From the NCBI GenBank assembly GCA_041179705.1, contig JBEGSW010000060.1:8990-72989 (forward strand): a stretch of DNA of 64,000 bases, written 5' to 3'. The notes under the pieces are model-generated. The model did no database searches. It was not told where the DNA came from and worked only from the letters and a program-made list of their open reading frames with translations. The translations under genes were made by a program, and so were the position numbers. Of the stretch, positions 1-64,000 are shown piece by piece; position 1 is the first letter of the stretch, and the number at the start of each line of letters is the position of its first letter. Source of the DNA: Bacillota bacterium. Its GTDB lineage: Bacteria; Bacillota; Bacilli; Paenibacillales; JBEGSW01.

Positions 1-948
1 CATGAATTTGCGATTGGTTTCGGGCCGAAAGTCTTTTCTTTTTTAAAGGGTGAAACGAGATATACGTTGCGATTATTACCATTTGGTGGCTTTGTGAAGA
101 TGGCTGGTGAGAGTGGTGCAGATGAACAAGATGTCCCCTTGAACAGACAGTTTGCTACTAAGACTGTAGCGCAACGCGCGCTGTCAATCTTTGCTGGTCC
201 AATGATGAACTTTATTCTTGCGTTTATTTTGTTCTTCAGCTTTGCTTACTTAATTGGTGTGCCAGCTGGTAAGGCGACACATACAGAAATTGGTTCAGTT
301 ATTAAAGACTCCCCAGCAGAACAAGCAGGATTGAATAAAGGGGATATTATCGTAGCAGTAAATGGCGATAAAATCGGAACTGATGTAGATAAACTGATTT
401 CATACATTCAGAAATCGACGAATCAATCTCTACAATGGGAAATTAAGCGTGATAACACAATTCAAACCATTTCAGTAACACCTAAGGATACAGATGGTAA
501 AGGTGCAGTTGGTGTAAGTATTTTACTACCGCAACCTACTAAAGCACCAAGTATCATGAAGGCTACACAAATGGCAGCTAATTCATTTGTAGAAGGTACG
601 AAACAGATTTTTATTGGGTTTAAAATGCTTGTAACGCTGCAATTTAAGTTAGACGATTTAGGTGGTCCTATTCGAATAACTGAGTACACTAGCCAGGCTA
701 TCCAGTCGGGATTTAGTACGTATGTTTTTTGGACTGCGATTCTCAGTTTATACCTGGGGTTGTTCAATTTGCTACCAATTCCAGCACTTGATGGCAGCCG
801 TTTGGTTTTTCTATTACTTGAAGCACTCCGTGGAAAGCCAATTGAACAGGGTAAGGAAAATATTGTGCATTTTATCGGTTTTGCACTAATGATGGTTTTA
901 ATGATTACAGTTACATTTAATGATATTGTCCGACTAATTAAAGGATAG
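1..948 (+). CDS. rseP: RIP zinc metalloprotease RseP/RasP (M50 site-2 protease), 5'-truncated at window edge
   Basis: Frame 1 is open from nt 1 (HEFAIGFGPKVF...LLPFGGFVKMAGE). PDZ-like middle and C-terminal NLLPIPALDGSRL motif. Lies directly upstream of proS-polC as in Bacillales. Confidence 0.9.
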   Translation, partial: HEFAIGFGPKVFSFLKGETRYTLRLLPFGGFVKMAGESGADEQDVPLNRQFATKTVAQRALSIFAGPMMNFILAFILFFSFAYLIGVPAGKATHTEIGSVIKDSPAEQAGLNKGDIIVAVNGDKIGTDVDKLISYIQKSTNQSLQWEIKRDNTIQTISVTPKDTDGKGAVGVSILLPQPTKAPSIMKATQMAANSFVEGTKQIFIGFKMLVTLQFKLDDLGGPIRITEYTSQAIQSGFSTYVFWTAILSLYLGLFNLLPIPALDGSRLVFLLLEALRGKPIEQGKENIVHFIGFALMMVLMITVTFNDIVRLIKG

Positions 949-968
949 GTTCAGGAGGCTTTTTACGC

Positions 969-2420
969 ATGAGTAAAGATAATAAGCAATTTGTTAAAGA
1001 AATTACACCGCAAAGTGAAGATTTTTCACGTTGGTATATTGATGTAATCAAAAAAGCTGACTTGATGGACTATTCGCCAGTTCGTGGTTGTATCGTTTTT
1101 AAACCCGAAGGGTATGGAATTTGGGAATTAATTCAACGTGAATTGGATCAGAAGTTCAAAGATACAGGTCATCGCAATGCCTATTTCCCAATGTTCATCC
1201 CAGAAAGTTTCTTCCAAAAAGAAAAAGAGCATGTGGAAGGGTTTAATCCTGAATTACCATGGGTAACTGAAGCAGCTGGCGAAAAGTTAGAGGAACGTTT
1301 AGCGATTCGTCCTACATCTGAGACTATGTTTGGTCATATGTATAGTAAATGGATTCAATCCTACCGGGATTTACCTTTACTTATTAACCAGTGGGCAAAC
1401 GTTGTTCGTTGGGAGAAGCGGACTCAACCATTCCTTCGTACAAGTGAATTCTTATGGCAAGAAGGACATACAGCACATGAAGATGAAGCAGACGCGCGTA
1501 AAGAAACGATGCAAATGCTTGAAGTTTATCGTTCATTTGCTGAGGATTTCTTAGCTATTCCAGTGATTGTTGGTCAAAAGACTGCTTCTGAGCGATTTGC
1601 TGGAGCTGTTGATACATTCTCGATCGAAGCAATGATGAAAGATGGTCGCGCGGTACAAGCAGGTACATCCCACTATTTAGGTGATAAGTTTGCGCGTGCG
1701 TTTGAAATCAAATATCTAGACCGTGATAATCAATTGCAGTATTGTCATACAACATCTTGGGGTGTTAGCACCCGATTAATTGGTGCACTTATCATGGTTC
1801 ATGGTGATGATAGAGGTCTAAATTTACCACCTAAAGTTGCCCCAATGCAGTTAGTAGTAATTCCAATTGGCCCTGCGAAAACGCGCGATCTGGTTAACGC
1901 TAAAGCTGAAGAATTATACATGGAATTGAAAAAAGCGGGTATCCGTGTGAAGATGGATGACAATCCTGATCAAAGCCCAGGTTGGAAATTCAATGAATAT
2001 GAAATGCGTGGAATTCCGATGCGACTGGAAATTGGACCACGTGATATGGAAAATGGCCAAGCTGTTCTAGTTGGTCGCGCTACAGGCGAAAAACGTATTA
2101 TCAAACAAGATAATTTGATTGAAGAAGTTCAACAAATGATTGTGGACTTACAAACGGCTATGCTTGAACAAGCGAAGCAATTTATGGTAGATAATTTCAG
2201 TAGTGTGAATACACTAGCTGAATTGAAACAAAAGATGGAAGAGAGTCGAGGATTCAACCTAGCTGGTTGGTGTGGATCTGCAGACTGTGAAAGCACGGTA
2301 AAAGAAGTGACTGGTGCAACAAGTCGGAACATCCCATTTGAAGTAAGTGAACATAAAGATACTTGCTTAGTATGTGGAGAAAAAGCGGAGCACACGGTTG
2401 TCTTTGCAAGAGCTTATTAA
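969..2420 (+). CDS. proS: Prolyl-tRNA synthetase, archaeal/eukaryote-type (no INS editing domain)
   Basis: 483 aa with class II aaRS core. C-terminal Cys-rich domain CGSADCES...CLVCGEK ends in FARAY with terminal Tyr. RBS AGGAGG upstream. Confidence 0.93.
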   Translation: MSKDNKQFVKEITPQSEDFSRWYIDVIKKADLMDYSPVRGCIVFKPEGYGIWELIQRELDQKFKDTGHRNAYFPMFIPESFFQKEKEHVEGFNPELPWVTEAAGEKLEERLAIRPTSETMFGHMYSKWIQSYRDLPLLINQWANVVRWEKRTQPFLRTSEFLWQEGHTAHEDEADARKETMQMLEVYRSFAEDFLAIPVIVGQKTASERFAGAVDTFSIEAMMKDGRAVQAGTSHYLGDKFARAFEIKYLDRDNQLQYCHTTSWGVSTRLIGALIMVHGDDRGLNLPPKVAPMQLVVIPIGPAKTRDLVNAKAEELYMELKKAGIRVKMDDNPDQSPGWKFNEYEMRGIPMRLEIGPRDMENGQAVLVGRATGEKRIIKQDNLIEEVQQMIVDLQTAMLEQAKQFMVDNFSSVNTLAELKQKMEESRGFNLAGWCGSADCESTVKEVTGATSRNIPFEVSEHKDTCLVCGEKAEHTVVFARAY

Positions 2421-2440
2421 TTTGAATAAGGAGAACGTCC

Positions 2441-5400
2441 ATGTCGAACACAACTAATGCACGCATACGTTTTGAACAATTGATGCAGCAAGCGCAATTG
2501 CCTGAACAGCTCGTACGCGAACATTTTTCGGATGGCTACATTGAGCAGGTAAGATGTAGCCAAACCAATCGTCACTGGACGTTCTTTTTGTATAAAGAAA
2601 CGTTGGTGCCGGTTCATGTTTATCGTGCGTTCAGTAAACAGATTCAAGAAGCATTCCAACATATTGCACAAATTTCATTTATTATTCGATTCTCCGAGCA
2701 AGTGACAGATCAGACGTTAGTTGAAGAATTCTGGTCTTTACTTGTTAGTTGGTTACAAAGAGAAATGACTTCCGTTAATGGCTGGTTAGCGAAAGCGAAA
2801 GTAGAAATACAGCATAATCGCTTACGTATTTTACTTATGGATCAGACGTGGGTTGATCTCGCTACTAAGAAACAATTGAATGAAAGAATTAGTCATTTCT
2901 TTTCCACATACTTTAATCGTTCGTACAACGTTACTTTTGAACTTGGTGACAATGGACAGGCAGAACTTGAAAAGTTTGTGCAACAGACAGCAGAAGAAGA
3001 TCGTGCAATTATTGAAGAACATCAAAACACAATCGAAACAATACCGATGCTAACTTCCACTACGGACGATGCACCATTCAGTTTCGGGTATGAATTAAAA
3101 GATCCAGCTGTTCCTTTACAGACGATTCAAGATGAAATGAAAAAGACAATCGTGCATGGCACAATCTTCCAAATCGAAGAGCGTGAACTTCGCAATGGAA
3201 ATACGTTATTCCAATTCTCCATCACTGATTTTACCGATTCATTGCCTATTAAAGTATTTGCCAAATCAAAAGACGATTTAAAAGCATTGCGTCGAATGAA
3301 GACGGGTATGTGGGTGAAATTGAGAGGAAAAGTAGAGTATGATACGTTCACTCAACCACCTGAACTAAAGTTGATGGCTTCAGATATACAAGAAATAACG
3401 CCGCCGAAAGAGCGAATGGATGATGCCGAAGAGAAGCGTGTTGAATTTCACTTACACACAGCCATGAGCACGATGGATGGCATTACCCCAATAGGCGACT
3501 ATGTTGCAACTGCAGCGAAGTGGGGGCACAAAGCAATTGCACTAACGGATCATGGGAATGTACAAGCCTATCCTGATGCGAATAAAGCTGCAAAGAAACA
3601 TGGGATTAAACTGATTTATGGTGTTGAAGCCAATATCATTAATGATGCAATACCTATTGCTTATAATGTTCAACCTATGGGATTAAGCGATGCTGAATAT
3701 ATCGTATTCGATATAGAGACGACTGGTTTATCCGTGTCGGCGAATAAGATTATTGAAATTGCGGCGATTAAGATGGTAAATGGTCAAATCGTTGATCGCT
3801 TTGAATCATTTGTGAATCCGCATGAGAAGATTCCTGAGAATATCCAACGATTAACGAACATTACAGATGAGATGGTTCAAGATGCACCAGAACTTGTACC
3901 TACACTGGAAAAGTTCATCGCCTTCATAGGTAACCGCATTTTAGTTGCACATAATGCGAATTTTGATATGGGTTTCATTAAAGAAAATTTGAAACGTCAT
4001 CAATTTGCGCCATTAACGAATCCGGTTATCGACACACTTGAATTTGCACGGATGTTATTCCCTTCGATGAAAAACCATCGTTTAAACACGTTAGCTGATA
4101 AATTTAAAGTTGCGCTAGATAGTCATCACCGTGCGATTGATGATTCGATTGCCTTAACACATATATTAACGAGCTTGCTAAAAGAAGCGGCTGACCGCGG
4201 AATCGATCAATTGGAACGATTAAATGACCGCGTTGGGAAAGATCTCTCCAACACGAGACCATTCCATTGCTGTATTTATGCACAAACGCAAGAAGGTAAA
4301 AAAAATCTATTCAAGCTGATATCTAAATCTCATACAGAATCTTATTACCGAGTACCTTGTATTCCTAGAAGTTTATTAGTTGAGTTAAGGGATGGGCTAC
4401 TTATTAGTTCAGGTTGTGAAAAAGGGGAATTGTATGAGACGGCTCTAAATAAGTCCCTTGAAGAAGCGGAACAGGTGGCACAGTTTTACGATATCATTGA
4501 AATTCAACCACCCGAAATCAACAACCATTTAGTGGCTAAAGGTCTCGTTGAGAAGATTGAAGTGCTGGAACAAACCAATCGAAATCTTTATCAAATTGGC
4601 AAAAAACTTGGTAAACCAGTAATCGCAACAGGTAATGTCCATTATTTAAATCCACGCGATAAAATCAATCGTGATATTACGATTCATGGAATCACTGGAT
4701 TTAGTCCTTTGAAAGACATAGAGAAACCTGATGTGCATTTCCGGACAACCAAAGAGATGATTGCATGTTTCCAGCATTTAGGGGAAGAAGCAGCATACGA
4801 AGTTGTAGTTACCAATACTTCGAAATTAGCTGATATGATTGATGAAATTGAAGTGTTCCCGAAGAAAGCATTCTTCCCAATTATTGAAGGTGCTGACGAA
4901 GAGATGCGCACAAAGTGCTACGAAAAGGCGCGAGAAATATATGGAAATCAATTGCCCGAAACAGTTGAATCACGACTTGAACGAGAGCTTGTTCCAATTA
5001 CAAAAGCCGGTTTTGCTGCACTTTATTTGATTTCCGAAAGACTCGTGAAAAAGTCTAATGAAGATGGTTATCTCGTAGGATCTCGTGGATCGGTAGGATC
5101 CTCCGTAGTTGCGATGATGCTTGGTATTTCTGAAGTTAATCCGCTTCCGCCACATTATGTATGCGCCAATTGCAAACATAGTGAATGGTTTACGGATGGT
5201 AGTGTAGCAAGTGGGTTTGATTTAGTTAATAAGAATTGCCCAAGCTGTGGAACATTGATGACTGGGGAAGGCCAAGATATTCCTTTTGAAACGTTCCTTG
5301 GTTTTAAAGGCGATAAAGTTCCCGATATCGATTTGAACTTCTCTGGTGAGTATCAGCCTCAAGCACACAACTATACGAAAGTCTTGTTCGGGGAGAAAAA

Positions 5401-6745
5401 TGTGTTCCGTGCAGGAACGATTGGTACTGTTGCAGATAAGACTGCATATGGCTATGTGAGAAAATTCGCGGAAGATAAAGGTCATGTATGGCGAAATGCG
5501 GAGCTCAATCGCTTAAGTATGGGCTGTACTGGCGTTAAACGTAGCACGGGTCAACATCCTGGTGGTATCGTCGTTGTGCCTGATTACATTGATGTAGAAG
5601 ATGTTACACCAGTACAATTCCCGGCAGACGATCAGTCTTCAGAGTGGAAGACAACGCATTTCGATTATCATGCCTTCGATGAGAATTTACTGAAACTCGA
5701 TATTCTCGGTCACGATGACCCGACTATGATGCGTATGCTTCAGGATTTAACGGGTGTTGATCCATTAACAATTCCAATGAATGATCCAAAAGTGATGAGT
5801 CTGTTCAATTCGACTGAAGCACTTGGGGTCACAAAAGATCAAATTCGATCGAGTGTGGGAACATTTGGTGTCCCTGAGATGGGTACTAAATTTGTTAGAC
5901 AAATGCTTGAAGAAACGCAACCAAGTACATTCTCGGATTTGCTACAAATTTCCGGGCTTTCCCACGGAACCGGTGTATGGATAGGGAATGCTGCAGAATT
6001 AATTAAAAATGGCACCTGTACAATTAAGACTGTGATTGGTTGTCGAGATGACATAATGTTATACCTTATCTATAAAGCTGGCTTAGAAGCTGGATTGGCA
6101 TTCCAAATCACGGAGAGCGTTCGAAAAGGAAAAGGTTTAAAAGACGAGTGGATTGAAGTCATGAAACAGCACAAGGTTCCGAAATGGTACATTGACTCTT
6201 GTCTGAAGATTGAATATATGTTCCCGAAAGCCCACGCATCGGCGTATGTCATTTCAGCCGTTCGCACGGCATATTTTAAACTATATCATCCAATTGCTTA
6301 TTATTCTGCTTATTATACCGTGCGCGCAGCTGACTTTGATGTCGAAGTATTTAGTGGTGGGTACAACGCCATTTTGAAGCGATTAAATGAAATTGAGGCG
6401 AAGGGCTTCTCTGCTGTTCAAAAAGAAAAAGCGATGATTCCAATTCTTGAAATGGGTCTTGAAATGACTGCACGTGGGTTTGGATTCAAACTTGTGGATT
6501 TATATCGTTCACATGCAGATCACTTTGTCATCGACGGTGATTTCTTAATACCACCATTCTCGGCGATTCAAGGTGTAGGTGAGAATGCGGCAAGAAACAT
6601 TACTGCTTCACGTGTAGATGGCGATTTCCTTTCAGTAGAAGATTTCCAACAACGAACACGTTCAAGCAAGACTGTAATTGAAATTTTAGGCCAATTTGGT
6701 TGTTTCCGAAACTTACCTGAATCCAACCAATTATCCTTGTTCTAA
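2441..6745 (+). CDS. polC: DNA polymerase III alpha subunit, PolC type
   Basis: 1434 aa. PHP motif FHLHTAMSTMDG, inserted DEDD exonuclease YIVFDIETTGL...AHNANFDMGF, polymerase core. Confidence 0.98.
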   Translation: MSNTTNARIRFEQLMQQAQLPEQLVREHFSDGYIEQVRCSQTNRHWTFFLYKETLVPVHVYRAFSKQIQEAFQHIAQISFIIRFSEQVTDQTLVEEFWSLLVSWLQREMTSVNGWLAKAKVEIQHNRLRILLMDQTWVDLATKKQLNERISHFFSTYFNRSYNVTFELGDNGQAELEKFVQQTAEEDRAIIEEHQNTIETIPMLTSTTDDAPFSFGYELKDPAVPLQTIQDEMKKTIVHGTIFQIEERELRNGNTLFQFSITDFTDSLPIKVFAKSKDDLKALRRMKTGMWVKLRGKVEYDTFTQPPELKLMASDIQEITPPKERMDDAEEKRVEFHLHTAMSTMDGITPIGDYVATAAKWGHKAIALTDHGNVQAYPDANKAAKKHGIKLIYGVEANIINDAIPIAYNVQPMGLSDAEYIVFDIETTGLSVSANKIIEIAAIKMVNGQIVDRFESFVNPHEKIPENIQRLTNITDEMVQDAPELVPTLEKFIAFIGNRILVAHNANFDMGFIKENLKRHQFAPLTNPVIDTLEFARMLFPSMKNHRLNTLADKFKVALDSHHRAIDDSIALTHILTSLLKEAADRGIDQLERLNDRVGKDLSNTRPFHCCIYAQTQEGKKNLFKLISKSHTESYYRVPCIPRSLLVELRDGLLISSGCEKGELYETALNKSLEEAEQVAQFYDIIEIQPPEINNHLVAKGLVEKIEVLEQTNRNLYQIGKKLGKPVIATGNVHYLNPRDKINRDITIHGITGFSPLKDIEKPDVHFRTTKEMIACFQHLGEEAAYEVVVTNTSKLADMIDEIEVFPKKAFFPIIEGADEEMRTKCYEKAREIYGNQLPETVESRLERELVPITKAGFAALYLISERLVKKSNEDGYLVGSRGSVGSSVVAMMLGISEVNPLPPHYVCANCKHSEWFTDGSVASGFDLVNKNCPSCGTLMTGEGQDIPFETFLGFKGDKVPDIDLNFSGEYQPQAHNYTKVLFGEKNVFRAGTIGTVADKTAYGYVRKFAEDKGHVWRNAELNRLSMGCTGVKRSTGQHPGGIVVVPDYIDVEDVTPVQFPADDQSSEWKTTHFDYHAFDENLLKLDILGHDDPTMMRMLQDLTGVDPLTIPMNDPKVMSLFNSTEALGVTKDQIRSSVGTFGVPEMGTKFVRQMLEETQPSTFSDLLQISGLSHGTGVWIGNAAELIKNGTCTIKTVIGCRDDIMLYLIYKAGLEAGLAFQITESVRKGKGLKDEWIEVMKQHKVPKWYIDSCLKIEYMFPKAHASAYVISAVRTAYFKLYHPIAYYSAYYTVRAADFDVEVFSGGYNAILKRLNEIEAKGFSAVQKEKAMIPILEMGLEMTARGFGFKLVDLYRSHADHFVIDGDFLIPPFSAIQGVGENAARNITASRVDGDFLSVEDFQQRTRSSKTVIEILGQFGCFRNLPESNQLSLF

Positions 6746-6795
6746 TGCCTAGAATGTGGTAAACTGACAAATAGAACTTAGTATTTCGACTTTAG

Positions 6796-6822
6796 GAGTG
6801 GGGAAACCCACTCTCATTTTTT
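6796..6822 (+). terminator. Rho-independent terminator hairpin downstream of polC, within the rimP leader region
   Basis: GAGTGGG-GAAA-CCCACTC (7 bp stem, GAAA tetraloop) followed by TCATTTTTT. Confidence 0.6.
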
Positions 6823-6882
6823 GCCCATTTGAAGGGTTACGAACCGCAAGAGTCGCTTGCCTATGAAAGGAGTGTCATCCAA

Positions 6883-7341
6883 ATGAAAGCTCGTATCATT
6901 GCGACAGTTGAACAAATGTTATCTGCTTTTTTGCAAGAGAATAATTTGGAACTTGTTGAGATTGAATACGTGAAAGAAGCAGGAAATTATTTTCTTCGCG
7001 TCTTCGTAGATAAAGAAGAAGGCATTGATATTGATGAATGTGCCAGGGTTAGTGAATTTTTGAGCATGCAATTGGATGCAAATGACCCGATCGTGGAAGC
7101 TTACTTCTTAGAAGTTTCTTCGCCAGGTGCTGAACGTCCATTAAGAAAACCATCTGATTTTGTCAAAGCAGTGGGGAAATATGTTTATATCGAAACCCGA
7201 GATGCAGTTGCGGGCTTGCATGCTTTTGAAGGTACTATGCTCACAAATGATGAGGAATTCTTGGCAATTAAAGTTGGTAAAAAGACGCATGAAATCGCTA
7301 AGTCCAATGTGAAACTTGCACGACTTGCGATAAAATTTTAA
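6883..7341 (+). CDS. rimP: Ribosome maturation factor RimP
   Basis: MKARIIATVEQ...LEVSSPGAERPL motif. ATG at 6883 follows RBS GAAAGGAG; the ORF-track TTG at 6829 is an upstream extension. Confidence 0.9.
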   Translation: MKARIIATVEQMLSAFLQENNLELVEIEYVKEAGNYFLRVFVDKEEGIDIDECARVSEFLSMQLDANDPIVEAYFLEVSSPGAERPLRKPSDFVKAVGKYVYIETRDAVAGLHAFEGTMLTNDEEFLAIKVGKKTHEIAKSNVKLARLAIKF

Positions 7342-7376
7342 TTAGGTGAAAAGTTGGAAGGAGGAACCATTTTCTC

Positions 7377-8483
7377 ATGAACGTTGATTTTATTGATGCA
7401 TTAGCACAGATTGAAAGAGAAAAAGGAATTAGTAAGGATATTTTGATTGAGGCGATTGAGGCTGCATTGATTTCAAGTTATAAGCGCAACTTTAATTCTG
7501 CTTCAAATGTACGTGTCGACATCGATCGAATGACAGGTGTTATTAAGGTATTCGCCCGTAAGAATGTTGTTGAGACTGTTACAACTGCAGCACAAGACAT
7601 GCAGGAAATTTCCTTAGAAGCAGCACAAGCTATTAATGCTGATTACCAAATCGGCGATGTTGTTGACGAAGAAGTGACGCCTCGTGATTTTGGTCGCATT
7701 GCAGCTCAGACTGCGAAACAAGTGGTTACGCAACGCATTCGTGAAGCAGAGCGCGGATTGATTTATCATGCATTTATCGATAAAGAAGAAGATATCATGA
7801 ACGGCATTGTACAACGAATTGATGCTCGAAATTTATATGTAGACCTCGGTAAAGTTGAGGCGATTTTGCCACTAACTGAACTAATGCCGACAGATAAATT
7901 CAGCCCGAACGATCGGATTAAGGCTTATATTATCAAGGTCGAAAACACGACGAAAGGTCCGCAAATCACACTTTCCCGAACTCATCCAGGCTTATTGAAG
8001 CGCCTGTTTGAATTGGAAGTTCCTGAGATCTTTGACGGTGTTGTCGAGTTACGTTCCGTTGCACGTGAGGCGGGTTTCCGCTCCAAGATTGCTGTTCATT
8101 CCAATAATAGTGAAGTGGATCCAGTAGGTGCTTGTGTAGGCCAAAAAGGAATTCGTGTTCAGACGATTGTAAATGAATTAAAAGGCGAGAAAATTGACAT
8201 CGTTCGCTGGTCTGAAGATGTAAGCGAGTTTGTTGCAAATGCTCTTAGTCCGTCTAAGGTTGTTGAAGTGCAAGTGTTTGAAGATGATAAACTTGCACGT
8301 GTGATCGTTCCTGATCATCAATTATCATTGGCGATTGGAATTAAAGGCCAAAATGCACGTTTAGCGGCAAAGTTAACGGGATGGAAAATCGATATTAAGA
8401 GTGAGACACAAGCTTTTGAAGAATTCGGTCGTGAAGTCACGAACAGCGAAAGCATTGAAACGAATTCGATTAGTTTCGAATAA
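7377..8483 (+). CDS. nusA: Transcription termination/antitermination factor NusA
   Basis: 368 aa. N-terminal domain, S1 domain, two KH domains (GACVGQKGIRVQ; AIGIKGQNARLAAKLTGWKIDI). Confidence 0.97.
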   Translation: MNVDFIDALAQIEREKGISKDILIEAIEAALISSYKRNFNSASNVRVDIDRMTGVIKVFARKNVVETVTTAAQDMQEISLEAAQAINADYQIGDVVDEEVTPRDFGRIAAQTAKQVVTQRIREAERGLIYHAFIDKEEDIMNGIVQRIDARNLYVDLGKVEAILPLTELMPTDKFSPNDRIKAYIIKVENTTKGPQITLSRTHPGLLKRLFELEVPEIFDGVVELRSVAREAGFRSKIAVHSNNSEVDPVGACVGQKGIRVQTIVNELKGEKIDIVRWSEDVSEFVANALSPSKVVEVQVFEDDKLARVIVPDHQLSLAIGIKGQNARLAAKLTGWKIDIKSETQAFEEFGREVTNSESIETNSISFE

Positions 8484-8515
8484 TCAATTGCTGAATAGAT
8501 GGGAGGGGATTACGC

Positions 8516-8824
8516 ATGAAGACGCGTCGGATTCCTTTGCGGAAATGTGTTGCCTGTCATCAGATGATGGCGAAGAAAGAATTGATTCGCGTTGTACGGT
8601 CGCCTGAGGGTGTTGTGAATCTTGATTTACGAGGCAGAATGGCAGGGCGTGGTGCGTATTTATGTGGATCCCTGAACTGTTTTCAATTAGCAAAAAAGAG
8701 TAAAGCGTTTGATCGCGCGTTAAACGTACCTATAAGCAATGAGATATATGACCAACTACAAGCAGAATTTGTTCGTGTTGAGTCAGAATTTCAAGAACTG
8801 AAGGAGCAAGCGGATGAATCATGA
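8516..8824 (+). CDS. ylxR: YlxR/RnpM family RNA-binding protein (DUF448)
   Basis: 102 aa with IPLRKCVAC motif, in the conserved position after nusA. Confidence 0.85.
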   Translation: MKTRRIPLRKCVACHQMMAKKELIRVVRSPEGVVNLDLRGRMAGRGAYLCGSLNCFQLAKKSKAFDRALNVPISNEIYDQLQAEFVRVESEFQELKEQADES

Positions 8825-9161
8825 AGGTGTTCTGAAAGTTCAGCGGAATTTAGGTTTATGTTTACGGGCCGGACGATTAATTACTGGCGAAGAGTTGGTA
8901 TTGGAAGCAATTCGAGATGGTAAAGCTAAACTTGTTTTACTAACTACCGATGCATCAACAAATACGAGCAAACGAATTACCGATAAATGTCTTTTTTATA
9001 GAGTTCCATTGCAAATTGCATTTACCCGAGATCAACTTGGTGAAGCGATTGGCAAAGCGGAGCGAGTAGTCGTCGCAATCACCGATCAAGGATTTAAAAA
9101 GTTGATTAGCGAAGGCCTGAAAAATATGGAGGTGAACGGCATTGACGAAACCAGTAGATGA
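8814..9161 (+). CDS. ylxQ: L7Ae/YlxQ family RNA-binding protein
   Basis: [26 protein letters not shown]...VVAITDQGF matches the YlxQ pattern. Lies between ylxR and infB and overlaps infB by 20 nt. Confidence 0.85.
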
Positions 9162-11565
9162 TAAATTGCGCGTTTATGAATACGCCAAAAATATCGATAT
9201 GAGCAGTAAAGAAATTATTACCATCCTTAAGCGTGTTAACATGCCTGTTAACAATCACATGAGCGTAATGGAGCCTGAGATGGTTAGTGCAGTAGAGAAC
9301 TTCTTCAAAGATTTGAAGGAGAAAGCAGCAGCGAAAAGATCGGGTGTACCTGTACCTCAAAAAGCGCCTGCTCAACCGAAACCTGCAGCGACAGCAACAC
9401 CTCAGGTGGCAGCACCAGCCGCACAACCTGCGGCTCCAGTAGCGAAGCCGACAGCACCACCAGCACAACAGCAGCAACAACGTAAACCTGATCAACGCCC
9501 TGCACAACAACAACCGCGTACGGGGGGGAATGACCGTTCTGGGTTTACAAAGACTTCTTCATTCCCTGTAGCAGTTGGTCAGACGGCACCGCTTGTGACA
9601 CCAACTAACACTGGTGAAAAGAAAAGCTACGATTCCTATGATATAAACAACCGTAATGATCGAAATGCTAACAAACCAGCTCAAAAACCTGGCCAACGTC
9701 GATTTGACGATAATCGCCAAGGTGGTGGTTTCCGTGGTGGTCAGAACAATCGTAATCGTTTCAACAAGAACAACAGAAATCAACCACAAGTGAAGAAAGA
9801 AAAAATTGATAATACACCTAAGAAAATCATCGTTCGCGGTGAAATGACTGTTGGTGAATTCTCGAAATTACTTCACAAAGATGCATCAGAAGTTATCAAG
9901 AAGTTATTCATGAGCGGCATCATGGCAACCATTAACCAAGAACTTGACCTTGATACTATCCAACTCATCGCTGGTGAATACGGTGTTGAAGTGGAATTGA
10001 AACTTCCAGTTGAGGAAGATCCATTTGAAATGGATGAAATCTTGGAAGACGAAGCTAACCTGAAAGAGCGTCCACCAGTGGTAACAATCATGGGTCACGT
10101 TGACCATGGTAAGACAACATTACTTGATGCGATCCGTGAAACGCGTGTTACTGAAGGCGAAGCTGGCGGAATTACACAGCATATTGGTGCTTACCAAATT
10201 GAAATTAAGAACAAAAAAATCACATTCCTAGATACACCAGGTCACGAGGCATTCACAATGATGCGTGCGCGTGGTGCCAAAGTTACAGATATCACGATTC
10301 TTGTCGTAGCAGCTGATGATGGTGTAATGCCACAGACAATCGAAGCGATTAACCATGCGAAAGCGGCTAATGTGCCAATTATCGTAGCGGTTAACAAAAT
10401 CGATAAACCAGATGCCAATGTTGACCGAATCAAGCAAGAATTATCTGTGCATAACCTCGTAAGTGAAGAGTGGGGTGGAGACACTATCTTTGTTAATGTC
10501 TCTGCAAAACAACGCACAAACTTGGATGAACTTTTGGAAATGATTCTTCTCGTTGCAGAAGTTCAAGAACTTCGTGCAAATCCAAAGGCATTAGCGCGTG
10601 GTACAGTAATCGAAGCAGAATTGGACAAAGGTCGCGGCCCAGTAGCGCGTGTGCTTGTTCAATCCGGTACGTTAAAAATCGGAGATCCATTAGTTGCTGG
10701 TAACACGTTTGGTCGTGTGCGTGCAATGGTTAACGATAAAGGCCGTCGTTTAAAAGAAGTTGGTCCTTCAACACCGGTTGAATTAACTGGTTTGAATGGC
10801 GTTCCACAGGCTGGCGATCAATTTATCGTCTTCGAGAACGAAAGCAAAGCTAGAGAAATCGCAGATAAGCGTACAACAACATATCGTGAAGAGAACCTCG
10901 GTAAAAATACGAAGATTACGCTTGATGATTTGTTCACGCACATCAAAGATGGCGATATCAAAGATTTGAATGTCATTATCAAAGGTGATGTTCAAGGTTC
11001 CGTTGAAGCACTTCGTGGATCTCTTGAGAAGATTGATATTGAGGGTGTACGTGTTCGTATTTTACACACGGGTGCTGGTGCAATTACGGAATCGGATATC
11101 ATCCTTGCTTCTGCATCTAATGCAATCATTATTGGCTTCAACGTTCGTCCGGAACCAGCTGCGAAGATGACTGCTGATCAAGAAAACGTTGATATTCGAC
11201 TTCATAGCATTATCTACAATGTCATTGCTGAAATTGAAAGTGCAATGAAGGGTATGCTAGATCCGATCTATAAAGAAACAATTATCGGTCAGGCTGAAGT
11301 TCGTAACGTATTTAAAATTACAAAAGTTGGAACAATTGCAGGTTGTATGATTACGAATGGTAAAGTTGCTCGTAATGCGGGCGTTCGCTTAATTCGTGCT
11401 GGGATTGTTGTCCATGAAGGCAAGATTGATCAGTTGAAACGATTTAAAGATGATGCAAAAGAAGTTTCACAAGGTTACGAGTGTGGGATTTCGATTGAAG
11501 ATTACAACGATATTAAAGAGTTGGATATTATCGAAGCGTTTATCATGGAAACCGTAGAAAGGTAG
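9142..11565 (+). CDS. infB: Translation initiation factor IF-2
   Basis: 807 aa. TTG start 7 nt after GGAGGTG. G domain [12 protein letters not shown] / DTPGHEAF / NKIDK. Long Q/P/A/N/R-rich N-terminal linker. Confidence 0.97.
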
Positions 11566-11572
11566 TGACGGG

Positions 11573-11926
11573 ATGTCCAAAATTCGTGTAGGTCGTGTTG
11601 GTGAACAAATCAAAAAGGAACTAAGCCAGTTGTTACAGCAAGAGTTGAAAGATCCGCGCATTGGATTTTTAACAGTAACAGGTGTAGACGTTACAAATGA
11701 TTTGTCGCAAGCCAAAGTATATTTAAGTGTTCTCGGTAGTGAAGAGCAGAAAGAAGCTACTTTCCACGCCATTGCGCGTGCGAAGGGTTTCATTCGCAGT
11801 GAACTTGGTCGACGCGTACTTTTACGTCACACACCAGAATTGATTTTCAAAACGGATGCATCGATTGAATATGGAAGTCATATTGAAGCGTTGCTAGCCA
11901 AAATTAATGAGGGAGCGTCGAATTAA
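11573..11926 (+). CDS. rbfA: Ribosome-binding factor A
   Basis: 117 aa, RVGEQIKKELSQLL...VTGVDVTNDLSQAKVY, directly after infB. Confidence 0.95.
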   Translation: MSKIRVGRVGEQIKKELSQLLQQELKDPRIGFLTVTGVDVTNDLSQAKVYLSVLGSEEQKEATFHAIARAKGFIRSELGRRVLLRHTPELIFKTDASIEYGSHIEALLAKINEGASN

Positions 11927-12916
11927 ATGAAAACACTGAGCTATGAGCAAATGCTTGAAGCGTCAGCCCATTTTATTCGAACCCATGATGATTTTGTTGT
12001 TGTATCGCACTTAAATCCTGATGGAGATGCAATCAGCTCTACTTGTGCAGTAGGCTGGTTGCTATCCCAATTGGGTAAGCGCTACATCATGGTAAATGAA
12101 GATACGATTCCTGATAAATTTGATTACTTACCCAATGTTAATGCGTTATATCGCTTTGACTCTGAGGAGTTTCATCGATTTGATCAAGGAGCCATAATCA
12201 GCGTAGATTGCGCTGATTTTTCGCGTATTGGGGAACCTTCAGCATTATTCAAAAAAGCAATTCCATTCTTGAATATTGATCATCATCCGACAAATGACTT
12301 TTTTGGCGACACCCACTTGATTCGAACGGATGCGGCTGCTACTGCAGAAATCCTATTTGAACTCATTCAGCATTTAGGTTTGACCTTAGATGCACCGGTT
12401 TCTAATGCTTTGTATACAGGCATCATGACGGATACTGGTGGTTTTAGATATTCCAATACAACACCTAACGTGATGCAGATGGCTGCAACATTAATTGCTT
12501 CAGGAGCACAAGGTCATATTTTGGCAGAAAAGTTACTTGAATCAATGACATACAGCCAACTTGAGTTGTTAAAACGATCACTAAACAATTTGCATTTTCG
12601 AGATGATAAACGTGTAGCTTGGATGTCCGTTTCACTAGCGGATATTGCAGCAACTGCAGCAGTCAACGCTGACCTTGAGGGGCTAGTGAATTATGCTCGA
12701 AACGTGGAAGGTGTCGAAGTGGGTTTGTTATTTAAACAACAAGCAGATAACGCGTATAAAGTGAGTTTCCGCTCAGCGGGTCTTGTTGACGTTGCATCCA
12801 TCGCGAAGTCATTCGGTGGTGGAGGGCACAAACGTGCTGCGGGTGCTTCTCTTGAGGGTTCACTTGAAGAGGTACAGGTAAAAGTTCTTTCTGCGATTGC
12901 GAGGGATTTACCGTGA
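11927..12916 (+). CDS. DHH/DHHA1 family phosphoesterase (NrnA-like oligoribonuclease / pAp phosphatase)
   Basis: 329 aa with motifs HLNPDGDA, NIDHHPTN and GGGGHKRAAGA. ATG abuts the rbfA stop. Confidence 0.85.
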   Translation: MKTLSYEQMLEASAHFIRTHDDFVVVSHLNPDGDAISSTCAVGWLLSQLGKRYIMVNEDTIPDKFDYLPNVNALYRFDSEEFHRFDQGAIISVDCADFSRIGEPSALFKKAIPFLNIDHHPTNDFFGDTHLIRTDAAATAEILFELIQHLGLTLDAPVSNALYTGIMTDTGGFRYSNTTPNVMQMAATLIASGAQGHILAEKLLESMTYSQLELLKRSLNNLHFRDDKRVAWMSVSLADIAATAAVNADLEGLVNYARNVEGVEVGLLFKQQADNAYKVSFRSAGLVDVASIAKSFGGGGHKRAAGASLEGSLEEVQVKVLSAIARDLP

Positions 12917-13857
12917 CATTTGAAGGTGTATTACCGATATGGAAACCAGAAGGATTTACCTCACATGATGTCGTGGCAGTTGCTCGCCGCTCTTTGCAAA
13001 TAAAGCGAATCGGACATACGGGCACGCTTGACCCAATGGTGACAGGCGTGCTTCCTTTGTGTATTGGACGTGCGACTCGGATGGTTGAGTACATTCAAGA
13101 TTTACCTAAACAATATGAAGCTGAATTGACACTCGGTATTTCAACCAATACGGAAGATTGGACAGGCGAAATATTGGAACAAGTTGATTCGATTTCGATT
13201 GATCAAGCTACGATTGAACGTGTGTTGGCAACCTTCGTTGGTGAGATTGAACAAATTCCTCCGATGTTTTCTGCTTTGAAACAGGGCGGAGTGAAATTGT
13301 ATGAACTTGCTCGTCAAGGGATTGAAGTTGAGCGAAAGGTTAGATTGGTACAAATTTTCAAACTTGAATTAATTGAAACTAATTTGGAGGACAAGCATCC
13401 AAAAATTCGTTTCCTTGTAGATTGTTCCAAAGGGACATATATTCGGACGCTGTGTGTAGACATTGGTAGGAAACTTGGTTTTCCTGCGATGATGAGCAGT
13501 CTTGTCCGGACGCGTTCAGGCCCATTTCGTAGAGAAGATTGTGTTACCATCGAAGAACTCAGAGCTTTCCAAGAGAATGAAAAATTGCATGCGCTCCTTG
13601 TCGATGAACAAATTGCTTTAAATCATTTGTCGATTGTTACCATTCCGGATTGGGCGGCTTTGAAACTTGTGCAAGGGCAGGTTCTTCATCGCTCGAGACT
13701 TCCTCAGGGTTGTTATGAACAAGCAACAACAAAACTTTTTAGATTGTATGATGATAGTAATCGCTTTGTGGGTCTATTCCAATTCGATGAGCAAACAGGT
13801 AACATTGTAGCTACAAAGGTGTTCGCAACACCAGAACAATGGAGCACTACTTCTTAA
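12913..13857 (+). CDS. truB: tRNA pseudouridine(55) synthase TruB
   Basis: KPEGFTSHDVV, GHTGTLDPMVTGVLP. GTG start overlaps the previous stop (GTGA). Confidence 0.95.
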   Translation: MTFEGVLPIWKPEGFTSHDVVAVARRSLQIKRIGHTGTLDPMVTGVLPLCIGRATRMVEYIQDLPKQYEAELTLGISTNTEDWTGEILEQVDSISIDQATIERVLATFVGEIEQIPPMFSALKQGGVKLYELARQGIEVERKVRLVQIFKLELIETNLEDKHPKIRFLVDCSKGTYIRTLCVDIGRKLGFPAMMSSLVRTRSGPFRREDCVTIEELRAFQENEKLHALLVDEQIALNHLSIVTIPDWAALKLVQGQVLHRSRLPQGCYEQATTKLFRLYDDSNRFVGLFQFDEQTGNIVATKVFATPEQWSTTS

Positions 13858-13870
13858 AGGAGTTAAGCAT

Positions 13871-14806
13871 ATGGAAATTTGCCCGTTACGGTATCCTTTA
13901 ACTGAACAATCACCGTTATCCTCGAACCCAATTGTTATGGCGATTGGAGACTTTGATGGTGTTCATTTGGGGCATCAAGAAGTGATAAGGTCAGCCAAAC
14001 GTATTGCAGATGAAAATGACTGCATGTCGGCAATCATGACTTTTCACCCTCACCCTAGAGAAGTGCTTGGACAAAAGATATACTCGCGTTATTTAGCACC
14101 CTATGCGGATAAGATGGAACGATTTGCTGCACTTGATCTTGATTACGCTTATACGGTGCATTTTGATAAAGCCTTTGCCCGCGTAACATCAGAACAATTT
14201 GTTGAAGATATGCTCATGAAGATGAATATCCATACGGTTGTTGTAGGCTTTGATTTCACATTTGGTTATTTAGGCGCAGGAACGGTGGATTCATTGATTA
14301 AATTGGCAAACGGTCGTTTTGCTGTAGAAATGATCAAACCCTACCACTTAAACGGTGAAAAGGTAAGTAGTACAGTCATTCGCGAACAACTTCACTTCGG
14401 CTTTGTGGATGCTGCGATGGAATATCTTGGGCGACCATATCAATTGGCTGGTAAAGTTGTTCATGGTGAAGCAAGAGGAAGAACAATCGGTTTTCCAACA
14501 GCGAATATTGAAGTTACAGAACCCTTTGTGATTCCAACTAATGGCGTCTATTTGGTTAAGCTGCATCTAGATGGGAAATCCTATGATGGGGTTATGAATA
14601 TTGGTGTTAAGCCAACTTTTCACGTAAATGCCTCGGTTACAATTGAAGCTCATTTATTTGACTTTAATCAGGATATTTACGATCGCGTTGTTCAAGTGGA
14701 GTTATTATCTTTTCTACGACCGGAGCAACGATTCAACTCAATCGATGAATTAATTAATCAAATTGAAGCCGATGTAAGGAAAGCAAAGGCCAAACTTGCT
14801 GAATGA
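13871..14806 (+). CDS. ribF: Bifunctional riboflavin kinase / FMN adenylyltransferase
   Basis: 311 aa, GDFDGVHLGHQ, GFPTANI, typical position after truB. Confidence 0.95.
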   Translation: MEICPLRYPLTEQSPLSSNPIVMAIGDFDGVHLGHQEVIRSAKRIADENDCMSAIMTFHPHPREVLGQKIYSRYLAPYADKMERFAALDLDYAYTVHFDKAFARVTSEQFVEDMLMKMNIHTVVVGFDFTFGYLGAGTVDSLIKLANGRFAVEMIKPYHLNGEKVSSTVIREQLHFGFVDAAMEYLGRPYQLAGKVVHGEARGRTIGFPTANIEVTEPFVIPTNGVYLVKLHLDGKSYDGVMNIGVKPTFHVNASVTIEAHLFDFNQDIYDRVVQVELLSFLRPEQRFNSIDELINQIEADVRKAKAKLAE

Positions 14807-14808
14807 GG

Positions 14809-14838
14809 TTTACATAATAAGGTATACTGTGATATAGT
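14809..14838 (+). promoter_or_regulatory. Candidate sigma-A promoter of rpsO
   Basis: TTTACA (14809-14814), 18 nt spacer, then TGaTATAGT extended -10 (TATAGT at 14833-14838). Leaves a ~90 nt leader. Confidence 0.45.
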
Positions 14839-14936
14839 ACTAATGTTGTAAACATGAACCTTTGCTTGGAAACGCGATACTCCAACGCTTTCTTGGCTGT
14901 AGGGGATTATCATTTGAATTTAAGGAGGTGTACAGG

Positions 14937-15206
14937 ATGGCAATTACTCAAGAACGTAAAAATCAGCTTATTGAAGAGCACCGCACACATGAGTCCGATA
15001 CAGGATCCCCAGAAGTGCAAGTAGCTATCCTAACGGAGAACATCGTCAATTTGACGGACCACTTACGTACGCACAAGAAAGACCATCATTCCCGTCGTGG
15101 ATTGTTAAAGATGGTTGGTCAACGCCGTAAGTTGTTAGCTTATTTGAAGAATAAAGATGTTCGTCGTTATAGCGCTCTAATCGAGAAGCTTGGCCTTCGT
15201 CGTTAA
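14937..15206 (+). CDS. rpsO: 30S ribosomal protein S15
   Basis: [34 protein letters not shown]..., 89 aa. ATG after AAGGAGGTG; the ORF-track start at 14862 is an extension. Confidence 0.97.
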
Positions 15207-15217
15207 TTTGCAACATT

Positions 15218-15281
15218 AAAAGCAACCAGGTCGTTCGGATGGACATCTTGTCCAATCGGTGTACGTCCTTGGTTGCTTTTT
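15218..15281 (+). terminator. rpsO terminator / pnp leader hairpin
   Basis: AAAAGCAACCAGG...CCTTGGTTGCTTTTT long imperfect hairpin with T-run. Confidence 0.7.
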
Positions 15282-15325
15282 GCAATAAGAAGTAAATTTT
15301 ACATACCATGAATCGGAGGATTACT

Positions 15326-17410
15326 ATGCTACAGAGCGTTGAAATGAACCTTGCAGGCCGTAAATTAGTGCTTGAAACTGGTCGACTTGCAAAGCAAGCA
15401 AATGCATCCGTTACAGTTCGATACGGCGATACAGTCGTACTTTGTACAGTAACAGCATCGGCCAAACCGACACCTTTGGATTTCTTCCCATTGACTGTCA
15501 ACTATGAAGAGAAAATGTATGCGGTTGGTAAAATCCCAGGTGGATTTATTAAGCGTGAAGGACGTCCAAGTGAAAAGGCGATTTTGTCTAGCCGATTAAC
15601 TGACCGTCCAATTCGTCCTTTGTTCCCTGAAGGTTTCCGTAATGATGTACAAATCGTTAATCTTGTCATGAGTGTAGAGCAGGACTGCTCTCCTGAAATC
15701 GCGGCAATGATTGGTACTTCTGCCGCTTTAAGTATTTCTGATGTTCCTTTTAACGGTCCTGTAGCAGGTGTAATCGTTGGTCGTGTGAACGGTGAATTTG
15801 TTATTAATCCTACTGTTGCCCAGCAGGAATTAAGTGATATTTTCTTAGTCGTTGCTGGTACAAAAGACGCAATCATGATGGTTGAAGCTGAAGCGGACGA
15901 AGTTTCTGAAGAAGTGATGCTAGAAGCAATCATGTTTGGTCATGATGAGATCAAGAAGATTGTTGCTGTGGAAGAGCAACTCGTTGCGATTGCGGGTAAA
16001 GAAAAAATGCCAGTGATCTTGAAGACAGTTGATGCTGAAGTAGATGCAGCAGTACGTGCGTATGCAGAAACTCGTTTGGTTGAAGCGGTTAATATTGCTG
16101 AGAAGCATGCTCGTCAAGATGCAATTGATGCAATTAACGCAGAGACAGTGGAGCACTTCACACCAGTTTATGCTGACACACCTGAAAAAATGAAAGACGT
16201 AAATGAATCTTTACACGATATCGTTAAAGACGAAGTTCGTCGTCAAATTACAGTTGATAAAGTTCGTCCAGACGGCCGTCAATTAACTGAAATTCGACCG
16301 ATTGATTGCGATACGAACTTATTGCCACGTACACATGGCTCTGGGTTGTTCACACGTGGACAGACGCAAGCATTAAGTGTTTGTACACTTGGACCACTTG
16401 GTGACGCGCAAATTCTAGATGGTATTAGCATCGAAGACGGCAAGCGTTTCATGCATCATTATAACTTCCCACCATTTAGTGTTGGTGAAGCTCGTCCATT
16501 ACGTCCACCAGGTCGTCGTGAAATTGGTCACGGTGCTTTAGGTGAGCGCGCATTACAACGTGTAATTCCATCTGAGACAGAGTTCCCATATGCAATTCGT
16601 CTTGTATCTGAAGTACTTGAATCAAATGGTTCTTCTTCGCAAGCAAGTATTTGTGCAGGTACGATGGCTATGATGGATGCTGGTGTACCAATTAAAGCAC
16701 CTGTAGCAGGTATTGCAATGGGTCTAATTAAAGAAGGCGAACATTTCAGTATCTTGAGCGACATTCAAGGTCTTGAAGATCACCTCGGTGATATGGACTT
16801 CAAAGTTGCGGGAACAGCACAAGGGGTAACTGCAATTCAGATGGATATCAAGATTGATGGTATCGATCGTGCAATCTTGTCTCAAGCACTTGATCAAGCT
16901 CGCGAAGGTCGTATTTTCATTCTTGGTAAGATGTTAGAGGCAATCCAAGCACCTCGCACACAACTTTCGCAGTATGCGCCGAAGATTTTGACAATGAATA
17001 TCAACCCGGATAAGATTCGCGACGTTATCGGTGCCGGTGGTAAAATCATTAACAAAATTATTGAAGATACTGGCGTTAAGATTGATATTGAACAAGATGG
17101 TCGTGTATTCATTGCATCCACTAACGAAGAAATGAACCAAAAAGCGCGTCAAATCATCGAGAACCTCGTTAAAGAAGTTGTTGTTGGTGAAATTTACACA
17201 GGTACTGTAAAGCGCATTGAGAAATTTGGCGCTTTCGTTGAAATTATCCCTGGTAAAGACGGACTATTACACGTGTCACAAATTTCCAAAGAACGTATTG
17301 CTAATGTAGAAGATGTACTTTCTTTAGGTGATTCAATCGAAGTAAAAGTTACAGAAATCGATAATCAAGGTCGCGTTAATTTATCACGAAAAGTGTTATT
17401 AGCAGACTAA
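15326..17410 (+). CDS. pnp: Polyribonucleotide nucleotidyltransferase (PNPase)
   Basis: Two RNase PH domains, a KH domain and an S1 domain ([15 protein letters not shown]). ATG 15326 follows GGAGGA. Confidence 0.97.
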
Positions 17411-17425
17411 ATAATCAACAAGACA

Positions 17426-17456
17426 AACTGTCGAAGAAATTCGGCAGTTTTTTTGT
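17426..17456 (+). terminator. Rho-independent terminator after pnp
   Basis: ACTGTCGAA-GAAA-TTCGGCAGT followed by TTTTTTT. Confidence 0.8.
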
Positions 17457-17513
17457 GTTTAATTCACACATGTGTATCATACCTTTTGGATATCTACAGC
17501 TTAGAAGGGAATT

Positions 17514-18419
17514 ATGAATATGAACCTTTTCCGAAAAGTTTCAATCATCACATGTATCTTCACATGCTTGATCGGCACACCCCTAATCGAAGCAAAAGAT
17601 TTTCAATTAAAAAAAGAAATTATGTCACAGATGGAGAAACAGACGATTCCCGCAATTGAACCCAAAATTGATCCTGTGTGGCACCTTATTCCTGGTTATA
17701 ATGGGGTAAAAGTTAATTTAAACAAAACAATTCGTGCATCTTCATCTAAAAAAAGACAAATCATCTGGAAGACAAATGAAGTAAAACCATTAATGTCATT
17801 AAATGATTATTTGCATGAGCCGATTTATAAGGGAAATTCCCACAAAAGGATGGTTGCACTACTGATTAATGTAGCTTGGGGTGAATCCCACATTCCACAA
17901 ATCCTAACTACGCTTAAAAAGAATGATGTAAAAGCATCGTTTTTCCTTGATGGGAAGTGGTTAAAAAGACATGAAAAAGATGCTCGTCTCATACTTGCTG
18001 AGGGTCATCAAGTTTCAAATCATGGGTATTCACACAAAAATATGAGTCGATTATCTGAGCGGGAGATGAAACACGAAATCCAAAAAACGCAGCATTTACT
18101 TGAACAATTAGGAGTTTCAAATCATTTGTTTGCGCCACCATCTGGTGACTTTAGTACAAAATCATTGGCAGTTACAGCGCAATTAGGCTTGCATACGATT
18201 CTCTGGACCGTGGATACGATAGATTGGCGTGAAAGTGACCCGAACGTTATTCTTAGACGCGTGTTACCCCGAATCGAGCCAGGATCAATGGTATTGATGC
18301 ATCCAACTTCTTCTGCAACAGCTGCGCTTGATCAAATGATTAAACAAATTAAAAAGAATAAACTTGTACTTGGCACAGTGAATGAATTGCTATCTACAAA
18401 GCGTGTAGAAGTTGAGTAG
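17514..18419 (+). CDS. Polysaccharide deacetylase family protein (YlxY-like, sporulation-associated)
   Basis: N-terminal hydrophobic signal/anchor. NodB-type motifs FFLDGKW and NHGYSH. Same position as B. subtilis ylxY. Confidence 0.85.
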   Translation: MNMNLFRKVSIITCIFTCLIGTPLIEAKDFQLKKEIMSQMEKQTIPAIEPKIDPVWHLIPGYNGVKVNLNKTIRASSSKKRQIIWKTNEVKPLMSLNDYLHEPIYKGNSHKRMVALLINVAWGESHIPQILTTLKKNDVKASFFLDGKWLKRHEKDARLILAEGHQVSNHGYSHKNMSRLSEREMKHEIQKTQHLLEQLGVSNHLFAPPSGDFSTKSLAVTAQLGLHTILWTVDTIDWRESDPNVILRRVLPRIEPGSMVLMHPTSSATAALDQMIKQIKKNKLVLGTVNELLSTKRVEVE

Positions 18420-18487
18420 ACCTACAAACTTTGATAAAATAAAGCAATCGATGTGTGATAAATTCGCATCAACAGGAGGCAACTAAC

Positions 18488-19756
18488 TTGAAAGTATATT
18501 CTTTACCGAATGGTCTGCGTATCGTCGCAGAATCTATCCCTACGTTTCGATCTGTATCATTTGGAATATGGGTTAAAGTAGGTTCAAGGAACGAAATAAC
18601 TGAAAATAATGGTATTTCGCATTTAATCGAACACATGATGTTCAAAGGTACTGAGCGATACTCAGCAGCCCAAATTGCAGATATATTTGACGGGATCGGC
18701 GGAAATGTAAATGCATTTACATCGAAAGAATATACGTGTTATTACGCTAAAGTTTTAGACGAACATTTACCTCTTGCCATGGATGTATTGAGCGACATGT
18801 TCTTTCGTTCGAAGATTGATCCCATTGAATTAGAAAAAGAAAAAAATGTAGTTATCGAAGAAATTGGCATGTATGAAGATACGCCAGATGACCTGGTCCA
18901 TGATTTAGTCGCACGTGCGTCATACGGTAAGCACCCATTAGGTTATTCGATTTTGGGAAAAGAAGAAATTTTGCGTAGTTTCAGCTCAGATGATTTAAAG
19001 CAATATTTAAACGATCATTACGATGCATCAAATACAGTTATAAGTGTTTCTGGTCATTTTGACTTTGAACAACTTGAACATTTAATCAATCAACACTTTG
19101 GATCATTTAATCGGACAGGATCAGAGCGCAAACAAGATGAGCCTAATTTCATTGGTGATGTTGTAATACACGCGAAGAAGACAGAACAAAATCATATTTG
19201 TCTTACATTGCCAGGTTTGTCGTTGAAAGATAAGCAATTGTATTCTATGATTTTGTTGAATAATGCATTTGGCGGCGGCATGAGTTCACGCATGTTCCAA
19301 GAAATTCGAGAGAAACGCGGATTAGCTTATTCTGTATATTCTTATCATGCTGCACATATCGATAGTGGTTTATTTACAGTCTACATTGGAACAGCGCCCA
19401 AACAGACAGAAGAAGTACTAAATGTGACAGTTGACCTAATGGATAACTTAGCCGCTAAAGGCTTAACAGAAGCTGAACTCCGTAAAGGAAAAGAACAGTT
19501 AAAAGGAAGTTTGATATTAAGTCTTGAAAGTACGAGTAGCCGTATGAATCGTCTTGGCAAGAATGAACTAATGCTTGGTCGACATCATACACTTGATGAA
19601 ATTATAACTCGAATTGAACAAGTAACTATGGAGGATGTAAAGACAACGATTGATCGCGTTTTTGCTAATCCAATTGCTTTAGCTGTGGTTGGACAAGATG
19701 AAAGTGCGATTCACCAACTGAGGAGGAACCGATATGTCACATCCCATTCAAATTAA
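18488..19756 (+). CDS. M16 family zinc peptidase (MlpA/YmxG-like)
   Basis: Inverted zinc motif HLIEHMMFKGT. Likely TTG start at 18488, 8 nt after AGGAGG (ORF-track GTG at 18455 is also possible). Confidence 0.88.
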   Translation: MKVYSLPNGLRIVAESIPTFRSVSFGIWVKVGSRNEITENNGISHLIEHMMFKGTERYSAAQIADIFDGIGGNVNAFTSKEYTCYYAKVLDEHLPLAMDVLSDMFFRSKIDPIELEKEKNVVIEEIGMYEDTPDDLVHDLVARASYGKHPLGYSILGKEEILRSFSSDDLKQYLNDHYDASNTVISVSGHFDFEQLEHLINQHFGSFNRTGSERKQDEPNFIGDVVIHAKKTEQNHICLTLPGLSLKDKQLYSMILLNNAFGGGMSSRMFQEIREKRGLAYSVYSYHAAHIDSGLFTVYIGTAPKQTEEVLNVTVDLMDNLAAKGLTEAELRKGKEQLKGSLILSLESTSSRMNRLGKNELMLGRHHTLDEIITRIEQVTMEDVKTTIDRVFANPIALAVVGQDESAIHQLRRNRYVTSHSN

Positions 19757-20183
19757 ACGTTTACCTGGTAACGAAGATATCCCATTGCCACAACGCATGT
19801 CCCTAGGCGCGAGCGGCTATGATGTATACGCAGCGGTTACAGAACCAATTACATTAAAGCCGGGCGAAAGAATGCTCATTCCTACAGGTTTATCCATGGC
19901 TATGGAAAATGGCCTTGAGTGTCAAGTTCGTCCACGCAGTGGATTAGCATTTAAACATGGCATTACGTGTTTAAATACGCCAGGAACCATTGATGCAGAT
20001 TATCGCGGAGAAGTGAAAGTGCTTCTTGTTAATCTTGGACAAGAACCATTTGTTATTAATCGTGGCGAACGCATTGCACAGTTTGTATTTGCAGAAGTAC
20101 CTCATTCCCATTTGATTGAAGTTCAAGAATTATCTGAAACCGTTCGCGGTGAAGGTGGATTTGGACACACAGGAAAAAATTAA
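19734..20183 (+). CDS. dut: dUTP diphosphatase (trimeric dUTPase)
   Basis: 149 aa with GASGYDV, RPRSG, GTIDADYRGE and RGEGGFGHTG motifs. Overlaps the upstream gene by 23 nt. Confidence 0.93.
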   Translation: MSHPIQIKRLPGNEDIPLPQRMSLGASGYDVYAAVTEPITLKPGERMLIPTGLSMAMENGLECQVRPRSGLAFKHGITCLNTPGTIDADYRGEVKVLLVNLGQEPFVINRGERIAQFVFAEVPHSHLIEVQELSETVRGEGGFGHTGKN

Positions 20184-20196
20184 ACCATGAAAAATG

Positions 20197-20230
20197 CCCT
20201 TTGAGCGAATTGTGCTTGAAGGGTTTTTTA
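20197..20230 (+). terminator. Rho-independent terminator after dut
   Basis: CCCTTTGAGC-gaattgt-GCTTGAAGGG (includes G-U pairs) followed by TTTTTT. Confidence 0.65.
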
Positions 20231-20296
20231 TATGTTCACCATTATGTAAAAAAGCACATAAGATGCATCATTAGCACAGAAAGGAAGAGAGCTACG

Positions 20297-21190
20297 ATGC
20301 TGACAGGCAAACAAATTGCGGTCATTGGTGGCGATAATCGTCAATTAGAGATGATTAAAATATTTATTGATTATGATGCATCTGTTAACCTTATCGGGTT
20401 TGAACACTTTGAATCAGATTTACCTGGAATTACGCAAACACATTTGCATACGGACGAATTTCGAAATGTGGATGCCGTTGTATTGCCAGTTGCAGGTATT
20501 CAACAGGATGGAAGTGTAGAATCCATATTTACTGATGAGAAAATTGTACTGAGTCTGAAACAATTTCAACAGCTAGCAAAAAAACCGGTTGTATTTACGG
20601 GGATTGCATCAGATATGCTTCGAAAATGGTGCGAACAATCAGAATTAAAGTTAGTAGAATTATTAGACCGAGATGATGTTGCAATCTATAATTCGATTCC
20701 AACTGTTGAAGGGGCGATTATGCTTGCAATCCAACAGACTGATTTCACGATACATGGATCAAAATGTGTTGTCTTAGGACTTGGTCGTGTAGGATTTTCA
20801 ATGGCTAAAGCATTAAAAGGATTAGGTGCGATTGTTGAAGTGGGAGTGCGTAAAAATGAACATTTTGCAAGAGCATATGAATTGGGATTAGCGCCGTTTT
20901 ATATGAATGATCTGGAGTCGAGAATAAAGGATGCGGATATTATCTTTAATACAGTGCCCGCATTAATTTTAACTGCTGATGTAATTGTACAATTACGAAA
21001 GACTGCTCTGATTATAGATCTTGCTTCGAAACCTGGTGGTACGGATTTCCGCTTCGCGGATAAACGAGGCATAAAGTCGATTCTTGCATTAGGGTTACCG
21101 GGTAAAGTAGCTGCAAAGACGGCTGGACGTATATTAGCAAATGTCATCGTGACGCAATTGCAAAGTTCGCAAACCAAAGGGGGCGGATGA
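20297..21190 (+). CDS. dpaA: Dipicolinate synthase subunit A
   Basis: MLTGKQIAVIGGDNRQ..., Rossmann motif VLGLGRVGFSMA. ATG after AAGGAAGAGAG. The ORF-track start at 20201 overlaps the dut terminator. Confidence 0.9.
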   Translation: MLTGKQIAVIGGDNRQLEMIKIFIDYDASVNLIGFEHFESDLPGITQTHLHTDEFRNVDAVVLPVAGIQQDGSVESIFTDEKIVLSLKQFQQLAKKPVVFTGIASDMLRKWCEQSELKLVELLDRDDVAIYNSIPTVEGAIMLAIQQTDFTIHGSKCVVLGLGRVGFSMAKALKGLGAIVEVGVRKNEHFARAYELGLAPFYMNDLESRIKDADIIFNTVPALILTADVIVQLRKTALIIDLASKPGGTDFRFADKRGIKSILALGLPGKVAAKTAGRILANVIVTQLQSSQTKGGG

Positions 21191-21769
21191 ATGAATTGGA
21201 ATGGTGTAACAGTCGGATTTGGAATAACAGGTTCACATTGTACAATTGCGGAAGTTATGCCTCAAATTGAACGATTTGTAAATGCAGGTGCGAATGTCGT
21301 TCCAATCATTTCAAATACAATTCTTACGACAGATACACGCTTTGGAAGCGCTATAGATTGGCAAAAACAGTTGAAAGATACTACCAGGAATGGTATCATT
21401 GCAACTATCGTAGATGCGGAACCATTAGGGCCAGGAAAGAAGCTTGACATCATGGTAATTGCACCGTGTACGGGCACTTCGACAAGTAAATTGGCGAATG
21501 CAATCACGGATAGTGCAGTTTTGATGGCAACCAAAGCACAAATGCGCAATCAAAGACCGGTCGTCATTGCTATTTCGACAAATGATGGGCTTGGTTTGAA
21601 CGCGGCAAATATTGCTAAACTTTTGTCTGCGAAACATGTCTATTTTGTTCCTTTTGGGCAGGATGATCCTTTGCGGAAACCTAATTCGTTAGTAGCTCGA
21701 ATGGATTTGATTATGGAAACTTGTGAAGCTGCATTACAAGGGAAGCAATTGCAGCCTTTACTTATTTGA
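21191..21769 (+). CDS. dpaB: Dipicolinate synthase subunit B (flavoprotein)
   Basis: 192 aa, GITGSHCT..., immediately follows dpaA. Confidence 0.9.
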   Translation: MNWNGVTVGFGITGSHCTIAEVMPQIERFVNAGANVVPIISNTILTTDTRFGSAIDWQKQLKDTTRNGIIATIVDAEPLGPGKKLDIMVIAPCTGTSTSKLANAITDSAVLMATKAQMRNQRPVVIAISTNDGLGLNAANIAKLLSAKHVYFVPFGQDDPLRKPNSLVARMDLIMETCEAALQGKQLQPLLI

Positions 21770-21799
21770 GAAATTTCAAGATTTGGAGGAAATGGATTA

Positions 21800-22834
21800 A
21801 TGTCTGAACAAAAATTATTTAACGTAGCTGTATTAGGAGCAACAGGAGCGGTTGGTGAGCAAATCACTAAACTTCTTGAAGAACGTAATTTTCCGATTAA
21901 ACAATTGAAATTATTGTCTTCTGCGCGCTCTGCTGGGAAGAAAGTTGCTTTCAAAGGTGGCACTGTTGTCGTCGAAGAAGCTAAACCAGAAAGCTTTGAA
22001 GGTGTAGATATTGCGTTGTTTAGTGCGGGTGGAGATATCAGTAAAGCTATGGCTCCTGAAGCAGTATCGCGTGGGGCAATTGTAATTGATAATACAAACG
22101 CATTCCGCATGGATCCAGAAACACCGCTGGTTGTTCCAGAAGTTAATATCGATCATTTGAACGGACACAAAGGAATTATTGCAAACCCGAATTGTTCAAC
22201 AATTCAGATGGTTGCAGCGTTGAAGCCTCTTTACGATCGATTTGGCATCTCAAAGATTATTGTTTCCACGTATCAAGCTGTATCTGGTGCGGGTAGCTTA
22301 GCAATCGAGGAGACGCTTCGTCAAGTTAAAGAAGTTGTTGAAGGTCGTGTCGTTGAACCGCAAATTTTACCAGTTGGTAGTTTGCCGAAGAAACATCAAA
22401 TCGCTTTCAATGCGATCCCTCAAATTGATAAGTTCCAAGAGAATGGTTTCACCCTGGAAGAAATGAAAATGATTAACGAGACGAAGAAAATCATGGGTGA
22501 TGATTCCATTCAAGTAACTGCTACTTGTGTGCGTATTCCTGTTGTAAATGGTCACTCGGAGTCAGTGTATGTTGAACTTAAGAATGACTTTGATTTAGAA
22601 GAAGTTCGTAACTTGTTGGCGAATGCACCTGGTATCGTATTACAAGATAATACTGCTGTGCAGGAATATCCATTAGCTACTGAAGCAACTGGTAAATTAG
22701 ATGTATTTGTTGGCCGACTACGTAGAGATTTAAATAATCCTCGTGCACTTAATATGTGGATTGTTTCAGATAACCTATTAAAAGGTGCAGCCTGGAATGC
22801 AGTTCAAATTGCAGAACATATTGCTAAAGCTTAA
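21800..22834 (+). CDS. asd: Aspartate-semialdehyde dehydrogenase
   Basis: VLGATGAVG, active-site NPNCSTI, 344 aa. Confidence 0.96.
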   Translation: MSEQKLFNVAVLGATGAVGEQITKLLEERNFPIKQLKLLSSARSAGKKVAFKGGTVVVEEAKPESFEGVDIALFSAGGDISKAMAPEAVSRGAIVIDNTNAFRMDPETPLVVPEVNIDHLNGHKGIIANPNCSTIQMVAALKPLYDRFGISKIIVSTYQAVSGAGSLAIEETLRQVKEVVEGRVVEPQILPVGSLPKKHQIAFNAIPQIDKFQENGFTLEEMKMINETKKIMGDDSIQVTATCVRIPVVNGHSESVYVELKNDFDLEEVRNLLANAPGIVLQDNTAVQEYPLATEATGKLDVFVGRLRRDLNNPRALNMWIVSDNLLKGAAWNAVQIAEHIAKA

Positions 22835-22866
22835 ATTGTTATAAAGCATCCTTAGGGGGAAATTTC

Positions 22867-23733
22867 GTGGATTTCGGAAGAATTCTAACTGCAATGGTTA
22901 CTCCATTCGATGAGAACTTACAAATCGATTGGGAGCAAACGGGTAAGTTAGTTGACTATTTAATTGAAGAGCAATTGTCTGATGGGATTGTTGTTAGTGG
23001 AACAACAGGGGAATCTCCAACTTTAACGGATGAAGAGAAGATTGATCTTATTTCGTTCGTAGTTAAACGTGCGAATGGAAGATGTAAAGTTATTGCAGGA
23101 ACAGGAAGTAACCATACTGATCACGTCATGTGGCTAAGTCAGGAAGCTGAAAAGTTAGGTGCAGATGGATTGTTATTGGTCGCGCCTTATTATAATCGTC
23201 CAACACAGGCTGGCATTATTGGTCATTTCAAGGCGGTTGCTGCTGTAACGAAATTACCAATCATTCTCTATAATATTCCTCGTCGTACAGGCGTGAATAT
23301 GGATGCGAAGACTACACTTGAACTAGCACACACAGTTCCGAATATTGTTGCGATTAAAGAAAGTAATGATATGGAACAAATTACGACAATTATAGCCAAT
23401 GCACCAGAGGGCTTCCTGGTTTATTCAGGTGATGACTCTACTGCGTTACCTTTAATGGCATGTGGTGGGCATGGTGTTGTCAGTGTAGCTAGTCATTTAA
23501 TTGGTAAACCGATCCGAAATATGATAGAAGCTTATCTTTCTGGTAATATTAAAGAAGCAGCGAAACTACAACAAAAATTAATGCCAATCTTTACGGGGTT
23601 GTTTATTTGTCCGAACCCTGTCCCAGTTAAACATGCATTAAATTTAAAGGGACATCAAGTTGGAGGCGTTCGTTTGCCACTCGTTGAAGCAAATGATGCT
23701 GAGAAGGAACAAATTCGTCGATTGTTTGAATAA
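22867..23733 (+). CDS. dapA: 4-hydroxy-tetrahydrodipicolinate synthase
   Basis: 288 aa, TAMVTPF, SGTTGESPTL, YYNRP, AIKES. GTG start after AGGGGGA. Confidence 0.95.
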   Translation: MDFGRILTAMVTPFDENLQIDWEQTGKLVDYLIEEQLSDGIVVSGTTGESPTLTDEEKIDLISFVVKRANGRCKVIAGTGSNHTDHVMWLSQEAEKLGADGLLLVAPYYNRPTQAGIIGHFKAVAAVTKLPIILYNIPRRTGVNMDAKTTLELAHTVPNIVAIKESNDMEQITTIIANAPEGFLVYSGDDSTALPLMACGGHGVVSVASHLIGKPIRNMIEAYLSGNIKEAAKLQQKLMPIFTGLFICPNPVPVKHALNLKGHQVGGVRLPLVEANDAEKEQIRRLFE

Positions 23734-23743
23734 TTATTCAATT

Positions 23744-23772
23744 AACCGATGCATGTGCATCGGTTTTAATTT
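23744..23772 (+). terminator. Rho-independent terminator after dapA
   Basis: AACCGATGCA-tg-TGCATCGGTT perfect inverted repeat, then a T-rich tail. Confidence 0.75.
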
Positions 23773-23815
23773 GTTTATTTTTTTCACATTATAATAATAA
23801 AAAGGAGGATATACG

Positions 23816-25486
23816 TTGAGTAAAAAAACAGATAAATTATTAGTTTTTGCCCTGGGCGGTGTAGGCGAAATTGGTAAAAATATGTACGTTGTTCAATATG
23901 GTGACGATATTGTAGTTATCGATTCAGGTTTGAAATTCCCTGAAGAAGATATGCTCGGAATTGATATTGTTATTCCGGACATTACATATTTAGTTGAGAA
24001 CAAAGAAAAAGTTCGAGGTATATTGATAACACATGGACATGAAGATCACATTGGGGGTCTACCATATGTACTACGCAACTTGAATGTACCACTATATGCT
24101 ACAAAATTAACACTTGGGTTAATTGAAAATAAATTGCGTGAAGCAAATTTATTGGGTGAAACGAAACGGATATTAATTAATGATGATTCGGTAATTAAAA
24201 TGGGAAGTATGACAGCATCTTTCTTCCGTACAAATCACAGTATTCCTGATTGTGTAGGTGTATGTTTAGACACACCGGAGGGTGTAGTCGTTCATACAGG
24301 TGACTTTAAATTTGACTACACACCAGTGGATAATCAGTATGCGGACTTATCCCGTATGGGTGAAATTGGTGCAAGAGGCGTTAAAGTATTACTTTCTGAT
24401 AGTACAAATGCAGAGCGCCCTGGATTCACACCATCTGAGCGCGTTGTTGGACATGCTTTAAAGGAACAATTTAGAAATGCAAAGCAACGCGTTGTAGTTG
24501 CGACCTTTGCTTCTAACATCCATCGTATCCAACAAGTAATTGATGCTGCCATTTATACGGACCGCAAAGTAGCGGTTGTTGGTCGCAGTATGGTTAATGT
24601 CGTTAATATTGCTGGAGAGCTTGGCTATCTAGATATTCCTGAAGGATTACTCATTGAAACGGAAGAAGTAAACCGCTTAGCTGCTGATCGTGTTGCGATT
24701 TTATCGACGGGTAGTCAAGGTGAACCAATGTCTGCATTGACTCGAATGGCACGTTCGACACACAAGAAGGTCGACATTTTACCAGGAGATACAGTAATTA
24801 TTGCTGCAACACCAATTCCTGGTAACGAACGTTATGTTGGCAGAACAGTTGATGAATTATTCCGCTTAGGTGCCAATGTAATTTATGGTGGTACCAATTC
24901 GGGCGTTCACGTTTCGGGTCATGGTAGTCAAGAAGAATTGAAATTAATGCTTGGTTTAATGAAACCTGAATATTTCATCCCAATTCATGGTGAATATCGG
25001 ATGCAATGGAAACATGCACAGTTAGCTGAAGGTACTGGCGTTGATCCAGACAAGATTTTCATTTTAAACAATGGTGACACTGTAGAAATTTCTAACGGTG
25101 AAGGTCGAAAAGCTGGAAAAGTACAAGCCGGTAACGTCCTTATTGATGGACTTGGTGTAGGAGATGTCGGTAACATTGTATTGAGAGACCGTAAATTGTT
25201 GTCTCAAGATGGTATTTTGCTTGTTGTTGTTACAATCAGTAAACAAGACGGTAAAATTTTGTCTGGACCTGATATTATTTCTCGTGGTTTTGTCTATGTG
25301 CGTGAATCGGAAGGCTTGTTAGAGGAAGCGAACAAGATTGTTACGAATACATTGTCTAAACTTATGAATGAGAATGTAAATGAGTGGGCCTCATTAAAGA
25401 CCCATGTGAAGGACGCGCTTGGTCGCTTCCTATATGAGCAGACGAGAAGACGTCCAATGATTTTACCAATTATCATGGAAGTTTAA
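23816..25486 (+). CDS. rnj: Ribonuclease J
   Basis: 556 aa, metallo-beta-lactamase/beta-CASP, ITHGHEDHIGG. TTG start after AGGAGG. Same locus as B. subtilis rnjB. Confidence 0.93.
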   Translation: MSKKTDKLLVFALGGVGEIGKNMYVVQYGDDIVVIDSGLKFPEEDMLGIDIVIPDITYLVENKEKVRGILITHGHEDHIGGLPYVLRNLNVPLYATKLTLGLIENKLREANLLGETKRILINDDSVIKMGSMTASFFRTNHSIPDCVGVCLDTPEGVVVHTGDFKFDYTPVDNQYADLSRMGEIGARGVKVLLSDSTNAERPGFTPSERVVGHALKEQFRNAKQRVVVATFASNIHRIQQVIDAAIYTDRKVAVVGRSMVNVVNIAGELGYLDIPEGLLIETEEVNRLAADRVAILSTGSQGEPMSALTRMARSTHKKVDILPGDTVIIAATPIPGNERYVGRTVDELFRLGANVIYGGTNSGVHVSGHGSQEELKLMLGLMKPEYFIPIHGEYRMQWKHAQLAEGTGVDPDKIFILNNGDTVEISNGEGRKAGKVQAGNVLIDGLGVGDVGNIVLRDRKLLSQDGILLVVVTISKQDGKILSGPDIISRGFVYVRESEGLLEEANKIVTNTLSKLMNENVNEWASLKTHVKDALGRFLYEQTRRRPMILPIIMEV

Positions 25487-25502
25487 TTATTTATTAACAT
25501 TC

Positions 25503-25540
25503 AAAAGCACGCATTTCATTCGAAGTGCGTGCTTTTTTTG
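25503..25540 (+). terminator. Rho-independent terminator after rnj
   Basis: AAAGCACGCA-tttcattcgaag-TGCGTGCTTT followed by TTTTT. Confidence 0.85.
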
Positions 25541-25571
25541 TTTATGCGAATTAGAAAAATGATGTGATATA

Positions 25572-27995
25572 ATGGAGCTCATGGGGGTGTTCAGTTTGGC
25601 AGCACGACGTAAAAAAAACAACGTAAAATCAACTTTGAAATTTGAAGTTTATGGTATATTAATCATCATTCTTTCTTGGATTAGTTTAGCGGGTCAGGGT
25701 GAATTACCGGGTCTAGGTCCAGTTGGGCGTGCGTTAGGAAATTTATCAACATTATTAACGGGTAAAGTGTATTATATTATGCCTGCAATCGCTATTTATG
25801 TTGCGTTATATATAATGATTAAGCGAACTTGGCCAAATTCATGGTCATTCCGAAAGACAGGTATTTTATTGATTATTCTCGCTTTATTATTACAGTTACA
25901 GATTAATTTAATTGATAAAATTAAAGCGACTGAACCATTTGGTGCAATGGATATCTTGCAACAACCTTTGTCTCATTTTAAGGCATACTTCGCAAATGAG
26001 ATTTCTTCACTTGCCTATAAGAATGGGCTTGGTGGTGGATTATTAGGCGCCGTTTTATATACAATTTCATATGCTTTATTTGATGAGTTGGGTGCGAAGT
26101 TTATCATGATTGGTATGTATGCAATTGGAATAATTTCGATTACAGGTTGGTCCTATGTCGATTTAGCTCGAAAAGCACGCGGTTCTGGTTTAACTGTTTT
26201 CGAATTACTTAAATCGAAATTGGACGGCACTTATCGTCATATTCGTGAATCGCGTGATGAGCGAATTCGTCAAGAAGCATTAAATCAAATGAATGATCAA
26301 ATAAATGAATCAGCGGATGATGACTTCACTCCGGCTCCTAACCGTCCAATGTTTTTTGATTTAAATAATAAGCAATCGTCTGAGACTCCTGTAGATATAG
26401 TAGAGGATTTTCCGAATGTTTCATCTTCGGATGAACCGATTGTTGTGAGGGACTTTTTTGAACAAGTATCCAAAGAAGCAAGTGGTCGTGGAAAGACAAT
26501 TTCGATTACTGAAGAACAGCAAATTGAAGATTTTGAAATAGCATCAGCAGTTCCAACACAACAGAAACCTTATGTTTTACCATCCCTTACATTACTGCAA
26601 TCTCCTAAATCAAAAGGAAGCGCGGCAGGCAGTGATTACATGAATAATGCGCGAAAGCTTGAGACCACACTTGAAAGTTTCGGCGTGAAAGCGAAGGTTG
26701 TTGAGGTTGTTCGGGGTCCTGCAGTTACACGTTACGAAATTCAACCTGATGTTGGTGTTAAGGTTAGTCGCATTGTTTCTCTAACAGATGATATCGCCTT
26801 GGCATTAGCTGCTAAAGATATTCGAATGGAAGCGCCCATTCCTGGAAAAGCTGCTATAGGCATTGAAGTACCGAATACAGAAGTATCTCTAGTGACTTTA
26901 CGAGAAGTTATGGAGACGAGTGCATTCCAAGGTTCCTCTGCGAAACTCAGCGTAGCATTTGGACGAGACATTTCTGGATCACCCATTGTATCTGATTTAG
27001 CCAAAATGCCGCATTTACTTGTAGCCGGAGCAACAGGTTCTGGAAAATCAGTATGTATTAATGGCATCATTACAAGTATTCTATTTAAAGCCAAACCAGA
27101 TGAAGCGAAATTCTTAATGATTGACCCCAAAATGGTTGAATTAAATGTCTACAATGGGATTCCACATTTATTAAGTCCGGTGGTTACTGATCCAAGACGA
27201 GCATCGTTGGCATTAAAAAAAGTGGTTAAAGAAATGGAGAATCGATACGAATTGTTCTCCAAATCTGGGACGCGTAACATTGAAGGCTATAATTCCCATT
27301 TAATCAAGGAAAACCAAAAACCTTTGCCTTTTATCGTAGTTATTGTTGATGAATTGGCAGATTTAATGATGGTAGCTGCTAATGATGTCGAGGATTCCAT
27401 TTGTCGATTGGCTCAAATGGCTCGTGCCGCTGGGATACATTTAATTATTGCAACACAAAGACCATCTGTTGATGTAATTACTGGAGTAATTAAAGCGAAT
27501 ATCCCATCAAGAATTGCTTTTGGTGTTTCTTCACAAGTCGATTCAAGAACGATTCTAGACAGTGCCGGAGCAGAAAAATTACTTGGTCGTGGGGACATGC
27601 TGTTCGTTCCGGTTGGTTCCAACAAACCAACTCGTGTGCAAGGAGCATTCTTGTCAGACCAGGAAGTAGAAGCAGTATGCAATGCTGTTCGTTCCCAAGC
27701 ACAAGCTGAATATCAACCTGAGATGGTCCCTGAATTGGAGCAAGAAGACGAAAATGATGTGGATCCAAATGAGGATGAACTTTTTGATCAGGCTGTTACA
27801 ATCATTTTAGAAGCCAAGCAAGCTTCAGTTTCTTTACTTCAAAGACGGATGCGGATTGGCTATACACGTGCAGCCCGATTGATTGATTATATGGAAGCTA
27901 AAGGTATTATCGGACCATATGAGGGTAGCAAACCAAGAGAAGTATTATATACGCTCGAAGGTTATAGAGGAAGAAATCTAGGTACAAACGAATAA
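25572..27995 (+). CDS. ftsK: DNA translocase FtsK/SpoIIIE
   Basis: N-terminal TM helices, Walker [22 protein letters not shown]-terminal gamma winged helix ([21 protein letters not shown]). Start is uncertain: a TATAAT at 25568-25573 suggests a downstream GTG/TTG (25587/25596) may be used. Confidence 0.93.
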
Positions 27996-28019
27996 AAAAA
28001 CACCTTTCTCCTCATACTT
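27990..28019 (+). promoter_or_regulatory. Possible forespore (sigma-G/F-like) promoter for the SleB-like gene
   Basis: GAATA, 18 nt spacer, then CATACTT; resembles GNATA-N17/18-CATNNTA. Weak call. Confidence 0.25.
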
Positions 28020-28059
28020 TATTCACGTTTCTAATGATCTTCATGGAAAGGTGATAATT

Positions 28060-28815
28060 ATGCGAAGAAGAATGTTTTCGATTGTATTCTTGATTATAAT
28101 TGCTTTGTCATCAATGATGCTTATTAGTAATTCGATGCTTAAACAGGAAGATGTATTTGCATTTAGCAAAAATACTTTAAAAATTGGTTCATCAGGTAAT
28201 GACGTGAAAGAACTTCAGGGTCGTCTTGCATACATTGGGTATTTCAAGCGTACTGTTGACGGTCAATTTGGTTATGGAACTTTTCTTTCGCTCAAAAAAT
28301 TTCAAACTGCATTCGGAATGAAAGCCGATGGCGTTGCTGGTGCTAAGACTAAGTTGAAACTTTGGAGTGCGACAAAGGCTTGGAAACCAACTGCAGGTTT
28401 TTATAATTCTACAAAGGTAACTGCTAAATCCGTTGTGCCAGCAAATAACAGATTAGGTTTCTCACAATCAGACATCAGTTTAATGGCAAATGCAGTGCAT
28501 GGTGAAGCACGTGGCGAGCCCTATGAAGGTCAAGTTGCTGTCGCAGCCGTTATATTAAATCGTGTTAAGAACAGTAATTTCCCTAAGACGCCTTCAGGTG
28601 TTATTTTTCAACCAGGGGCATTTACTGCTGTATCAGATGGTCAGATCTATTTAACACCAAATGCAACTTCTAAAAGAGCTATTTTAGATGCAATAAATGG
28701 ATGGGATCCAACTGGTGGATGTATTTACTACTTCAATCCTGCAACAGCGACGAATAAATGGATTTGGGGTAGACCACAAATAAAGACAATTGGGAAACAT
28801 ATTTTTTGTATGTAG
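28060..28815 (+). CDS. Cell wall hydrolase, SleB/CwlJ family, with N-terminal peptidoglycan-binding domain
   Basis: Signal/anchor MFSIVFLIIIALSS. PG_binding_1-like GSSGNDVKELQGRLAYIGYF...DGVAGAKT. Hydrolase_2 core HGEARGEPYEGQVAVAAVILNRV...FTAVSDG. Confidence 0.88.
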   Translation: MRRRMFSIVFLIIIALSSMMLISNSMLKQEDVFAFSKNTLKIGSSGNDVKELQGRLAYIGYFKRTVDGQFGYGTFLSLKKFQTAFGMKADGVAGAKTKLKLWSATKAWKPTAGFYNSTKVTAKSVVPANNRLGFSQSDISLMANAVHGEARGEPYEGQVAVAAVILNRVKNSNFPKTPSGVIFQPGAFTAVSDGQIYLTPNATSKRAILDAINGWDPTGGCIYYFNPATATNKWIWGRPQIKTIGKHIFCM

Positions 28816-28829
28816 AGTAGGGGATTTGT

Positions 28830-29579
28830 ATGGATAAGCCATTTTCAAAAATGACTGTTCTAGTCACAGGTGGGAGTCGAGGAATTGGCAGGGCTATTGC
28901 GATTCGGTTTGCTTCCGTTGGTATGAACGTGATCATTAATTACAATACGAATGTAGAAGAAGCTAATGAAACAGCGCGATTATGCATGCAACAGGGTGGG
29001 AAGCCTGTCACATTGGCTGCAAATGTTGCAAATCGTGAAGATGTTATGAGGATGAAAGAGAAACTAGATCGATTACAATTACAACCTGACATTGTTGTCA
29101 ATAATGCTGGAGTTAGTCATTTTGGCTTATTAAGTGACGTAAATGATGAGGATTGGGATCATCTCGTTGGGGTTAATTTGAAAGGAATGTATTTGTGTAG
29201 TCAATTGTTTATGCCGTATATGATTACACAGCGTTACGGTCGATTTATAAATGTTTCATCGATTTGGGGCGAGACAGGTGCTTCTTGTGAAGTACTATAT
29301 TCCATGACTAAAGGTGGGGTAAACGCTTTTACAAAAGCATTAGCAAAGGAATTAGCGCCATCCCAAATTACGGTTAATGCAGTAGCGCCAGGGGTAGTTC
29401 TCACAGATATGATCAGTCCGATAAATGAAAATGACCAACAAAGTCTTAGAGATGAAATTCCAGCTGGACGTTTTGCAAATCCCGACGAGATTGCATCGTT
29501 AGTGTATTTTTTAGCTTTACCCGAATCCTCTTATATTAATGGACAGATTATTAGTCCAAATGGTGGATACGTCACCTAG
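28830..29579 (+). CDS. ymfI: Short-chain dehydrogenase/reductase (YmfI-like, FabG family)
   Basis: TGGSRGIGRAIA, NNAG, catalytic YSMTKGG; syntenic with ymfI. Confidence 0.85.
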   Translation: MDKPFSKMTVLVTGGSRGIGRAIAIRFASVGMNVIINYNTNVEEANETARLCMQQGGKPVTLAANVANREDVMRMKEKLDRLQLQPDIVVNNAGVSHFGLLSDVNDEDWDHLVGVNLKGMYLCSQLFMPYMITQRYGRFINVSSIWGETGASCEVLYSMTKGGVNAFTKALAKELAPSQITVNAVAPGVVLTDMISPINENDQQSLRDEIPAGRFANPDEIASLVYFLALPESSYINGQIISPNGGYVT

Positions 29580-29644
29580 GAATATTATTCTATACATTCA
29601 TCCATATTAATAAGGTATCTCATTACAATATGGAGGTGTTTGGT

Positions 29645-29899
29645 GTGACAACTGTTTTAGATACGTTCGATAAATGGAAATCTTTTTTGTCAGATCGTGT
29701 GGCACAAGCAAAAGCTACTGGTATGAGTGATGGCGTACTTACGCAATTAGCTTATCAAGTAGGTGAATTTTTGGATGATAAAGTCGATCCCAAAAATGGT
29801 GAAGAGCGATTGATGAAAGAATTATGGTCCGTTGGTACAGATGAAGAAAAAAAAGTGCTAGCGGCACTAATTGTTAAATTTGTCGAACAAAAAGCATGA
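29645..29899 (+). CDS. ymfJ: DUF3243 family protein (YmfJ-like)
   Basis: ~84 aa with a conserved position. GTG at 29645 follows GGAGGTG (ATG at 29630 is also possible). Confidence 0.75.
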   Translation: MTTVLDTFDKWKSFLSDRVAQAKATGMSDGVLTQLAYQVGEFLDDKVDPKNGEERLMKELWSVGTDEEKKVLAALIVKFVEQKA

Positions 29900-29903
29900 G
29901 ATT

Positions 29904-29936
29904 AACCCTCCATTTGGAGGGTTTTCATATTTTTAG
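29904..29936 (+). terminator. Rho-independent terminator after ymfJ
   Basis: AACCCTCC-attt-GGAGGGTT followed by TTCATATTTTT. Confidence 0.8.
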
Positions 29937-30009
29937 CTTGAAACAAACAATTCAGTTCAATGTTGTTGTATAATTTTAGGGTAGAAAGAGAACAGAAGGA
30001 TGGGAATTT

Positions 30010-30774
30010 ATGATGAATAAGCAATGGTATTTTGAATATACAATTCATAAGAATAGACCGGGATTATTAGGGGATATCGCTTCGTTAATGGGTATGCTAA
30101 ATATCAATATTTTAACAATTAATGGTGTTGATGATTCGACGCGTGGGATGTTAATTCAGTCTAATGATGATGAGAAGATTGAAGTGATGGGAGCCATGCT
30201 ACGAAAGATTGAGAATATCACTGTAAATGCATTACGAACACCTAATTTGGTAGATATTTTAGCCGTTCGACATGGCCGCTTTATTGAACGTGATTTTGCT
30301 GATCGAAGCACTTTCCGATTTACGCGAGATGAATTGGGTTTACTCGTTGATTTTTTAGGCGAAATTTTCAAGGCAGAGGGGAATCAAGTTATTGGTATTC
30401 GAGGAATGCCAAGGGTTGGGAAGACGGAGTCCATTATCGCGGGCAGTGTGAGTGCTAATAAGCGTTGGACGTTTTTGTCCTCAACGATGTTAAGACAGAC
30501 TGTAAGAAGTCAGCTTTCCGATGAAGAATTGAATGCCAATAATGTCTTCATCATTGATGGCATAGTTAGTACCATTCGTTCAAATGAAAAGCACTATTCA
30601 TTGTTACAGGAAATCATGGACTTACCTTCTACGAAAGTAATTGAACATCCAGACATGTTTGTACGTGAGTCTGAGTATGATTACTCGATTTTTGATTACA
30701 TTATAGAGTTAAGAACTACACCTGAGGAAGAAATTACATTGGATTCGATTGTCACACCTTATAATGAATTATAA
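30010..30774 (+). CDS. ymfK: DUF3388 family protein (YmfK-like): ACT-like N-domain plus P-loop
   Basis: N-terminal HKNRPGLLGDIASLMGMLNINILTING (ACT-like), then Walker-A-like GMPRVGKTES. Confidence 0.8.
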   Translation: MMNKQWYFEYTIHKNRPGLLGDIASLMGMLNINILTINGVDDSTRGMLIQSNDDEKIEVMGAMLRKIENITVNALRTPNLVDILAVRHGRFIERDFADRSTFRFTRDELGLLVDFLGEIFKAEGNQVIGIRGMPRVGKTESIIAGSVSANKRWTFLSSTMLRQTVRSQLSDEELNANNVFIIDGIVSTIRSNEKHYSLLQEIMDLPSTKVIEHPDMFVRESEYDYSIFDYIIELRTTPEEEITLDSIVTPYNEL

Positions 30775-30791
30775 TCGGAGGTATTCCATTT

Positions 30792-31664
30792 ATGTCTGAA
30801 CTCGGTTCGTTTCTAAAAAAGACGAGAGAGAAACAGCATTTAACGCTTGATCAAGTTCAAGAAATTACTAAGATACGAAAATCCTACTTGCAAGCTATCG
30901 AGTCTGGTGAATTCGACCAATTACCTGGTCATTTTTACATTCGAGCATTTATTAAAAGTTACTCTGAGTCTCTCGGGATAAGTTTTGCAGAGTTACTCCA
31001 ATCCTTTGGAAGTGAATTGTCCGCATACAGCCCAGAACCAGATGAGAAGCCGAATACAATTACAAGAAAAGAAAAAATGGCAAACATCGAAATGCTCGCC
31101 AAATTAGGTTCATCCGTTTTGTTAATTGCATTTATCATCTTCATTATTGTGCTTATCTATTTTTTTGCATTAAGCAAAGAAGTTGAAGAAACTGAAAATT
31201 TAGATCAAACACGAATTACAAATGAAGCAAAAATCTATGCAAGTCCATCACCTATACCGTCTCCAACGCCTGAACCTTCAAAAGAACCAATTGAAAAATC
31301 GAGTTCGATTAGCGAGACTTCTGTACGTGTGGAATTGGTTGGGAAAGAAACAAACACTTTAATTTATAACGTATCTAATACAGATGTTATTAATATAAAT
31401 TTATCATTTACGGATGATTGTTGGACCTTGTTCCGCATGCAGAATAACAACGGTACAGTTATCAAAGGAGAACTAAACAAGAGTATCTATATTGCGGGTG
31501 ATACTGATACACTAGAATCATCTAAATCTATACATTTAAGATTTGGGAATGCAAAAGCAATTTCTCTTGAGGTGAATGGAATCATGATTGAGGATGCTAC
31601 ACTTAAAGAAGAAGGCGCAAAAAACATTCAACTGAATTTAGTGAAGTTGAATATTCAAGAGTAA
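30792..31664 (+). CDS. ymfM: RodZ-like cytoskeleton/HTH membrane protein (YmfM-like)
   Basis: XRE-type HTH LTLDQVQEITKIRKSYLQAIESGEF, single TM (VLLIAFIIFIIVLIYFFAL), P/S-rich linker, C-terminal DUF4115-like domain. Confidence 0.82.
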   Translation: MSELGSFLKKTREKQHLTLDQVQEITKIRKSYLQAIESGEFDQLPGHFYIRAFIKSYSESLGISFAELLQSFGSELSAYSPEPDEKPNTITRKEKMANIEMLAKLGSSVLLIAFIIFIIVLIYFFALSKEVEETENLDQTRITNEAKIYASPSPIPSPTPEPSKEPIEKSSSISETSVRVELVGKETNTLIYNVSNTDVININLSFTDDCWTLFRMQNNNGTVIKGELNKSIYIAGDTDTLESSKSIHLRFGNAKAISLEVNGIMIEDATLKEEGAKNIQLNLVKLNIQE

Positions 31665-31670
31665 TTGTTT

Positions 31671-31694
31671 AATAAAATAATAAAATAATAAAAT
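31671..31694 (+). repeat. Tandem octamer repeat (AATAAAAT)x3 plus a degenerate fourth unit
   Basis: aataaaat aataaaat aataaaat aaatgaaat in the ymfM-rimO spacer. Confidence 0.9.
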
Positions 31695-31717
31695 AAATGA
31701 AATTAATAGGGGATATT

Positions 31718-33046
31718 ATGTCACAAAAAGTCAAAGTAGTAACGCTAGGTTGTGAAAAAAATTTAGTCGATTCAGAAATTATGTCGGGCTTAATTGGTGA
31801 ACGGGGTTTTGAATTTGTTGATAATCAAGACGAGGCGACCGTAATCATAGTAAATACTTGCGGTTTTATTGATGCTGCAAAAGAAGAATCGGTTAATACA
31901 ATCTTATCATTAGCCGATCTTAAGGAAACTGCCAATCTAAAGGCATTAATCGTCTCTGGTTGCTTAACACAGAGATATAAGGAATCTCTTCTTGAAGAAA
32001 TGCCAGAAATAGATGGTATTGTTGGTACTGGCGATTTTGATAAAATTAACGAAATCATCGATGAAGCTTTAGCTGGAAAAAAGCCAGCACGTGTGGGTAA
32101 TCCTGTATTTGATTATGATCGAAAATTACCTCGTAAACTATCGACGCCTAAATATACGGCCTACATTAAAATTGCTGAAGGTTGCGATAATGCGTGTACA
32201 TTCTGCAGCATTCCTATCATGCGTGGTGCATTTCGAAGTCGCTCGATAGAATCGATTGTGAATGAAGCAGAACAACTAGCAAAGCAAGGGGTGAAAGAGA
32301 TAAGCTTAATCGCCCAAGATTCCACTAATTATGGTACAGATATCTATGAATCATTTATGCTTCCAACTTTATTGAATCGCGTTAGTGAAGTAGAAGGAAT
32401 TGAGTGGGTAAGATTACATTATGCGTATCCTGGATTCTTTACAGATGAATTAATAGAGACCATCGCAAATAACCCGAAAATTTGCAAATATATCGACATG
32501 CCTCTTCAACATAGTGAAGATCATATTTTAAAGAAAATGAGACGCCCTGGACAACAAAGAGATGTGAGAGAACTCGTTTCTAAAATTCGTACTATAATTC
32601 CAAGTGCAGCTTTGAGAACATCTTTAATTGTTGGTTTCCCAGGAGAGTCGAATGAAGACTTTGAACGTTTAAGTAAATTCGTAAGTGAAATGCAGTTTGA
32701 TCGACTAGGTGTATTTACGTATTCTCCTGAAGAAGATACGCCAGCAGTTCGATTGCCAAATCATGTAGATGATGAGACAAAAGAATTGAGACAGAATACC
32801 TTAATGGAAATACAACGTCAAATCGCATTTAAGCAGAATGCAAGATTTGTGGGTTCAACGCTTAAGGTTCTCATCGAAGGTTATGATGGACGTAATGATG
32901 TTTATGTAGGTCGTAGTCAATATGATGCTCCTGAAATTGACGGTGAAGTTTATGTAAGTGGCAAAAACTTGGAGATAGGCGCATTCGTTGATGTAAGCAT
33001 TACACATGCACATGAATATGATTTATCAGGGGAGGCTGTACAATGA
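31718..33046 (+). CDS. rimO: Ribosomal protein S12 methylthiotransferase RimO
   Basis: VVTLGCEKNLVDSE, radical-SAM CDNACTFCSIP, C-terminal TRAM with APEIDGEVYV...HAHEYDL. Confidence 0.9.
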   Translation: MSQKVKVVTLGCEKNLVDSEIMSGLIGERGFEFVDNQDEATVIIVNTCGFIDAAKEESVNTILSLADLKETANLKALIVSGCLTQRYKESLLEEMPEIDGIVGTGDFDKINEIIDEALAGKKPARVGNPVFDYDRKLPRKLSTPKYTAYIKIAEGCDNACTFCSIPIMRGAFRSRSIESIVNEAEQLAKQGVKEISLIAQDSTNYGTDIYESFMLPTLLNRVSEVEGIEWVRLHYAYPGFFTDELIETIANNPKICKYIDMPLQHSEDHILKKMRRPGQQRDVRELVSKIRTIIPSAALRTSLIVGFPGESNEDFERLSKFVSEMQFDRLGVFTYSPEEDTPAVRLPNHVDDETKELRQNTLMEIQRQIAFKQNARFVGSTLKVLIEGYDGRNDVYVGRSQYDAPEIDGEVYVSGKNLEIGAFVDVSITHAHEYDLSGEAVQ

Positions 33047-33627
33047 ATTTAGCAAATCGAATCACAATGGCAAGAATTTTTTTAGTTCCAGTAATTATGT
33101 TCTTTTTACTCGTACAATTAGATTTCCCACCAATTGTTTTTGACGATTTTTCAATTTCTGTCAATCAGATCGTTGCAACATTAATTTTCATTATTGCTGC
33201 GAGTACGGATGGGCTTGATGGCTATATCGCTAGAAGTCGAAAGATGGTATCCAATTTAGGTAAGTTACTTGATCCACTTGCAGATAAACTATTAATTGCA
33301 GCTGTATTGATTTCGTTAGTGGATATGGGCAAATTAGATGCATGGATTGCGATTGTTATCATTAGTCGCGAATTCGCGGTGACTGGTTTGCGTCAAGTTG
33401 CCTTATTAGAGGGCACTGTAATGGCAGCAAGTGCCTGGGGTAAATGGAAGACAGCAATTCAAATTACGGCGATTATTGCTTTGTTATTAAACAATTTCCC
33501 GTTTTATTTAGTGGATTTTCCGTTTGATATCGTTGCAAGCTGGTTAGCTGCTGCAATTACAATTTATTCTGGTGTGGACTATTTTGTAAAAAATAAAAAT
33601 GTTATGCAAGAAATGCCTGGAAAATAA
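33043..33627 (+). CDS. pgsA: CDP-diacylglycerol--glycerol-3-phosphate 3-phosphatidyltransferase
   Basis: DGLDGYIAR...GKLLDPLADK motif, multi-TM. ATG overlaps the rimO stop. Confidence 0.95.
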   Translation: MNLANRITMARIFLVPVIMFFLLVQLDFPPIVFDDFSISVNQIVATLIFIIAASTDGLDGYIARSRKMVSNLGKLLDPLADKLLIAAVLISLVDMGKLDAWIAIVIISREFAVTGLRQVALLEGTVMAASAWGKWKTAIQITAIIALLLNNFPFYLVDFPFDIVASWLAAAITIYSGVDYFVKNKNVMQEMPGK

Positions 33628-33646
33628 TGAATGAACTGGGGATAAC

Positions 33647-34903
33647 ATGGGACGTAAAGCGGAAATTATTGCAGTAGGTACAGAATTATTACTTGGTCAG
33701 ATTGTCAACACTAACGCGCAATATTTGGCCCAACAACTTGCTGATTTAGGGGTAAATGTTTTTTATCAGACTGTTGTCGGTGATAATATCAATCGTCTTC
33801 ATTCAGCGATTCAAATCGCAAAGTCTCGTGCAGATATTATTGTGTTCACTGGTGGTCTCGGACCTACACAAGACGATTTAACTCGGGATGCTGTAGCAAA
33901 ATTTTGTGAACGTAAGCTTGTGATGCATGCTCCTTCTTTGGATAATATTAAATCTTTCTTTGCATCTCGTGGCGTAGAAATGGTAGAAAGCAATGGGCGT
34001 CAAGCACTTATGATTGATGATGCTGATGCATTGATTAATGATGTAGGAATGGCGGTTGGGTGTGCGTTTAAGCATGATAATACGATGTTTATCTTATTGC
34101 CTGGACCACCTCGCGAAATGAAAGCGATGTTTGCAAATTATGCTGCACCATGGATTCGCTCCGCAATTGGTGAATCATTACCCTTATTTTCCACTATGTT
34201 AAAGTTTTCGGGGATAGGGGAGTCAAATTTAGAACATCAAATCATCGATCTTATAGATAGTCAGAGTGATGTTTCCATTGCACCATATGCCAAAGAAGGC
34301 GAGGTTGCTATCCGATTGGCTGTAAAAGCCTCAGACTTAGATACAGCTAACCAAATGATGCAACCCATTGTGGATGAAATTTACAGTCGTTTCCCAGATA
34401 ATCTTTTCTCCACGCTTGGTGAAACGTTAGAGGCTACTGTTGTAAGACTGTTAACTGAACAACAAAAGACTGTCGTAGTCGCAGAAAGTATCACTGGTGG
34501 AAGACTTGGGGATTTAATTACATCTATACCTGGCAGTTCTAGTGTTTTTAAAGGTGGATATATTACATATTCTAATGAAACAAAGAATCGCATCCTGCAT
34601 ATTCCGATTGAATTGTTGGAGGGTGAAGGAGCACCAGGAGCGATTAGCAGTAGTGTTGTCGAGAAAATGGCGATAGAGGCTCAAAAGCTTGGTAATTCAA
34701 ATTATGCAATCGCAATCAGTGGGAATGCAGGTCCTGAGTCAGCAGAAAATAAGCCAGTAGGATTAACTTATTTAGCTATCGCGGATGAATCAGGAATTCT
34801 TCTCAGCAAAGAATTACAATTACATGGGAATCGTGACACGATTAAACAACGTGCAGCTAAACAAGCTTTATTTGCGTTGTGGTCAACAATCAGAACGAAA
34901 TAG
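33647..34903 (+). CDS. cinA: Competence/damage-inducible protein CinA (MoCF-like + PncC NMN deamidase domains)
   Basis: 418 aa, AVGTELLLGQIVNTNA, C-terminal ESITGG...GLTY pattern. Upstream of recA. Confidence 0.93.
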   Translation: MGRKAEIIAVGTELLLGQIVNTNAQYLAQQLADLGVNVFYQTVVGDNINRLHSAIQIAKSRADIIVFTGGLGPTQDDLTRDAVAKFCERKLVMHAPSLDNIKSFFASRGVEMVESNGRQALMIDDADALINDVGMAVGCAFKHDNTMFILLPGPPREMKAMFANYAAPWIRSAIGESLPLFSTMLKFSGIGESNLEHQIIDLIDSQSDVSIAPYAKEGEVAIRLAVKASDLDTANQMMQPIVDEIYSRFPDNLFSTLGETLEATVVRLLTEQQKTVVVAESITGGRLGDLITSIPGSSSVFKGGYITYSNETKNRILHIPIELLEGEGAPGAISSSVVEKMAIEAQKLGNSNYAIAISGNAGPESAENKPVGLTYLAIADESGILLSKELQLHGNRDTIKQRAAKQALFALWSTIRTK

Positions 34904-34948
34904 GTTGAGATATTGTTTTTATGTCGTATAATGAAATAGTCGAATGGA

Positions 34949-34985
34949 AGAACCGTGTCGCATTATTGGCACGGTTTTCGTTTGT
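34949..34985 (+). terminator. Terminator after cinA
   Basis: GAACCGTG-tcgcattattgg-CACGGTTT followed by TCGTTT. Confidence 0.6.
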
Positions 34986-34994
34986 CCAAAAATA

Positions 34995-35008
34995 CGAATG
35001 TATGTTCG
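34995..35008 (+). promoter_or_regulatory. LexA operator (Cheo/SOS box) upstream of recA
   Basis: CGAATGTATGTTCG matches the Gram-positive consensus CGAAC-N4-GTTCG at all but one position. Lies just upstream of the -35. Confidence 0.8.
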
Positions 35009-35017
35009 AAAAAACAC

Positions 35018-35046
35018 TTGTTAATCTTTTCAAAAGAAGTTATGAT
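35018..35046 (+). promoter_or_regulatory. Candidate sigma-A promoter of recA
   Basis: TTGTTA, 17 nt spacer, TATGAT. Confidence 0.6.
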
Positions 35047-35077
35047 TAATACAAATCAAACAGTAGGAGTGAGTATA

Positions 35078-36112
35078 TTGGCAGATCGTCGCGCGGCATT
35101 AGATATGGCATTACGCCAAATTGAGAAGCAGTTCGGTAAAGGTTCAATTATGAAACTTGGAGAATCTACAAATATGCAAGTGGAGACGGTTTCTAGTGGT
35201 GCACTTGCACTCGATATAGCACTTGGCATTGGCGGTTTTCCACGTGGTCGCGTAATTGAGATATATGGTCCTGAATCTTCCGGTAAGACTACAGTTTCTT
35301 TACATGCGATTGCAGAGGTTCAAAAATTAGGTGGTCAAGCTGCGTTTATCGATGCAGAGCATGCGCTTGATCCTGTATATGCTAGAAATTTAGGTGTGAA
35401 TATTGACGAACTACTCCTATCTCAACCAGATACTGGTGAACAAGCGCTTGAAATTGCTGAGGCATTAGTTCGTAGTGGTGCAGTTGATATAATTGTAATC
35501 GATTCTGTGGCTGCATTGGTTCCAAGAGCTGAAATAGAAGGAGATATGGGGGATTCCCACGTTGGTCTGCAAGCTCGTCTCATGTCGCAAGCACTTCGTA
35601 AATTATCAGGAGCGATCAGTAAGTCTAAGACTATTGCGATTTTCATCAACCAATTACGTGAGAAAGTGGGCGTAATGTTTGGTAATCCAGAGACAACACC
35701 TGGTGGACGTGCGTTGAAGTTTTATTCTACAGTGCGTTTAGATGTTCGTCGTGTAGAATCAATCAAGCAAGGTAACGATATTGTAGGTAACCGAACACGA
35801 ATTAAAGTAGTAAAAAATAAAGTTGCCCCTCCATTTAAACAGGCTGAAGTAGATATTATGTATGGTGAAGGTATTTCTAGAGAAGGAAGTATTATTGATA
35901 TAGGGACTGAGATGGACATTGTCCAAAAAAGCGGAGCCTGGTATTCATATGAAGGTGAACGTTTGGGTCAAGGTAGAGAGAATTCAAAGCAATTTCTCAA
36001 AGAAAATGTTTCAGTTGCATTAGCAATTGAGACGAAAATCCGTGAAGCTGCGAGTCTAAGTGCAGGTTCATTAAGTGCTGCAGATGATGAAGAGTTTGAT
36101 TTGGAAGATTAA
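35078..36112 (+). CDS. recA: Recombinase RecA
   Basis: TTG start 6 nt after AGGAGTG gives (M)[22 protein letters not shown]. Walker [10 protein letters not shown]. The ORF-track start at 34955 would cover the SOS box and promoter. Confidence 0.97.
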
Positions 36113-36127
36113 TTTTAAATGCTATTC

Positions 36128-36161
36128 CCTCGGTTAATTGACCGGGGGCTGTTTCATTTTA
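36128..36161 (+). terminator. Terminator/attenuator after recA
   Basis: CCCTCGGT-taattg-ACCGGGGG followed by CTGTTTCATTTT. Confidence 0.6.
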
Positions 36162-36174
36162 GGGGGAAGATAAT

Positions 36175-36819
36175 ATGGAACAACATGAAATTCTTAAAAT
36201 CATAAAGAAAAAAAAAGATCAGTATATCATTGATGTGTCTGACTATGAATCTTTTGTAGTTGATCAAGAATTACTGGTGCAATTCGATCTTCGAAAAGGG
36301 AAGATTCTTCACACTTTAGAAATTGAGCAATTAGTTAATTTTAAAGAACGTAACAAAGTATACAATACTGCATTACGTCTTCTCGGGATTCGCCCTCGTA
36401 CGGCTAAGGAAATTCGAAATAAGTTAAAAGAAAAATCATTTGAAACCAATTGGATTGAATGGACATTAACAAAATTAAAAAATGAAGGTTACATCAATCA
36501 TCAAGAATATGCGATACAGTTTGTGGAAGAGGCTATCAAGTTCAAGAAGAAAGGCATGGCTTGGATTCGTTTTGAATTGAAAAACAGGGGCGTTGAAGAA
36601 GAATTTATTACATCTGCGATTAATCAAATCGATGGGGCAATGGAATTAGACGCAGTTCTTTTTCTTGCTAATAAGAAATGGGAACAACTCTTTAAAAAAC
36701 ACGAATACCATATCGCTAAATATAAGTTACAAACATATTTACAAGGTCGAGGATACGCTAAATCATTAGTAAATGAAGCGATTTCAACTCTAGAAAAAGT
36801 TTATAATAATAATAATTAA
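36175..36819 (+). CDS. recX: Recombination regulator RecX
   Basis: 214 aa, repeated three-helix RecX pattern (ALRLLGIRPRTAKEIRNKL...). Directly downstream of recA. Confidence 0.85.
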   Translation: MEQHEILKIIKKKKDQYIIDVSDYESFVVDQELLVQFDLRKGKILHTLEIEQLVNFKERNKVYNTALRLLGIRPRTAKEIRNKLKEKSFETNWIEWTLTKLKNEGYINHQEYAIQFVEEAIKFKKKGMAWIRFELKNRGVEEEFITSAINQIDGAMELDAVLFLANKKWEQLFKKHEYHIAKYKLQTYLQGRGYAKSLVNEAISTLEKVYNNNN

Positions 36820-36870
36820 TGGGATTAATTAAAATGGTATGATTGCGCTTTCATTTCTGTTCGTGTTTGC

Positions 36871-36900
36871 TTGACAACATTAAAGCGTAAACTATACAAT
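36871..36900 (+). promoter_or_regulatory. Candidate sigma-A promoter of rny
   Basis: TTGACA (36871-36876), then TATACAAT giving TACAAT at 18 nt or TATACA at 16 nt spacing. Implies a ~175 nt 5' UTR. Confidence 0.55.
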
Positions 36901-37033
36901 TAGTCTGTGTTTTTAAGAATTCGGTGTGTTTTTTACTGAATTCGAGTTTTTTGTTGGTGATTTCGCCATCATTCAACAAATAGACTATTTTAATTATCTA
37001 ATGAAATGTTTTGTGGAATCGTAACAAAAAATC

Positions 37034-37054
37034 AGACAAATATTTAATTTGTCT
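37034..37054 (+). promoter_or_regulatory. Perfect 8-bp inverted repeat in the rny leader (RNA hairpin or operator)
   Basis: AGACAAAT-attta-ATTTGTCT, ending 11 nt before SD GGGGAGGTG. Confidence 0.35.
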
Positions 37055-37079
37055 AACAATTTAACGGGGAGGTGCCAGG

Positions 37080-38621
37080 ATGCAACCAATGGTTTGGATC
37101 TTGATTATTCTCGTTGTTGGTGCTTTATCTTTTGGGATTGGATATTTCATTCGCAAATCCCTTGCTGAAGCCAAAATCTCAGGAGCAGAGACTGCAGCAT
37201 TGAAAATTATCGATGATGCTAAGAAAAATGTCGAAGCACTAAAGAGAGAGACCGTTCTTGAAGCTAAAGACGAAGTACATAAATTACGTACAGAAGCGGA
37301 ACGTGAAATCCGTGAACGTCGAAATGAAGTACAGCGACAAGAACGTCGATTGGTACAAAAAGAGGAAACGCTAGATAAGAAAATCGAATCTTTAGAAATT
37401 AAAGAAGAGAAGTTAGCCGACAAAGAGAAAAAGGTTGAAGAAACACAAGCTAAAGTTGAAGAAATTCATCGCAACCAAGTTATTGAATTAGAACGAATTT
37501 CTGGTTTATCGCAGGAAGAAGCACGTAAGCTAATTTTAGCTGCTGTTGAACAAGAAGTAAGAGCAGAGACAGCTCAATTAATTAAAGATATTGAGCAACA
37601 GGCAAAAGAAGAGTCTGATAAACGTGCACGCAACATCATTTCTCTTGCAATTCAACGCTGTGCTGCGGATCATGTTGCAGAATCAACAGTTTCTGTAGTT
37701 GCATTGCCTAATGAAGAAATGAAAGGTCGAATTATCGGTCGTGAAGGAAGAAATATCAGGGCGCTTGAGACTTTAACTGGTATCGATTTGATTATTGATG
37801 ACACACCTGAAGCAGTTATCTTGTCAGGTTTTGATCCAATTCGTCGAGAAATCGCACGTACATCACTTGAAAAGCTTGTAGCCGATGGTCGTATTCATCC
37901 AGCTAGAATTGAAGAAATGGTTGAGAAGTCCCGTAGAGAAATTGATGAACGAATTCGCGAATATGGCGAACAGGCGACGTTCGAAGTTGGCGTACATGGT
38001 TTACACCCTGACCTAATTAAGATACTAGGCAGACTAAAGTTTAGAACGAGTTACGGTCAGAATGTATTAAAGCATTCCATGGAAGTAGCTTACCTTACTG
38101 GATTAATGGCTGGTGAACTTGGTGAAGATATCACTTTAGCTAAGCGCGCTGGATTATTACACGATATCGGTAAAGCACTTGATCACGAAGTGGAAGGTTC
38201 ACATGTCGAAATTGGTGTTGAACTTGCCAAAAAATACAAAGAACATCCAGTTGTTATCAATAGTATTGCTTCTCACCATGGAGACTGCGAAGCAGAATCC
38301 GTGATTGCAATGCTTGTAGGTGCAGCAGATGCATTATCTGCAGCTCGACCTGGTGCTCGTCGTGAAACACTTGAGACGTACATTAAGCGCCTTGAGAAAT
38401 TGGAAAATATTTCTGAGAGCTTTGATGGCGTTGAAAAATCATACGCGATTCAGGCTGGTAGAGAAGTTCGAGTTATGGTTCAACCTGATCAAATTGATGA
38501 TACAGAGGCGTTCCGCCTCGCTCGAGATATTACGAAACGTATTGAAGATGAACTAGATTATCCTGGTCACATCAAAGTAACTGTTATTCGTGAGACACGA
38601 GCAGTTGAATATGCAAAATAA
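37080..38621 (+). CDS. rny: Ribonuclease Y
   Basis: N-terminal TM, coiled coil, KH ([15 protein letters not shown]), HD (LLHDIGK), 513 aa. Confidence 0.97.
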
Positions 38622-38634
38622 TAAGATTTACATC

Positions 38635-38672
38635 GAAAAGTGGCTGATTCTTACAGCCACTTTTCTTTCATC
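38635..38672 (+). terminator. Rho-independent terminator after rny
   Basis: GAAAAGTGGCTG-attctta-CAGCCACTTTTC followed by TTTCATCTTT. Confidence 0.8.
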
Positions 38673-38700
38673 TTTGTATATCAAATAATAAGGAATGTGA

Positions 38701-39498
38701 ATGATGAAAGTATTATTTATTGGCGATATTGTGGGCTCTGTTGGTCGGAAGGCATTGCAATTAAATATTAAACAACTCAAATCCAAATTAAGTCCTGATT
38801 TTATCGTAGTAAATGGCGAGAATGCCGCTTCTGGACGTGGTATAACGGAAGCTATTGCTAGAGATTTTTTTGAGTTGGGTGTACACGGAATTACGATGGG
38901 GAACCACACATGGGATAATAAAGATATTTTTCAATTTATTGAAAATGAGTCCCGGTTAATTCGACCAGCTAATTTTCCGAATGGGGCACCGGGAAAAGGT
39001 TACACTGTTTTGAAGAATGGTAACAGGAAATTGGCTATCATCAACATGCAAGGACGCACCTTTTTACCACCAATTGATTGCCCCTTTCATAAAGCAGATG
39101 CTATTTTGGCAGAACTTAAAGGCGTGACCAATCATATCTTGTTTGATTTTCATGCTGAAGCGACGTCTGAAAAGATTGCAATGGGTTGGCATTTAGATGG
39201 TCGAGTGACAGCATTTGTAGGTACACATACGCATGTTCAGACAAATGATTCTCGCATATTACCTAATGGAACAGCATATATAACAGATGTAGGCATGTGT
39301 GGTTCTCACGAAGGTGTTTTGGGAATGGAACGGGACGCTGTATTATATAAATTCACAACGCAATTACCAGCTCGTTTTATAGTGGATGAAGGTAAATGGC
39401 AATTTCACGCTGTATTCATTCAAACAGATGATGATACAGGAAAAGCAAAGTCGATTAATGCGATTCGCAGTTTAGAAGAAAATTTCATTTTTGAATAA
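38701..39498 (+). CDS. ymdB: 2',3'-cyclic-nucleotide 2'-phosphodiesterase YmdB (calcineurin-like metallophosphoesterase)
   Basis: MKVLFIGDIVG, VNGENAASGRGIT, GNHTWD, 265 aa. Follows rny. Confidence 0.92.
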   Translation: MMKVLFIGDIVGSVGRKALQLNIKQLKSKLSPDFIVVNGENAASGRGITEAIARDFFELGVHGITMGNHTWDNKDIFQFIENESRLIRPANFPNGAPGKGYTVLKNGNRKLAIINMQGRTFLPPIDCPFHKADAILAELKGVTNHILFDFHAEATSEKIAMGWHLDGRVTAFVGTHTHVQTNDSRILPNGTAYITDVGMCGSHEGVLGMERDAVLYKFTTQLPARFIVDEGKWQFHAVFIQTDDDTGKAKSINAIRSLEENFIFE

Positions 39499-39520
39499 TT
39501 GAATTTAGATTTGTTAGATG

Positions 39521-39557
39521 AAGAACAGTTTGCATTTATGTGAACTGTTCTTTTTTT
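39521..39557 (+). terminator. Rho-independent terminator after ymdB
   Basis: AAGAACAGTT-tgcatttatgtg-AACTGTTCTT followed by TTTTT. Confidence 0.85.
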
Positions 39558-39579
39558 ATCTATTTCTGGAGGGGATATT

Positions 39580-40518
39580 ATGAAATGGTTTGATTTACAT
39601 TGTGATGCACTCAATAAACGGTATCGAAATCACCCACATATGTTTGAAATGAATGGTCAAGATGATGTGGATTTCCCAAAAATAATTGAAAGTAATGTAT
39701 GTGTTCAAAATTTTGCGATATATATTTCGGATTCTATTCGTGAAAACCGCAAGAAACATATCGATTTACAAATTAAATGTTTTGAGAACATAATTACTGA
39801 TTTAAAGATGGGAACAATTAATACAAAAACCGATTTATACGCTGCGTTTCATCATGGATTGAGATATTATGGTTTATTGAGTCTAGAGGGGTGTGAAGGA
39901 ATTGATGATTCTGACGAAACGGTACAAATGTTATTCGATAGAGGGCTTAGGTGTTTATCATTGACGTGGAATCATTCAAACTGGGCTGCCGATGGAGCAC
40001 TTGAACATTTTCATGGTGGTATGACTAACCGCGGAAAAAAATTTGTCAATAAATGTGAAACTTATGGAATCGCAATTGATGCTTCTCATTTATCTAATCG
40101 AAGTTTTTGGGATCTAATTCGTACATGTCATAAACCAATATATTGTTCACACTCAAATGCTAAGCTGATTTGCAATCATCCGCGTAATTTAACAGATGAT
40201 CAAATTAATGAAATTATAAATATGCAAGGAATCGTTGGAATTACGTTTGTTCCGAGTTTTTTAAATTCCAAGAATATATCAACTGTTGAAGATGTAATAA
40301 AAAATATTTATCATATATGCGAATTAGGCGGACAAAATTGCATTTCCTTTGGGAGTGATTTTGATGGCATCGATCAGCATGTAGAAGGATTGAGCAACAC
40401 TGGTGATTTAGCTATGTTTTATCAACGACTGAGTAAGGAATTCTACTCCGATGACGTAGAGAAATTCACATGGAAGAATGCTTATACTTACTTTTCGAAA
40501 ACGCTTCCAGATATTTAA
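39580..40518 (+). CDS. Dipeptidase, peptidase family M19 (renal/membrane dipeptidase fold)
   Basis: 312 aa, N-terminal FDLHCDAL, GSDFDG near the C-terminus, TIM-barrel dipeptidase pattern. Confidence 0.8.
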   Translation: MKWFDLHCDALNKRYRNHPHMFEMNGQDDVDFPKIIESNVCVQNFAIYISDSIRENRKKHIDLQIKCFENIITDLKMGTINTKTDLYAAFHHGLRYYGLLSLEGCEGIDDSDETVQMLFDRGLRCLSLTWNHSNWAADGALEHFHGGMTNRGKKFVNKCETYGIAIDASHLSNRSFWDLIRTCHKPIYCSHSNAKLICNHPRNLTDDQINEIINMQGIVGITFVPSFLNSKNISTVEDVIKNIYHICELGGQNCISFGSDFDGIDQHVEGLSNTGDLAMFYQRLSKEFYSDDVEKFTWKNAYTYFSKTLPDI

Positions 40519-40574
40519 CATCCGTTCTCAATTTGATATAGAATTAATCGAAAAGGCGTATATTATTTGTTGAA

Positions 40575-40588
40575 TGTAAACGCTTGTA
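40575..40588 (+). promoter_or_regulatory. Possible CcpA cre site upstream of korAB
   Basis: TGTAAACGCTTGTA versus consensus TGWAANCGNTNWCA (12/14). Confidence 0.35.
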
Positions 40589-40688
40589 ATTTGTCATAAA
40601 AGTGTCATAATAGTGTAGGGTATTGAAAAGGTTTCTTTATCAACACCTAAAAGCTCGTGCATTGTATATTTTTAAGGGGTGGAACTTT

Positions 40689-42425
40689 GTGATTAGCCAA
40701 CTGTCATGGAAAATCGGTGGACAGCAAGGTGAAGGTTTAGAGTCTACAGATCGTATTTTTTCTACTGCATTAAATCGTCAAGGATATCATTTATATGGTT
40801 ATCGTCATTTTTCGTCACGAATCAAAGGCGGACACACGAACAATAAAATTCGTATTAGTACAACGCCGTTACGTTCTATTTCAGACGACTTAGATATTTT
40901 AGTTGCTTTTGATCAAGAGACAATTGATTTAAATAGTTCTGAGCTTCGTGCAGGCGGTGTTATTATTGCCGATGCTAAATTTGATCCAACTTTACCTGAA
41001 GGCATTCAGGCGCGATTATTTGCTGTTCCATTTACAGGAATCGCTGAAGAATTAGGAACTTCATTAATGAAGAACATGGTTGCTACTGGTGCGTCCGCAG
41101 CTATTTTAGGTATTGATGTAAATGCAATCAAGCAAGTAGTTGAGGAAGAATTTTCTCGTAAAGGGCCTGCTGTCGTTGAAAAGAACATGGAAGCAGTTCA
41201 ACGCGGTGCTCAGTTTATATTCGATCAAGCAGGTTCGCCATCTGAAGACTTCAAGTTAGCTCCAGCAGATGGAACTCCGCGATTATTCATGATAGGGAAT
41301 GAAGCCATTGGACTAGGTGCGGTTGCAGCTGGTTGTCGATTTATGCCTGCATATCCAATTACCCCGGCATCTGAAATTATGGAATATTTGGTAAAGAAAT
41401 TGCCGAAATTTGGTGGTACGGTTATCCAGACAGAAGATGAAATTTCTGCTGTAACAATGGCAATTGGTGGTAATTTTGCTGGCGTAAGAACAATGACAGC
41501 ATCTTCTGGTCCTGGTTTATCTCTTATGGTTGAAGCCATTGGATTAGCCGGAATTACTGAGACACCACTTGTAATTGTTAACACGCAACGTGGAGGTCCA
41601 AGTACTGGATTACCGACTAAACAAGAACAAAGTGATGTTAACGCAATGATTTATGGGACGCATGGTGAAATTCCCAAAATCGTCATTGCACCTACAACGA
41701 TCGAAGAATGTTTCTATGATACCGTTGAAGCGTTTAATTTAGCTGAAATTTATCAATGCCCAGTCATTATCCTTACAGATTTACAGTTGTCATTAGGCAA
41801 ACAAACAGCAGATGAACTTGACTACAGCCGTATTCAGATTAACCGTGGCAAATTAGTTACTGAGGCTCCACAACCTGAATCGGAAGGAAAATTATTTAAT
41901 CGCTATGCTTTATCTAAAGATGGAATCTCACCTCGTGTTCTTCCTGGAACAAAGAATGGCATTCATCATGTAACTGGTGTTGAACATGACCAAGAAGGTA
42001 GACCATCTGAAAATACAACAAACCGTCAAAATATGATGGATAAACGTCTATCAAAATTAAACGACATCCAATTTACAAACCCAATCCTTGTTGATTCTCC
42101 AAATGAAGAGGCAGATATTCTGCTTGTTGGCATGAGTTCTAACGGCGGAACAATCGAGGAAGCTCGTCGTCGTCTAGATCAAGAAGGCATCAAGACAAAT
42201 CAAGTGATGGTTCGTTTGATTCATCCTTTCCCAACAAAGGAAATTGCTCCTCATATTGCAAACGCAAAGAAAGTCATTGTGGTTGAAAATAACGCAACTG
42301 GACAATTGGCGGATCAAATTAAGTTGCATGTTGGTTTGCATGATAAGATTCATAACTTATTGAAATATGATGGAAATCCTTTCCTTCCTCAACACATCTA
42401 TACAGCATGTAAGGAGTTGAATTAA
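40689..42425 (+). CDS. korA: 2-oxoacid:ferredoxin oxidoreductase alpha subunit (KorA-like)
   Basis: GTG start after AAGGGGTGG gives (M)ISQLSWKIGGQQGEGLES. Fused gamma/alpha OFOR domains, 578 aa. Confidence 0.9.
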   Translation: MISQLSWKIGGQQGEGLESTDRIFSTALNRQGYHLYGYRHFSSRIKGGHTNNKIRISTTPLRSISDDLDILVAFDQETIDLNSSELRAGGVIIADAKFDPTLPEGIQARLFAVPFTGIAEELGTSLMKNMVATGASAAILGIDVNAIKQVVEEEFSRKGPAVVEKNMEAVQRGAQFIFDQAGSPSEDFKLAPADGTPRLFMIGNEAIGLGAVAAGCRFMPAYPITPASEIMEYLVKKLPKFGGTVIQTEDEISAVTMAIGGNFAGVRTMTASSGPGLSLMVEAIGLAGITETPLVIVNTQRGGPSTGLPTKQEQSDVNAMIYGTHGEIPKIVIAPTTIEECFYDTVEAFNLAEIYQCPVIILTDLQLSLGKQTADELDYSRIQINRGKLVTEAPQPESEGKLFNRYALSKDGISPRVLPGTKNGIHHVTGVEHDQEGRPSENTTNRQNMMDKRLSKLNDIQFTNPILVDSPNEEADILLVGMSSNGGTIEEARRRLDQEGIKTNQVMVRLIHPFPTKEIAPHIANAKKVIVVENNATGQLADQIKLHVGLHDKIHNLLKYDGNPFLPQHIYTACKELN

Positions 42426-42428
42426 TCC

Positions 42429-43295
42429 ATGGCAACTTTTAAAGACTTTAGAAATAATGTAAAGCCTAACTGGTGTCCGGGTTGTGGAGATTTCTCTATT
42501 CAAGCTGCGATTCAACGTGCTGCTGCGAATGTGGGATTAGAACCAGAAGACTTAGCTGTGATTTCAGGAATAGGTTGTTCTGGTCGCATCTCTGGTTATA
42601 TTAATGCATATGGTTTCCATGGTGTTCATGGTCGTTCATTGCCAATCGCGCAGGGGGTTAAGATGGCTAATCGAGAACTAACTGTCATTGCCTCAGGCGG
42701 TGATGGTGATGGATTTGCGATTGGTATGGCACACACTGTTCATGCGATTCGTAGAAACATTAACATGACATATATTGTTATGGATAACCAAATTTATGGA
42801 CTTACAAAAGGTCAAACTTCGCCTCGAAGCGCTGTTGGATTCAAGACAAAGAGCACGCCAGAAGGCTCTATTGAATCTTCTTTGTCACCATTAGAAATTG
42901 CAATGGCGGCAGGAGCAACATTTGTCGCACAATCGTTCTCTAGTAATTTGAAGCAATTGACTCAAGTTATTGAAGAAGGTATTAAACATGAAGGTTTCTC
43001 ATTCATCAACGTCTTTAGCCCGTGTGTTACTTTTAATAAAGTAAATACGTATGATTGGTTTAAAGAGAATATTGTTGATTTAGATGAACAGCCTGATTAC
43101 GATGCAACAAATCGTGTAATGGCAATGTCTAAAATTATGGAGACGAATAGTCTTGCTTGTGGCGTCTTGTATCAGAATAAAGAGCGTCAAAGTTATGAAT
43201 CTTTAGTCACTGGATTTAAAGATGAAGGTTTAGCGAAGCAAGACATAAAAATGGATGAAGCAACTTTCGCGAAATTGGTTGCCGAATTTAGATAA
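42429..43295 (+). CDS. korB: 2-oxoacid:ferredoxin oxidoreductase beta subunit (KorB-like, TPP-binding)
   Basis: WCPGCGDF, GIGCSGR, GGDGDGFAIG, 288 aa. Confidence 0.92.
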   Translation: MATFKDFRNNVKPNWCPGCGDFSIQAAIQRAAANVGLEPEDLAVISGIGCSGRISGYINAYGFHGVHGRSLPIAQGVKMANRELTVIASGGDGDGFAIGMAHTVHAIRRNINMTYIVMDNQIYGLTKGQTSPRSAVGFKTKSTPEGSIESSLSPLEIAMAAGATFVAQSFSSNLKQLTQVIEEGIKHEGFSFINVFSPCVTFNKVNTYDWFKENIVDLDEQPDYDATNRVMAMSKIMETNSLACGVLYQNKERQSYESLVTGFKDEGLAKQDIKMDEATFAKLVAEFR

Positions 43296-43306
43296 AGATG
43301 ACTATA

Positions 43307-43352
43307 ATAGGTTTGGCTATTGTGAAATTACTAATAGTCAAGCCTATTTTTA
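43307..43352 (+). terminator. Rho-independent terminator after korB
   Basis: ATAGGTTTGGCTATT-gtgaaattact-AATAGTCAAGCCTAT (15 bp including 2 G-U pairs) followed by TTTT. Confidence 0.8.
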
Positions 43353-43379
43353 TTAATATTGAAGGGTAGATGTATAAAT

Positions 43380-43949
43380 ATGTATCAAGTTCCAATTGGT
43401 GTTTCCGCTCGTCATATTCATTTGTCTAAAGCACATATTGCTGCCTTATTCGGAGAAGACTATGAATTAACTATCTTTAAAGAATTATCCCAACCGGGTC
43501 AATTTGCAGCAAATGAAACAGTCGCTGTCATTGGACCAAAAGGTCAATTTGCTAAAGTTCGAATACTCGGTCCCGCTCGTGATTTGACGCAATTAGAAGT
43601 GTCTCGAACGGATTCCTTCTCACTGGGCATTAATGCTCCTGTAAGAGAATCAGGTAACGTTGCAGGTTCAGCCGGCATTAAAATAGTAGGACCGCATGGA
43701 GAGGTAGATATCGAAGAAGGTGTAATTGTTGCAGCCCGTCATATTCATTTCCATCCATCTGATGCTGAGAAAATGGGGATCAAAAACAAAGATGTGTTGC
43801 GTGTTCGCTTGAATGGTGAGCGTCCACTTACATTTGATGATGTTGTTGCGCGTGTTCATCATACGTATGCACTAGATTTTCATATTGATACTGATGAAGC
43901 AAATGCAGCTGGTGTCAAAAACGGCGATTTTGCAGAAATTATAAAATAA
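43380..43949 (+). CDS. pduL: Phosphate propanoyl/acyl-transferase PduL family
   Basis: 189 aa with duplicated PduL half-domains (PIGVSARHIHLS and VAARHIHFHPSD), HIDTDEANAAG. No N-terminal encapsulation extension. Confidence 0.88.
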   Translation: MYQVPIGVSARHIHLSKAHIAALFGEDYELTIFKELSQPGQFAANETVAVIGPKGQFAKVRILGPARDLTQLEVSRTDSFSLGINAPVRESGNVAGSAGIKIVGPHGEVDIEEGVIVAARHIHFHPSDAEKMGIKNKDVLRVRLNGERPLTFDDVVARVHHTYALDFHIDTDEANAAGVKNGDFAEIIK

Positions 43950-43958
43950 TAACAATTC

Positions 43959-44016
43959 GAAGAATCAGGGATATGTGCATGTTTAACGTGGCACATGTTC
44001 GTGATTCTTTTGTGTT
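43959..44016 (+). terminator. Terminator after pduL
   Basis: GAAGAATCA...ATGTGC / GCACAT...TGATTCTT two-helix hairpin followed by TTTGTGTTT. Confidence 0.7.
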
Positions 44017-44018
44017 TA

Positions 44019-44027
44019 TGATATAAT
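44019..44027 (+). promoter_or_regulatory. Extended -10 promoter element for miaB
   Basis: TGaTATAAT perfect extended -10, 42 nt upstream of the miaB ATG. Confidence 0.55.
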
Positions 44028-44068
44028 TTATCCTTGTGTACGGGATTTGCGATGAAAGGAAGACTTGA

Positions 44069-45625
44069 ATGAGCAAGGAAACAAAAGACTACTCAAGTTA
44101 TTTTAATGGTACGTATAAAGTGCTGGATGAAAATGATGAACGTACTAAACTTCGCGTCGAAGGACGTGAAATTTCAATATATAGTTCACCTGACTATCGA
44201 CAAGAAAAACAACGCGGAAAAGAAGAGATTGCCGTTCATTATCAGTATGATTTGCCTGAAGAACTTAGATCTTTTGGGAATGGTAAGCTATATCACATCG
44301 CGACATATGGCTGTCAAATGAATGAACATGATACAGAGACCTTAAAGGGGATCTTCGAATCGATGGGATTTTTATGGACAGATCATCGCGAAATAGCTAG
44401 CGTAATCCTATTGAATACATGTGCGGTTCGTGAAAATGCCGAGGATAAGGTGTTTGGGGAACTCGGTCATTTAAAGAAATTGAAACTTGAAAATCCAGAA
44501 TTATTATTAGGCGTCTGTGGTTGTATGTCACAAGAGGAATCTGTTGTGCAACGTATTCTTCAAAAGTATGCATTCGTCGATCTGATCTTTGGCACGCATA
44601 ATATTCATCGCTTACCATTTTTGTTAAAAGATGCTTATTTTAATAAAGAACTAGTGGTAGAGGTATGGTCTAAAGAAGGCGACATCATCGAAAATTTACC
44701 TAAGAAACGAGAAGGTTTAAAAGCATGGGTTAATATCATGTACGGATGTGATAAGTTTTGTACGTATTGCATTGTTCCTTTTACACGTGGCAAAGAACGT
44801 AGTCGACGACCTGAGGATGTGATTGCAGAAATCCGTGAGTTAGCTCGACAAGGCTTTAAAGAAATTATGTTACTTGGGCAAAATGTCAACGCATATGGGA
44901 AGGATTTTGAGGACAGGCAATACAGATTAGGGCATTTGTTAGATGATGTTCGTAAAATTGCTATACCGAGAGTTCGGTTTACGACCAGTCATCCGCGTGA
45001 TTTTGATGAACACCTCATTAATGTGTTAGCAAAAGGCGGAAATCTCGTTGAACACATTCACTTGCCAGTTCAATCAGGAAGTACCGAAGTGCTAAAGCGA
45101 ATGGCTCGTAAATATACAAGAGAGCAATATCTTGCGCTTGTAACTAAAATTAAAAACGCGATTCCGAATGTCGTACTTTCCACAGATATTATTGTAGGTT
45201 TCCCTGGTGAAACGGATGAACAATTTGCAGAGACATTGTCACTTGTGAGGGAAGTAGGCTATGATATGGGATATTCCTTTATTTATTCTCCACGTGAAGG
45301 TACACCAGCAATTTCGATGGCTGATGATATCTCGGATGAGGTGAAGAAACAGCGCTTGCATCTCCTTAATGAAGTGATGGCTGAGAATGCGTTAAAAGGC
45401 AATTTACGTTTAAAAGATGAAATCGTTGAGGTATTGGTTGAAGGGCCGAGTAATCGGAATCCGAATGTATTAGCGGGTAGGACGCGAACGAACAAATTAG
45501 TACTTTTTGATGGTCATTCTGATTTAATTGGTACATTTGTAAATTTAAAAATTATCGAGGCACAAACCTGGTTATTACGAGGTGAACTGGTGTCTACATT
45601 CGAAGGAGCGATAAACAATGGGTGA
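44069..45625 (+). CDS. miaB: tRNA-i6A37 methylthiotransferase MiaB
   Basis: 518 aa, [12 protein letters not shown], radical-SAM [16 protein letters not shown] domain. Confidence 0.95.
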
Positions 45626-46073
45626 AAGTTGTAATTTAGGACACGAACATTCGCATGATATGAAGTTTTATAACTCAAAGGATTTAGTTGTTCGCGAAGA
45701 TATCATGGCGAAAGCCAAAGAATTAGCTGCATTATTAACGACTTCTGAAGAGGTAATTACCTATCAACAGGCTGAAAAAAACATTCAAGAAAACGAACGA
45801 ATTCAAACGCTTATTGCTTCAATCAAGAAAAAACAGAAAGAAATCGTTGGCTTTGAATACTTTAAAAATGAGCAAATGGTAAAAAAAATCGAAGGTGAAA
45901 TTGAATCACTACAAGACGAATTAGATAGCATTCCAATTGTTCAGCAGTTCCAACAAACACAAACTGATATCAATTACTTATTACAGCTCGTTGTTGATGT
46001 CTTAAAGGATACATTATCTGAAAAGATTCAAGTAGAAGCAGGTACAGAGGTACCGCCTTCAAAATGTGACTAA
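45618..46073 (+). CDS. ricA: RicA (YmcA) regulatory iron-sulfur complex subunit
   Basis: YmcA-like helical protein ([15 protein letters not shown]...[21 protein letters not shown]) with C-terminal Cys. Follows miaB as in B. subtilis. ATG 45618 has RBS GAAGGAG. Confidence 0.85.
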
Positions 46074-46080
46074 ATATACA

Positions 46081-46117
46081 AAGCCGCCTTGGAATTCCTT
46101 AGGTGGCTTTTTAATTT
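46081..46117 (+). terminator. Rho-independent terminator after ricA
   Basis: AAGCCGCCT-tggaattcctt-AGGTGGCTT followed by TTTAATTT. Confidence 0.8.
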
Positions 46118-46125
46118 ATCCGCTA

Positions 46126-46134
46126 TGATATAAT
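46126..46134 (+). promoter_or_regulatory. Extended -10 promoter element for the GNAT-HK-RR operon
   Basis: TGaTATAAT, 34 nt upstream of the GNAT ATG. Confidence 0.5.
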
Positions 46135-46167
46135 GACTTTACATATTATAAAGGGTAAGGTGTTTAC

Positions 46168-46710
46168 ATGTATTTGCAAGGTAAATTAATTTATCTTCGT
46201 TATTTCCGTGAAGGCGATGAGTATGATTTGTCGGATTTTCATATTCGAAATCGTGATTATTTCACACAATTTTCTGCTTCCAGGGAAGAACGTTATTTTA
46301 CAGTTTCCTATCAAAGACAATTAATAATTATGTTCACTGAAGATAAACTAGAAGATTCCAGGTATTGTTTGGGTATATTTTTAAATCAAACCCATCAATT
46401 AATTGGTGTGATTTCTTTAAGTGATGTTGCTAGGGGCCCCTTGCAAAACGCATATCTCGGCTATTGTTTGGATCAAATACATGCTGGCAAGGGATATACG
46501 AGTGAGGCTGTAAGACTGCTAACCGATTACGCATTTCAAACGTTGAAACTCCATCGCATTGAAGCAGGAATAATGCCTGCTAACATTGCCTCAATTAGAG
46601 TCCTTGAAAAAAATAGGTTTGAAAAAGAAGGGCTTTGCAAGCGAAACATTAAGATTAATGGTAAATGGGAAGATCACTTTTTGTATGCAAGAATTAACGA
46701 GAATGATTAA
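46168..46710 (+). CDS. GNAT family N-acetyltransferase (RimJ/RimL-like)
   Basis: 180 aa, LGYCLDQIHAGKGYTSEAVRLLTDYAF...LHRIEAGIMPANIASIRVLEKNRFEKEG. Confidence 0.85.
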   Translation: MYLQGKLIYLRYFREGDEYDLSDFHIRNRDYFTQFSASREERYFTVSYQRQLIIMFTEDKLEDSRYCLGIFLNQTHQLIGVISLSDVARGPLQNAYLGYCLDQIHAGKGYTSEAVRLLTDYAFQTLKLHRIEAGIMPANIASIRVLEKNRFEKEGLCKRNIKINGKWEDHFLYARINEND

Positions 46711-46726
46711 GTAGGTGAAGAATTAT

Positions 46727-47542
46727 ATGAGGACACGATTAATTCAACTATTAATTATATTTATCCCTTCATTTGTCATCGGATTTTGGGAGTATTTTAG
46801 ACATGAATATTTGCTATTTATCCTTACTATGGAACAGGGAAACTGGTTAGCACCAATAATTGTATTGATTGTCACATTAATCTTCGCAACGCCATTATTT
46901 AAGCGATTAGAATACACACAAAAAGAATTAAATGTTGTATCAAAAACGAAAGTTCAATTGGAAGAACGCGAAAAAATAGCCCAAGAATTACATGACGGCA
47001 TCGCACAATCAATTTTTCTTCTTTCTGTGAAATTAGATAAATTAGAACGCGAATTTGGCATAAGTGCTCCTTCTCAAGAACTTCGTAAGACGATTCATCA
47101 AATAAATGACTATGTTAGAGACTCGATCGTTAATTTGAGGGCTCCTATCCAAGAAAATTCCGATCATCTTGAAGATTCGCTTGCGATATTGATAAATAAT
47201 TTCAAAAAAGAAACGGGATTCGAAGTTCAATTTGACTGGAATATATATGAAAAGTGGCTTTCACCTAAAGAACAGTCGGTGGCACTTGCCGTTGTTAGAG
47301 AAGGGTTATTTAACGTAAGGAAACATTCCAATGGTTCAATCGTGACCATACGCACTGCGGGCAACCAAAATCAGTGGTCAATAATTATCGAAGATAATGG
47401 TCTGATTTTTAACACTGACACAAACAGAATTTATGATCAATTCGGAATAAAAATGTTAAGTGAACGATGTGAAGAAGTAAGTTGGAAGATTGAATTAGTT
47501 CATTTACAAGGATGTACAAAGCTCATCGTTTCGAAAGGGTAG
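46727..47542 (+). CDS. Sensor histidine kinase, HisKA_3 (NarL/LiaS-type), minimal two-TM input
   Basis: Two N-terminal TM helices with a ~15 aa loop. H-box AQELHDGIAQSIF, N-box REGLFNVRKHS, IEDNG. ATG 46727 preferred over GTG 46715. Confidence 0.85.
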   Translation: MRTRLIQLLIIFIPSFVIGFWEYFRHEYLLFILTMEQGNWLAPIIVLIVTLIFATPLFKRLEYTQKELNVVSKTKVQLEEREKIAQELHDGIAQSIFLLSVKLDKLEREFGISAPSQELRKTIHQINDYVRDSIVNLRAPIQENSDHLEDSLAILINNFKKETGFEVQFDWNIYEKWLSPKEQSVALAVVREGLFNVRKHSNGSIVTIRTAGNQNQWSIIIEDNGLIFNTDTNRIYDQFGIKMLSERCEEVSWKIELVHLQGCTKLIVSKG

Positions 47543-47546
47543 GTAT

Positions 47547-48194
47547 ATGGACAACTTAAAAGTATTGTTAGTCGACGATCATGCACATGCCAGAGAGGGG
47601 ATGAGAGATATTCTTAACTTACATCCTCTTTTTGATGTTGTTGGTGAAGCTACACATGGCTTGGAAGCAATTGCATTTGTTGAACGATTAATGCCTGATT
47701 TAATCTTAATGGACATTAAAATGAAAGAATTAGATGGGCTTGAAACGACAAAAATAATTAAAGAAAAATATCCTTATATTAAAATTGTAATCGTTACAGT
47801 TTCGGATGATATTTCTCATTTATTTGAGGCGATAAAAAGAGGGGCTCAAGGTTATTTATTAAAAAATCTTCATCCTTCTACATGGATTGAATATCTAGTT
47901 GCCATCGCAAATGACGAAGCGCCGATGTCTAAGGAACTTGCGTTCCAAATCCTTAGTGAATTCAATCAATCAACAACTCAAAATCAGGATTTCACCATAT
48001 TAACGAGTAGAGAGCAAGATATACTCCGATTAGTCGCACAAGGGCTTGCTAACAAACAGATTGCAGAAGCTTTAGTTATTTCTGAACACACCGTTAAAAA
48101 CCATTTAAAAAACATCATGCAAAAACTACATGTTGAAAATCGCGTATTATTGACGAAGTATGCTTTTGAATCTGGTCTTATGAATCCAAATTAG
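47547..48194 (+). CDS. Response regulator, NarL/LuxR family
   Basis: REC domain (LLVDDH...ILMDIKM), C-terminal LuxR HTH LTSREQDILRLVAQGLANKQIAEALVISEHTVKNH. Confidence 0.92.
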   Translation: MDNLKVLLVDDHAHAREGMRDILNLHPLFDVVGEATHGLEAIAFVERLMPDLILMDIKMKELDGLETTKIIKEKYPYIKIVIVTVSDDISHLFEAIKRGAQGYLLKNLHPSTWIEYLVAIANDEAPMSKELAFQILSEFNQSTTQNQDFTILTSREQDILRLVAQGLANKQIAEALVISEHTVKNHLKNIMQKLHVENRVLLTKYAFESGLMNPN

Positions 48195-48214
48195 CCCTTT
48201 TGGGCTTTTTTTGT
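48193..48214 (+). terminator. Rho-independent terminator after the response regulator
   Basis: AGCCC-tttt-GGGCT followed by TTTTTTT. Confidence 0.75.
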
Positions 48215-48254
48215 TTAACTTTTGTTAAATATAAGTAAATATTTATATAAATTA

Positions 48255-48283
48255 TTGATTATATAAGTATATCGTTATATATT
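48255..48283 (+). promoter_or_regulatory. Candidate ars operon promoter, embedded in AT-rich repeats (likely ArsR operator region)
   Basis: TTGATT, 17 nt spacer, TATATT. TATAAGTA occurs twice (direct repeat) in the 48228-48275 region. Confidence 0.45.
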
Positions 48284-48304
48284 TGATTTGAAGGTGGTGA
48301 CAAA

Positions 48305-48622
48305 TTGGATATTAGTATCGAAATTTTATCTGAACGGTTTAAGTTATTAGGCGACAAGACACGATTATCCATATTAGCGTTACTTCGTGAACGAGATATG
48401 TGCGTCTGCGAATTTGTCGAGGTTTTACACTGTTCTCAGCCAGGCGTAAGCCAACATCTAAAAAAACTTAAACAAGCAAATTTAGTAAGAGAATATCGAA
48501 AAGGTCATTGGATTTACTATCAATTAAATAAAGAAGAAATTCCTGAGTTGACTATATACATGGTCGATATTCCGAATCTTAAAAAATACATTGATCAAGA
48601 ACAAGTGGAATGTGAGGCTTAA
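48305..48622 (+). CDS. arsR: ArsR/SmtB family metalloregulator
   Basis: 105 aa. Metal-binding CVCEF motif, wHTH VSQHLKKLKQANLV. TTG start after GAAGGTGGTG. Confidence 0.9.
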   Translation: MDISIEILSERFKLLGDKTRLSILALLRERDMCVCEFVEVLHCSQPGVSQHLKKLKQANLVREYRKGHWIYYQLNKEEIPELTIYMVDIPNLKKYIDQEQVECEA

Positions 48623-48625
48623 TTC

Positions 48626-49936
48626 GTGATGACAAATGATTTTCAAATGATTGCAGCAATTGTAATATTTTTGATAACGTTGACACTTGTAATATGGCAA
48701 CCTAAAGGGCTGAGTATTGGTTGGTCTGCAAGTGCAGGAGCAATATTTGCATACCTATTTCAGGTTGTTGATATACAAGACTTCATAACAGTAACAGATA
48801 TTGTATGGAATGCTACAATCACATTCATTGGGATAATAATCATCTCGTTAATACTAGATGAGATTGGATTCTTTGAATGGTCTGCCTTACATGTTGCACA
48901 TTTTGCTCGAGGCAACGGTAAAAAGATGTTCGTGCTAATTATTTTCCTTGGTGCTGCTGTTTCTGCATTATTTGCAAATGATGGGGCGGCACTAATCATG
49001 ACACCAATTGTTCTCGCGATGGTTCGTTCGCTACGCTTCGATGATCGTATGGTGCTTCCGTTTATTATGGCGTCAGGCTTTATCGCTGATACGACTTCGA
49101 CACCTTTTGTCATAAGTAATTTGGTGAATATTGTGTCTGCCGATTTTTTTGAAATTCGCTTTGCAGAATATGCGCTGCATATGATTGTTCCAACTTTATT
49201 TTCACTCTTTGCCAGTTTAGCTGTCCTTTATTTGTACTTCAGAAAAGATATACCTAGTCACTATCGATCTGAAACACTTAAGAAGCCAATTGAAGCGATT
49301 AAGGATTTCCGTTTATTTAAATTGTCTTGGTTTATTTTGGGAATTCTTCTAACTGCTTACTTCATAAGTGGATATGTAAAAATCCCTGTTTCTGTATTCG
49401 CTGTTTTTGCTTCACTAGTATTCTTGCTTGCCTCAGTCAATAGTAAGGCTGTTCATATTCGAGGAATCCTTAAGCATGCACCATGGTCGGTTGTTGTCTT
49501 TTCAATTGGGATGTACGTTGTTGTGTATGGGTTACAAAATGTCGGTTTAACGACGATTCTAGGTAAATTTCTCCAACTCGTTGCAGATAAAGGATTGTTT
49601 GTTTCTACAATCTCAATGGGATTTATTGCAGCAATATTATCCTCTGTAATGAATAATATGCCTACGGTTATGATTGACGCCTTAGCTATAAAATCGGTCA
49701 CAGCGACTGAAACGGTAGAGAAGGGGCTCATCTATGCAAATGTCATAGGTTCTGATTTAGGCCCCAAAATCACGCCTATCGGTTCATTAGCAACATTATT
49801 ATGGTTACATGTGCTCTCCCAAAAAGGAATACGAATTACGTGGGGGTATTATTTTAAAATTGGGATTTTATTAACAGTTCCTACGTTATTTATCACATTA
49901 ATTGGATTATATGTGTGGCTCTTATTAATTAGTTAA
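48626..49936 (+). CDS. arsB: Arsenical pump membrane protein ArsB
   Basis: 436 aa polytopic; [43 protein letters not shown] as in staphylococcal ArsB. Confidence 0.92.
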
Positions 49937-49966
49937 TCACATTAAATATTAAATTTGGAGGAAATT

Positions 49967-50389
49967 ATGTCTAAACAAACAGTTTATTTCTTATGTACAG
50001 GCAACTCTTGTCGCAGTCAAATTGCTGATGGATTTTTAAAGAAGTATGGTTCTGAGAAATATGAAGTATTAAGTGCAGGTCTTGAAGCACATGGTCTTAA
50101 TCCGCGAGCGATTCAAATAATGAAAGAAGTTGGCATTGATATCACGTCACATACATCAGATGTAATCAATCCTGAAATCTTAAATCGCGCTGATTATGTC
50201 ATAACGCTTTGTGGACACGCGGATGAACATTGTCCAGTAATATTAAATAAGAACGTAATAAAATGGCATTGGGGCTTCGAAGATCCTGCAAAAGCGCAAG
50301 GTACTGAAGAAGAAATCATTGCGAAGTTTAGAGAAGTAAGGGATGCAATTGAAACACGTATAAAGGCATTTATGAAAGATGGTATTTAA
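49967..50389 (+). CDS. arsC: Arsenate reductase, thioredoxin-coupled LMW-PTPase type
   Basis: [18 protein letters not shown] (CX5R P-loop) plus the Cys pair in [13 protein letters not shown] follows GGAGGA. Confidence 0.93.
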
Positions 50390-50405
50390 ACCATCTTTCT
50401 TTTAT
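50377..50405 (+). terminator. Terminator of the ars operon (stop codon in loop)
   Basis: AGATGGT-atttaa-ACCATCT followed by TTCTTTTAT. Confidence 0.6.
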
Positions 50406-50454
50406 GTTATAATATATTCACAAAACTCGTATTTTGTACATAAGTATGAATCAA

Positions 50455-50478
50455 ATAAAAAAGACTCTTTTGAGCCTT
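50455..50478 (-). terminator. Terminator of the minus-strand kinase gene
   Basis: Minus strand reads GGCTC-aaaa-GAGTC (one G-U pair) followed by TTTTTTATTT. Confidence 0.5.
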
Positions 50479-50488
50479 TTCATTCTTG

Positions 50489-51766
50489 CTAATTTGTAGC
50501 TGGTAATTGAATCTTTATATGTGTTCCTTTTCCTTTACTACTTTGGATATTAAGTTTACCGTTCATCTGATCAATTAATTTACGACAAACCATCATTCCT
50601 AATCCTGTTCCTGTCGTTTTTGTTGTGTGATAGGCTTTACCAATATTCGTAAGTTGCTCGTTTGGTATACCAATTCCATTATCGATAACATTAATTTGCA
50701 CATAACCATTAATTTCTTCAGCAGATATTGTGACCTTAGCAGATTCTATATTTGAGCAAGCTTCAATCGCATTTTTTACGATATTCATTAAGATTTGATC
50801 TAATTTCTCTTTATATCCCCAAATATATAATTCCGTATTTTCATCATTTTTATTCTCTAGTGAGATATTGTTAAATAGTGAATAGCTGCTAACAATTGTA
50901 CAAATTCTTCTAATAGTATCATTTACATTAATCTTACCTAGAACATCTTGATTTGGTTTCGAATAGGATAAGTAATCCTTGATAATATATTCTGCTCTCT
51001 CCAACTCTGAATTACATAAATCGATGTAACTTTTAATCTTTTCACTTGGTAGTCGATTGTGGCCTTGTTGAATTAATTGTGTGAAACCTTTTACGACAGT
51101 GATCGGATTCCTAATTTCGTGGGCAATGGATGCAGCAATTTGACTGATTTGTTTAAGCTTTTCAGATTCCAGGACATCTTTTTCGATTTCTAATCTTCTG
51201 CCCTTCTCTTTGATTAAATATAATATTCCGATAAATAGTAACAACTCAACAAATGGATAAACGATTAAATTGAACAAAGTTCCAGTTTTAATAATGTCGT
51301 AAGCAAATGCTAACAATGCAGCATAACGAATTAAAATTAAGATAAGAAATAATTTAATACCCTCAGAAATTTCAATTTTCCGTGAAACGAATACACGCTG
51401 CTTCATTACAAGTATGCTATACATTGCAACTGCTTGTATCAGAAAAACGGTTAAATCAGTTAGATTATGCCCGCCACCAAGGATGACGTGAAGGCCCCAA
51501 ATAAATAAAAAGAATAACAAGCCCATGTGTGGGGAAAAAAAGATCATGATTAGTACAATTGGAAGCATGCGAAAATCATTCATAAATCCCGCATTTAAAT
51601 AATGGGAATGAATCACATTTAGGCAAGTAATGATTGGCACAGAAACAATGACTAACATTTTCTTACGCAAAGACTCAACAACAGAACTTTTCATATTTAT
51701 AATAAAAATAAATGGTAGCAGGATGAACATTATCTGCATAATTAAAATATTAAAAAGTTCAAACAA
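50489..51766 (-). CDS. Sporulation-type sensor histidine kinase with 6-TM N-terminal domain (KinB-like)
   Basis: ~6 TM helices, then H-box SIAHEIRNPITVVKGF (KinA-E style) and HATPase_c (NAIEA...DNGIGI...GTGLGM). TTG at 51766 follows GGAGGA; the ORF-track TTG at 51781 lies inside the RBS. Confidence 0.85.
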   Translation of the reverse strand: MFELFNILIMQIMFILLPFIFIINMKSSVVESLRKKMLVIVSVPIITCLNVIHSHYLNAGFMNDFRMLPIVLIMIFFSPHMGLLFFLFIWGLHVILGGGHNLTDLTVFLIQAVAMYSILVMKQRVFVSRKIEISEGIKLFLILILIRYAALLAFAYDIIKTGTLFNLIVYPFVELLLFIGILYLIKEKGRRLEIEKDVLESEKLKQISQIAASIAHEIRNPITVVKGFTQLIQQGHNRLPSEKIKSYIDLCNSELERAEYIIKDYLSYSKPNQDVLGKINVNDTIRRICTIVSSYSLFNNISLENKNDENTELYIWGYKEKLDQILMNIVKNAIEACSNIESAKVTISAEEINGYVQINVIDNGIGIPNEQLTNIGKAYHTTKTTGTGLGMMVCRKLIDQMNGKLNIQSSKGKGTHIKIQLPATN

Positions 51767-51918
51767 TGTTTTTTCCTCCAATTATCAATGTTAGGTTAAA
51801 CATAACAATAGTTACTTTAACATCTTAATTTATGAATAACAAACATTAATTTCCTTTTTTATAAAATTATTTATTATTCCGTAAACATTTAACTATAAAT
51901 TGAATTAGGAGGAAAAAT

Positions 51919-52989
51919 ATGAATGTCACAAAGCAACATGATCGACACTTGTTAGATCAGAAAATACCAAATATGCCCTGGTATATTGAGAAATTTATTA
52001 ATTACAAATTACCTGATTTATCACCCTCTTCCCTGCTCGAATATATTCGCGATTATGAAATGTTTCTGAATTGGTTGATTGCTGAAGGAATTGCAAATAG
52101 TTCATCGATAAAAGAGATACCATTATCAATATTAGAAGGTTTACATATGGATTCTATTGATGCTTATCGGTCTTTTTTAGCTACAAAGAAAATCGGCACG
52201 AATGGTAAAGTAACACAATCCAGGAAACTTTCATCTCTCCGCTCATTGTTCCATTATTTGAGTCAAATTGCTGAGGATGAACAGTTTTACCCACTCCTTA
52301 AACGAAATGTGATGGCTAAAGTATCGATTAAACGAACAAACAAACCGAAAGATACTGCCGCTAAACTTGAAGGGAAATTACTTCAGGAACACGAAATTTC
52401 TGAATTCATTGCATTTATCAAGAATGAGTATCCGATCGCACTTAGCAAAAACAAGCAAGCACTTTATGCTTATGAAAAGAATTATATACGTGATATTTGT
52501 ATCATCACGCTTATTTTGAACTCAGGTTTACGCGTCTCTGAAGTGGTAAATCTTAACGTTGACGATATAGATTTAAAGAAAAAGTTAGCCTACGCCTACC
52601 GCAAAGGGAAGAATGACGATACATTCAAAACTCCTGTGTATTTTCGACAAGATGCAATTGATGCGCTTGTACAATACATGGAGATTAGAGAACTAAGATA
52701 CAATGCGAATAAACGTGAAAAAGCACTATTCCTCGCCGTCGCGAATGGGAAGACAGAAGGCTCGCGATTGACCAAACGTGCAATTCAAGAGTTAGTAATC
52801 AAATACGCGAAGCGGTTTGGCAAACCCTATTTAACCGTTCATAAACTTCGACATTCGTTCGCAACAGATTACTACCTTAGAAATGACATTTATAAGACGC
52901 AAGAACAACTTGGACATGCCTCACCGGAAACAACACAAATCTATGCCCACTTAACAGATAAGACGATGTCTGAAGCCATTGATAAATAA
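51919..52989 (+). CDS. xerS: Tyrosine recombinase, XerS-like
   Basis: 356 aa. N-terminal MPWYIEKFINYKL..SPSSLLEYIRDYEMFLNWL..GIAN...IPLSILEGL, RNVMAKVS, GLRVSEVVNL, HKLRHSFAT, LGHASPETTQIYAH (catalytic Tyr). Pattern and length match streptococcal/lactococcal XerS as I recall it. Confidence 0.7.
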   Translation: MNVTKQHDRHLLDQKIPNMPWYIEKFINYKLPDLSPSSLLEYIRDYEMFLNWLIAEGIANSSSIKEIPLSILEGLHMDSIDAYRSFLATKKIGTNGKVTQSRKLSSLRSLFHYLSQIAEDEQFYPLLKRNVMAKVSIKRTNKPKDTAAKLEGKLLQEHEISEFIAFIKNEYPIALSKNKQALYAYEKNYIRDICIITLILNSGLRVSEVVNLNVDDIDLKKKLAYAYRKGKNDDTFKTPVYFRQDAIDALVQYMEIRELRYNANKREKALFLAVANGKTEGSRLTKRAIQELVIKYAKRFGKPYLTVHKLRHSFATDYYLRNDIYKTQEQLGHASPETTQIYAHLTDKTMSEAIDK

Positions 52990-53027
52990 AAAAAAGTTAC
53001 CGTCCCTTTTGGATGGTAACTTTTTTT
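52988..53027. terminator. Bidirectional terminator between xerS-like and the acidic-protein gene
   Basis: AAAAAAAA-GTTACCGTCC-ctttt-GGATGGTAAC-TTTTTTT. Confidence 0.85.
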
Positions 53028-53029
53028 AT

Positions 53030-54376
53030 TTAGGCTTCTTTATTCTCGTTTAATATTCGAATTGCCTCATTGAATTCATGAATGGCATCTTCTAATGCAT
53101 AGATTGTGTTTTGTAGTTGATCGCTATCCCAAGGATTTATCCGTAACTCGCGTTTGTACTCATTCAGTTGTTTGCGCATTGTATCGATATCCATTTGAAT
53201 CGTACTAATTAACGTTCTAAAGGTTACTGGTGGTTTTATTCTTGTTGGTTCAGTTACAGCTTTAACTTCATCTAGAATCGATTTTAAAGGCGCTGTATCC
53301 ATGTTGGGTGGATTTGTACCAATAATGTCTGTAAGTAGAGATTTAGCAGGTTCCGTTGGTGAGATTGGCAACGGTTCAGAATCGCTCGCCTGATCCGTTG
53401 ATAAATAATCAAATGGTCGTTTAGATTTATTTTTCATTACATTTGATAATGTTTCTTCATCCAATTCATTTACCCAATCTGGTAAATCTTCGAGCGGGGC
53501 CGTCTCGTAAAACACTTCAATTTCACGTTTAGGTTTCACATATTCGACTTCTTCTTTTTCGTCTTCAGTCATAGCAAGTGAATCCGTAGACAAATCGATT
53601 TCAACTACGTTATCCTCTACTTCTGTTTTTTCAGCGGTATTTTGTAGAGCCATATTAAACTTTTTGGTGTCAATGACGAGTGTTGCTGTTTGCATATCTT
53701 CATCGTCGTTGTCAATTGCTAAGTTAATTTGTTCGATATCAGTAACAACCGGTACTCTTTTTGTACTATGTGGTTGTTTGGTCTTTTCGTTATCAACTGA
53801 GATATCAATTCCGTCTAATTCTAGCTCGAGATTGCCTTCACTTTCAGCGGAATCAAATTTTATTTCATTTTCCTGAGTAGAATTCGGTTTCGTATTTTGC
53901 TTAGAAATCATATCTTTCATCCAATTATAGGATTCTTCTAAATGCTGAATCTTTTCTGGATCAACGACTTTAGAAGCCATCTTTGTTGGGTGAATGGAGA
54001 ATCGATTAGCAATAGTGTCATCCACAATCAAATCGGGATCACCTTGACTCTCAAGCTCAAGCTCTATTTCTGGGTCAACAGTTAAATCAATTTCTTTAGT
54101 TGGCTCAACTTTTTCTTCCGAAACTTGCTCACCATTCTTGCGAATGTATAGGCCACCTGAACAACTCTCAGTGAAATAAAAGACGAGCATTTCATTATAA
54201 TCAATTAGTTTAACTGCAGCATCAAAACTAGGGTTTAAATCATATTCATCAATTAACTTGTTAATTTCGGCGTCTCTACCTTGCACATAAAACTGTTGAC
54301 GAATAACTTTTCCTGCTAATTTATAATCACAGTTACGAAGTGTTGTCTTTAATTTAAGTTTCTCAAAAAAATTCAT
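53030..54376 (-). CDS. Hypothetical, highly acidic protein (448 aa), no family recognised
   Basis: ATG 54376 follows GGGGGA. Ordered-looking N-terminus (~90 aa) and C-terminal helical region (~70 aa) flank a D/E-rich low-complexity middle (EIELELESQGDPDLIVDD, NLELELDGIDISVDNE, DNDDEDMQ, TEDEKEEVEY). Confidence 0.7.
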   Translation of the reverse strand: MNFFEKLKLKTTLRNCDYKLAGKVIRQQFYVQGRDAEINKLIDEYDLNPSFDAAVKLIDYNEMLVFYFTESCSGGLYIRKNGEQVSEEKVEPTKEIDLTVDPEIELELESQGDPDLIVDDTIANRFSIHPTKMASKVVDPEKIQHLEESYNWMKDMISKQNTKPNSTQENEIKFDSAESEGNLELELDGIDISVDNEKTKQPHSTKRVPVVTDIEQINLAIDNDDEDMQTATLVIDTKKFNMALQNTAEKTEVEDNVVEIDLSTDSLAMTEDEKEEVEYVKPKREIEVFYETAPLEDLPDWVNELDEETLSNVMKNKSKRPFDYLSTDQASDSEPLPISPTEPAKSLLTDIIGTNPPNMDTAPLKSILDEVKAVTEPTRIKPPVTFRTLISTIQMDIDTMRKQLNEYKRELRINPWDSDQLQNTIYALEDAIHEFNEAIRILNENKEA

Positions 54377-54426
54377 TACGTTATCCCCCAAATTAATCGC
54401 GAGTGTTCAGCGAATGTTGTCGAAAT

Positions 54427-54696
54427 TTATTCTTTAATTACTGTCTTTTTCGCGGTTTCGACAAGCATGTCGAATAATTCATCTGTATCTTCTAGAACCT
54501 CTTCAAGTTCTAAAATGTTCTCCTCGGTGCCGGATTCTTCAAGAAATAGTAAACTATAACCCCAATCTTTTCCGTTCAATTTCTGCAAGTGAATTTCATA
54601 GGGTTGATCATGATTTTCATAACGAAATGAAACTTTTCCAACAAACCCATCTTCCTTTGAAAACGTCATTTCCGCATTTAAAATTTCAACATTCAT
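54427..54696 (-). CDS. Hypothetical small acidic protein (89 aa)
   Basis: ATG 54696 follows AAAGGAG. MNVEILNAEMTFSKEDGFVGKVSF...EENILELEEVLEDTDELFDMLVE. Own promoter upstream, 50 nt from the next gene. Confidence 0.65.
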   Translation of the reverse strand: MNVEILNAEMTFSKEDGFVGKVSFRYENHDQPYEIHLQKLNGKDWGYSLLFLEESGTEENILELEEVLEDTDELFDMLVETAKKTVIKE

Positions 54697-54729
54697 GATG
54701 ATATCTCCTTTATAATTCTGCATTTATTA

Positions 54730-54758
54730 ATTATATCTTTAATACATTTAACTGCCAA
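54730..54758 (-). promoter_or_regulatory. Sigma-A promoter for the two acidic-protein genes
   Basis: Minus strand reads TTGGCA, 17 nt spacer, TATAAT. Confidence 0.6.
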
Positions 54759-54769
54759 TGAAATATACA

Positions 54770-54803
54770 CAAAAAAACCATCAATATTCATTGATGGTTT
54801 TTA
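54770..54803. terminator. Terminator after ABC-F (ykpA-like), symmetric with A/T runs on both sides
   Basis: AACCATCAAT-attc-ATTGATGGTT perfect 10-bp stem flanked by A7 and T3-5. Confidence 0.85.
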
Positions 54804-54812
54804 ATAAATTGT

Positions 54813-56426
54813 TTAATTATATGCTTTACTTCTAAATTTTTTGCACTCATCACTTTCTAAGTATTCGTCGAAAGTTGTCATTTTATCCATAATCCCATTC
54901 GGAGCAATTTCGATAATTCGATTTGCAATCGTCTGTACAAACTGATGGTCATGAGATGTAAACAATATTGTACCGTCGAACTGGATTAACCCATTATTCA
55001 AGGCAGTGATAGATTCTAAGTCCAAATGGTTCGTAGGCTCATCTAGAATAAGAACATTTGGCGATTGAAGCATCATTTTGGCAAGCATACAACGTACGCG
55101 CTCTCCACCTGAAAGAACATTCACTTTTTTCAAAGCTTCTTCACCGGAGAACAACATACGGCCCAAGAATCCGCGGATAAATGATTCATCTTGGTCTTTG
55201 GAATACTGTCTTAACCAATCAATGATGTTGATATCATCCTGGAAGTATGGTGTGTTATCTTTCGGGAAGTAGGCAACAGTTGTTGTTACACCCCAGTTAT
55301 ACGTACCTTCTTGTGGTTCAATTGTACCGGAAATAATTTCGTAGAGCGCTGTTCGCGCTGCACCATTAGGTCCGACAAATGCAACTTTATCGCCTTTATG
55401 AATTGTTAAATTAAGTTTATCCAACACAACTGTGTCTTCAATTTTATGCGTTAAATTCTCAACGGAAACTAATTGCTTCCCTGCTTCACGCTCAGATTTA
55501 AAGTTAATGAACGGGTATTTACGGTTAGACGGTCGAATGTCTTCCAACGTTAACTTCTCCAAGGATTTTTTACGAGAAGTAGCCTGTTTCGATTTCGAAG
55601 CATTTGCACTGAATCGACGAATAAATTCTTCTAATTCTTTACGCTTATCTTCGATACGTTTATTCGATTCACGTTGCAATTGTAAGGCTAACTGGCTGGA
55701 CTCATACCAGAAATCATAGTTACCCACATACATTTGAATTTTCCCGAAATCAATATCGGCAATATGTGTACAAACTTGGTTCAAGAAGTGACGGTCATGA
55801 GATACAACAATAACAGTACCTTCATACTTTGCCAAAAACTGCTCTAACCAATTGATGGATTCTAAGTCCAAATGGTTGGTAGGCTCATCGAGTAGTAAGT
55901 TCTGAGGATTACCAAATAAAGCTTGTGCCAATAATACACGTACTTTATCGTTTCCAGTTAATTCTTTCATTTGCATATCATGAAGATCGCGCGTTATCCC
56001 TAAACCAATTAGGAGTTCAGCTGCTTCTGGTTCAGCATCCCAACCATTTAATTCTGCAAATTCACCCTCTAATTCAGCAGCACGCATACCATCTTCATCT
56101 GAGAAATCTGATTTTGCATAGATTGCATCTTTCTCTTTCATAATGTTATATAACTTGGAATGCCCCATGATGACTGTTTCAAGAACTGGGAATTCATCAT
56201 ATTCATAATGGTTCTGCTTTAATACTGCAAAACGCTCACCTGGTGTAATGTGTACATGACCTTTGTTTGGCTCAATTTCTCCTGACAAAATCTTTAAGAA
56301 CGTTGATTTACCTGCACCATTGGCACCAATCAAACCATAGCAATTCCCAGGTGTAAACTTAATGTTTACTTCTTCGAAAAGTGCTCTACTTCCATAGCGT
56401 AAGGATATATTCTCAGTACTAATCAT
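54813..56426 (-). CDS. ykpA: ABC-F family translation-associated ATPase, YbiT/YkpA subfamily
   Basis: 537 aa, two ABC domains, no TMD. GNCYGLIGANGAGKSTFLKILSGEIEP...VIVVSHDRHFLN...YVGNYDFWYESSQLAL closely follows the B. subtilis YkpA / E. coli YbiT pattern. Confidence 0.88.
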   Translation of the reverse strand: MISTENISLRYGSRALFEEVNIKFTPGNCYGLIGANGAGKSTFLKILSGEIEPNKGHVHITPGERFAVLKQNHYEYDEFPVLETVIMGHSKLYNIMKEKDAIYAKSDFSDEDGMRAAELEGEFAELNGWDAEPEAAELLIGLGITRDLHDMQMKELTGNDKVRVLLAQALFGNPQNLLLDEPTNHLDLESINWLEQFLAKYEGTVIVVSHDRHFLNQVCTHIADIDFGKIQMYVGNYDFWYESSQLALQLQRESNKRIEDKRKELEEFIRRFSANASKSKQATSRKKSLEKLTLEDIRPSNRKYPFINFKSEREAGKQLVSVENLTHKIEDTVVLDKLNLTIHKGDKVAFVGPNGAARTALYEIISGTIEPQEGTYNWGVTTTVAYFPKDNTPYFQDDINIIDWLRQYSKDQDESFIRGFLGRMLFSGEEALKKVNVLSGGERVRCMLAKMMLQSPNVLILDEPTNHLDLESITALNNGLIQFDGTILFTSHDHQFVQTIANRIIEIAPNGIMDKMTTFDEYLESDECKKFRSKAYN

Positions 56427-56484
56427 TCTTTCATCTACCGCCTCTACCTATATTTACATGCATAATACGTTAATCGATTTCTCT

Positions 56485-57855
56485 CTAATTGTCCATTTCA
56501 GTCCAAAATTGAACGAGTGTGTTTACACCACACTCCCAATTTACTAAATGAAAATGTTCATCAGGTGCGTGCATATTTTCGCCAGGCATTCCAAAATCCA
56601 TCATGACAACGGGAACATTAAATTGTTCAACGAATGTTTGAACAATCGGAATCGAACCACCACTTCTAGTAAACACAGGTTTTTTCCCGAATCCAATCTC
56701 ATATGCTTTAGCAGCTTTTTGAATATACGGATGATCTGGAGATACGACAAAAGGTTTACCGCCAAGTAATTTCCTTACTTCAACACGAACACCAGTCGTA
56801 TTCAACTTATTGATATGTTTATTAATCAGGTTAAGTATATGTTCGGGATCTTGTTCATCTACCAATCGACAAGAAATTTTAGCAATGGCATGGTTCGGAA
56901 CAATGGATTTTATGTTTTCCCCAAAGTATCCACCTGCAAATCCATTGATTTCTATAGTTGGTCTTGCAGTAGTTTGTTCATAAAAGTTGTATCCTCGCTC
57001 CCCATACAACACATCTACTTGAAGCGTCTTGGCTACATCATTTGGATCAGGACTCAATTTAGCATTGTTCTCTCTAATTGCTTCTGACATCTCATGAACG
57101 CCTTCATAGAAACCTTCGATCGCAATATGTCCATCTTCGTCGTGGAATGAAGCAATAATGTGACTTAACACATGTAAGGGATTAGCAACGCCGCCGCCAA
57201 ACATCCCCGAGTGAAGATCACTTTTGGCACCATGTACTTCAATTTCTAGGCATGCTAGACCACGAAGGCCTACACAGATTGATGGTTGATCAAAATCATG
57301 TATTGGACCATCTGATATAACCATTAAATCGGCTTTTAATTGCTCATGATGGGTAGATAAGAATTCAGGTAAGTGTACGCTGGAAATTTCCTCTTCCCCT
57401 TCGATGCAGAACTTTACATTGATTGGTAATTTCCCATGAGTCCTAAGATAAGCTTCAACGGTCTTGATATGAATATAAACTTGGGCTTTATCATCGGTAG
57501 CACCGCGAGCGTAAATCTTATTGTCTCTAATTTCGGGTTCAAACGGTGGTGTCGTCCAAAGTTCGAACGGTTCTGCGGGTTGAACGTCATAATGCCCATA
57601 TATAATCGCAGTTGGCTTTCCTTCTGCATGAAGCCAATCGCCATAGACAACAGGATGTCCACCAGTCTCCATTACTTCGACATGTTCAAGTCCTGCCTCA
57701 ATCATACGATTGGCTAACCAAGAAGCCGCTTGACGCATGTCATCGTTATGATGAATTTGGGAACTTACGCTAGGAATTCGCAAGTAATCGAATAATTCGG
57801 CAATCATACGGTCTTTGTGTTCTGCTAAATAGGCAATTACCTGGTTCGTAGACAT
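56485..57855 (-). CDS. M20 family dipeptidase
   Basis: 456 aa, YGHYDVQP, ARGATDDKAQV, dimerisation insert, C-terminal PDEHFH. Confidence 0.88.
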   Translation of the reverse strand: MSTNQVIAYLAEHKDRMIAELFDYLRIPSVSSQIHHNDDMRQAASWLANRMIEAGLEHVEVMETGGHPVVYGDWLHAEGKPTAIIYGHYDVQPAEPFELWTTPPFEPEIRDNKIYARGATDDKAQVYIHIKTVEAYLRTHGKLPINVKFCIEGEEEISSVHLPEFLSTHHEQLKADLMVISDGPIHDFDQPSICVGLRGLACLEIEVHGAKSDLHSGMFGGGVANPLHVLSHIIASFHDEDGHIAIEGFYEGVHEMSEAIRENNAKLSPDPNDVAKTLQVDVLYGERGYNFYEQTTARPTIEINGFAGGYFGENIKSIVPNHAIAKISCRLVDEQDPEHILNLINKHINKLNTTGVRVEVRKLLGGKPFVVSPDHPYIQKAAKAYEIGFGKKPVFTRSGGSIPIVQTFVEQFNVPVVMMDFGMPGENMHAPDEHFHLVNWECGVNTLVQFWTEMDN

Positions 57856-57870
57856 GCATTCCCTCCAAAA

Positions 57871-59445
57871 TTATCTTAGATAATGATTATTTGAATCTTG
57901 TTGTGACCATTCTTCTACATTCCATACGCGACTAACCCAACCCTCATAGAAGTCTGGTTCGTGACAAACGATAATGACCGTTCCCTTATAGGCTTGAAGA
58001 GCACGCTGAAGCTCTGCTTTTGCTACTACATCCAAGTGGTTCGTCGGCTCATCCATGAGTAACCAATTGGATTCTCGCATCATTAATTTACAAAGTCGAA
58101 CTTTTGCTTGTTCACCACCACTTAATTTGTTAAGTGGACGTGTAATATGCTCGTTCTTAAGACCACAACGTGCAAGTGCAGCGCGAACTTCGTGCTGATT
58201 CATACTTGAGAATTCGTTCCAAACATCATCAATCGGCGTTAAATTTCCGGATTTTACTTCTTGTTCGAAGTATCCCGGTGTTAAGAAGTCACCACGTTCT
58301 ACTTTTCCTTCATACGGGCTGATTTTCCCTAACAATGTCTTTAATAATGTCGATTTCCCTACACCATTACATCCGGTAATTGCAATTTTTTCACCACGTT
58401 CAACCGTTACAGCCATTTGTGGCAATGGTAATGGTTCATTGTATCCAATACGCAAGTCTTTCGCTTCAACTACATAGCGGCTACTTGCTCTTGTCTCTTT
58501 GAACTCAAATGTCGGTTTAACATTCTCTTCTGGGCGATCAATACGTTCAATCCGATTGAGTTGTTTTTCACGGCTTTTTGCTCGACCAGATGTCGAATAA
58601 CGAGCTTTATTTCGTTGAATAAAGTCTTCTTGTTTTTTTATAAATTCTTGTTGCTTCTCGTATGCATCAATATGCTGATTTTTATTCATTTCAGACATTT
58701 CAAGGAACTTTTCATAGTTCGCCGTATAACGTGTAACTTTACTAAATTCCAAGTGATAGATAATTGTTACAACATCATTCATAAATTCCGTGTCATGTGA
58801 AATTAAAATGAAAGCATATGGATAATCCTGTAAATATTTCTTCAGCCATTCAATATGTTCAACGTCTAAGTAGTTTGTCGGCTCATCTAATAACAAAACT
58901 GTCGGGCGTTCAAGTAACAACTTAGCAAGTAAAACCTTTGTACGCTGTCCACCACTCAATGCAGTGACATCTCGATCTAGTCCAATTACTCCAAGACCTA
59001 AACCATTTGCAGTCTCTTCTACCTTTACATCAATCATATAGAAACCACTATCTTCAAGTCGGCCTTGAATCTCACCCATTTCTTCTAATAGTGCTTCAAG
59101 TTCTTCCGGATTTGCATCACCCATTAATTCATAAATCTGTGTTAAACGCTTTTCTTGTTCAAAGAGAGGTAAAAACGCTGTCTTTAATACATCACGGATT
59201 GTTAATCCTGGTTGTAACACAGTGTGTTGATCTAAATAGCCGTATTGTACGCGAGGTGTCCATTCAATCTTACCTTCATCTTTCAAGATGCTACCCGTTA
59301 TTAAGTTCATCATTGTAGATTTGCCAGCTCCATTAGCACCAACGATGCCAACGTGCTCCCCAGCTAACAAACGGAAAGAAACATCTTTAAAAAGGACGCG
59401 GCCGCCATAACTATGACTCAATCCTTCGACCGTTAATAAACTCAT
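57871..59445 (-). CDS. ABC-F family ATPase, YfmM-like (housekeeping type)
   Basis: 524 aa, two ABC domains (GIVGANGAGKST; ITGCNGVGKSTL) with a short inter-domain linker and no TMD. Confidence 0.85.
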   Translation of the reverse strand: MSLLTVEGLSHSYGGRVLFKDVSFRLLAGEHVGIVGANGAGKSTMMNLITGSILKDEGKIEWTPRVQYGYLDQHTVLQPGLTIRDVLKTAFLPLFEQEKRLTQIYELMGDANPEELEALLEEMGEIQGRLEDSGFYMIDVKVEETANGLGLGVIGLDRDVTALSGGQRTKVLLAKLLLERPTVLLLDEPTNYLDVEHIEWLKKYLQDYPYAFILISHDTEFMNDVVTIIYHLEFSKVTRYTANYEKFLEMSEMNKNQHIDAYEKQQEFIKKQEDFIQRNKARYSTSGRAKSREKQLNRIERIDRPEENVKPTFEFKETRASSRYVVEAKDLRIGYNEPLPLPQMAVTVERGEKIAITGCNGVGKSTLLKTLLGKISPYEGKVERGDFLTPGYFEQEVKSGNLTPIDDVWNEFSSMNQHEVRAALARCGLKNEHITRPLNKLSGGEQAKVRLCKLMMRESNWLLMDEPTNHLDVVAKAELQRALQAYKGTVIIVCHEPDFYEGWVSRVWNVEEWSQQDSNNHYLR

Positions 59446-59545
59446 TTCTATATATCTCCTATCATTTCATGATTGTCTTTAAACCTTGAATATTATAGCA
59501 TAGATTGCATAGAAAATTGTAGTTCGTTTAAGGAGGAGATTGAGG

Positions 59546-59839
59546 ATGGGTGTTCGTTTTAACCGTGAATATGAAGACATTCTTAAAGATTTTACGGAGG
59601 CGTTAGCTTCGATTGAGGATAGCGCAGCATTTGTTGAAATGGAAGTATCTGAATGGAAGCAATTAAAGCCCACAATACGCAAAGAAATTGCGCAGACGAT
59701 TGCGGACGATTTGTTCTTTGCATTAGGTGAAGACGCGATTATAGATTTTGGCCAAACGAAAGCAGTCTATGATCCGACTTCTCATGAAATTGCGCTAATT
59801 AAAGCCAAAGGTGAGAAAATTACAATTAAATTGATTTAA
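59546..59839 (+). CDS. Hypothetical protein (97 aa)
   Basis: ATG 8 nt after AAGGAGGA; MGVRFNREYEDILKDFTEALASIEDSAAF.... Followed by a strong hairpin. No family recognised. Confidence 0.6.
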   Translation: MGVRFNREYEDILKDFTEALASIEDSAAFVEMEVSEWKQLKPTIRKEIAQTIADDLFFALGEDAIIDFGQTKAVYDPTSHEIALIKAKGEKITIKLI

Positions 59840-59844
59840 TAAAT

Positions 59845-59887
59845 AAAGGATTCTCTTCTGGTTGAGATAACCAAGAAAGAATCCTTT
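59845..59887. terminator. Bidirectional terminator (97-aa ORF / YciI-like gene)
   Basis: AAAGGATTCTCTTCTGGTT-gagat-AACCAAGAAAGAATCCTTT long imperfect stem. Confidence 0.75.
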
Positions 59888-59890
59888 CGT

Positions 59891-60157
59891 TTATTTACAT
59901 TCAGTTGCTGCCCATTCACGAATTAAATAATGTCGTGCATCATGGATGATAAATGGATCCTGTTTTACTAGTTCTTCTACTTCTTCGTACGTCTCGCCAT
60001 AATAAATAACCATTCCACCCCAGCCATCAACAAAGCGACCGTAGCTATATAATTTACCTTGATTGGCAAGTTCTTCTAAGTAGGCCAAATGTTCTGCGCG
60101 GTATTTCACACTTAATTCTTCACTTTTCATTTCAAGAAATACGACATAATGTTTCAT
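59891..60157 (-). CDS. YciI-like family protein
   Basis: 88 aa, MKHYVVFLEM...HLAYLEELANQGKLYSYGRF...DPFI pattern typical of YciI. Confidence 0.75.
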   Translation of the reverse strand: MKHYVVFLEMKSEELSVKYRAEHLAYLEELANQGKLYSYGRFVDGWGGMVIYYGETYEEVEELVKQDPFIIHDARHYLIREWAATECK

Positions 60158-60177
60158 TAATCATTTCCCAACTTTCA

Positions 60178-60792
60178 TTATAATTTAGTTATGACTTGTT
60201 TAAGTTGAATAAAATATTCATCGGATTGCGGTGTGAAATCATCTTTCATTGCCTGGAACATTACTTCATCGTAGTGTTCGGTTTCTACATTCCATTGTAA
60301 GCCAGTTACCGGAATCGAAGAAACTGATCCGTCCATTAAATCAAAAAACGCCTGCACGGGAACTTGGAAAATACCTGTAACTTCTTCTTTTTGTAAACTG
60401 TATTCATGAAGCTCTTGTTGTTCATGAAGTATGAATAAATGACACACTTCTTTATCTTTCCAGTGCGGTTCAATATGTTGTTGTTTGACCGTCCCACAAC
60501 TAACAAGCGATTCGAAAGGGACAATTAAACCAAGTTCTTCTTCAATCTCTCTGACACCATCTGCAACAGTTTCCCCTGCCATCAAGTGACCTGCACTTGA
60601 CTTATCCAATTTATTGGGAAAAGCTTCTTTATTCGGGTGTCTTCGTTGTACAAGCCAATATTTTTCACCATTTACGATACGATAAATCCAACATTGAAAG
60701 GTATGGTGCCATAAACCCAACGTATGCGTATCTAAACGAGAGGCTGTACCAATCGAATTAAATTCATCATCAAATACATCAAAATACTCCAT
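60178..60792 (-). CDS. NUDIX hydrolase
   Basis: Nudix box GHLMAGETVADGVREIEEELGL (GX5EX7REUXEEXGU). 204 aa. RBS GGAGGT. Confidence 0.88.
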   Translation of the reverse strand: MEYFDVFDDEFNSIGTASRLDTHTLGLWHHTFQCWIYRIVNGEKYWLVQRRHPNKEAFPNKLDKSSAGHLMAGETVADGVREIEEELGLIVPFESLVSCGTVKQQHIEPHWKDKEVCHLFILHEQQELHEYSLQKEEVTGIFQVPVQAFFDLMDGSVSSIPVTGLQWNVETEHYDEVMFQAMKDDFTPQSDEYFIQLKQVITKL

Positions 60793-60914
60793 TTTCGTTT
60801 ACCTCCAAGTTCGTTAACACTTATTTTAACGCGTGATCAACGCTTTGTCATTTGATAATCGATATGAAATTAGTTACCATAGTATGTATCGAATCTATAA
60901 ATGAGGTGTAAATA

Positions 60915-61124
60915 TTGGGTTTAGTTGATATTACAGAAGTATCACGAGCATTCTTTATTACTACTGCTCTATTTATTGTTATGACGTTATCATTTTTGAG
61001 TCTTGCTTTTGTTACACTTGTTAATAACAAGAAAAAGAATGCGCTTGTATACTTCGTATTAGGCATAAGTGCAGCAATTACTTACGGAATTCTCGTCCTA
61101 ACTTGGTTGCAAGATACGATGTAA
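60915..61124 (+). CDS. Small membrane protein (69 aa, two predicted TM helices)
   Basis: TTG start after GAGGTG; AFFITTALFIVMTLSFLSLAFVTLV and ALVYFVLGISAAITYGILVLTWL. Terminator follows. Confidence 0.55.
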   Translation: MGLVDITEVSRAFFITTALFIVMTLSFLSLAFVTLVNNKKKNALVYFVLGISAAITYGILVLTWLQDTM

Positions 61125-61129
61125 TGGAT

Positions 61130-61161
61130 AGACCGCCAAAGAGTTTGGCGGTCTTTTTTTA
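61130..61161. terminator. Terminator between the small membrane ORF and the rhodanese gene
   Basis: AGACCGCCAAA-gag-TTTGGCGGTCT followed by TTTTTTT. Confidence 0.85.
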
Positions 61162-61164
61162 CGG

Positions 61165-61998
61165 TCATTTTGTCGAAATTGGATTGTCATCATAGGAAAT
61201 CCAATCACTCCAACTACCCGGATATAGCTTTACATTTGTAAACCCCGCCATCATTAATGCAACAACATTTGGGCATGCCGTAACGCCTGAACCACAGTAA
61301 ACAATAATCGCATCATCTTTTAAGTGTTTAGCAAAGCGTTCAGCTTGCGCCTCAGATGATTTCCAATTTCCACCTTCATCCTGTCCTTCACGCCAAAAAT
61401 AATGGATTGCCCCGGGAATGTGACCGGCAATCCGATCAATCGGCTCTTCTAAACCCAAAAATCGCTTTTCTTCTCGTGAGTCAATTAATGTGATTTCTGG
61501 ATTATTTAAATGACTTTTTATTTCATTCATTGCTGCAATTTGTACGAGTGATGCTCCAACTTGATAAGTTGTAGGTATACGAATGGATGGCGTCGTTTGT
61601 TCGATCGGATAATTACTATCTAACCAATCATTAAATGATTCTTTAAGAATATATACCTGCTCGTGTCCAATTAATTTCATTAAAAACCACATTCTACTTG
61701 CCATTGCACCAGACTGATTGTCATATATAACAACCCTCATCTGTGAGTGTATGCCAACGGCAGCTAATTTCGAAGCGAAATCTTCACGATTTGGCAGAGG
61801 GTGTCTTCCCCCATGTCGCCCAACAATGCCGGATAAATCACGATCTAAATCAAAATGAATAGCGCCAGGAATTCGCTTTTCATCATATTCCAATCTACCT
61901 AATTCTGGTTGATTAAGGTAAAATCTGCAATCAACGATTGCAAGGTCCGTTTCATAAAGCCTAGCTAATAACCATTGCTTCGATACGATGATATTCAT
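61165..61998 (-). CDS. Sulfurtransferase with tandem rhodanese domains (3-mercaptopyruvate/thiosulfate type)
   Basis: 277 aa from the ATG after GGAGGCTG. Active-site loop CGSGVTAC in the second domain. The ORF-track start at 62043 is an extension. Confidence 0.88.
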   Translation of the reverse strand: MNIIVSKQWLLARLYETDLAIVDCRFYLNQPELGRLEYDEKRIPGAIHFDLDRDLSGIVGRHGGRHPLPNREDFASKLAAVGIHSQMRVVIYDNQSGAMASRMWFLMKLIGHEQVYILKESFNDWLDSNYPIEQTTPSIRIPTTYQVGASLVQIAAMNEIKSHLNNPEITLIDSREEKRFLGLEEPIDRIAGHIPGAIHYFWREGQDEGGNWKSSEAQAERFAKHLKDDAIIVYCGSGVTACPNVVALMMAGFTNVKLYPGSWSDWISYDDNPISTK

Positions 61999-62097
61999 TT
62001 TGCAGCCTCCACTATTGGTAATGATTTTTTGACTTCTAATCATTCTTTCTTTAATATTGTAAAGTATTTAATATATGAGCAAAGACAGGAGAAAAAA

Positions 62098-63546
62098 ATG
62101 ACAGACAATCAATCTATACGTTCTATTTTAGCACCACTTACTGCCATTATCGTTGGTTTGTTTATGGTTATTTTAGATGGAACTGCAATGAATGTAATGA
62201 TTCCCAAGTTAGTTGAAGAATTCGGACAAGGTTTAACCACGGTTCAATGGACGGTAACAGGTTATATGTTAGCCCAGGCTGCTGTTATTCCGCTTGCTGG
62301 TTGGTTATCTGACCGTTTTGGTGCTAAAAAGATTTTCTTGCTTTCTGTGGCAATGTTTACGGTTGGATCGCTGTTATGTGCGCTTTCAAATAGCATTGAA
62401 CAACTTATATTTTATCGTGTCCTACAAGGTTTAGGTGGTGGTATGGTAATGCCAATCGCAATGGCCTTTACGTATCGCCTTAGCCCTCCAGGCAAGGTTG
62501 GTGCTGTAATGGGCATGATGGGTATTCCTATTCTACTCGCTCCTGCATTTGGACCTGTGCTATCCGGTTGGATGGTTGATTTCGCAACATGGCATTGGAT
62601 TTTCCTGATTAACCTTCCAATTGGTTTAGTTGGAGTAATTATCGGAGCGAAGACGTTACCTTCGATTTCCAAGCAGAGTGTTGCTGAACTTGATATTTTA
62701 GGTATTATATTTGGTCCAATTGCTTTTGCAGCTCTTGTATATGGTATTTCACAAGGTGGTACGAGCTGGACCTCATGGAAGACATTTACGGGATTAGGGA
62801 TTGGTATTTTATCACTACTTATATTCATAATTGTTGAACTACGTCGACAAAACCCGCTACTTGAACTACGTGTATTTAAATCCAAACAATTTACGCAAGC
62901 AGTAATTGTACAGTGGATTGCACAAATTGCATTGTTTGGTACATTGTTCTTATTCCCATTATTCTTACAAAGTGCGAAAGGTTACACAGCATTTGATACT
63001 GGATTAATGTTACTACCTCAAGCACTTTCTGCTGGTTTAATGATGCCATTTAGTGGGAAGTTATTTGATCGATTCGGTGCGAGGTATCTTGTCTTAGGTG
63101 GTATGTTAATCGTAACTGCAGCTGGTTTACTTATCTCGAATGTTGATGTAAACACATCGACAGCCACGATGATTATTCCACTAATTATGCTTGGTTTAGG
63201 GATGGGAACATTCATGATGCCACTCAATACTCATATTATCCAAGCAGCCCCACAAAATTTGGTTGGACGTGTGACTTCACTAACAAATGCAGCACAGCAA
63301 GTTGTTTCGTCATTCGCAGTAGCTGGATTAACTACGATTTTATCTAAACAGATGGAAACTGCAATTAAAGCTGGCAAAACGATGGATTTAGCATGGTCCG
63401 ATTCTTTTTCCACAACCTTCTTAGTGCAAGTTGGAATTGCGATTATTGGCGCCGGTCTAGCACTTCTGTTACGTAAACCCAAATCATCGATTGCAGAGGA
63501 TGCATCTCAAGAAGAAGCGCAAAGCGCAACATACATGGCTCACTAA
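62098..63546 (+). CDS. MFS transporter, DHA2 (EmrB/QacA, 14-TMS) family
   Basis: ATG after AGGAGA. Motif A GWLSDRFGAKKIF, ~14 hydrophobic segments, 482 aa. Confidence 0.88.
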   Translation: MTDNQSIRSILAPLTAIIVGLFMVILDGTAMNVMIPKLVEEFGQGLTTVQWTVTGYMLAQAAVIPLAGWLSDRFGAKKIFLLSVAMFTVGSLLCALSNSIEQLIFYRVLQGLGGGMVMPIAMAFTYRLSPPGKVGAVMGMMGIPILLAPAFGPVLSGWMVDFATWHWIFLINLPIGLVGVIIGAKTLPSISKQSVAELDILGIIFGPIAFAALVYGISQGGTSWTSWKTFTGLGIGILSLLIFIIVELRRQNPLLELRVFKSKQFTQAVIVQWIAQIALFGTLFLFPLFLQSAKGYTAFDTGLMLLPQALSAGLMMPFSGKLFDRFGARYLVLGGMLIVTAAGLLISNVDVNTSTATMIIPLIMLGLGMGTFMMPLNTHIIQAAPQNLVGRVTSLTNAAQQVVSSFAVAGLTTILSKQMETAIKAGKTMDLAWSDSFSTTFLVQVGIAIIGAGLALLLRKPKSSIAEDASQEEAQSATYMAH

Positions 63547-63571
63547 ATTATAGTTAATTATTGTTAAATGA

Positions 63572-63606
63572 AAATCCCCATTCGAATTTATTTCGAATGG
63601 GGATTT
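63572..63606. terminator. Bidirectional terminator between convergent MFS genes
   Basis: AAATCCCCATTCGAA-tttat-TTCGAATGGGGATTT perfect 15-bp stem. Confidence 0.9.
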
Positions 63607-63610
63607 GTTG

Positions 63611-64000
63611 TTATTGCTCTATAATTTCCTGCTTTCCTCTCGTTAGATCAACTTTACTAAGTAAGAAAATACCGGCCAAGAAAAAGACAATCAGTGCAAG
63701 AATTCCATATCGACTCGAACCAGCAAGTAACCCTACAGTTGAAAATACAAGTGGACCTAATATTGATGAAAATTTACTTGATAAATTTAAGAATCCAAAG
63801 AATTCTGCGGTCTTTTCCTTCGGTACAAGATTACTGAAAATTGAGCGTGCAATGGCTTGACTACCTCCTTGTACGACACCGACCATGATCGCAAGGAGAT
63901 AAAAATGAAGTGCTGATTGCATGAAGTACCCAAGAATAACTATTAAGACATAAATCCATAATGTTAGAATTAATGTCTTCTTACTCGACCACTTTTCTGC
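63611..64000 (-). CDS. MFS transporter (UMF1/YxiO-like), C-terminal part only; continues beyond the window
   Basis: Reading frame stays open past the listed Met to nt 64000 (AEKWSSKKTLILTLWIYVLIVILGYFMQSALHF...); hydrophobic helices. Confidence 0.8.
   Translation of the reverse strand, partial: AEKWSSKKTLILTLWIYVLIVILGYFMQSALHFYLLAIMVGVVQGGSQAIARSIFSNLVPKEKTAEFFGFLNLSSKFSSILGPLVFSTVGLLAGSSRYGILALIVFFLAGIFLLSKVDLTRGKQEIIEQ

Follow-up and report, generated by a model that had tools for sequence, protein, structure and literature searches.

Where do the two replichores of this chromosome meet, and what resolves chromosome dimers there? The question is raised by a stretch of 64 kb (hereafter the window) from a MAG labelled 'Bacillota bacterium', whose host is a low-GC relative of Paenibacillaceae. 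The original prediction placed the meeting of the replichores, together with a dimer-resolution function, at about 50-52 kb, and based this on a switch of coding strand and on GAGAAGGG octamers converging on the switch.

The claimed strand switch at about 50.4 kb was borne out by the ORF list. Every gene-like ORF of at least 100 aa from 67 to 50389 lies on the + strand, and a run of at least 45 consecutive + genes precedes the switch at 50.39-50.49 kb. After 50489 the majority of genes in the window are on the - strand; when the 9 kb to the right of the window (contig L085) were included, 19 of the 22 genes after the switch, over about 22 kb, had this orientation. At least nine further genes keep it beyond the right end of the window, and gene calls on identical metagenome contigs concur with the orientations in the window. 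GC skew was +0.141 over 1-50440 and -0.098 over 50441-61000, with a cumulative G-C maximum at 50382 on a plateau of 50273-50698. On L085 the skew matches that of the - arm, and the changed sign persists for more than 20 kb. Two spot counts made earlier proved exact (16 G and 8 C at 1-60; 9 G and 16 C at 57001-57060). Because the three + genes of the right arm are as positive in third-position skew as the + genes of the left arm, GC skew is inseparable here from coding-strand bias. The convergence point, at which the coding strand switches and cumulative G-C peaks, is 50374..50481. A terminator scan located the arsC terminator at 50374-50399 (+) and that of the converging kinase gene at 50481-50458 (-); a palindrome between them was not significant (z = -0.6).

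The left arm (1..50389, +), delimited by the ORF list, NCBIfam matches and positive GC skew, carries polC, infB, pnp, ftsK/spoIIIE, recA, rny, miaB, a ymcA-like gene, a two-component pair and arsRBC; NCBIfam was the basis for polC, IF-2, PNPase, RecA, RNase Y, MiaB, ArsR, ArsB and ArsC. Its string from polC to miaB is a conserved synteny of Bacilli, which in B. subtilis is directed toward the terminus. The right arm opens with a gene for a sensor histidine kinase (HisKA + HATPase_c) at 50489..51781 on the - strand, the start of which corresponds to 51694 or 51766 in gene calls on identical contigs, and stretches over more than 20 kb with genes of housekeeping type (ABC-F, peptidase, transporters, POR). 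Overall, the window very probably spans the replication terminus.

A gene for a tyrosine recombinase was found about 1.5 kb to the right of the strand switch, at 51919..52989 on the + strand. Its 356-aa product matched the XerS equivalog model NF003462 with 374.2 bits (cut-off 267), residues 4-356 aligning to positions 2-355 of 360; Pfam Phage_integrase also matched, and scores with the XerC and XerD models were far under their cut-offs. The motifs GLRVSE, RKGK, HKLRHSF, LGHAS and QIYAH align to solved Xer recombinases, namely XerA (4a8e, 5hxy), XerH and XerD, and judged by this alignment the catalytic R-K-H-R-H/W-Y set is intact. The protein is 70-79% identical to more than 100 proteins from Paenibacillus and Cohnella that bear the name XerS. 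Transcription of the gene leads away from the switch and meets replication head-on, and the same head-on orientation was seen in all 70 full-length relatives. The scan of relatives showed one xerS per genome, and in the three large assemblies in which its position could be read (L002, L015 and the complete genome L072) it lies at 47-51% of record length; the contigs of the organism itself reach about 89 kb at most. Its neighbours are lineage-specific (ars operon, orphan kinases, proteins of unknown family), and no phage or transposon genes were found flanking it. Also in the window, at 25572..27995 on the + strand, is a gene for an FtsK/SpoIIIE-family DNA translocase (NCBIfam FtsK, E = 1e-149) with a C-terminal gamma (winged-helix) domain; its final 98 aa match the FtsK gamma domains 2j5o, 2ve8 and 2j5p (E ~3e-13). 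This translocase is presumed to be the partner that would activate Xer recombination.

Does xerS have a target nearby? About 28 relatives from Paenibacillaceae have, at -74 to -79 relative to the start of xerS, a 28-bp sequence that looks like a canonical dif (AGTTTACATAA-N6-TTATGT...). It has an 11-6-11 layout, with the inner CATAA/TTATG repeats 6 bp apart as in classical dif, and its conserved arm, TTATGTAAAC, is identical to the XerD/RipX arm of B. subtilis dif, the sequence of which is ACTTCCTAGAATATATATTATGTAAACT (PMC3025954 supplement). The spacing of about -75 bp between site and xerS stays fixed in species that range from 43 to 63% GC.

The window was scanned with a matrix derived from 28-30 such xerS-adjacent sites. 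The best match in the whole window (15.8 bits; 18.7 bits with a weighted matrix) was the 28-mer GTTAAACATAA CAATAG TTACTTTAACA at 51795..51822, which lies 97 bp before the ATG of xerS. The chance of such a match was 5/300 and 7/400 window-wide and 1/5000 (p ~2e-4) for the 137-bp xerS intergenic region alone. The 16-19 bits of this candidate compare with 32-48 bits for the sites of relatives; it has nine mismatches in 28 to the family consensus, a simple mismatch count no better than that of a random match, and at least nine to B. subtilis dif. The closest relative, L078, retains 23 of the 28 bases, but its counterpart fails the matrix at about -1 to -2 bits, the CATAA core having become CACAA. 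The candidate also overlaps the likely promoter or leader of the kinase gene, and this overlap could explain its conservation. As an XerS site, 51795-51822 is degenerate and weak. The 64 kb around the switch held no other dif-like sequence. Searches with the dif and difSL models proposed earlier came to nothing in the window: a B. subtilis-type dif was not found at up to three mismatches (the best match, at 46136, had nine and was at background level), and for the 31-bp difSL the best match had ten mismatches and was not near xerS.

These observations could be explained by a dimer-resolution module made up of a terminus, an XerS acting on a dif-like site upstream of its own gene, and FtsK/SpoIIIE, and we consider this reading probable. 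XerS would bind the upstream dif-like site, the best candidate being 51795-51822; in a dimer of sister chromosomes FtsK/SpoIIIE (25572-27995) would pair the two copies of the site at the septum, and strand exchange by XerS would then restore monomers. Reportedly, Le Bourgeois described chromosome dimer resolution by XerS/difSL in 2007. Restoration of monomers by this system has been shown experimentally in Lactococcus and Streptococcus (Nolivos 2010, PMC2965235; review PMC5357621), and its defining layout is an xerS that adjoins its own site at the terminus (PMC5357621).

The window resembles XerS/difSL of Streptococcus and Lactococcus in three respects: it encodes a single 356-aa tyrosine recombinase passing the XerS equivalog model, this xerS stands at the replichore junction and has the candidate site upstream of it, and a gene for a gamma-domain translocase of the FtsK family is not far away. 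It differs in its host, a Paenibacillaceae-like lineage of Bacillales and not Streptococcaceae, and in having no difSL. The geometry of the sites is also different, since the difSL arms TTTCCGAAAA and TTTTCTTGAAA flank an 11-bp centre, whereas in the site of relatives CATAA and TTATG are 6 bp apart. In its 11-6-11 layout, its XerD/RipX arm and its location in the terminus region the latter resembles the 28-bp dif of the XerCD (CodV/RipX) system of B. subtilis and other Firmicutes. Its other arm, however, differs from the XerC arm of Firmicutes, and it is physically linked to an XerS-type gene, a linkage of site and recombinase gene that to our knowledge never occurs in XerCD. A third system, XerH/difH of Helicobacter and Campylobacter, likewise has one recombinase, the gene of which adjoins its site near the terminus (PMC5357621), and XerH is a detectable structural relative of the window XerS (5jjv, E = 6e-11); it is distant in sequence, belongs to another phylum and uses a different site.

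The resemblance to ordinary XerCD dif, with its XerD-type arm, would also be expected if the terminus were real and dimers were resolved by xerC/xerD with a canonical dif elsewhere, XerS serving instead dif-flanked cassettes (IMEX-like elements), for example in excision or integration near the terminus. A skew switch within 10 kb of the xerS-adjacent site was found at none of the 70 loci in relatives, which places the site inside one replichore. In 15 of 77 relatives there are two or three dif-like sites within 21 kb, and in L026 and L035 small gene cassettes lie between paired sites. It is also on record that xerC, xerD and xerS occur together in a Lactobacillus genome (Kono et al., PMC3025954). 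Against this stand the constant spacing over so wide a range of GC content, which points to a functional module, the high conservation of xerS as a gene found once per genome, and the finding that around the switch in the window the candidate is the sole dif-like sequence. We therefore regard a role for XerS outside dimer resolution as unlikely.

The octamers were examined as possible guide motifs. All three claimed copies of GAGAAGGG were confirmed, at 47298..47305 (+) in a HisKA_3 kinase gene (46715-47542, +), at 49718..49725 (+) in arsB (48626-49936, +) and at 51201-51208 (-) on the sense strand of the histidine kinase gene of the right arm; a further copy was not found on either strand of the 64 kb. 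Shuffled sequences contained 0.87 copies on average, and three were reached in 5 of 100, so that the copy number by itself is weakly unusual. Guide octamers elsewhere are GGGNAGGG for E. coli FtsK, not found in the window, and GAAGAAG for L. lactis FtsK, which is distributed 30:5 in the window, a bias typical of everything purine-rich.

The original prediction took the convergence of GAGAAGGG as the mark of a functional SpoIIIE/FtsK guide motif; on a strict reading, the octamers would then put dif at 49.7-51.2 kb. As with the SRS/KOPS systems, all copies are on the leading strand in the window, and in relatives the leading strand is favoured by 54:10. The window FtsK has a gamma domain, and its recognition-helix region may resemble that of B. 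subtilis SpoIIIE. Composition-matched controls gave a different picture. In 1.5 Mb of relatives 82% of octamers of the composition G5A3 were leading, compared with 84% for GAGAAGGG, which ranked 27th of 56, and the 56 octamers pooled gave 35:5 (leading:lagging) in the window. Composition alone therefore predicts that three of three copies are in replichore orientation, and GAGAAGGG is uninformative beyond gene orientation and GC skew because octamers of the same composition are equally strand-biased. Three copies are moreover too few for statistics. No flip of polarity was found at the xerS-adjacent site of relatives, where counts of 6:35 on the left and 4:19 on the right show the same strand on both sides; the octamer tracks the replication strand. 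Given this and the absence of a skew switch near the site of relatives, xerS and its site need not mark the exact junction. In the window itself, the copy at 51201 (-) lies, for a guide motif, on the wrong side of 51795-51822, the candidate site, and points away from it, and none of the models tried found a dif-like sequence in the interval of convergence, 49.7-51.2 kb. GAGAAGGG is the exact SRS octamer of B. subtilis SpoIIIE (PMC3384302), but Firmicutes as a whole have no known common guide motif (PMC3384302). We conclude that the octamers arise as a by-product of coding sequence that is rich in purines and G on the leading strand, and that they are not demonstrably guide motifs; that they mark a dif is very unlikely. 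As a caution, purine-rich octamers that converge at a strand switch need such composition-matched controls to count as guide-motif evidence.

It is highly improbable that the switch is a local boundary, such as an inversion or an inserted island, and the recombinase a mobile-element integrase: the right arm is visible for about 22 kb only, with a skew inseparable from gene orientation and lineage-specific genes around xerS, but phage and transposon genes are lacking from the flanks of xerS, the protein passes the XerS equivalog model and not integrase models, its family is conserved and single-copy across Paenibacillaceae and lies mid-record in large assemblies, and the - arm holds its housekeeping-type genes for over 20 kb.

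The prediction of a replichore junction with a dimer-resolution function at 50-52 kb is thus supported by the strand and skew switch, xerS and the candidate site, whereas the octamer argument for it fails. We read this as an ordinary terminus region, mildly novel in having an XerS system outside streptococci paired with a site that is dif-like and not difSL-like. Assembly orientation and annotation benefit from knowing which MAG contig carries the terminus and which gene probably resolves dimers, the biology being ordinary. More tentatively, the Paenibacillaceae-type XerS may be a single-recombinase system on a classical 28-bp dif, with a 6-bp spacer and an XerD-type arm, and as such an intermediate between XerCD/dif and XerS/difSL; the window would then hold a reduced, low-GC member with a diverged site, and small dif-flanked cassettes may exploit such sites near the terminus. 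In the literature searched, XerS is a peculiarity of Streptococcaceae bound to the odd 31-bp difSL; in contrast, the XerS-model protein described here, which over 100 genomes of Paenibacillus and Cohnella share at 70-79% identity, is linked to a classical-looking dif. If XerS does act on that site, it would show a route to a one-recombinase system on an ancestral dif and would offer a second tractable model for FtsK-controlled resolution by a single recombinase.

Analysis of the ORF list of the window showed that all gene-like ORFs between 67 and 50389 lie on the + strand and that the majority of genes past 50489 lie on the − strand, as the original prediction had described. The right arm could be prolonged through identical metagenome contigs, in which at least nine further genes past the window end are on the window's − strand, giving 19 of 22 − strand genes after the switch in window and extension together. 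The sign of GC skew in the extension is the same as that of the right arm. As both gene strand and skew persist there, the switch is sustained and is not a small island. GC skew, which is here inseparable from coding-strand bias, amounts to +0.141 for 1-50440 and to −0.098 for 50441-61000, and cumulative G−C is maximal at 50382 (plateau 50273-50698). A GC3 decomposition of replication and transcription skew rests on three head-on genes only and leaves the two components unseparated. Both 60-nt G/C spot checks reported earlier proved exact. With a sustained switch of strand and skew, and an XerS-type gene at the locus, the conclusion that the terminus lies here was right: very probably this is the region in which replication terminates. 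A terminus as such is ordinary biology.

The left arm carries a classic Bacilli core string (polC, infB, pnp, ftsK/spoIIIE, recA, rny, miaB), after which come a NarL-type two-component pair and arsR-arsB-arsC. The latter is a complete arsenic-resistance operon (48305-50389), the final transcription unit of the left arm, which stops exactly at the strand switch. The first − strand gene (50489-51781) encodes a sensor kinase with HisKA and HATPase_c domains, and its terminator (50481-50458, −) is convergent with that of arsC (50374-50399, +). Between the two terminators, at the exact switch point, is an imperfect palindrome (50402-50443, TTATGT ... ACATAA) holding an inner 11-6-11 repeat, TATTCACAAAA / TTTTGTACATA, at 50415-50442. 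It was rejected as a dif site: it has neither the CATAA/TTATG core nor a match to dif or Ter, and its fold is not above that of shuffled sequences (z = −0.6).

The key feature of the locus, which the original prediction had passed over, is xerS. The product of the gene at 51919-52989 (+) is a tyrosine recombinase of 356 aa. With NCBIfam NF003462, the XerS equivalog, it gives a full-length match of 374 bits (cut-off 267), and its scores with the XerC and XerD models are far under the cut-offs. The catalytic motifs line up with those found in Xer recombinases of solved structure. A MAG labelled 'Bacillota bacterium' encodes the identical protein; that of the closest relative, on a short Logan contig (L078), shares 89% identity with it, and over 100 proteins from Paenibacillus and Cohnella, for the most part named XerS by NCBI, share 70-79%. 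Relatives were sampled as 77 genome loci and 18 metagenome loci; the metagenome loci, searched for relatives closer than L078 for site footprinting, gave none, all matches being 72-82% identical. One genome locus (L005, DATJKM010000195.1), which bears the label 'Candidatus Udaeobacter sp.' (Verrucomicrobiota), is probably a binning contaminant; its xerS is typical of Paenibacillus (77% identity), and the dif-like site of the family is perfect there.

No synteny of the window's xerS neighbours with Paenibacillus was found. Convergent with xerS is a gene for a 453-aa acidic protein (53030-54391, −), adjoined by one for a 98-aa protein (54427-54723, −). Pfam and NCBIfam gave no match for either; by tblastn among 96 xerS loci the former was matched in L078 only and the latter in none. 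Further along the right arm are two ABC-F family ATPases (54813-56426 and 57871-59445, both −) with an M20 peptidase in between; in three relatives (L053, L067, L076) a homologue of the second, at 57-58% identity, lies some 8 kb upstream of xerS. No Rfam family reached gathering score across window 1-64000.

Comparison of the relatives revealed a strongly conserved 28-mer, shared by about 28 of the 77 genome loci, with the consensus AGTTTACATAA-TTATTA-TTATGTTCATT. It starts 74-79 bp ahead of the xerS start codon in host genomes of 43 to 63% GC. Its layout is like that of classical dif, with inner CATAA/TTATG repeats 6 bp apart, and one of its arms has exactly the sequence of the XerD/RipX arm, TTATGTAAAC, in B. 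subtilis dif (PMC3025954 supplement). It bears no resemblance to the difSL of streptococci, where TTTCCGAAAA and TTTTCTTGAAA arms enclose an 11-bp centre (PMC5357621).

When a weight matrix derived from these family sites was run over both strands of the 64 kb, the best match was 51795-51822, GTTAAACATAA CAATAG TTACTTTAACA, 97 bp ahead of xerS. This match reaches 15.8 bits with the first version of the matrix and 18.7 bits when the sequences are weighted; sites of the relatives score 32-48 bits. Scores this high arise by chance with a probability of about 2% window-wide (5/300; 7/400) and about 2e-4 in the 137-bp, 18% GC intergenic region alone, and by simple mismatch count the match is no better than random. 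In L078, the single closer relative available for a footprint, the homologous 28-mer keeps 23 of 28 bases, has CACAA for CATAA and falls to about −1 to −2 bits. The candidate also overlaps the probable promoter or leader of the sensor kinase gene. We consider 51795-51822 a plausible but degenerate dif-like site; that this exact 28-mer is the XerS target is quite possible, if somewhat short of probable.

Other sites were sought across the window. A scan for dif and difSL, which the original prediction had proposed, detected neither B. subtilis-type dif nor difSL anywhere; these, E. coli dif and a generic XerD arm gave background-level matches only. The B. subtilis RTP Ter consensus had no match in the window at up to three mismatches. 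A second match to the family matrix at 51857-51890 (8.4 and 11.6 bits) shows piecewise likeness to difSL (ATTATTCCGTAAA, ACTATAA). It was rejected as an XerS site, having a spacing that is unlike that of difSL and 2 nt different from that in L078; the conserved [C/T]ATAAAAT in it has a simpler reading as the −10 box of xerS.

The terminus had also been placed by convergence of the octamer GAGAAGGG, correctly taken as the SpoIIIE recognition sequence of B. subtilis (PMC3384302). Exactly three copies were confirmed in the window, at 47298-47305 (+), 49718-49725 (+) and 51201-51208 (−). Dinucleotide shuffles contain 0.87 copies on average and reached three in 5 of 100, so that three copies are in themselves barely unusual. 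All 56 octamers of five G and three A served as composition-matched controls. Pooled, they are distributed 35:5 between leading and lagging strands in the window and 2866:623 (82% leading) in 1.5 Mb of relatives, where GAGAAGGG itself is 54:10 (84% leading) and ranks 27th of 56. Since the matched octamers are equally skewed, any purine- and G-rich word 'converges' at the strand switch here, and three out of three copies in replichore orientation is the expected outcome. Nor does the octamer flip at the relatives' xerS-linked site, being on the same strand either side of it (6:35 and 4:19). The copy at 51201 is left of the candidate 51795-51822 and points away from it, and the interval strictly bracketed by the copies (49.7-51.2 kb) holds no dif-like sequence. 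The convergence is therefore non-specific as evidence for a terminus or dif. Because the window's FtsK has a gamma domain, a guide motif of some kind is probably present; its identification with GAGAAGGG is unsupported here. No common guide motif has been found across Firmicutes, and L. lactis uses GAAGAAG (PMC3384302), which is 30:5 leading to lagging in the window. An unbiased k-mer search in relatives for words converging on the site was discarded, the top matches being homologous genes shared between loci, not polar motifs.

In the three large records where its position could be read, including the complete genome CP166298.1, xerS is at 47-51% of record length. In all 70 full-length relatives it is a lone head-on gene within one replichore, GC skew on its strand being negative over 10 kb either side, and the linked site invariably lies on the side of xerS that faces the terminus. 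The distance to the skew switch mostly exceeds 10 kb (L006 alone has it in range, about 5 kb upstream), and xerS is accordingly a marker of the terminus region rather than of the exact junction. The window's xerS is head-on as well, with the switch just 1.4 kb away from the candidate site. The placement of the linked site inside one replichore, usually more than 10 kb from the switch, would suit an accessory role, in which the terminus is real and XerS is not the chromosome dimer-resolution system; it is also compatible with published dif-to-skew distances, which reach about 1.4% of genome length (PMC3025954). We consider the accessory role unlikely.

Two or three strong dif-like 28-mers were observed within 21 kb of xerS in 15 of the 77 Paenibacillaceae relatives, among them L026 (8811 and 9925), L035 (7068 and 9925), L001, L003, L040, L042, L070, L072 and L074. 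In L026 and L035 the pair flanks a SleB-like cell-wall hydrolase gene, and in L035 also a TetR regulator and an esterase. These pairs are reminiscent of Xer-exploiting integrated elements, and the flanked genes may be Xer-exploiting cassettes or reflect programmed rearrangement.

Overall, the locus, very probably a terminus region, carries an XerS-type gene likely to act in dimer resolution, and ahead of it 51795-51822 is a plausible, though degenerate, dif-like site. Judged from sequence, the system is of XerS type, and neither XerCD/dif nor difSL. What is mildly new is that an XerS system occurs outside Streptococcaceae and has a dif of classical appearance linked to it.

Follow-up and report, generated by a model that had tools for sequence, protein, structure and literature searches.

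The question raised by this locus is whether a single recombinase of the XerS type could resolve chromosome dimers in a spore-forming lineage outside the streptococci and lactococci. XerS/difSL is treated in reviews as a peculiarity of those groups, gained at their split from other Firmicutes. The tyrosine recombinase gene considered here lies in a 64-kb stretch of Bacillota DNA (the window), whose GC content of 33–42% makes it far more AT-rich than its Paenibacillus, Cohnella and Gorillibacterium relatives. A first reading made from the letters alone (the sequence-only reading) had supposed a spore-forming host, which agrees with the presence of dpaA/dpaB, ylxY and SpoIIIE/FtsK, all within the window. 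The main explanation, to which a probability of roughly 55% is given, is that the gene is a Paenibacillaceae-type orthologue of XerS, the single-recombinase dimer resolvase of streptococci and lactococci; the points in its favour are the score on the XerS model NF003462, the motifs, the active site, the tree, the constraint on the protein, the terminus location and its recurrence in relatives, the left half-site, the asymmetric arm binding known for XerS, a window free of canonical dif and an FtsK partner with a gamma domain. The gene and its signals are as follows:

51919..52989, + strand: xerS-family tyrosine recombinase gene of 356 aa (open reading frame with ATG start)
51907..51912, + strand: ribosome-binding site AGGAGG, 6 nt 5' of the ATG of xerS (sequence reading)
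52989..53027, no strand assigned: hairpin terminator common to xerS and the convergent downstream gene, with 17-nt arms that are 94% complementary

The open reading frame reported in the sequence-only reading at 51782–52989 is real, but 51782 is the first base of a 137-bp spacer and the gene itself starts at 51919. xerS stands alone, with its own ribosome-binding site and its own terminator, whose hairpin is bordered by A and T runs, and according to tblastn the genes flanking it are not syntenic among relatives despite 74–79% protein identity; the same "individual module" behaviour has been described for streptococcal xerS by Le Bourgeois et al. (PMC1914069). A downstream synteny with P. elgii, suggested by similar ORF sizes, was dropped once tblastn found the genes not to be homologous.

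The protein scores 374.2 bits on the NCBIfam XerS equivalog NF003462 (cut-off 267), where the proven XerS of S. suis and Lactococcus reach 455 and 433 bits, respectively, and Neobacillus 399 bits, while it remains far below the cut-offs of the XerC (TIGR02224, 126.7 vs 335 bits), XerD (TIGR02225, 113.6 vs 330 bits) and XerA (126.3 vs 220 bits) models; its length of 356 aa also differs from the about 295–300 aa of XerC/XerD (CodV/RipX). The Pfam Phage_integrase match covers residues 181–347, and in the alignment the catalytic R-K-H-R-H-Y is intact as R205, K229, H308, R311, H333 and Y342. The N-terminal motifs MPWY, S..SLLEY..DY..F..WL, IPLS.LE and RNVMAKV align with (M/L)PWY, S..SL(L)EY..DY..F..WL, IPL..LE and RNVM.KV in the XerS of S. 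suis, Lactococcus and Latilactobacillus. The claims of the sequence-only reading that the protein is a XerS homologue, that it carries the named motifs and catalytic residues and that its length is identical to that of published XerS (356 aa, PMC5357621) are all borne out. The match is certainly beyond chance, and judged by its sequence the protein is a member of the XerS family, not XerC/XerD nor a generic phage integrase. The NCBIfam model also captures plasmid- and Tn7-linked copies, so family membership alone is no proof of a role in dimer resolution.

The nearest relatives are Paenibacillus, Cohnella and Gorillibacterium proteins, with 74–79% identity over the full length and a mean column identity of 83% in the alignment with them, and the closest locus (L085) encodes a protein with 89% identity; in 527 genome matches, XerS occurs as one copy per species locus. 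More distant members are the XerS of locus L087 (53%), the Neobacillus-type XerS (42%, in another clade) and the streptococcal and lactococcal XerS (32–34%). In a neighbour-joining tree of 19 XerS-model-positive proteins, built without bootstrap or XerH and phage integrases and rooted on a single outgroup (a Paenibacillus Xer-like protein), three clades stand together against the outgroup: the Paenibacillaceae clade, to which the window protein belongs, a Bacillaceae-type clade and the Lactobacillales clade. The family also takes in Neobacillus, Latilactobacillus and Vagococcus proteins together with some plasmid and transposon copies. The novelty outside streptococci is smaller than the sequence-only reading implied, as the NCBI pipeline (PGAP) already calls many Paenibacillus, Cohnella and Neobacillus proteins XerS, and XerS beside XerC/XerD in Lactobacillus helveticus was already noted by Kono et al. 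in 2011 (PMC3025954); the protein call is right, yet the databases had it already. For the database-named XerS of Paenibacillus, Cohnella and Gorillibacterium, a literature search found no experimental work.

The position of the gene was examined against the replication terminus, and two further genes are needed here:

50489..51781, − strand: divergent neighbour, a membrane histidine kinase (Pfam HisKA and HATPase_c), which bounds the spacer and lies outside the system
25572..27995, + strand: FtsK/SpoIIIE DNA translocase with gamma domain (Pfam FtsK_4TM, FtsK_alpha, FtsK_SpoIIIE and FtsK_gamma; NCBIfam FtsK)

The GC skew is +0.10 to +0.19 until about 50 kb and about −0.13 past 54 kb, its cumulative maximum lies at 50382, 1.5 kb from xerS, and the large ORFs are nearly all on the + strand up to 50389 and on the − strand from 50489, with xerS as the exception. 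The location at a strand switch that had been read from the sequence is therefore confirmed by the sign change of the skew, the cumulative maximum and the gene-strand switch at 50.4 kb, and xerS sits at the skew-defined replication terminus. The orientation of GAAGAAG and GAGAAGGG flips between 49.7 and 53.5 kb, although such mapping with skewed oligomers is confounded by coding-strand bias and only brackets the convergence point to 49.7–53.5 kb; the copy of GAGAAGGG at 51201 on the − strand, which the sequence-only reading had pointed out, is present and does point away from a site at 51.9 kb. A terminus location recurs elsewhere in the family: in Neobacillus sp. WH10, xerS lies at 49.6% of the 5.59-Mb chromosome with flanking skews of +0.158 and −0.13, and in locus L098 it lies at the skew maximum. 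In the Paenibacillaceae loci, by contrast, xerS is away from the skew switch, with none within 10 kb in 74 of 75. The FtsK/SpoIIIE protein encoded at 25572..27995, 24 kb off, whose FtsK_gamma match scores 101 bits, is likely the partner of XerS.

On the main explanation, XerS would bind a core site in the terminus segment 50.4–51.9 kb as two monomers; FtsK/SpoIIIE would bring two such sites of a chromosome dimer together as the septum closes, and strand exchange by XerS, by way of a Holliday junction, would yield monomers. As its high-affinity half-site, the strongest candidate is ATTATTCCGTAAAC, 33 nt 5' of the start codon. It forms the left part of the 34-mer ATTATTCCGTAAACATTTAACTATAAATTGAATT, which had been quoted in the sequence-only reading and is found exactly at 51873–51906:

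51873..51886, + strand: candidate XerS left half-site ATTATTCCGTAAAC (class I, difSL-like), the best-supported DNA element
51887..51908, + strand: putative central region and weak right half (TATAA/TTGAA), not supported (PWM −1.8 bits)

A difSL-type site comprises 31 bp, with two imperfect inverted arms (TTxCG-N16-CGxAA/TTGAA). The left half-site model has a sound basis in the conservation of about 40 streptococcal difSL and three Neobacillus-type sites; the difSL sequence given in the sequence-only reading is right according to a review (PMC5357621), and about 40 streptococcal loci have ATCTTTCCGAAAAACTATAATTTTCTTGAAA, while the three Neobacillus-type loci, with protein identities of 99, 76 and 65%, keep ATTATTACGTAAAATAT[AC]A[AT]TTTGACG[TA]AAT[AT]AT as their flanks diverge. 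Binding of XerS to difSL has been reported to be strong at the left arm but weak and cooperative at the right (PMC2965235). ATTATTCCGTAAAC is identical to the difSL arm at 11 of 14 positions, to the Neobacillus-type arm ATTATTACGTAAAA at 12 of 14 and to a consensus of difSL and the Neobacillus-type site, from which the window sequence was excluded, at 13 of 14. It is the sole match to ATTWTTMCGWAAAA in the whole window at no more than one mismatch and the top match of the left-half PWM over both strands (128 kb), with 15.8 bits; this score falls within the range of the shuffle maxima (14.5 ± 1.4), and a degenerate left-arm pattern gives 1 match where 0.99 are expected per window. The match at 51873–51886 is not significant by score and is noteworthy only by its position and orientation: it falls inside the 137-bp spacer 5' of xerS, in the expected orientation. 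XerS bound there would probably also cover the promoter of its own gene, and a promoter scan of the xerS spacer gave nothing above chance. In four contigs of the same organism (L001–L004), the candidate sites are identical, with 0–2 substitutions over the compared stretch, all within the kinase gene, an identity that carries no information on site conservation.

For the partner half-site, the TTGAA arm is not supported, and two segments are weak alternatives:

51795..51822, no strand assigned: weak canonical-dif-like (XerD-arm-like) 11-6-11 element GTTAAACATAA CAATAG TTACTTTAACA (Paenibacillaceae palindrome PWM)
50415..50442, no strand assigned: 11-6-11 imperfect palindrome TATTCACAAAA CTCGTA TTTTGTACATA (inverted repeat with 9/11 complementarity)

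The second of these lies at the skew maximum, between the convergent terminators 50374–50399 (+) and 50481–50458 (−); it is the third-best class II PWM match, at about 0 bits, and stands outside the best class I sites; this region is covered by none of the relatives. The first leads to another explanation, namely that XerS is an accessory, terminus-linked recombinase beside a XerC/XerD-type system, acting on or next to XerD-arm dif-like sequences, whether as a backup resolvase, as a partner of XerD on hybrid sites or as a terminus DNA-binding factor of the XDS kind, any of which it might be. On this explanation, which we regard as possible but unlikely, the relevant element in the window is 51795–51822 and not 51873–51906. 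It draws on the relatives, as 37 of 80 Paenibacillaceae loci have GTTTACATAA-N6-TTATGTAAAC-type elements 30–100 bp upstream of xerS, the proximal copy being asymmetric (a perfect XerD-type arm opposite a variant one) and additional copies, which are more palindromic, lying mainly upstream; XerD-arm elements also stand just 5' of XerS-family genes in L098 (−77), L092 (−59) and L106–L108. These Paenibacillaceae palindromes were also considered as phage or IMEX attachment sites, an idea that was dropped with only 2 viral-contig matches and ordinary metabolic genes between the copies. In Latilactobacillus, L098 and Vagococcus, xerS has a clear canonical dif at a distance of 0.55, 0.77 and 4.4 kb, respectively; such adjacency need not mean that XerS uses dif, since it would arise in any case if xerS and dif were both confined to the narrow zone of FtsK convergence. 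Throughout Paenibacillus there is a conserved Xer-like recombinase of about 310 aa, and the search that found it, baited with the Xer-like gene of L015, returned first a Paenibacillus-wide family named only "tyrosine-type recombinase/integrase" and then XerC/XerD of other taxa, a result that proves neither presence nor absence of XerC/XerD in the relatives. Two published statements also favour an accessory role: XerC/XerD form an old pair with a wide distribution in Firmicutes, whose loss is confined to Streptococcaceae (PMC8136486), and dif-like XDS sites in the terminus region are bound by XerD (PMC11840125, which cites Karaboja 2021).

In the window itself, the PWM of the dif-like palindromes upstream of Paenibacillaceae xerS has its best match inside the xerS spacer (51794–51823), which also speaks for an accessory role, but the 8.3 bits of 51795–51822 count as within the shuffles (maxima 5.0 ± 3.3) and in the right arm of the element the near-invariant TTATGT is broken by two mismatches. 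L085 retains part of the block, and a plausible promoter (−35/−10) of the divergent histidine-kinase gene overlaps it, which could be what lies behind this partial conservation. A PWM from 16 published Firmicutes dif, which gives 31–38 bits at the true dif sites of two comparison loci (L096 and L097), reaches at best 5.7 bits in the window, where the maxima of shuffled sequence are 10.8 ± 2.5; with up to 8 mismatches allowed, the window has no match to B. subtilis dif or to difSL, a search of the window for ATAA-N6-TTATGTWAA gave nothing beyond chance, and no second tyrosine recombinase ORF was found in the 64-kb window. XerS is also not known to bind a XerD-type arm.

A further explanation is that the lineage dropped XerC/XerD and the canonical dif independently of the streptococci, so that XerS would act alone on a strongly asymmetric site with a good arm at 51873–51886, a degenerate partner arm and a centre that exceeds those of all other XerS sites by 2 bp, or, in a related form, that the Paenibacillaceae XerS acts on XerD-arm dif-like sites, as a XerS/XerD hybrid or with a switched site type; we consider this decidedly improbable.

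Somewhat more doubtful still is that the whole of 51873–51906 is a full difSL homologue and a functional site, whose arms would be ATTATTCCG...TTGAA and whose centre would be longer. In its favour, the left arm matches well and the stretch contains both CTATAA and TTGAA, as does difSL; the length of the centre also differs among Xer sites, being 11 bp in difSL and 6–8 bp in the majority of dif-type sites (PMC5357621), and in L087 a TTCCG-N17-CTGAA whose palindromic outer arms are GTTA.TTC stands about as far from the start codon. However, even with the best spacer the right half scores −1.8 bits on its PWM, and the full-site score of 14.0 lies within the shuffles (15.0 ± 1.6). The pentamers are arranged as TTCCG-N18-TTGAA in the window, against an N16 from which none of about 40 streptococcal and 4 Neobacillus-type sites departs; counted from start to start, the distance of 23 in the window stands as given in the sequence-only reading, whereas that of difSL is 21 and not the 20 stated there. 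At the true XerS sites of streptococcal and Neobacillus-type loci, the right arm also serves as −35 box, 17 nt ahead of a −10 box; this geometry is absent at the window site, where the arm runs into the ribosome-binding site that directly follows it and therefore cannot be a −35 box. In the closest relative (L085), ATTATATGTAAAG is directly followed by the ribosome-binding site, without TTCCG and without room for a right arm, so that the site is not kept there, and a palindrome search of 80 Paenibacillaceae loci, among which are the closest named relatives of the window protein, found no difSL-like site near xerS, only noise. The difSL-like site proposed upstream is half supported: its left arm resembles true XerS sites (13/14 of the consensus, 15.8 bits), and its right arm and N18 spacing do not.

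A role as integrase or resolvase for a mobile or once-mobile element that landed in the terminus, with no bearing on chromosome dimers, is highly improbable for this gene: XerS-model-positive proteins do occur on a 174-kb conjugative-plasmid-like contig (L090) and next to Tn7-like TnsA genes (L092, L099), a XerS-like integrase has been reported from a B. cereus tet(45) element (PMC4876114) and accessory genes surround the locus, but no transposase, excisionase, phage or conjugation genes lie within 10 kb of xerS, no att-like direct or inverted repeats were found flanking it, conservation across genera and a single copy per species locus are unlike mobile integrases, the mobile copies are distant (39–45% identity, on separate branches) and the terminus location recurs in unrelated lineages. 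The neighbours of the locus comprise the histidine kinase, arsRBC (arsR-arsB-arsC), ABC-F ATPases, a peptidase and two-component systems.

Within Bacilli the family has a broad distribution (Paenibacillaceae, Neobacillus-type Bacillaceae, Latilactobacillus and Vagococcus), and it is highly conserved and tied to the terminus, and in lineages that keep a canonical dif, xerS adjoins it. This raises the question of whether XerS began in an accessory role at the terminus and only afterwards took the place of XerCD in Streptococcaceae, and cultivable spore-formers such as Paenibacillus and Neobacillus could allow the two Xer systems to be compared in one cell. What the 64-kb window itself offers in practice is modest, consisting of a correct annotation, the location of the terminus and three short candidate DNA segments.

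Among known systems, XerS/difSL of Streptococcus and Lactococcus (Le Bourgeois 2007, PMC1914069; Nolivos 2010, PMC2965235) shares with the window the NCBIfam equivalog, the 356 aa, the motifs and the catalytic hexad, as well as a lone gene at the terminus with its own terminator and a left-arm-like 14-mer just 5' in the same orientation. Unlike it, the window protein belongs to a separate clade and carries a 4-residue insertion (FKTP) after the catalytic Lys hairpin, and the window site has no recognisable right arm, N18 in place of N16 and no −35/−10 downstream; loss of XerC/XerD has moreover been shown for Streptococcaceae. The XerS of Paenibacillus, Cohnella and Gorillibacterium share the clade and the insertion with the window protein, but in their genomes the skew switch is usually over 10 kb away from xerS (74/75), and the strong canonical-dif-like palindromes often found 5' of them (37/80) have only a weak version in the window. 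The Neobacillus-type xerS (L088, L100–L102) resembles the window gene in its terminus location, in the skew flip at the gene and in its left arm (12/14), whereas its site is a near-perfect 14-6-14 palindrome, TTACG-N16-CGTAA, whose right arm supplies the −35 box; the window shows none of these features. With XerC/XerD (CodV/RipX) at the 28-bp dif of Bacillus subtilis and with XDS sites, the superfamily, chemistry and cellular task are shared, and dif-like XerD-arm elements accompany xerS in many Bacilli, but the window protein reaches only 127/114 bits against cut-offs of about 330, the window holds no canonical dif, and genes for XerCD are normally unlinked to dif. XerH/difH of Helicobacter and Campylobacter is likewise a single recombinase of about 355–360 aa, FtsK-dependent, with its gene beside the site at the terminus (PMC5357621). 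XerH has been reported to be phylogenetically unrelated to XerS (PMC2731167), and the window protein scores on the XerS model and not as XerH; the XerH structure 5jjv is a weak sequence match to it (E = 5.7e-11).

The recombinase gene and its immediate surroundings in the window are arranged as follows.

51919-52989, + strand: xerS, an ORF of 356 aa with an ATG start
Six bases 5' of the xerS ATG: ribosome-binding site (RBS) AGGAGG
3' of xerS: hairpin with a 17-bp stem, common to xerS and the convergent next gene
50489-51781: histidine-kinase gene, divergent from xerS

The sequence-only reading had given this feature as 51782-52989; the gene stands, but a 137-bp spacer between the kinase gene and xerS starts at 51782, and the ORF runs from 51919. 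On the NCBIfam XerS equivalog NF003462 (cut-off 267), the protein reaches 374 bits where the XerS proteins of S. suis, Lactococcus, Latilactobacillus and Neobacillus reach 455, 433, 437 and 399, respectively, while its XerC (127), XerD (114) and archaeal XerA (126) scores are all far under the cut-offs; Pfam returns the generic catalytic domain only, and the solved structures give only distant Xer matches. Aligned with the same four reference proteins, it shows the XerS motifs named in the sequence-only reading (MPWY; S..SLLEY..DY..F..WL; IPLS.LE; RNVMAKV) and the full catalytic set R205, K229, H308, R311, H333 and Y342. Its identity is 34% to S. suis XerS, 42% to that of Neobacillus, and 74-79% to those of Paenibacillus, Cohnella and Gorillibacterium. 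A four-residue insertion, FKTP (residues 234-237, window 52618-52629), directly follows the catalytic Lys hairpin (RKGKNDDTFKTPVYF); members of the Paenibacillaceae clade, the window protein among them, share it, and the other XerS clades are without it.

The protein call is right, and it is no discovery for the databases, since 'tyrosine recombinase XerS' is already the name that the NCBI pipeline gives to orthologues in Paenibacillus, Cohnella, Neobacillus, Cytobacillus, Ammoniphilus, Latilactobacillus and Vagococcus. In the searchable literature, XerS is still treated as streptococcal and lactococcal (PMC1914069, PMC5357621), with a single remark that Lactobacillus helveticus carries XerC, XerD and XerS, with xerS close to the skew shift (PMC3025954); the one paper there that names both XerS and Paenibacillus leaves this point aside. 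A genome scan with two Paenibacillaceae-derived peptide patterns found 527 relatives among species representatives. A neighbour-joining tree, descriptive only because it was built with a single outgroup and lacks support values, contains a Lactobacillales clade, a Bacillaceae-type clade (Neobacillus, an enrichment-culture contig, a Cytobacillus plasmid copy and Ammoniphilus) and a Paenibacillaceae clade, which holds the window protein.

The identical protein occurs once in the public collection, in a MAG labelled 'Bacillota bacterium', and four metagenome assemblies contain the contig again. Genes in the window include those for polC, pnp, dpaA/dpaB, asd, dapA, RNase J1 and an FtsK/SpoIIIE that has a gamma domain, a content that bears out a spore-forming host. 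GC skew is positive to about 50 kb and negative past it (cumulative maximum 50382), and large ORFs are nearly all on the + strand before 50389 and on the - strand after 50489, xerS being the exception; thus xerS lies at the strand switch, as had been read, 1.5 kb from the skew-defined terminus. No second tyrosine recombinase ORF was found within the 64-kb window. The octamer GAGAAGGG, which SpoIIIE recognises in B. subtilis, occurs three times, at 47298 (+), 49718 (+) and 51201 (-), so that its orientation flips between 49.7 and 51.2 kb; with three copies only, the intergenic convergence point at 50.4 kb weakly fits this flip slightly better than 51.9 kb. The last genes before the terminus (46715-50389) are accessory, namely a HisKA_3 kinase and a LuxR-type regulator followed by arsR-arsB-arsC; just past xerS (53030-54723) lie two genes (453 and 98 aa) without a Pfam match, the 453-aa product being acidic and repetitive.

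Sites resembling difSL, the XerS site of streptococci and lactococci, are here termed class I together with the Neobacillus-type sites, with which difSL shares the TTxCG-N16-CGxAA geometry. In all of about 40 streptococcal loci from a metagenome scan, ATCTTTCCGAAAAACTATAATTTTCTTGAAA lies 5' of xerS, and its right arm TTGAAA is followed after 17 nt by a -10 box TATACT. Three Neobacillus-type loci, with XerS identities to each other of 99, 76 and 65%, keep ATTATTACGTAAAATAT[AC]A[AT]TTTGACG[TA]AAT[AT]AT while their flanks diverge; the right arm is again a -35 box (TTGACG, 17 nt, TAAAAT), and its position on the xerS -35 box, as in streptococcal difSL, suggests autoregulation. The site of Neobacillus sp. 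WH10 is at 49.6% of the chromosome, at the skew flip. A conserved difSL-like 14-6-14 palindrome, ATTATTACGTAAAA TATAAA TTTGACGTAATAAT, lies 5' of Neobacillus-type xerS at L088 (9934-9967), L100, L101 and L102.

A partially difSL-like 34-mer had been proposed just upstream of the window gene, and it is located exactly at 51873-51906. The left-arm consensus ATTWTTMCGWAAAA, derived solely from difSL plus the Neobacillus site and allowed one mismatch, has a single window match, 51873-51886 (+), where about one per window is expected by chance. A half-site position weight matrix (PWM) from two clades also ranks 51873-51886 top on both strands; its 15.8 bits are not significant because they fall inside the shuffle range (maxima 14.5 +/- 1.4). 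Its position is what counts: the top match in 128 kb lies within the 137-bp spacer and in the expected orientation. With the best spacer, the right arm scores -1.8 bits; the 14.0 bits of the complete site are inside the shuffle range. Between TTCCG and TTGAA the window has N18, whereas all controls have N16. Because the right arm abuts the RBS, it cannot take part in the -35/-10 arrangement of real sites, and in L085, the closest relative (89% protein identity), the RBS directly follows ATTATATGTAAAG. The left half, the best left-arm match in the window, may be a real XerS half-site, but right arm, spacing, promoter geometry and conservation speak against the full site as drawn, which is not established. 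Elsewhere in the window, when scored as a complete class I site, GTCATTCCGAAAGACAGGTATTTTATTGATTATT (25844-25877) reaches 20.5 bits, more than any of 40 shuffles (maximum 19.2); this sequence is within the ftsK/spoIIIE coding region and is probably a chance match.

Dif-like elements with XerD-type arms, together with dif (the XerC/XerD site) near xerS, are termed class II. The canonical-dif-like GTTTACATAA-N6-TTATGTAAAC is present at -30 to -100 bp of xerS in 37 of the 80 Paenibacillaceae loci; one of its arms has the same sequence as the XerD arm in the dif site of B. subtilis, and the other arm of this proximal copy is more variable. Near-perfect palindromes AGTTTACATAA-N6-TTATGTAAACT with two XerD-type arms occur in multiple copies around xerS in these loci (L005-L084), mostly upstream, for instance at 9948-9975 and 14134-14161 of L008, and score 30-36 bits on a canonical dif PWM; within 10 kb of xerS, such palindromes are absent from about 20 of the 80 loci. 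These multi-copy palindromes presumably resemble XDS, the sites that XerD binds in B. subtilis. XDS have been described as 'dif-like sequences in the terminus' (PMC11840125). XerD-arm elements also stand just 5' of XerS-family genes at L098, L092 and L106-L108, and the Neobacillus xerS stop codon is followed by a dif-like sequence whose spacer is 5 bp long (L088, 11136-11163). Textbook XerC/XerD-type dif sites near xerS are as follows.

L096 (Latilactobacillus), 9449-9476: 0.55 kb from xerS
L097 (Vagococcus), 5632-5659: 4.4 kb from xerS
L098 (enrichment-culture Bacillota contig), 9212-9239: 0.77 kb from xerS

With dif near XerS-family genes in several lineages, xerS appears dif-linked across Bacilli. 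XerS in these lineages possibly uses, or cooperates at, dif-like DNA; alternatively, xerS and dif could be neighbours through confinement of both to a narrow FtsK-convergence zone. A simple dif role of the proximal copies is disfavoured because 74 of 75 Paenibacillaceae loci have negative skew on both xerS flanks; in a few species, the skew switch lies 3-9 kb upstream of xerS. Between the classes, the arm ATTATTACGTAAAA (L088) may be set beside class II ATTATTATGTAAAC (e.g., L035, 5' of xerS): the difSL-like 14-nt left arm is identical at 12 of 14 positions to a stretch of the dif-like sites made up of the XerD arm and the spacer next to it, with opposite polarity relative to the site centre.

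In the window, a PWM built from 16 published dif sites of Firmicutes found nothing (best 5.7 bits vs shuffle maxima 10.8 +/- 2.5; true dif sites in other loci score 31-38 bits), so there is no canonical dif at the terminus in this window. The best match to the Paenibacillaceae-element PWM, 51794-51823 (GGTTAAACATAACAATAGTTACTTTAACAT), falls within the xerS spacer and reaches just 8.3 bits (shuffle maxima 5.0 +/- 3.3); this block is partly kept in L085 and overlaps the promoter-like -35/-10 of the divergent kinase gene. The third-best match, an 11-6-11 palindrome at 50415-50442, lies between two convergent terminators at the skew maximum, in a stretch that none of the relatives' loci covers.

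Most likely, the XerS-family enzyme would carry out FtsK-coupled dimer resolution at a site within 50.4-51.9 kb, with ATTATTCCGTAAAC as the best candidate half-site for XerS. That xerS is instead a mobile-element integrase is unlikely: the copies on plasmids or near Tn7 genes that the XerS model also catches are distant (39-45% identity), no mobility genes lie within 10 kb of xerS and no att repeats flank it, and the gene is highly conserved across genera and recurs at termini. What had been observed is confirmed, and its interpretation holds in part. Copies that reach or almost reach the XerS equivalog cut-off include L090, on a conjugative-plasmid-like 174-kb Cytobacillus contig with TraG-like genes, and L092 and L099, adjoining Tn7 TnsA-like genes; a protein that databases call 'XerS' is therefore not in every case a chromosomal dimer resolvase.

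In this genome, XerS may act alone or coexist with XerC/XerD. XerC/XerD is ancient in Firmicutes and was lost only in Streptococcaceae, according to published work (PMC8136486). A Paenibacillus-wide Xer-like recombinase of about 310 aa (47-78% identity; L015 2626-3624 (-), L031 and L034, and proteins P0329-P0392 from a bait search) is encoded 7-10 kb from xerS in three species. It has an XerC/XerD-type C-terminus, scores 220 and 199 bits, under both equivalog cut-offs, is named merely 'tyrosine-type recombinase/integrase' by NCBI, and may be a diverged XerC or XerD. No LexA-box-like sequence lies 5' of the window xerS; such sequences (AGAACGTGCGTTCC; CGAACTTGTGTTCG) occur about 60-90 bp 5' of XerS-like genes at L103 and L107, a hint of SOS control of some members.
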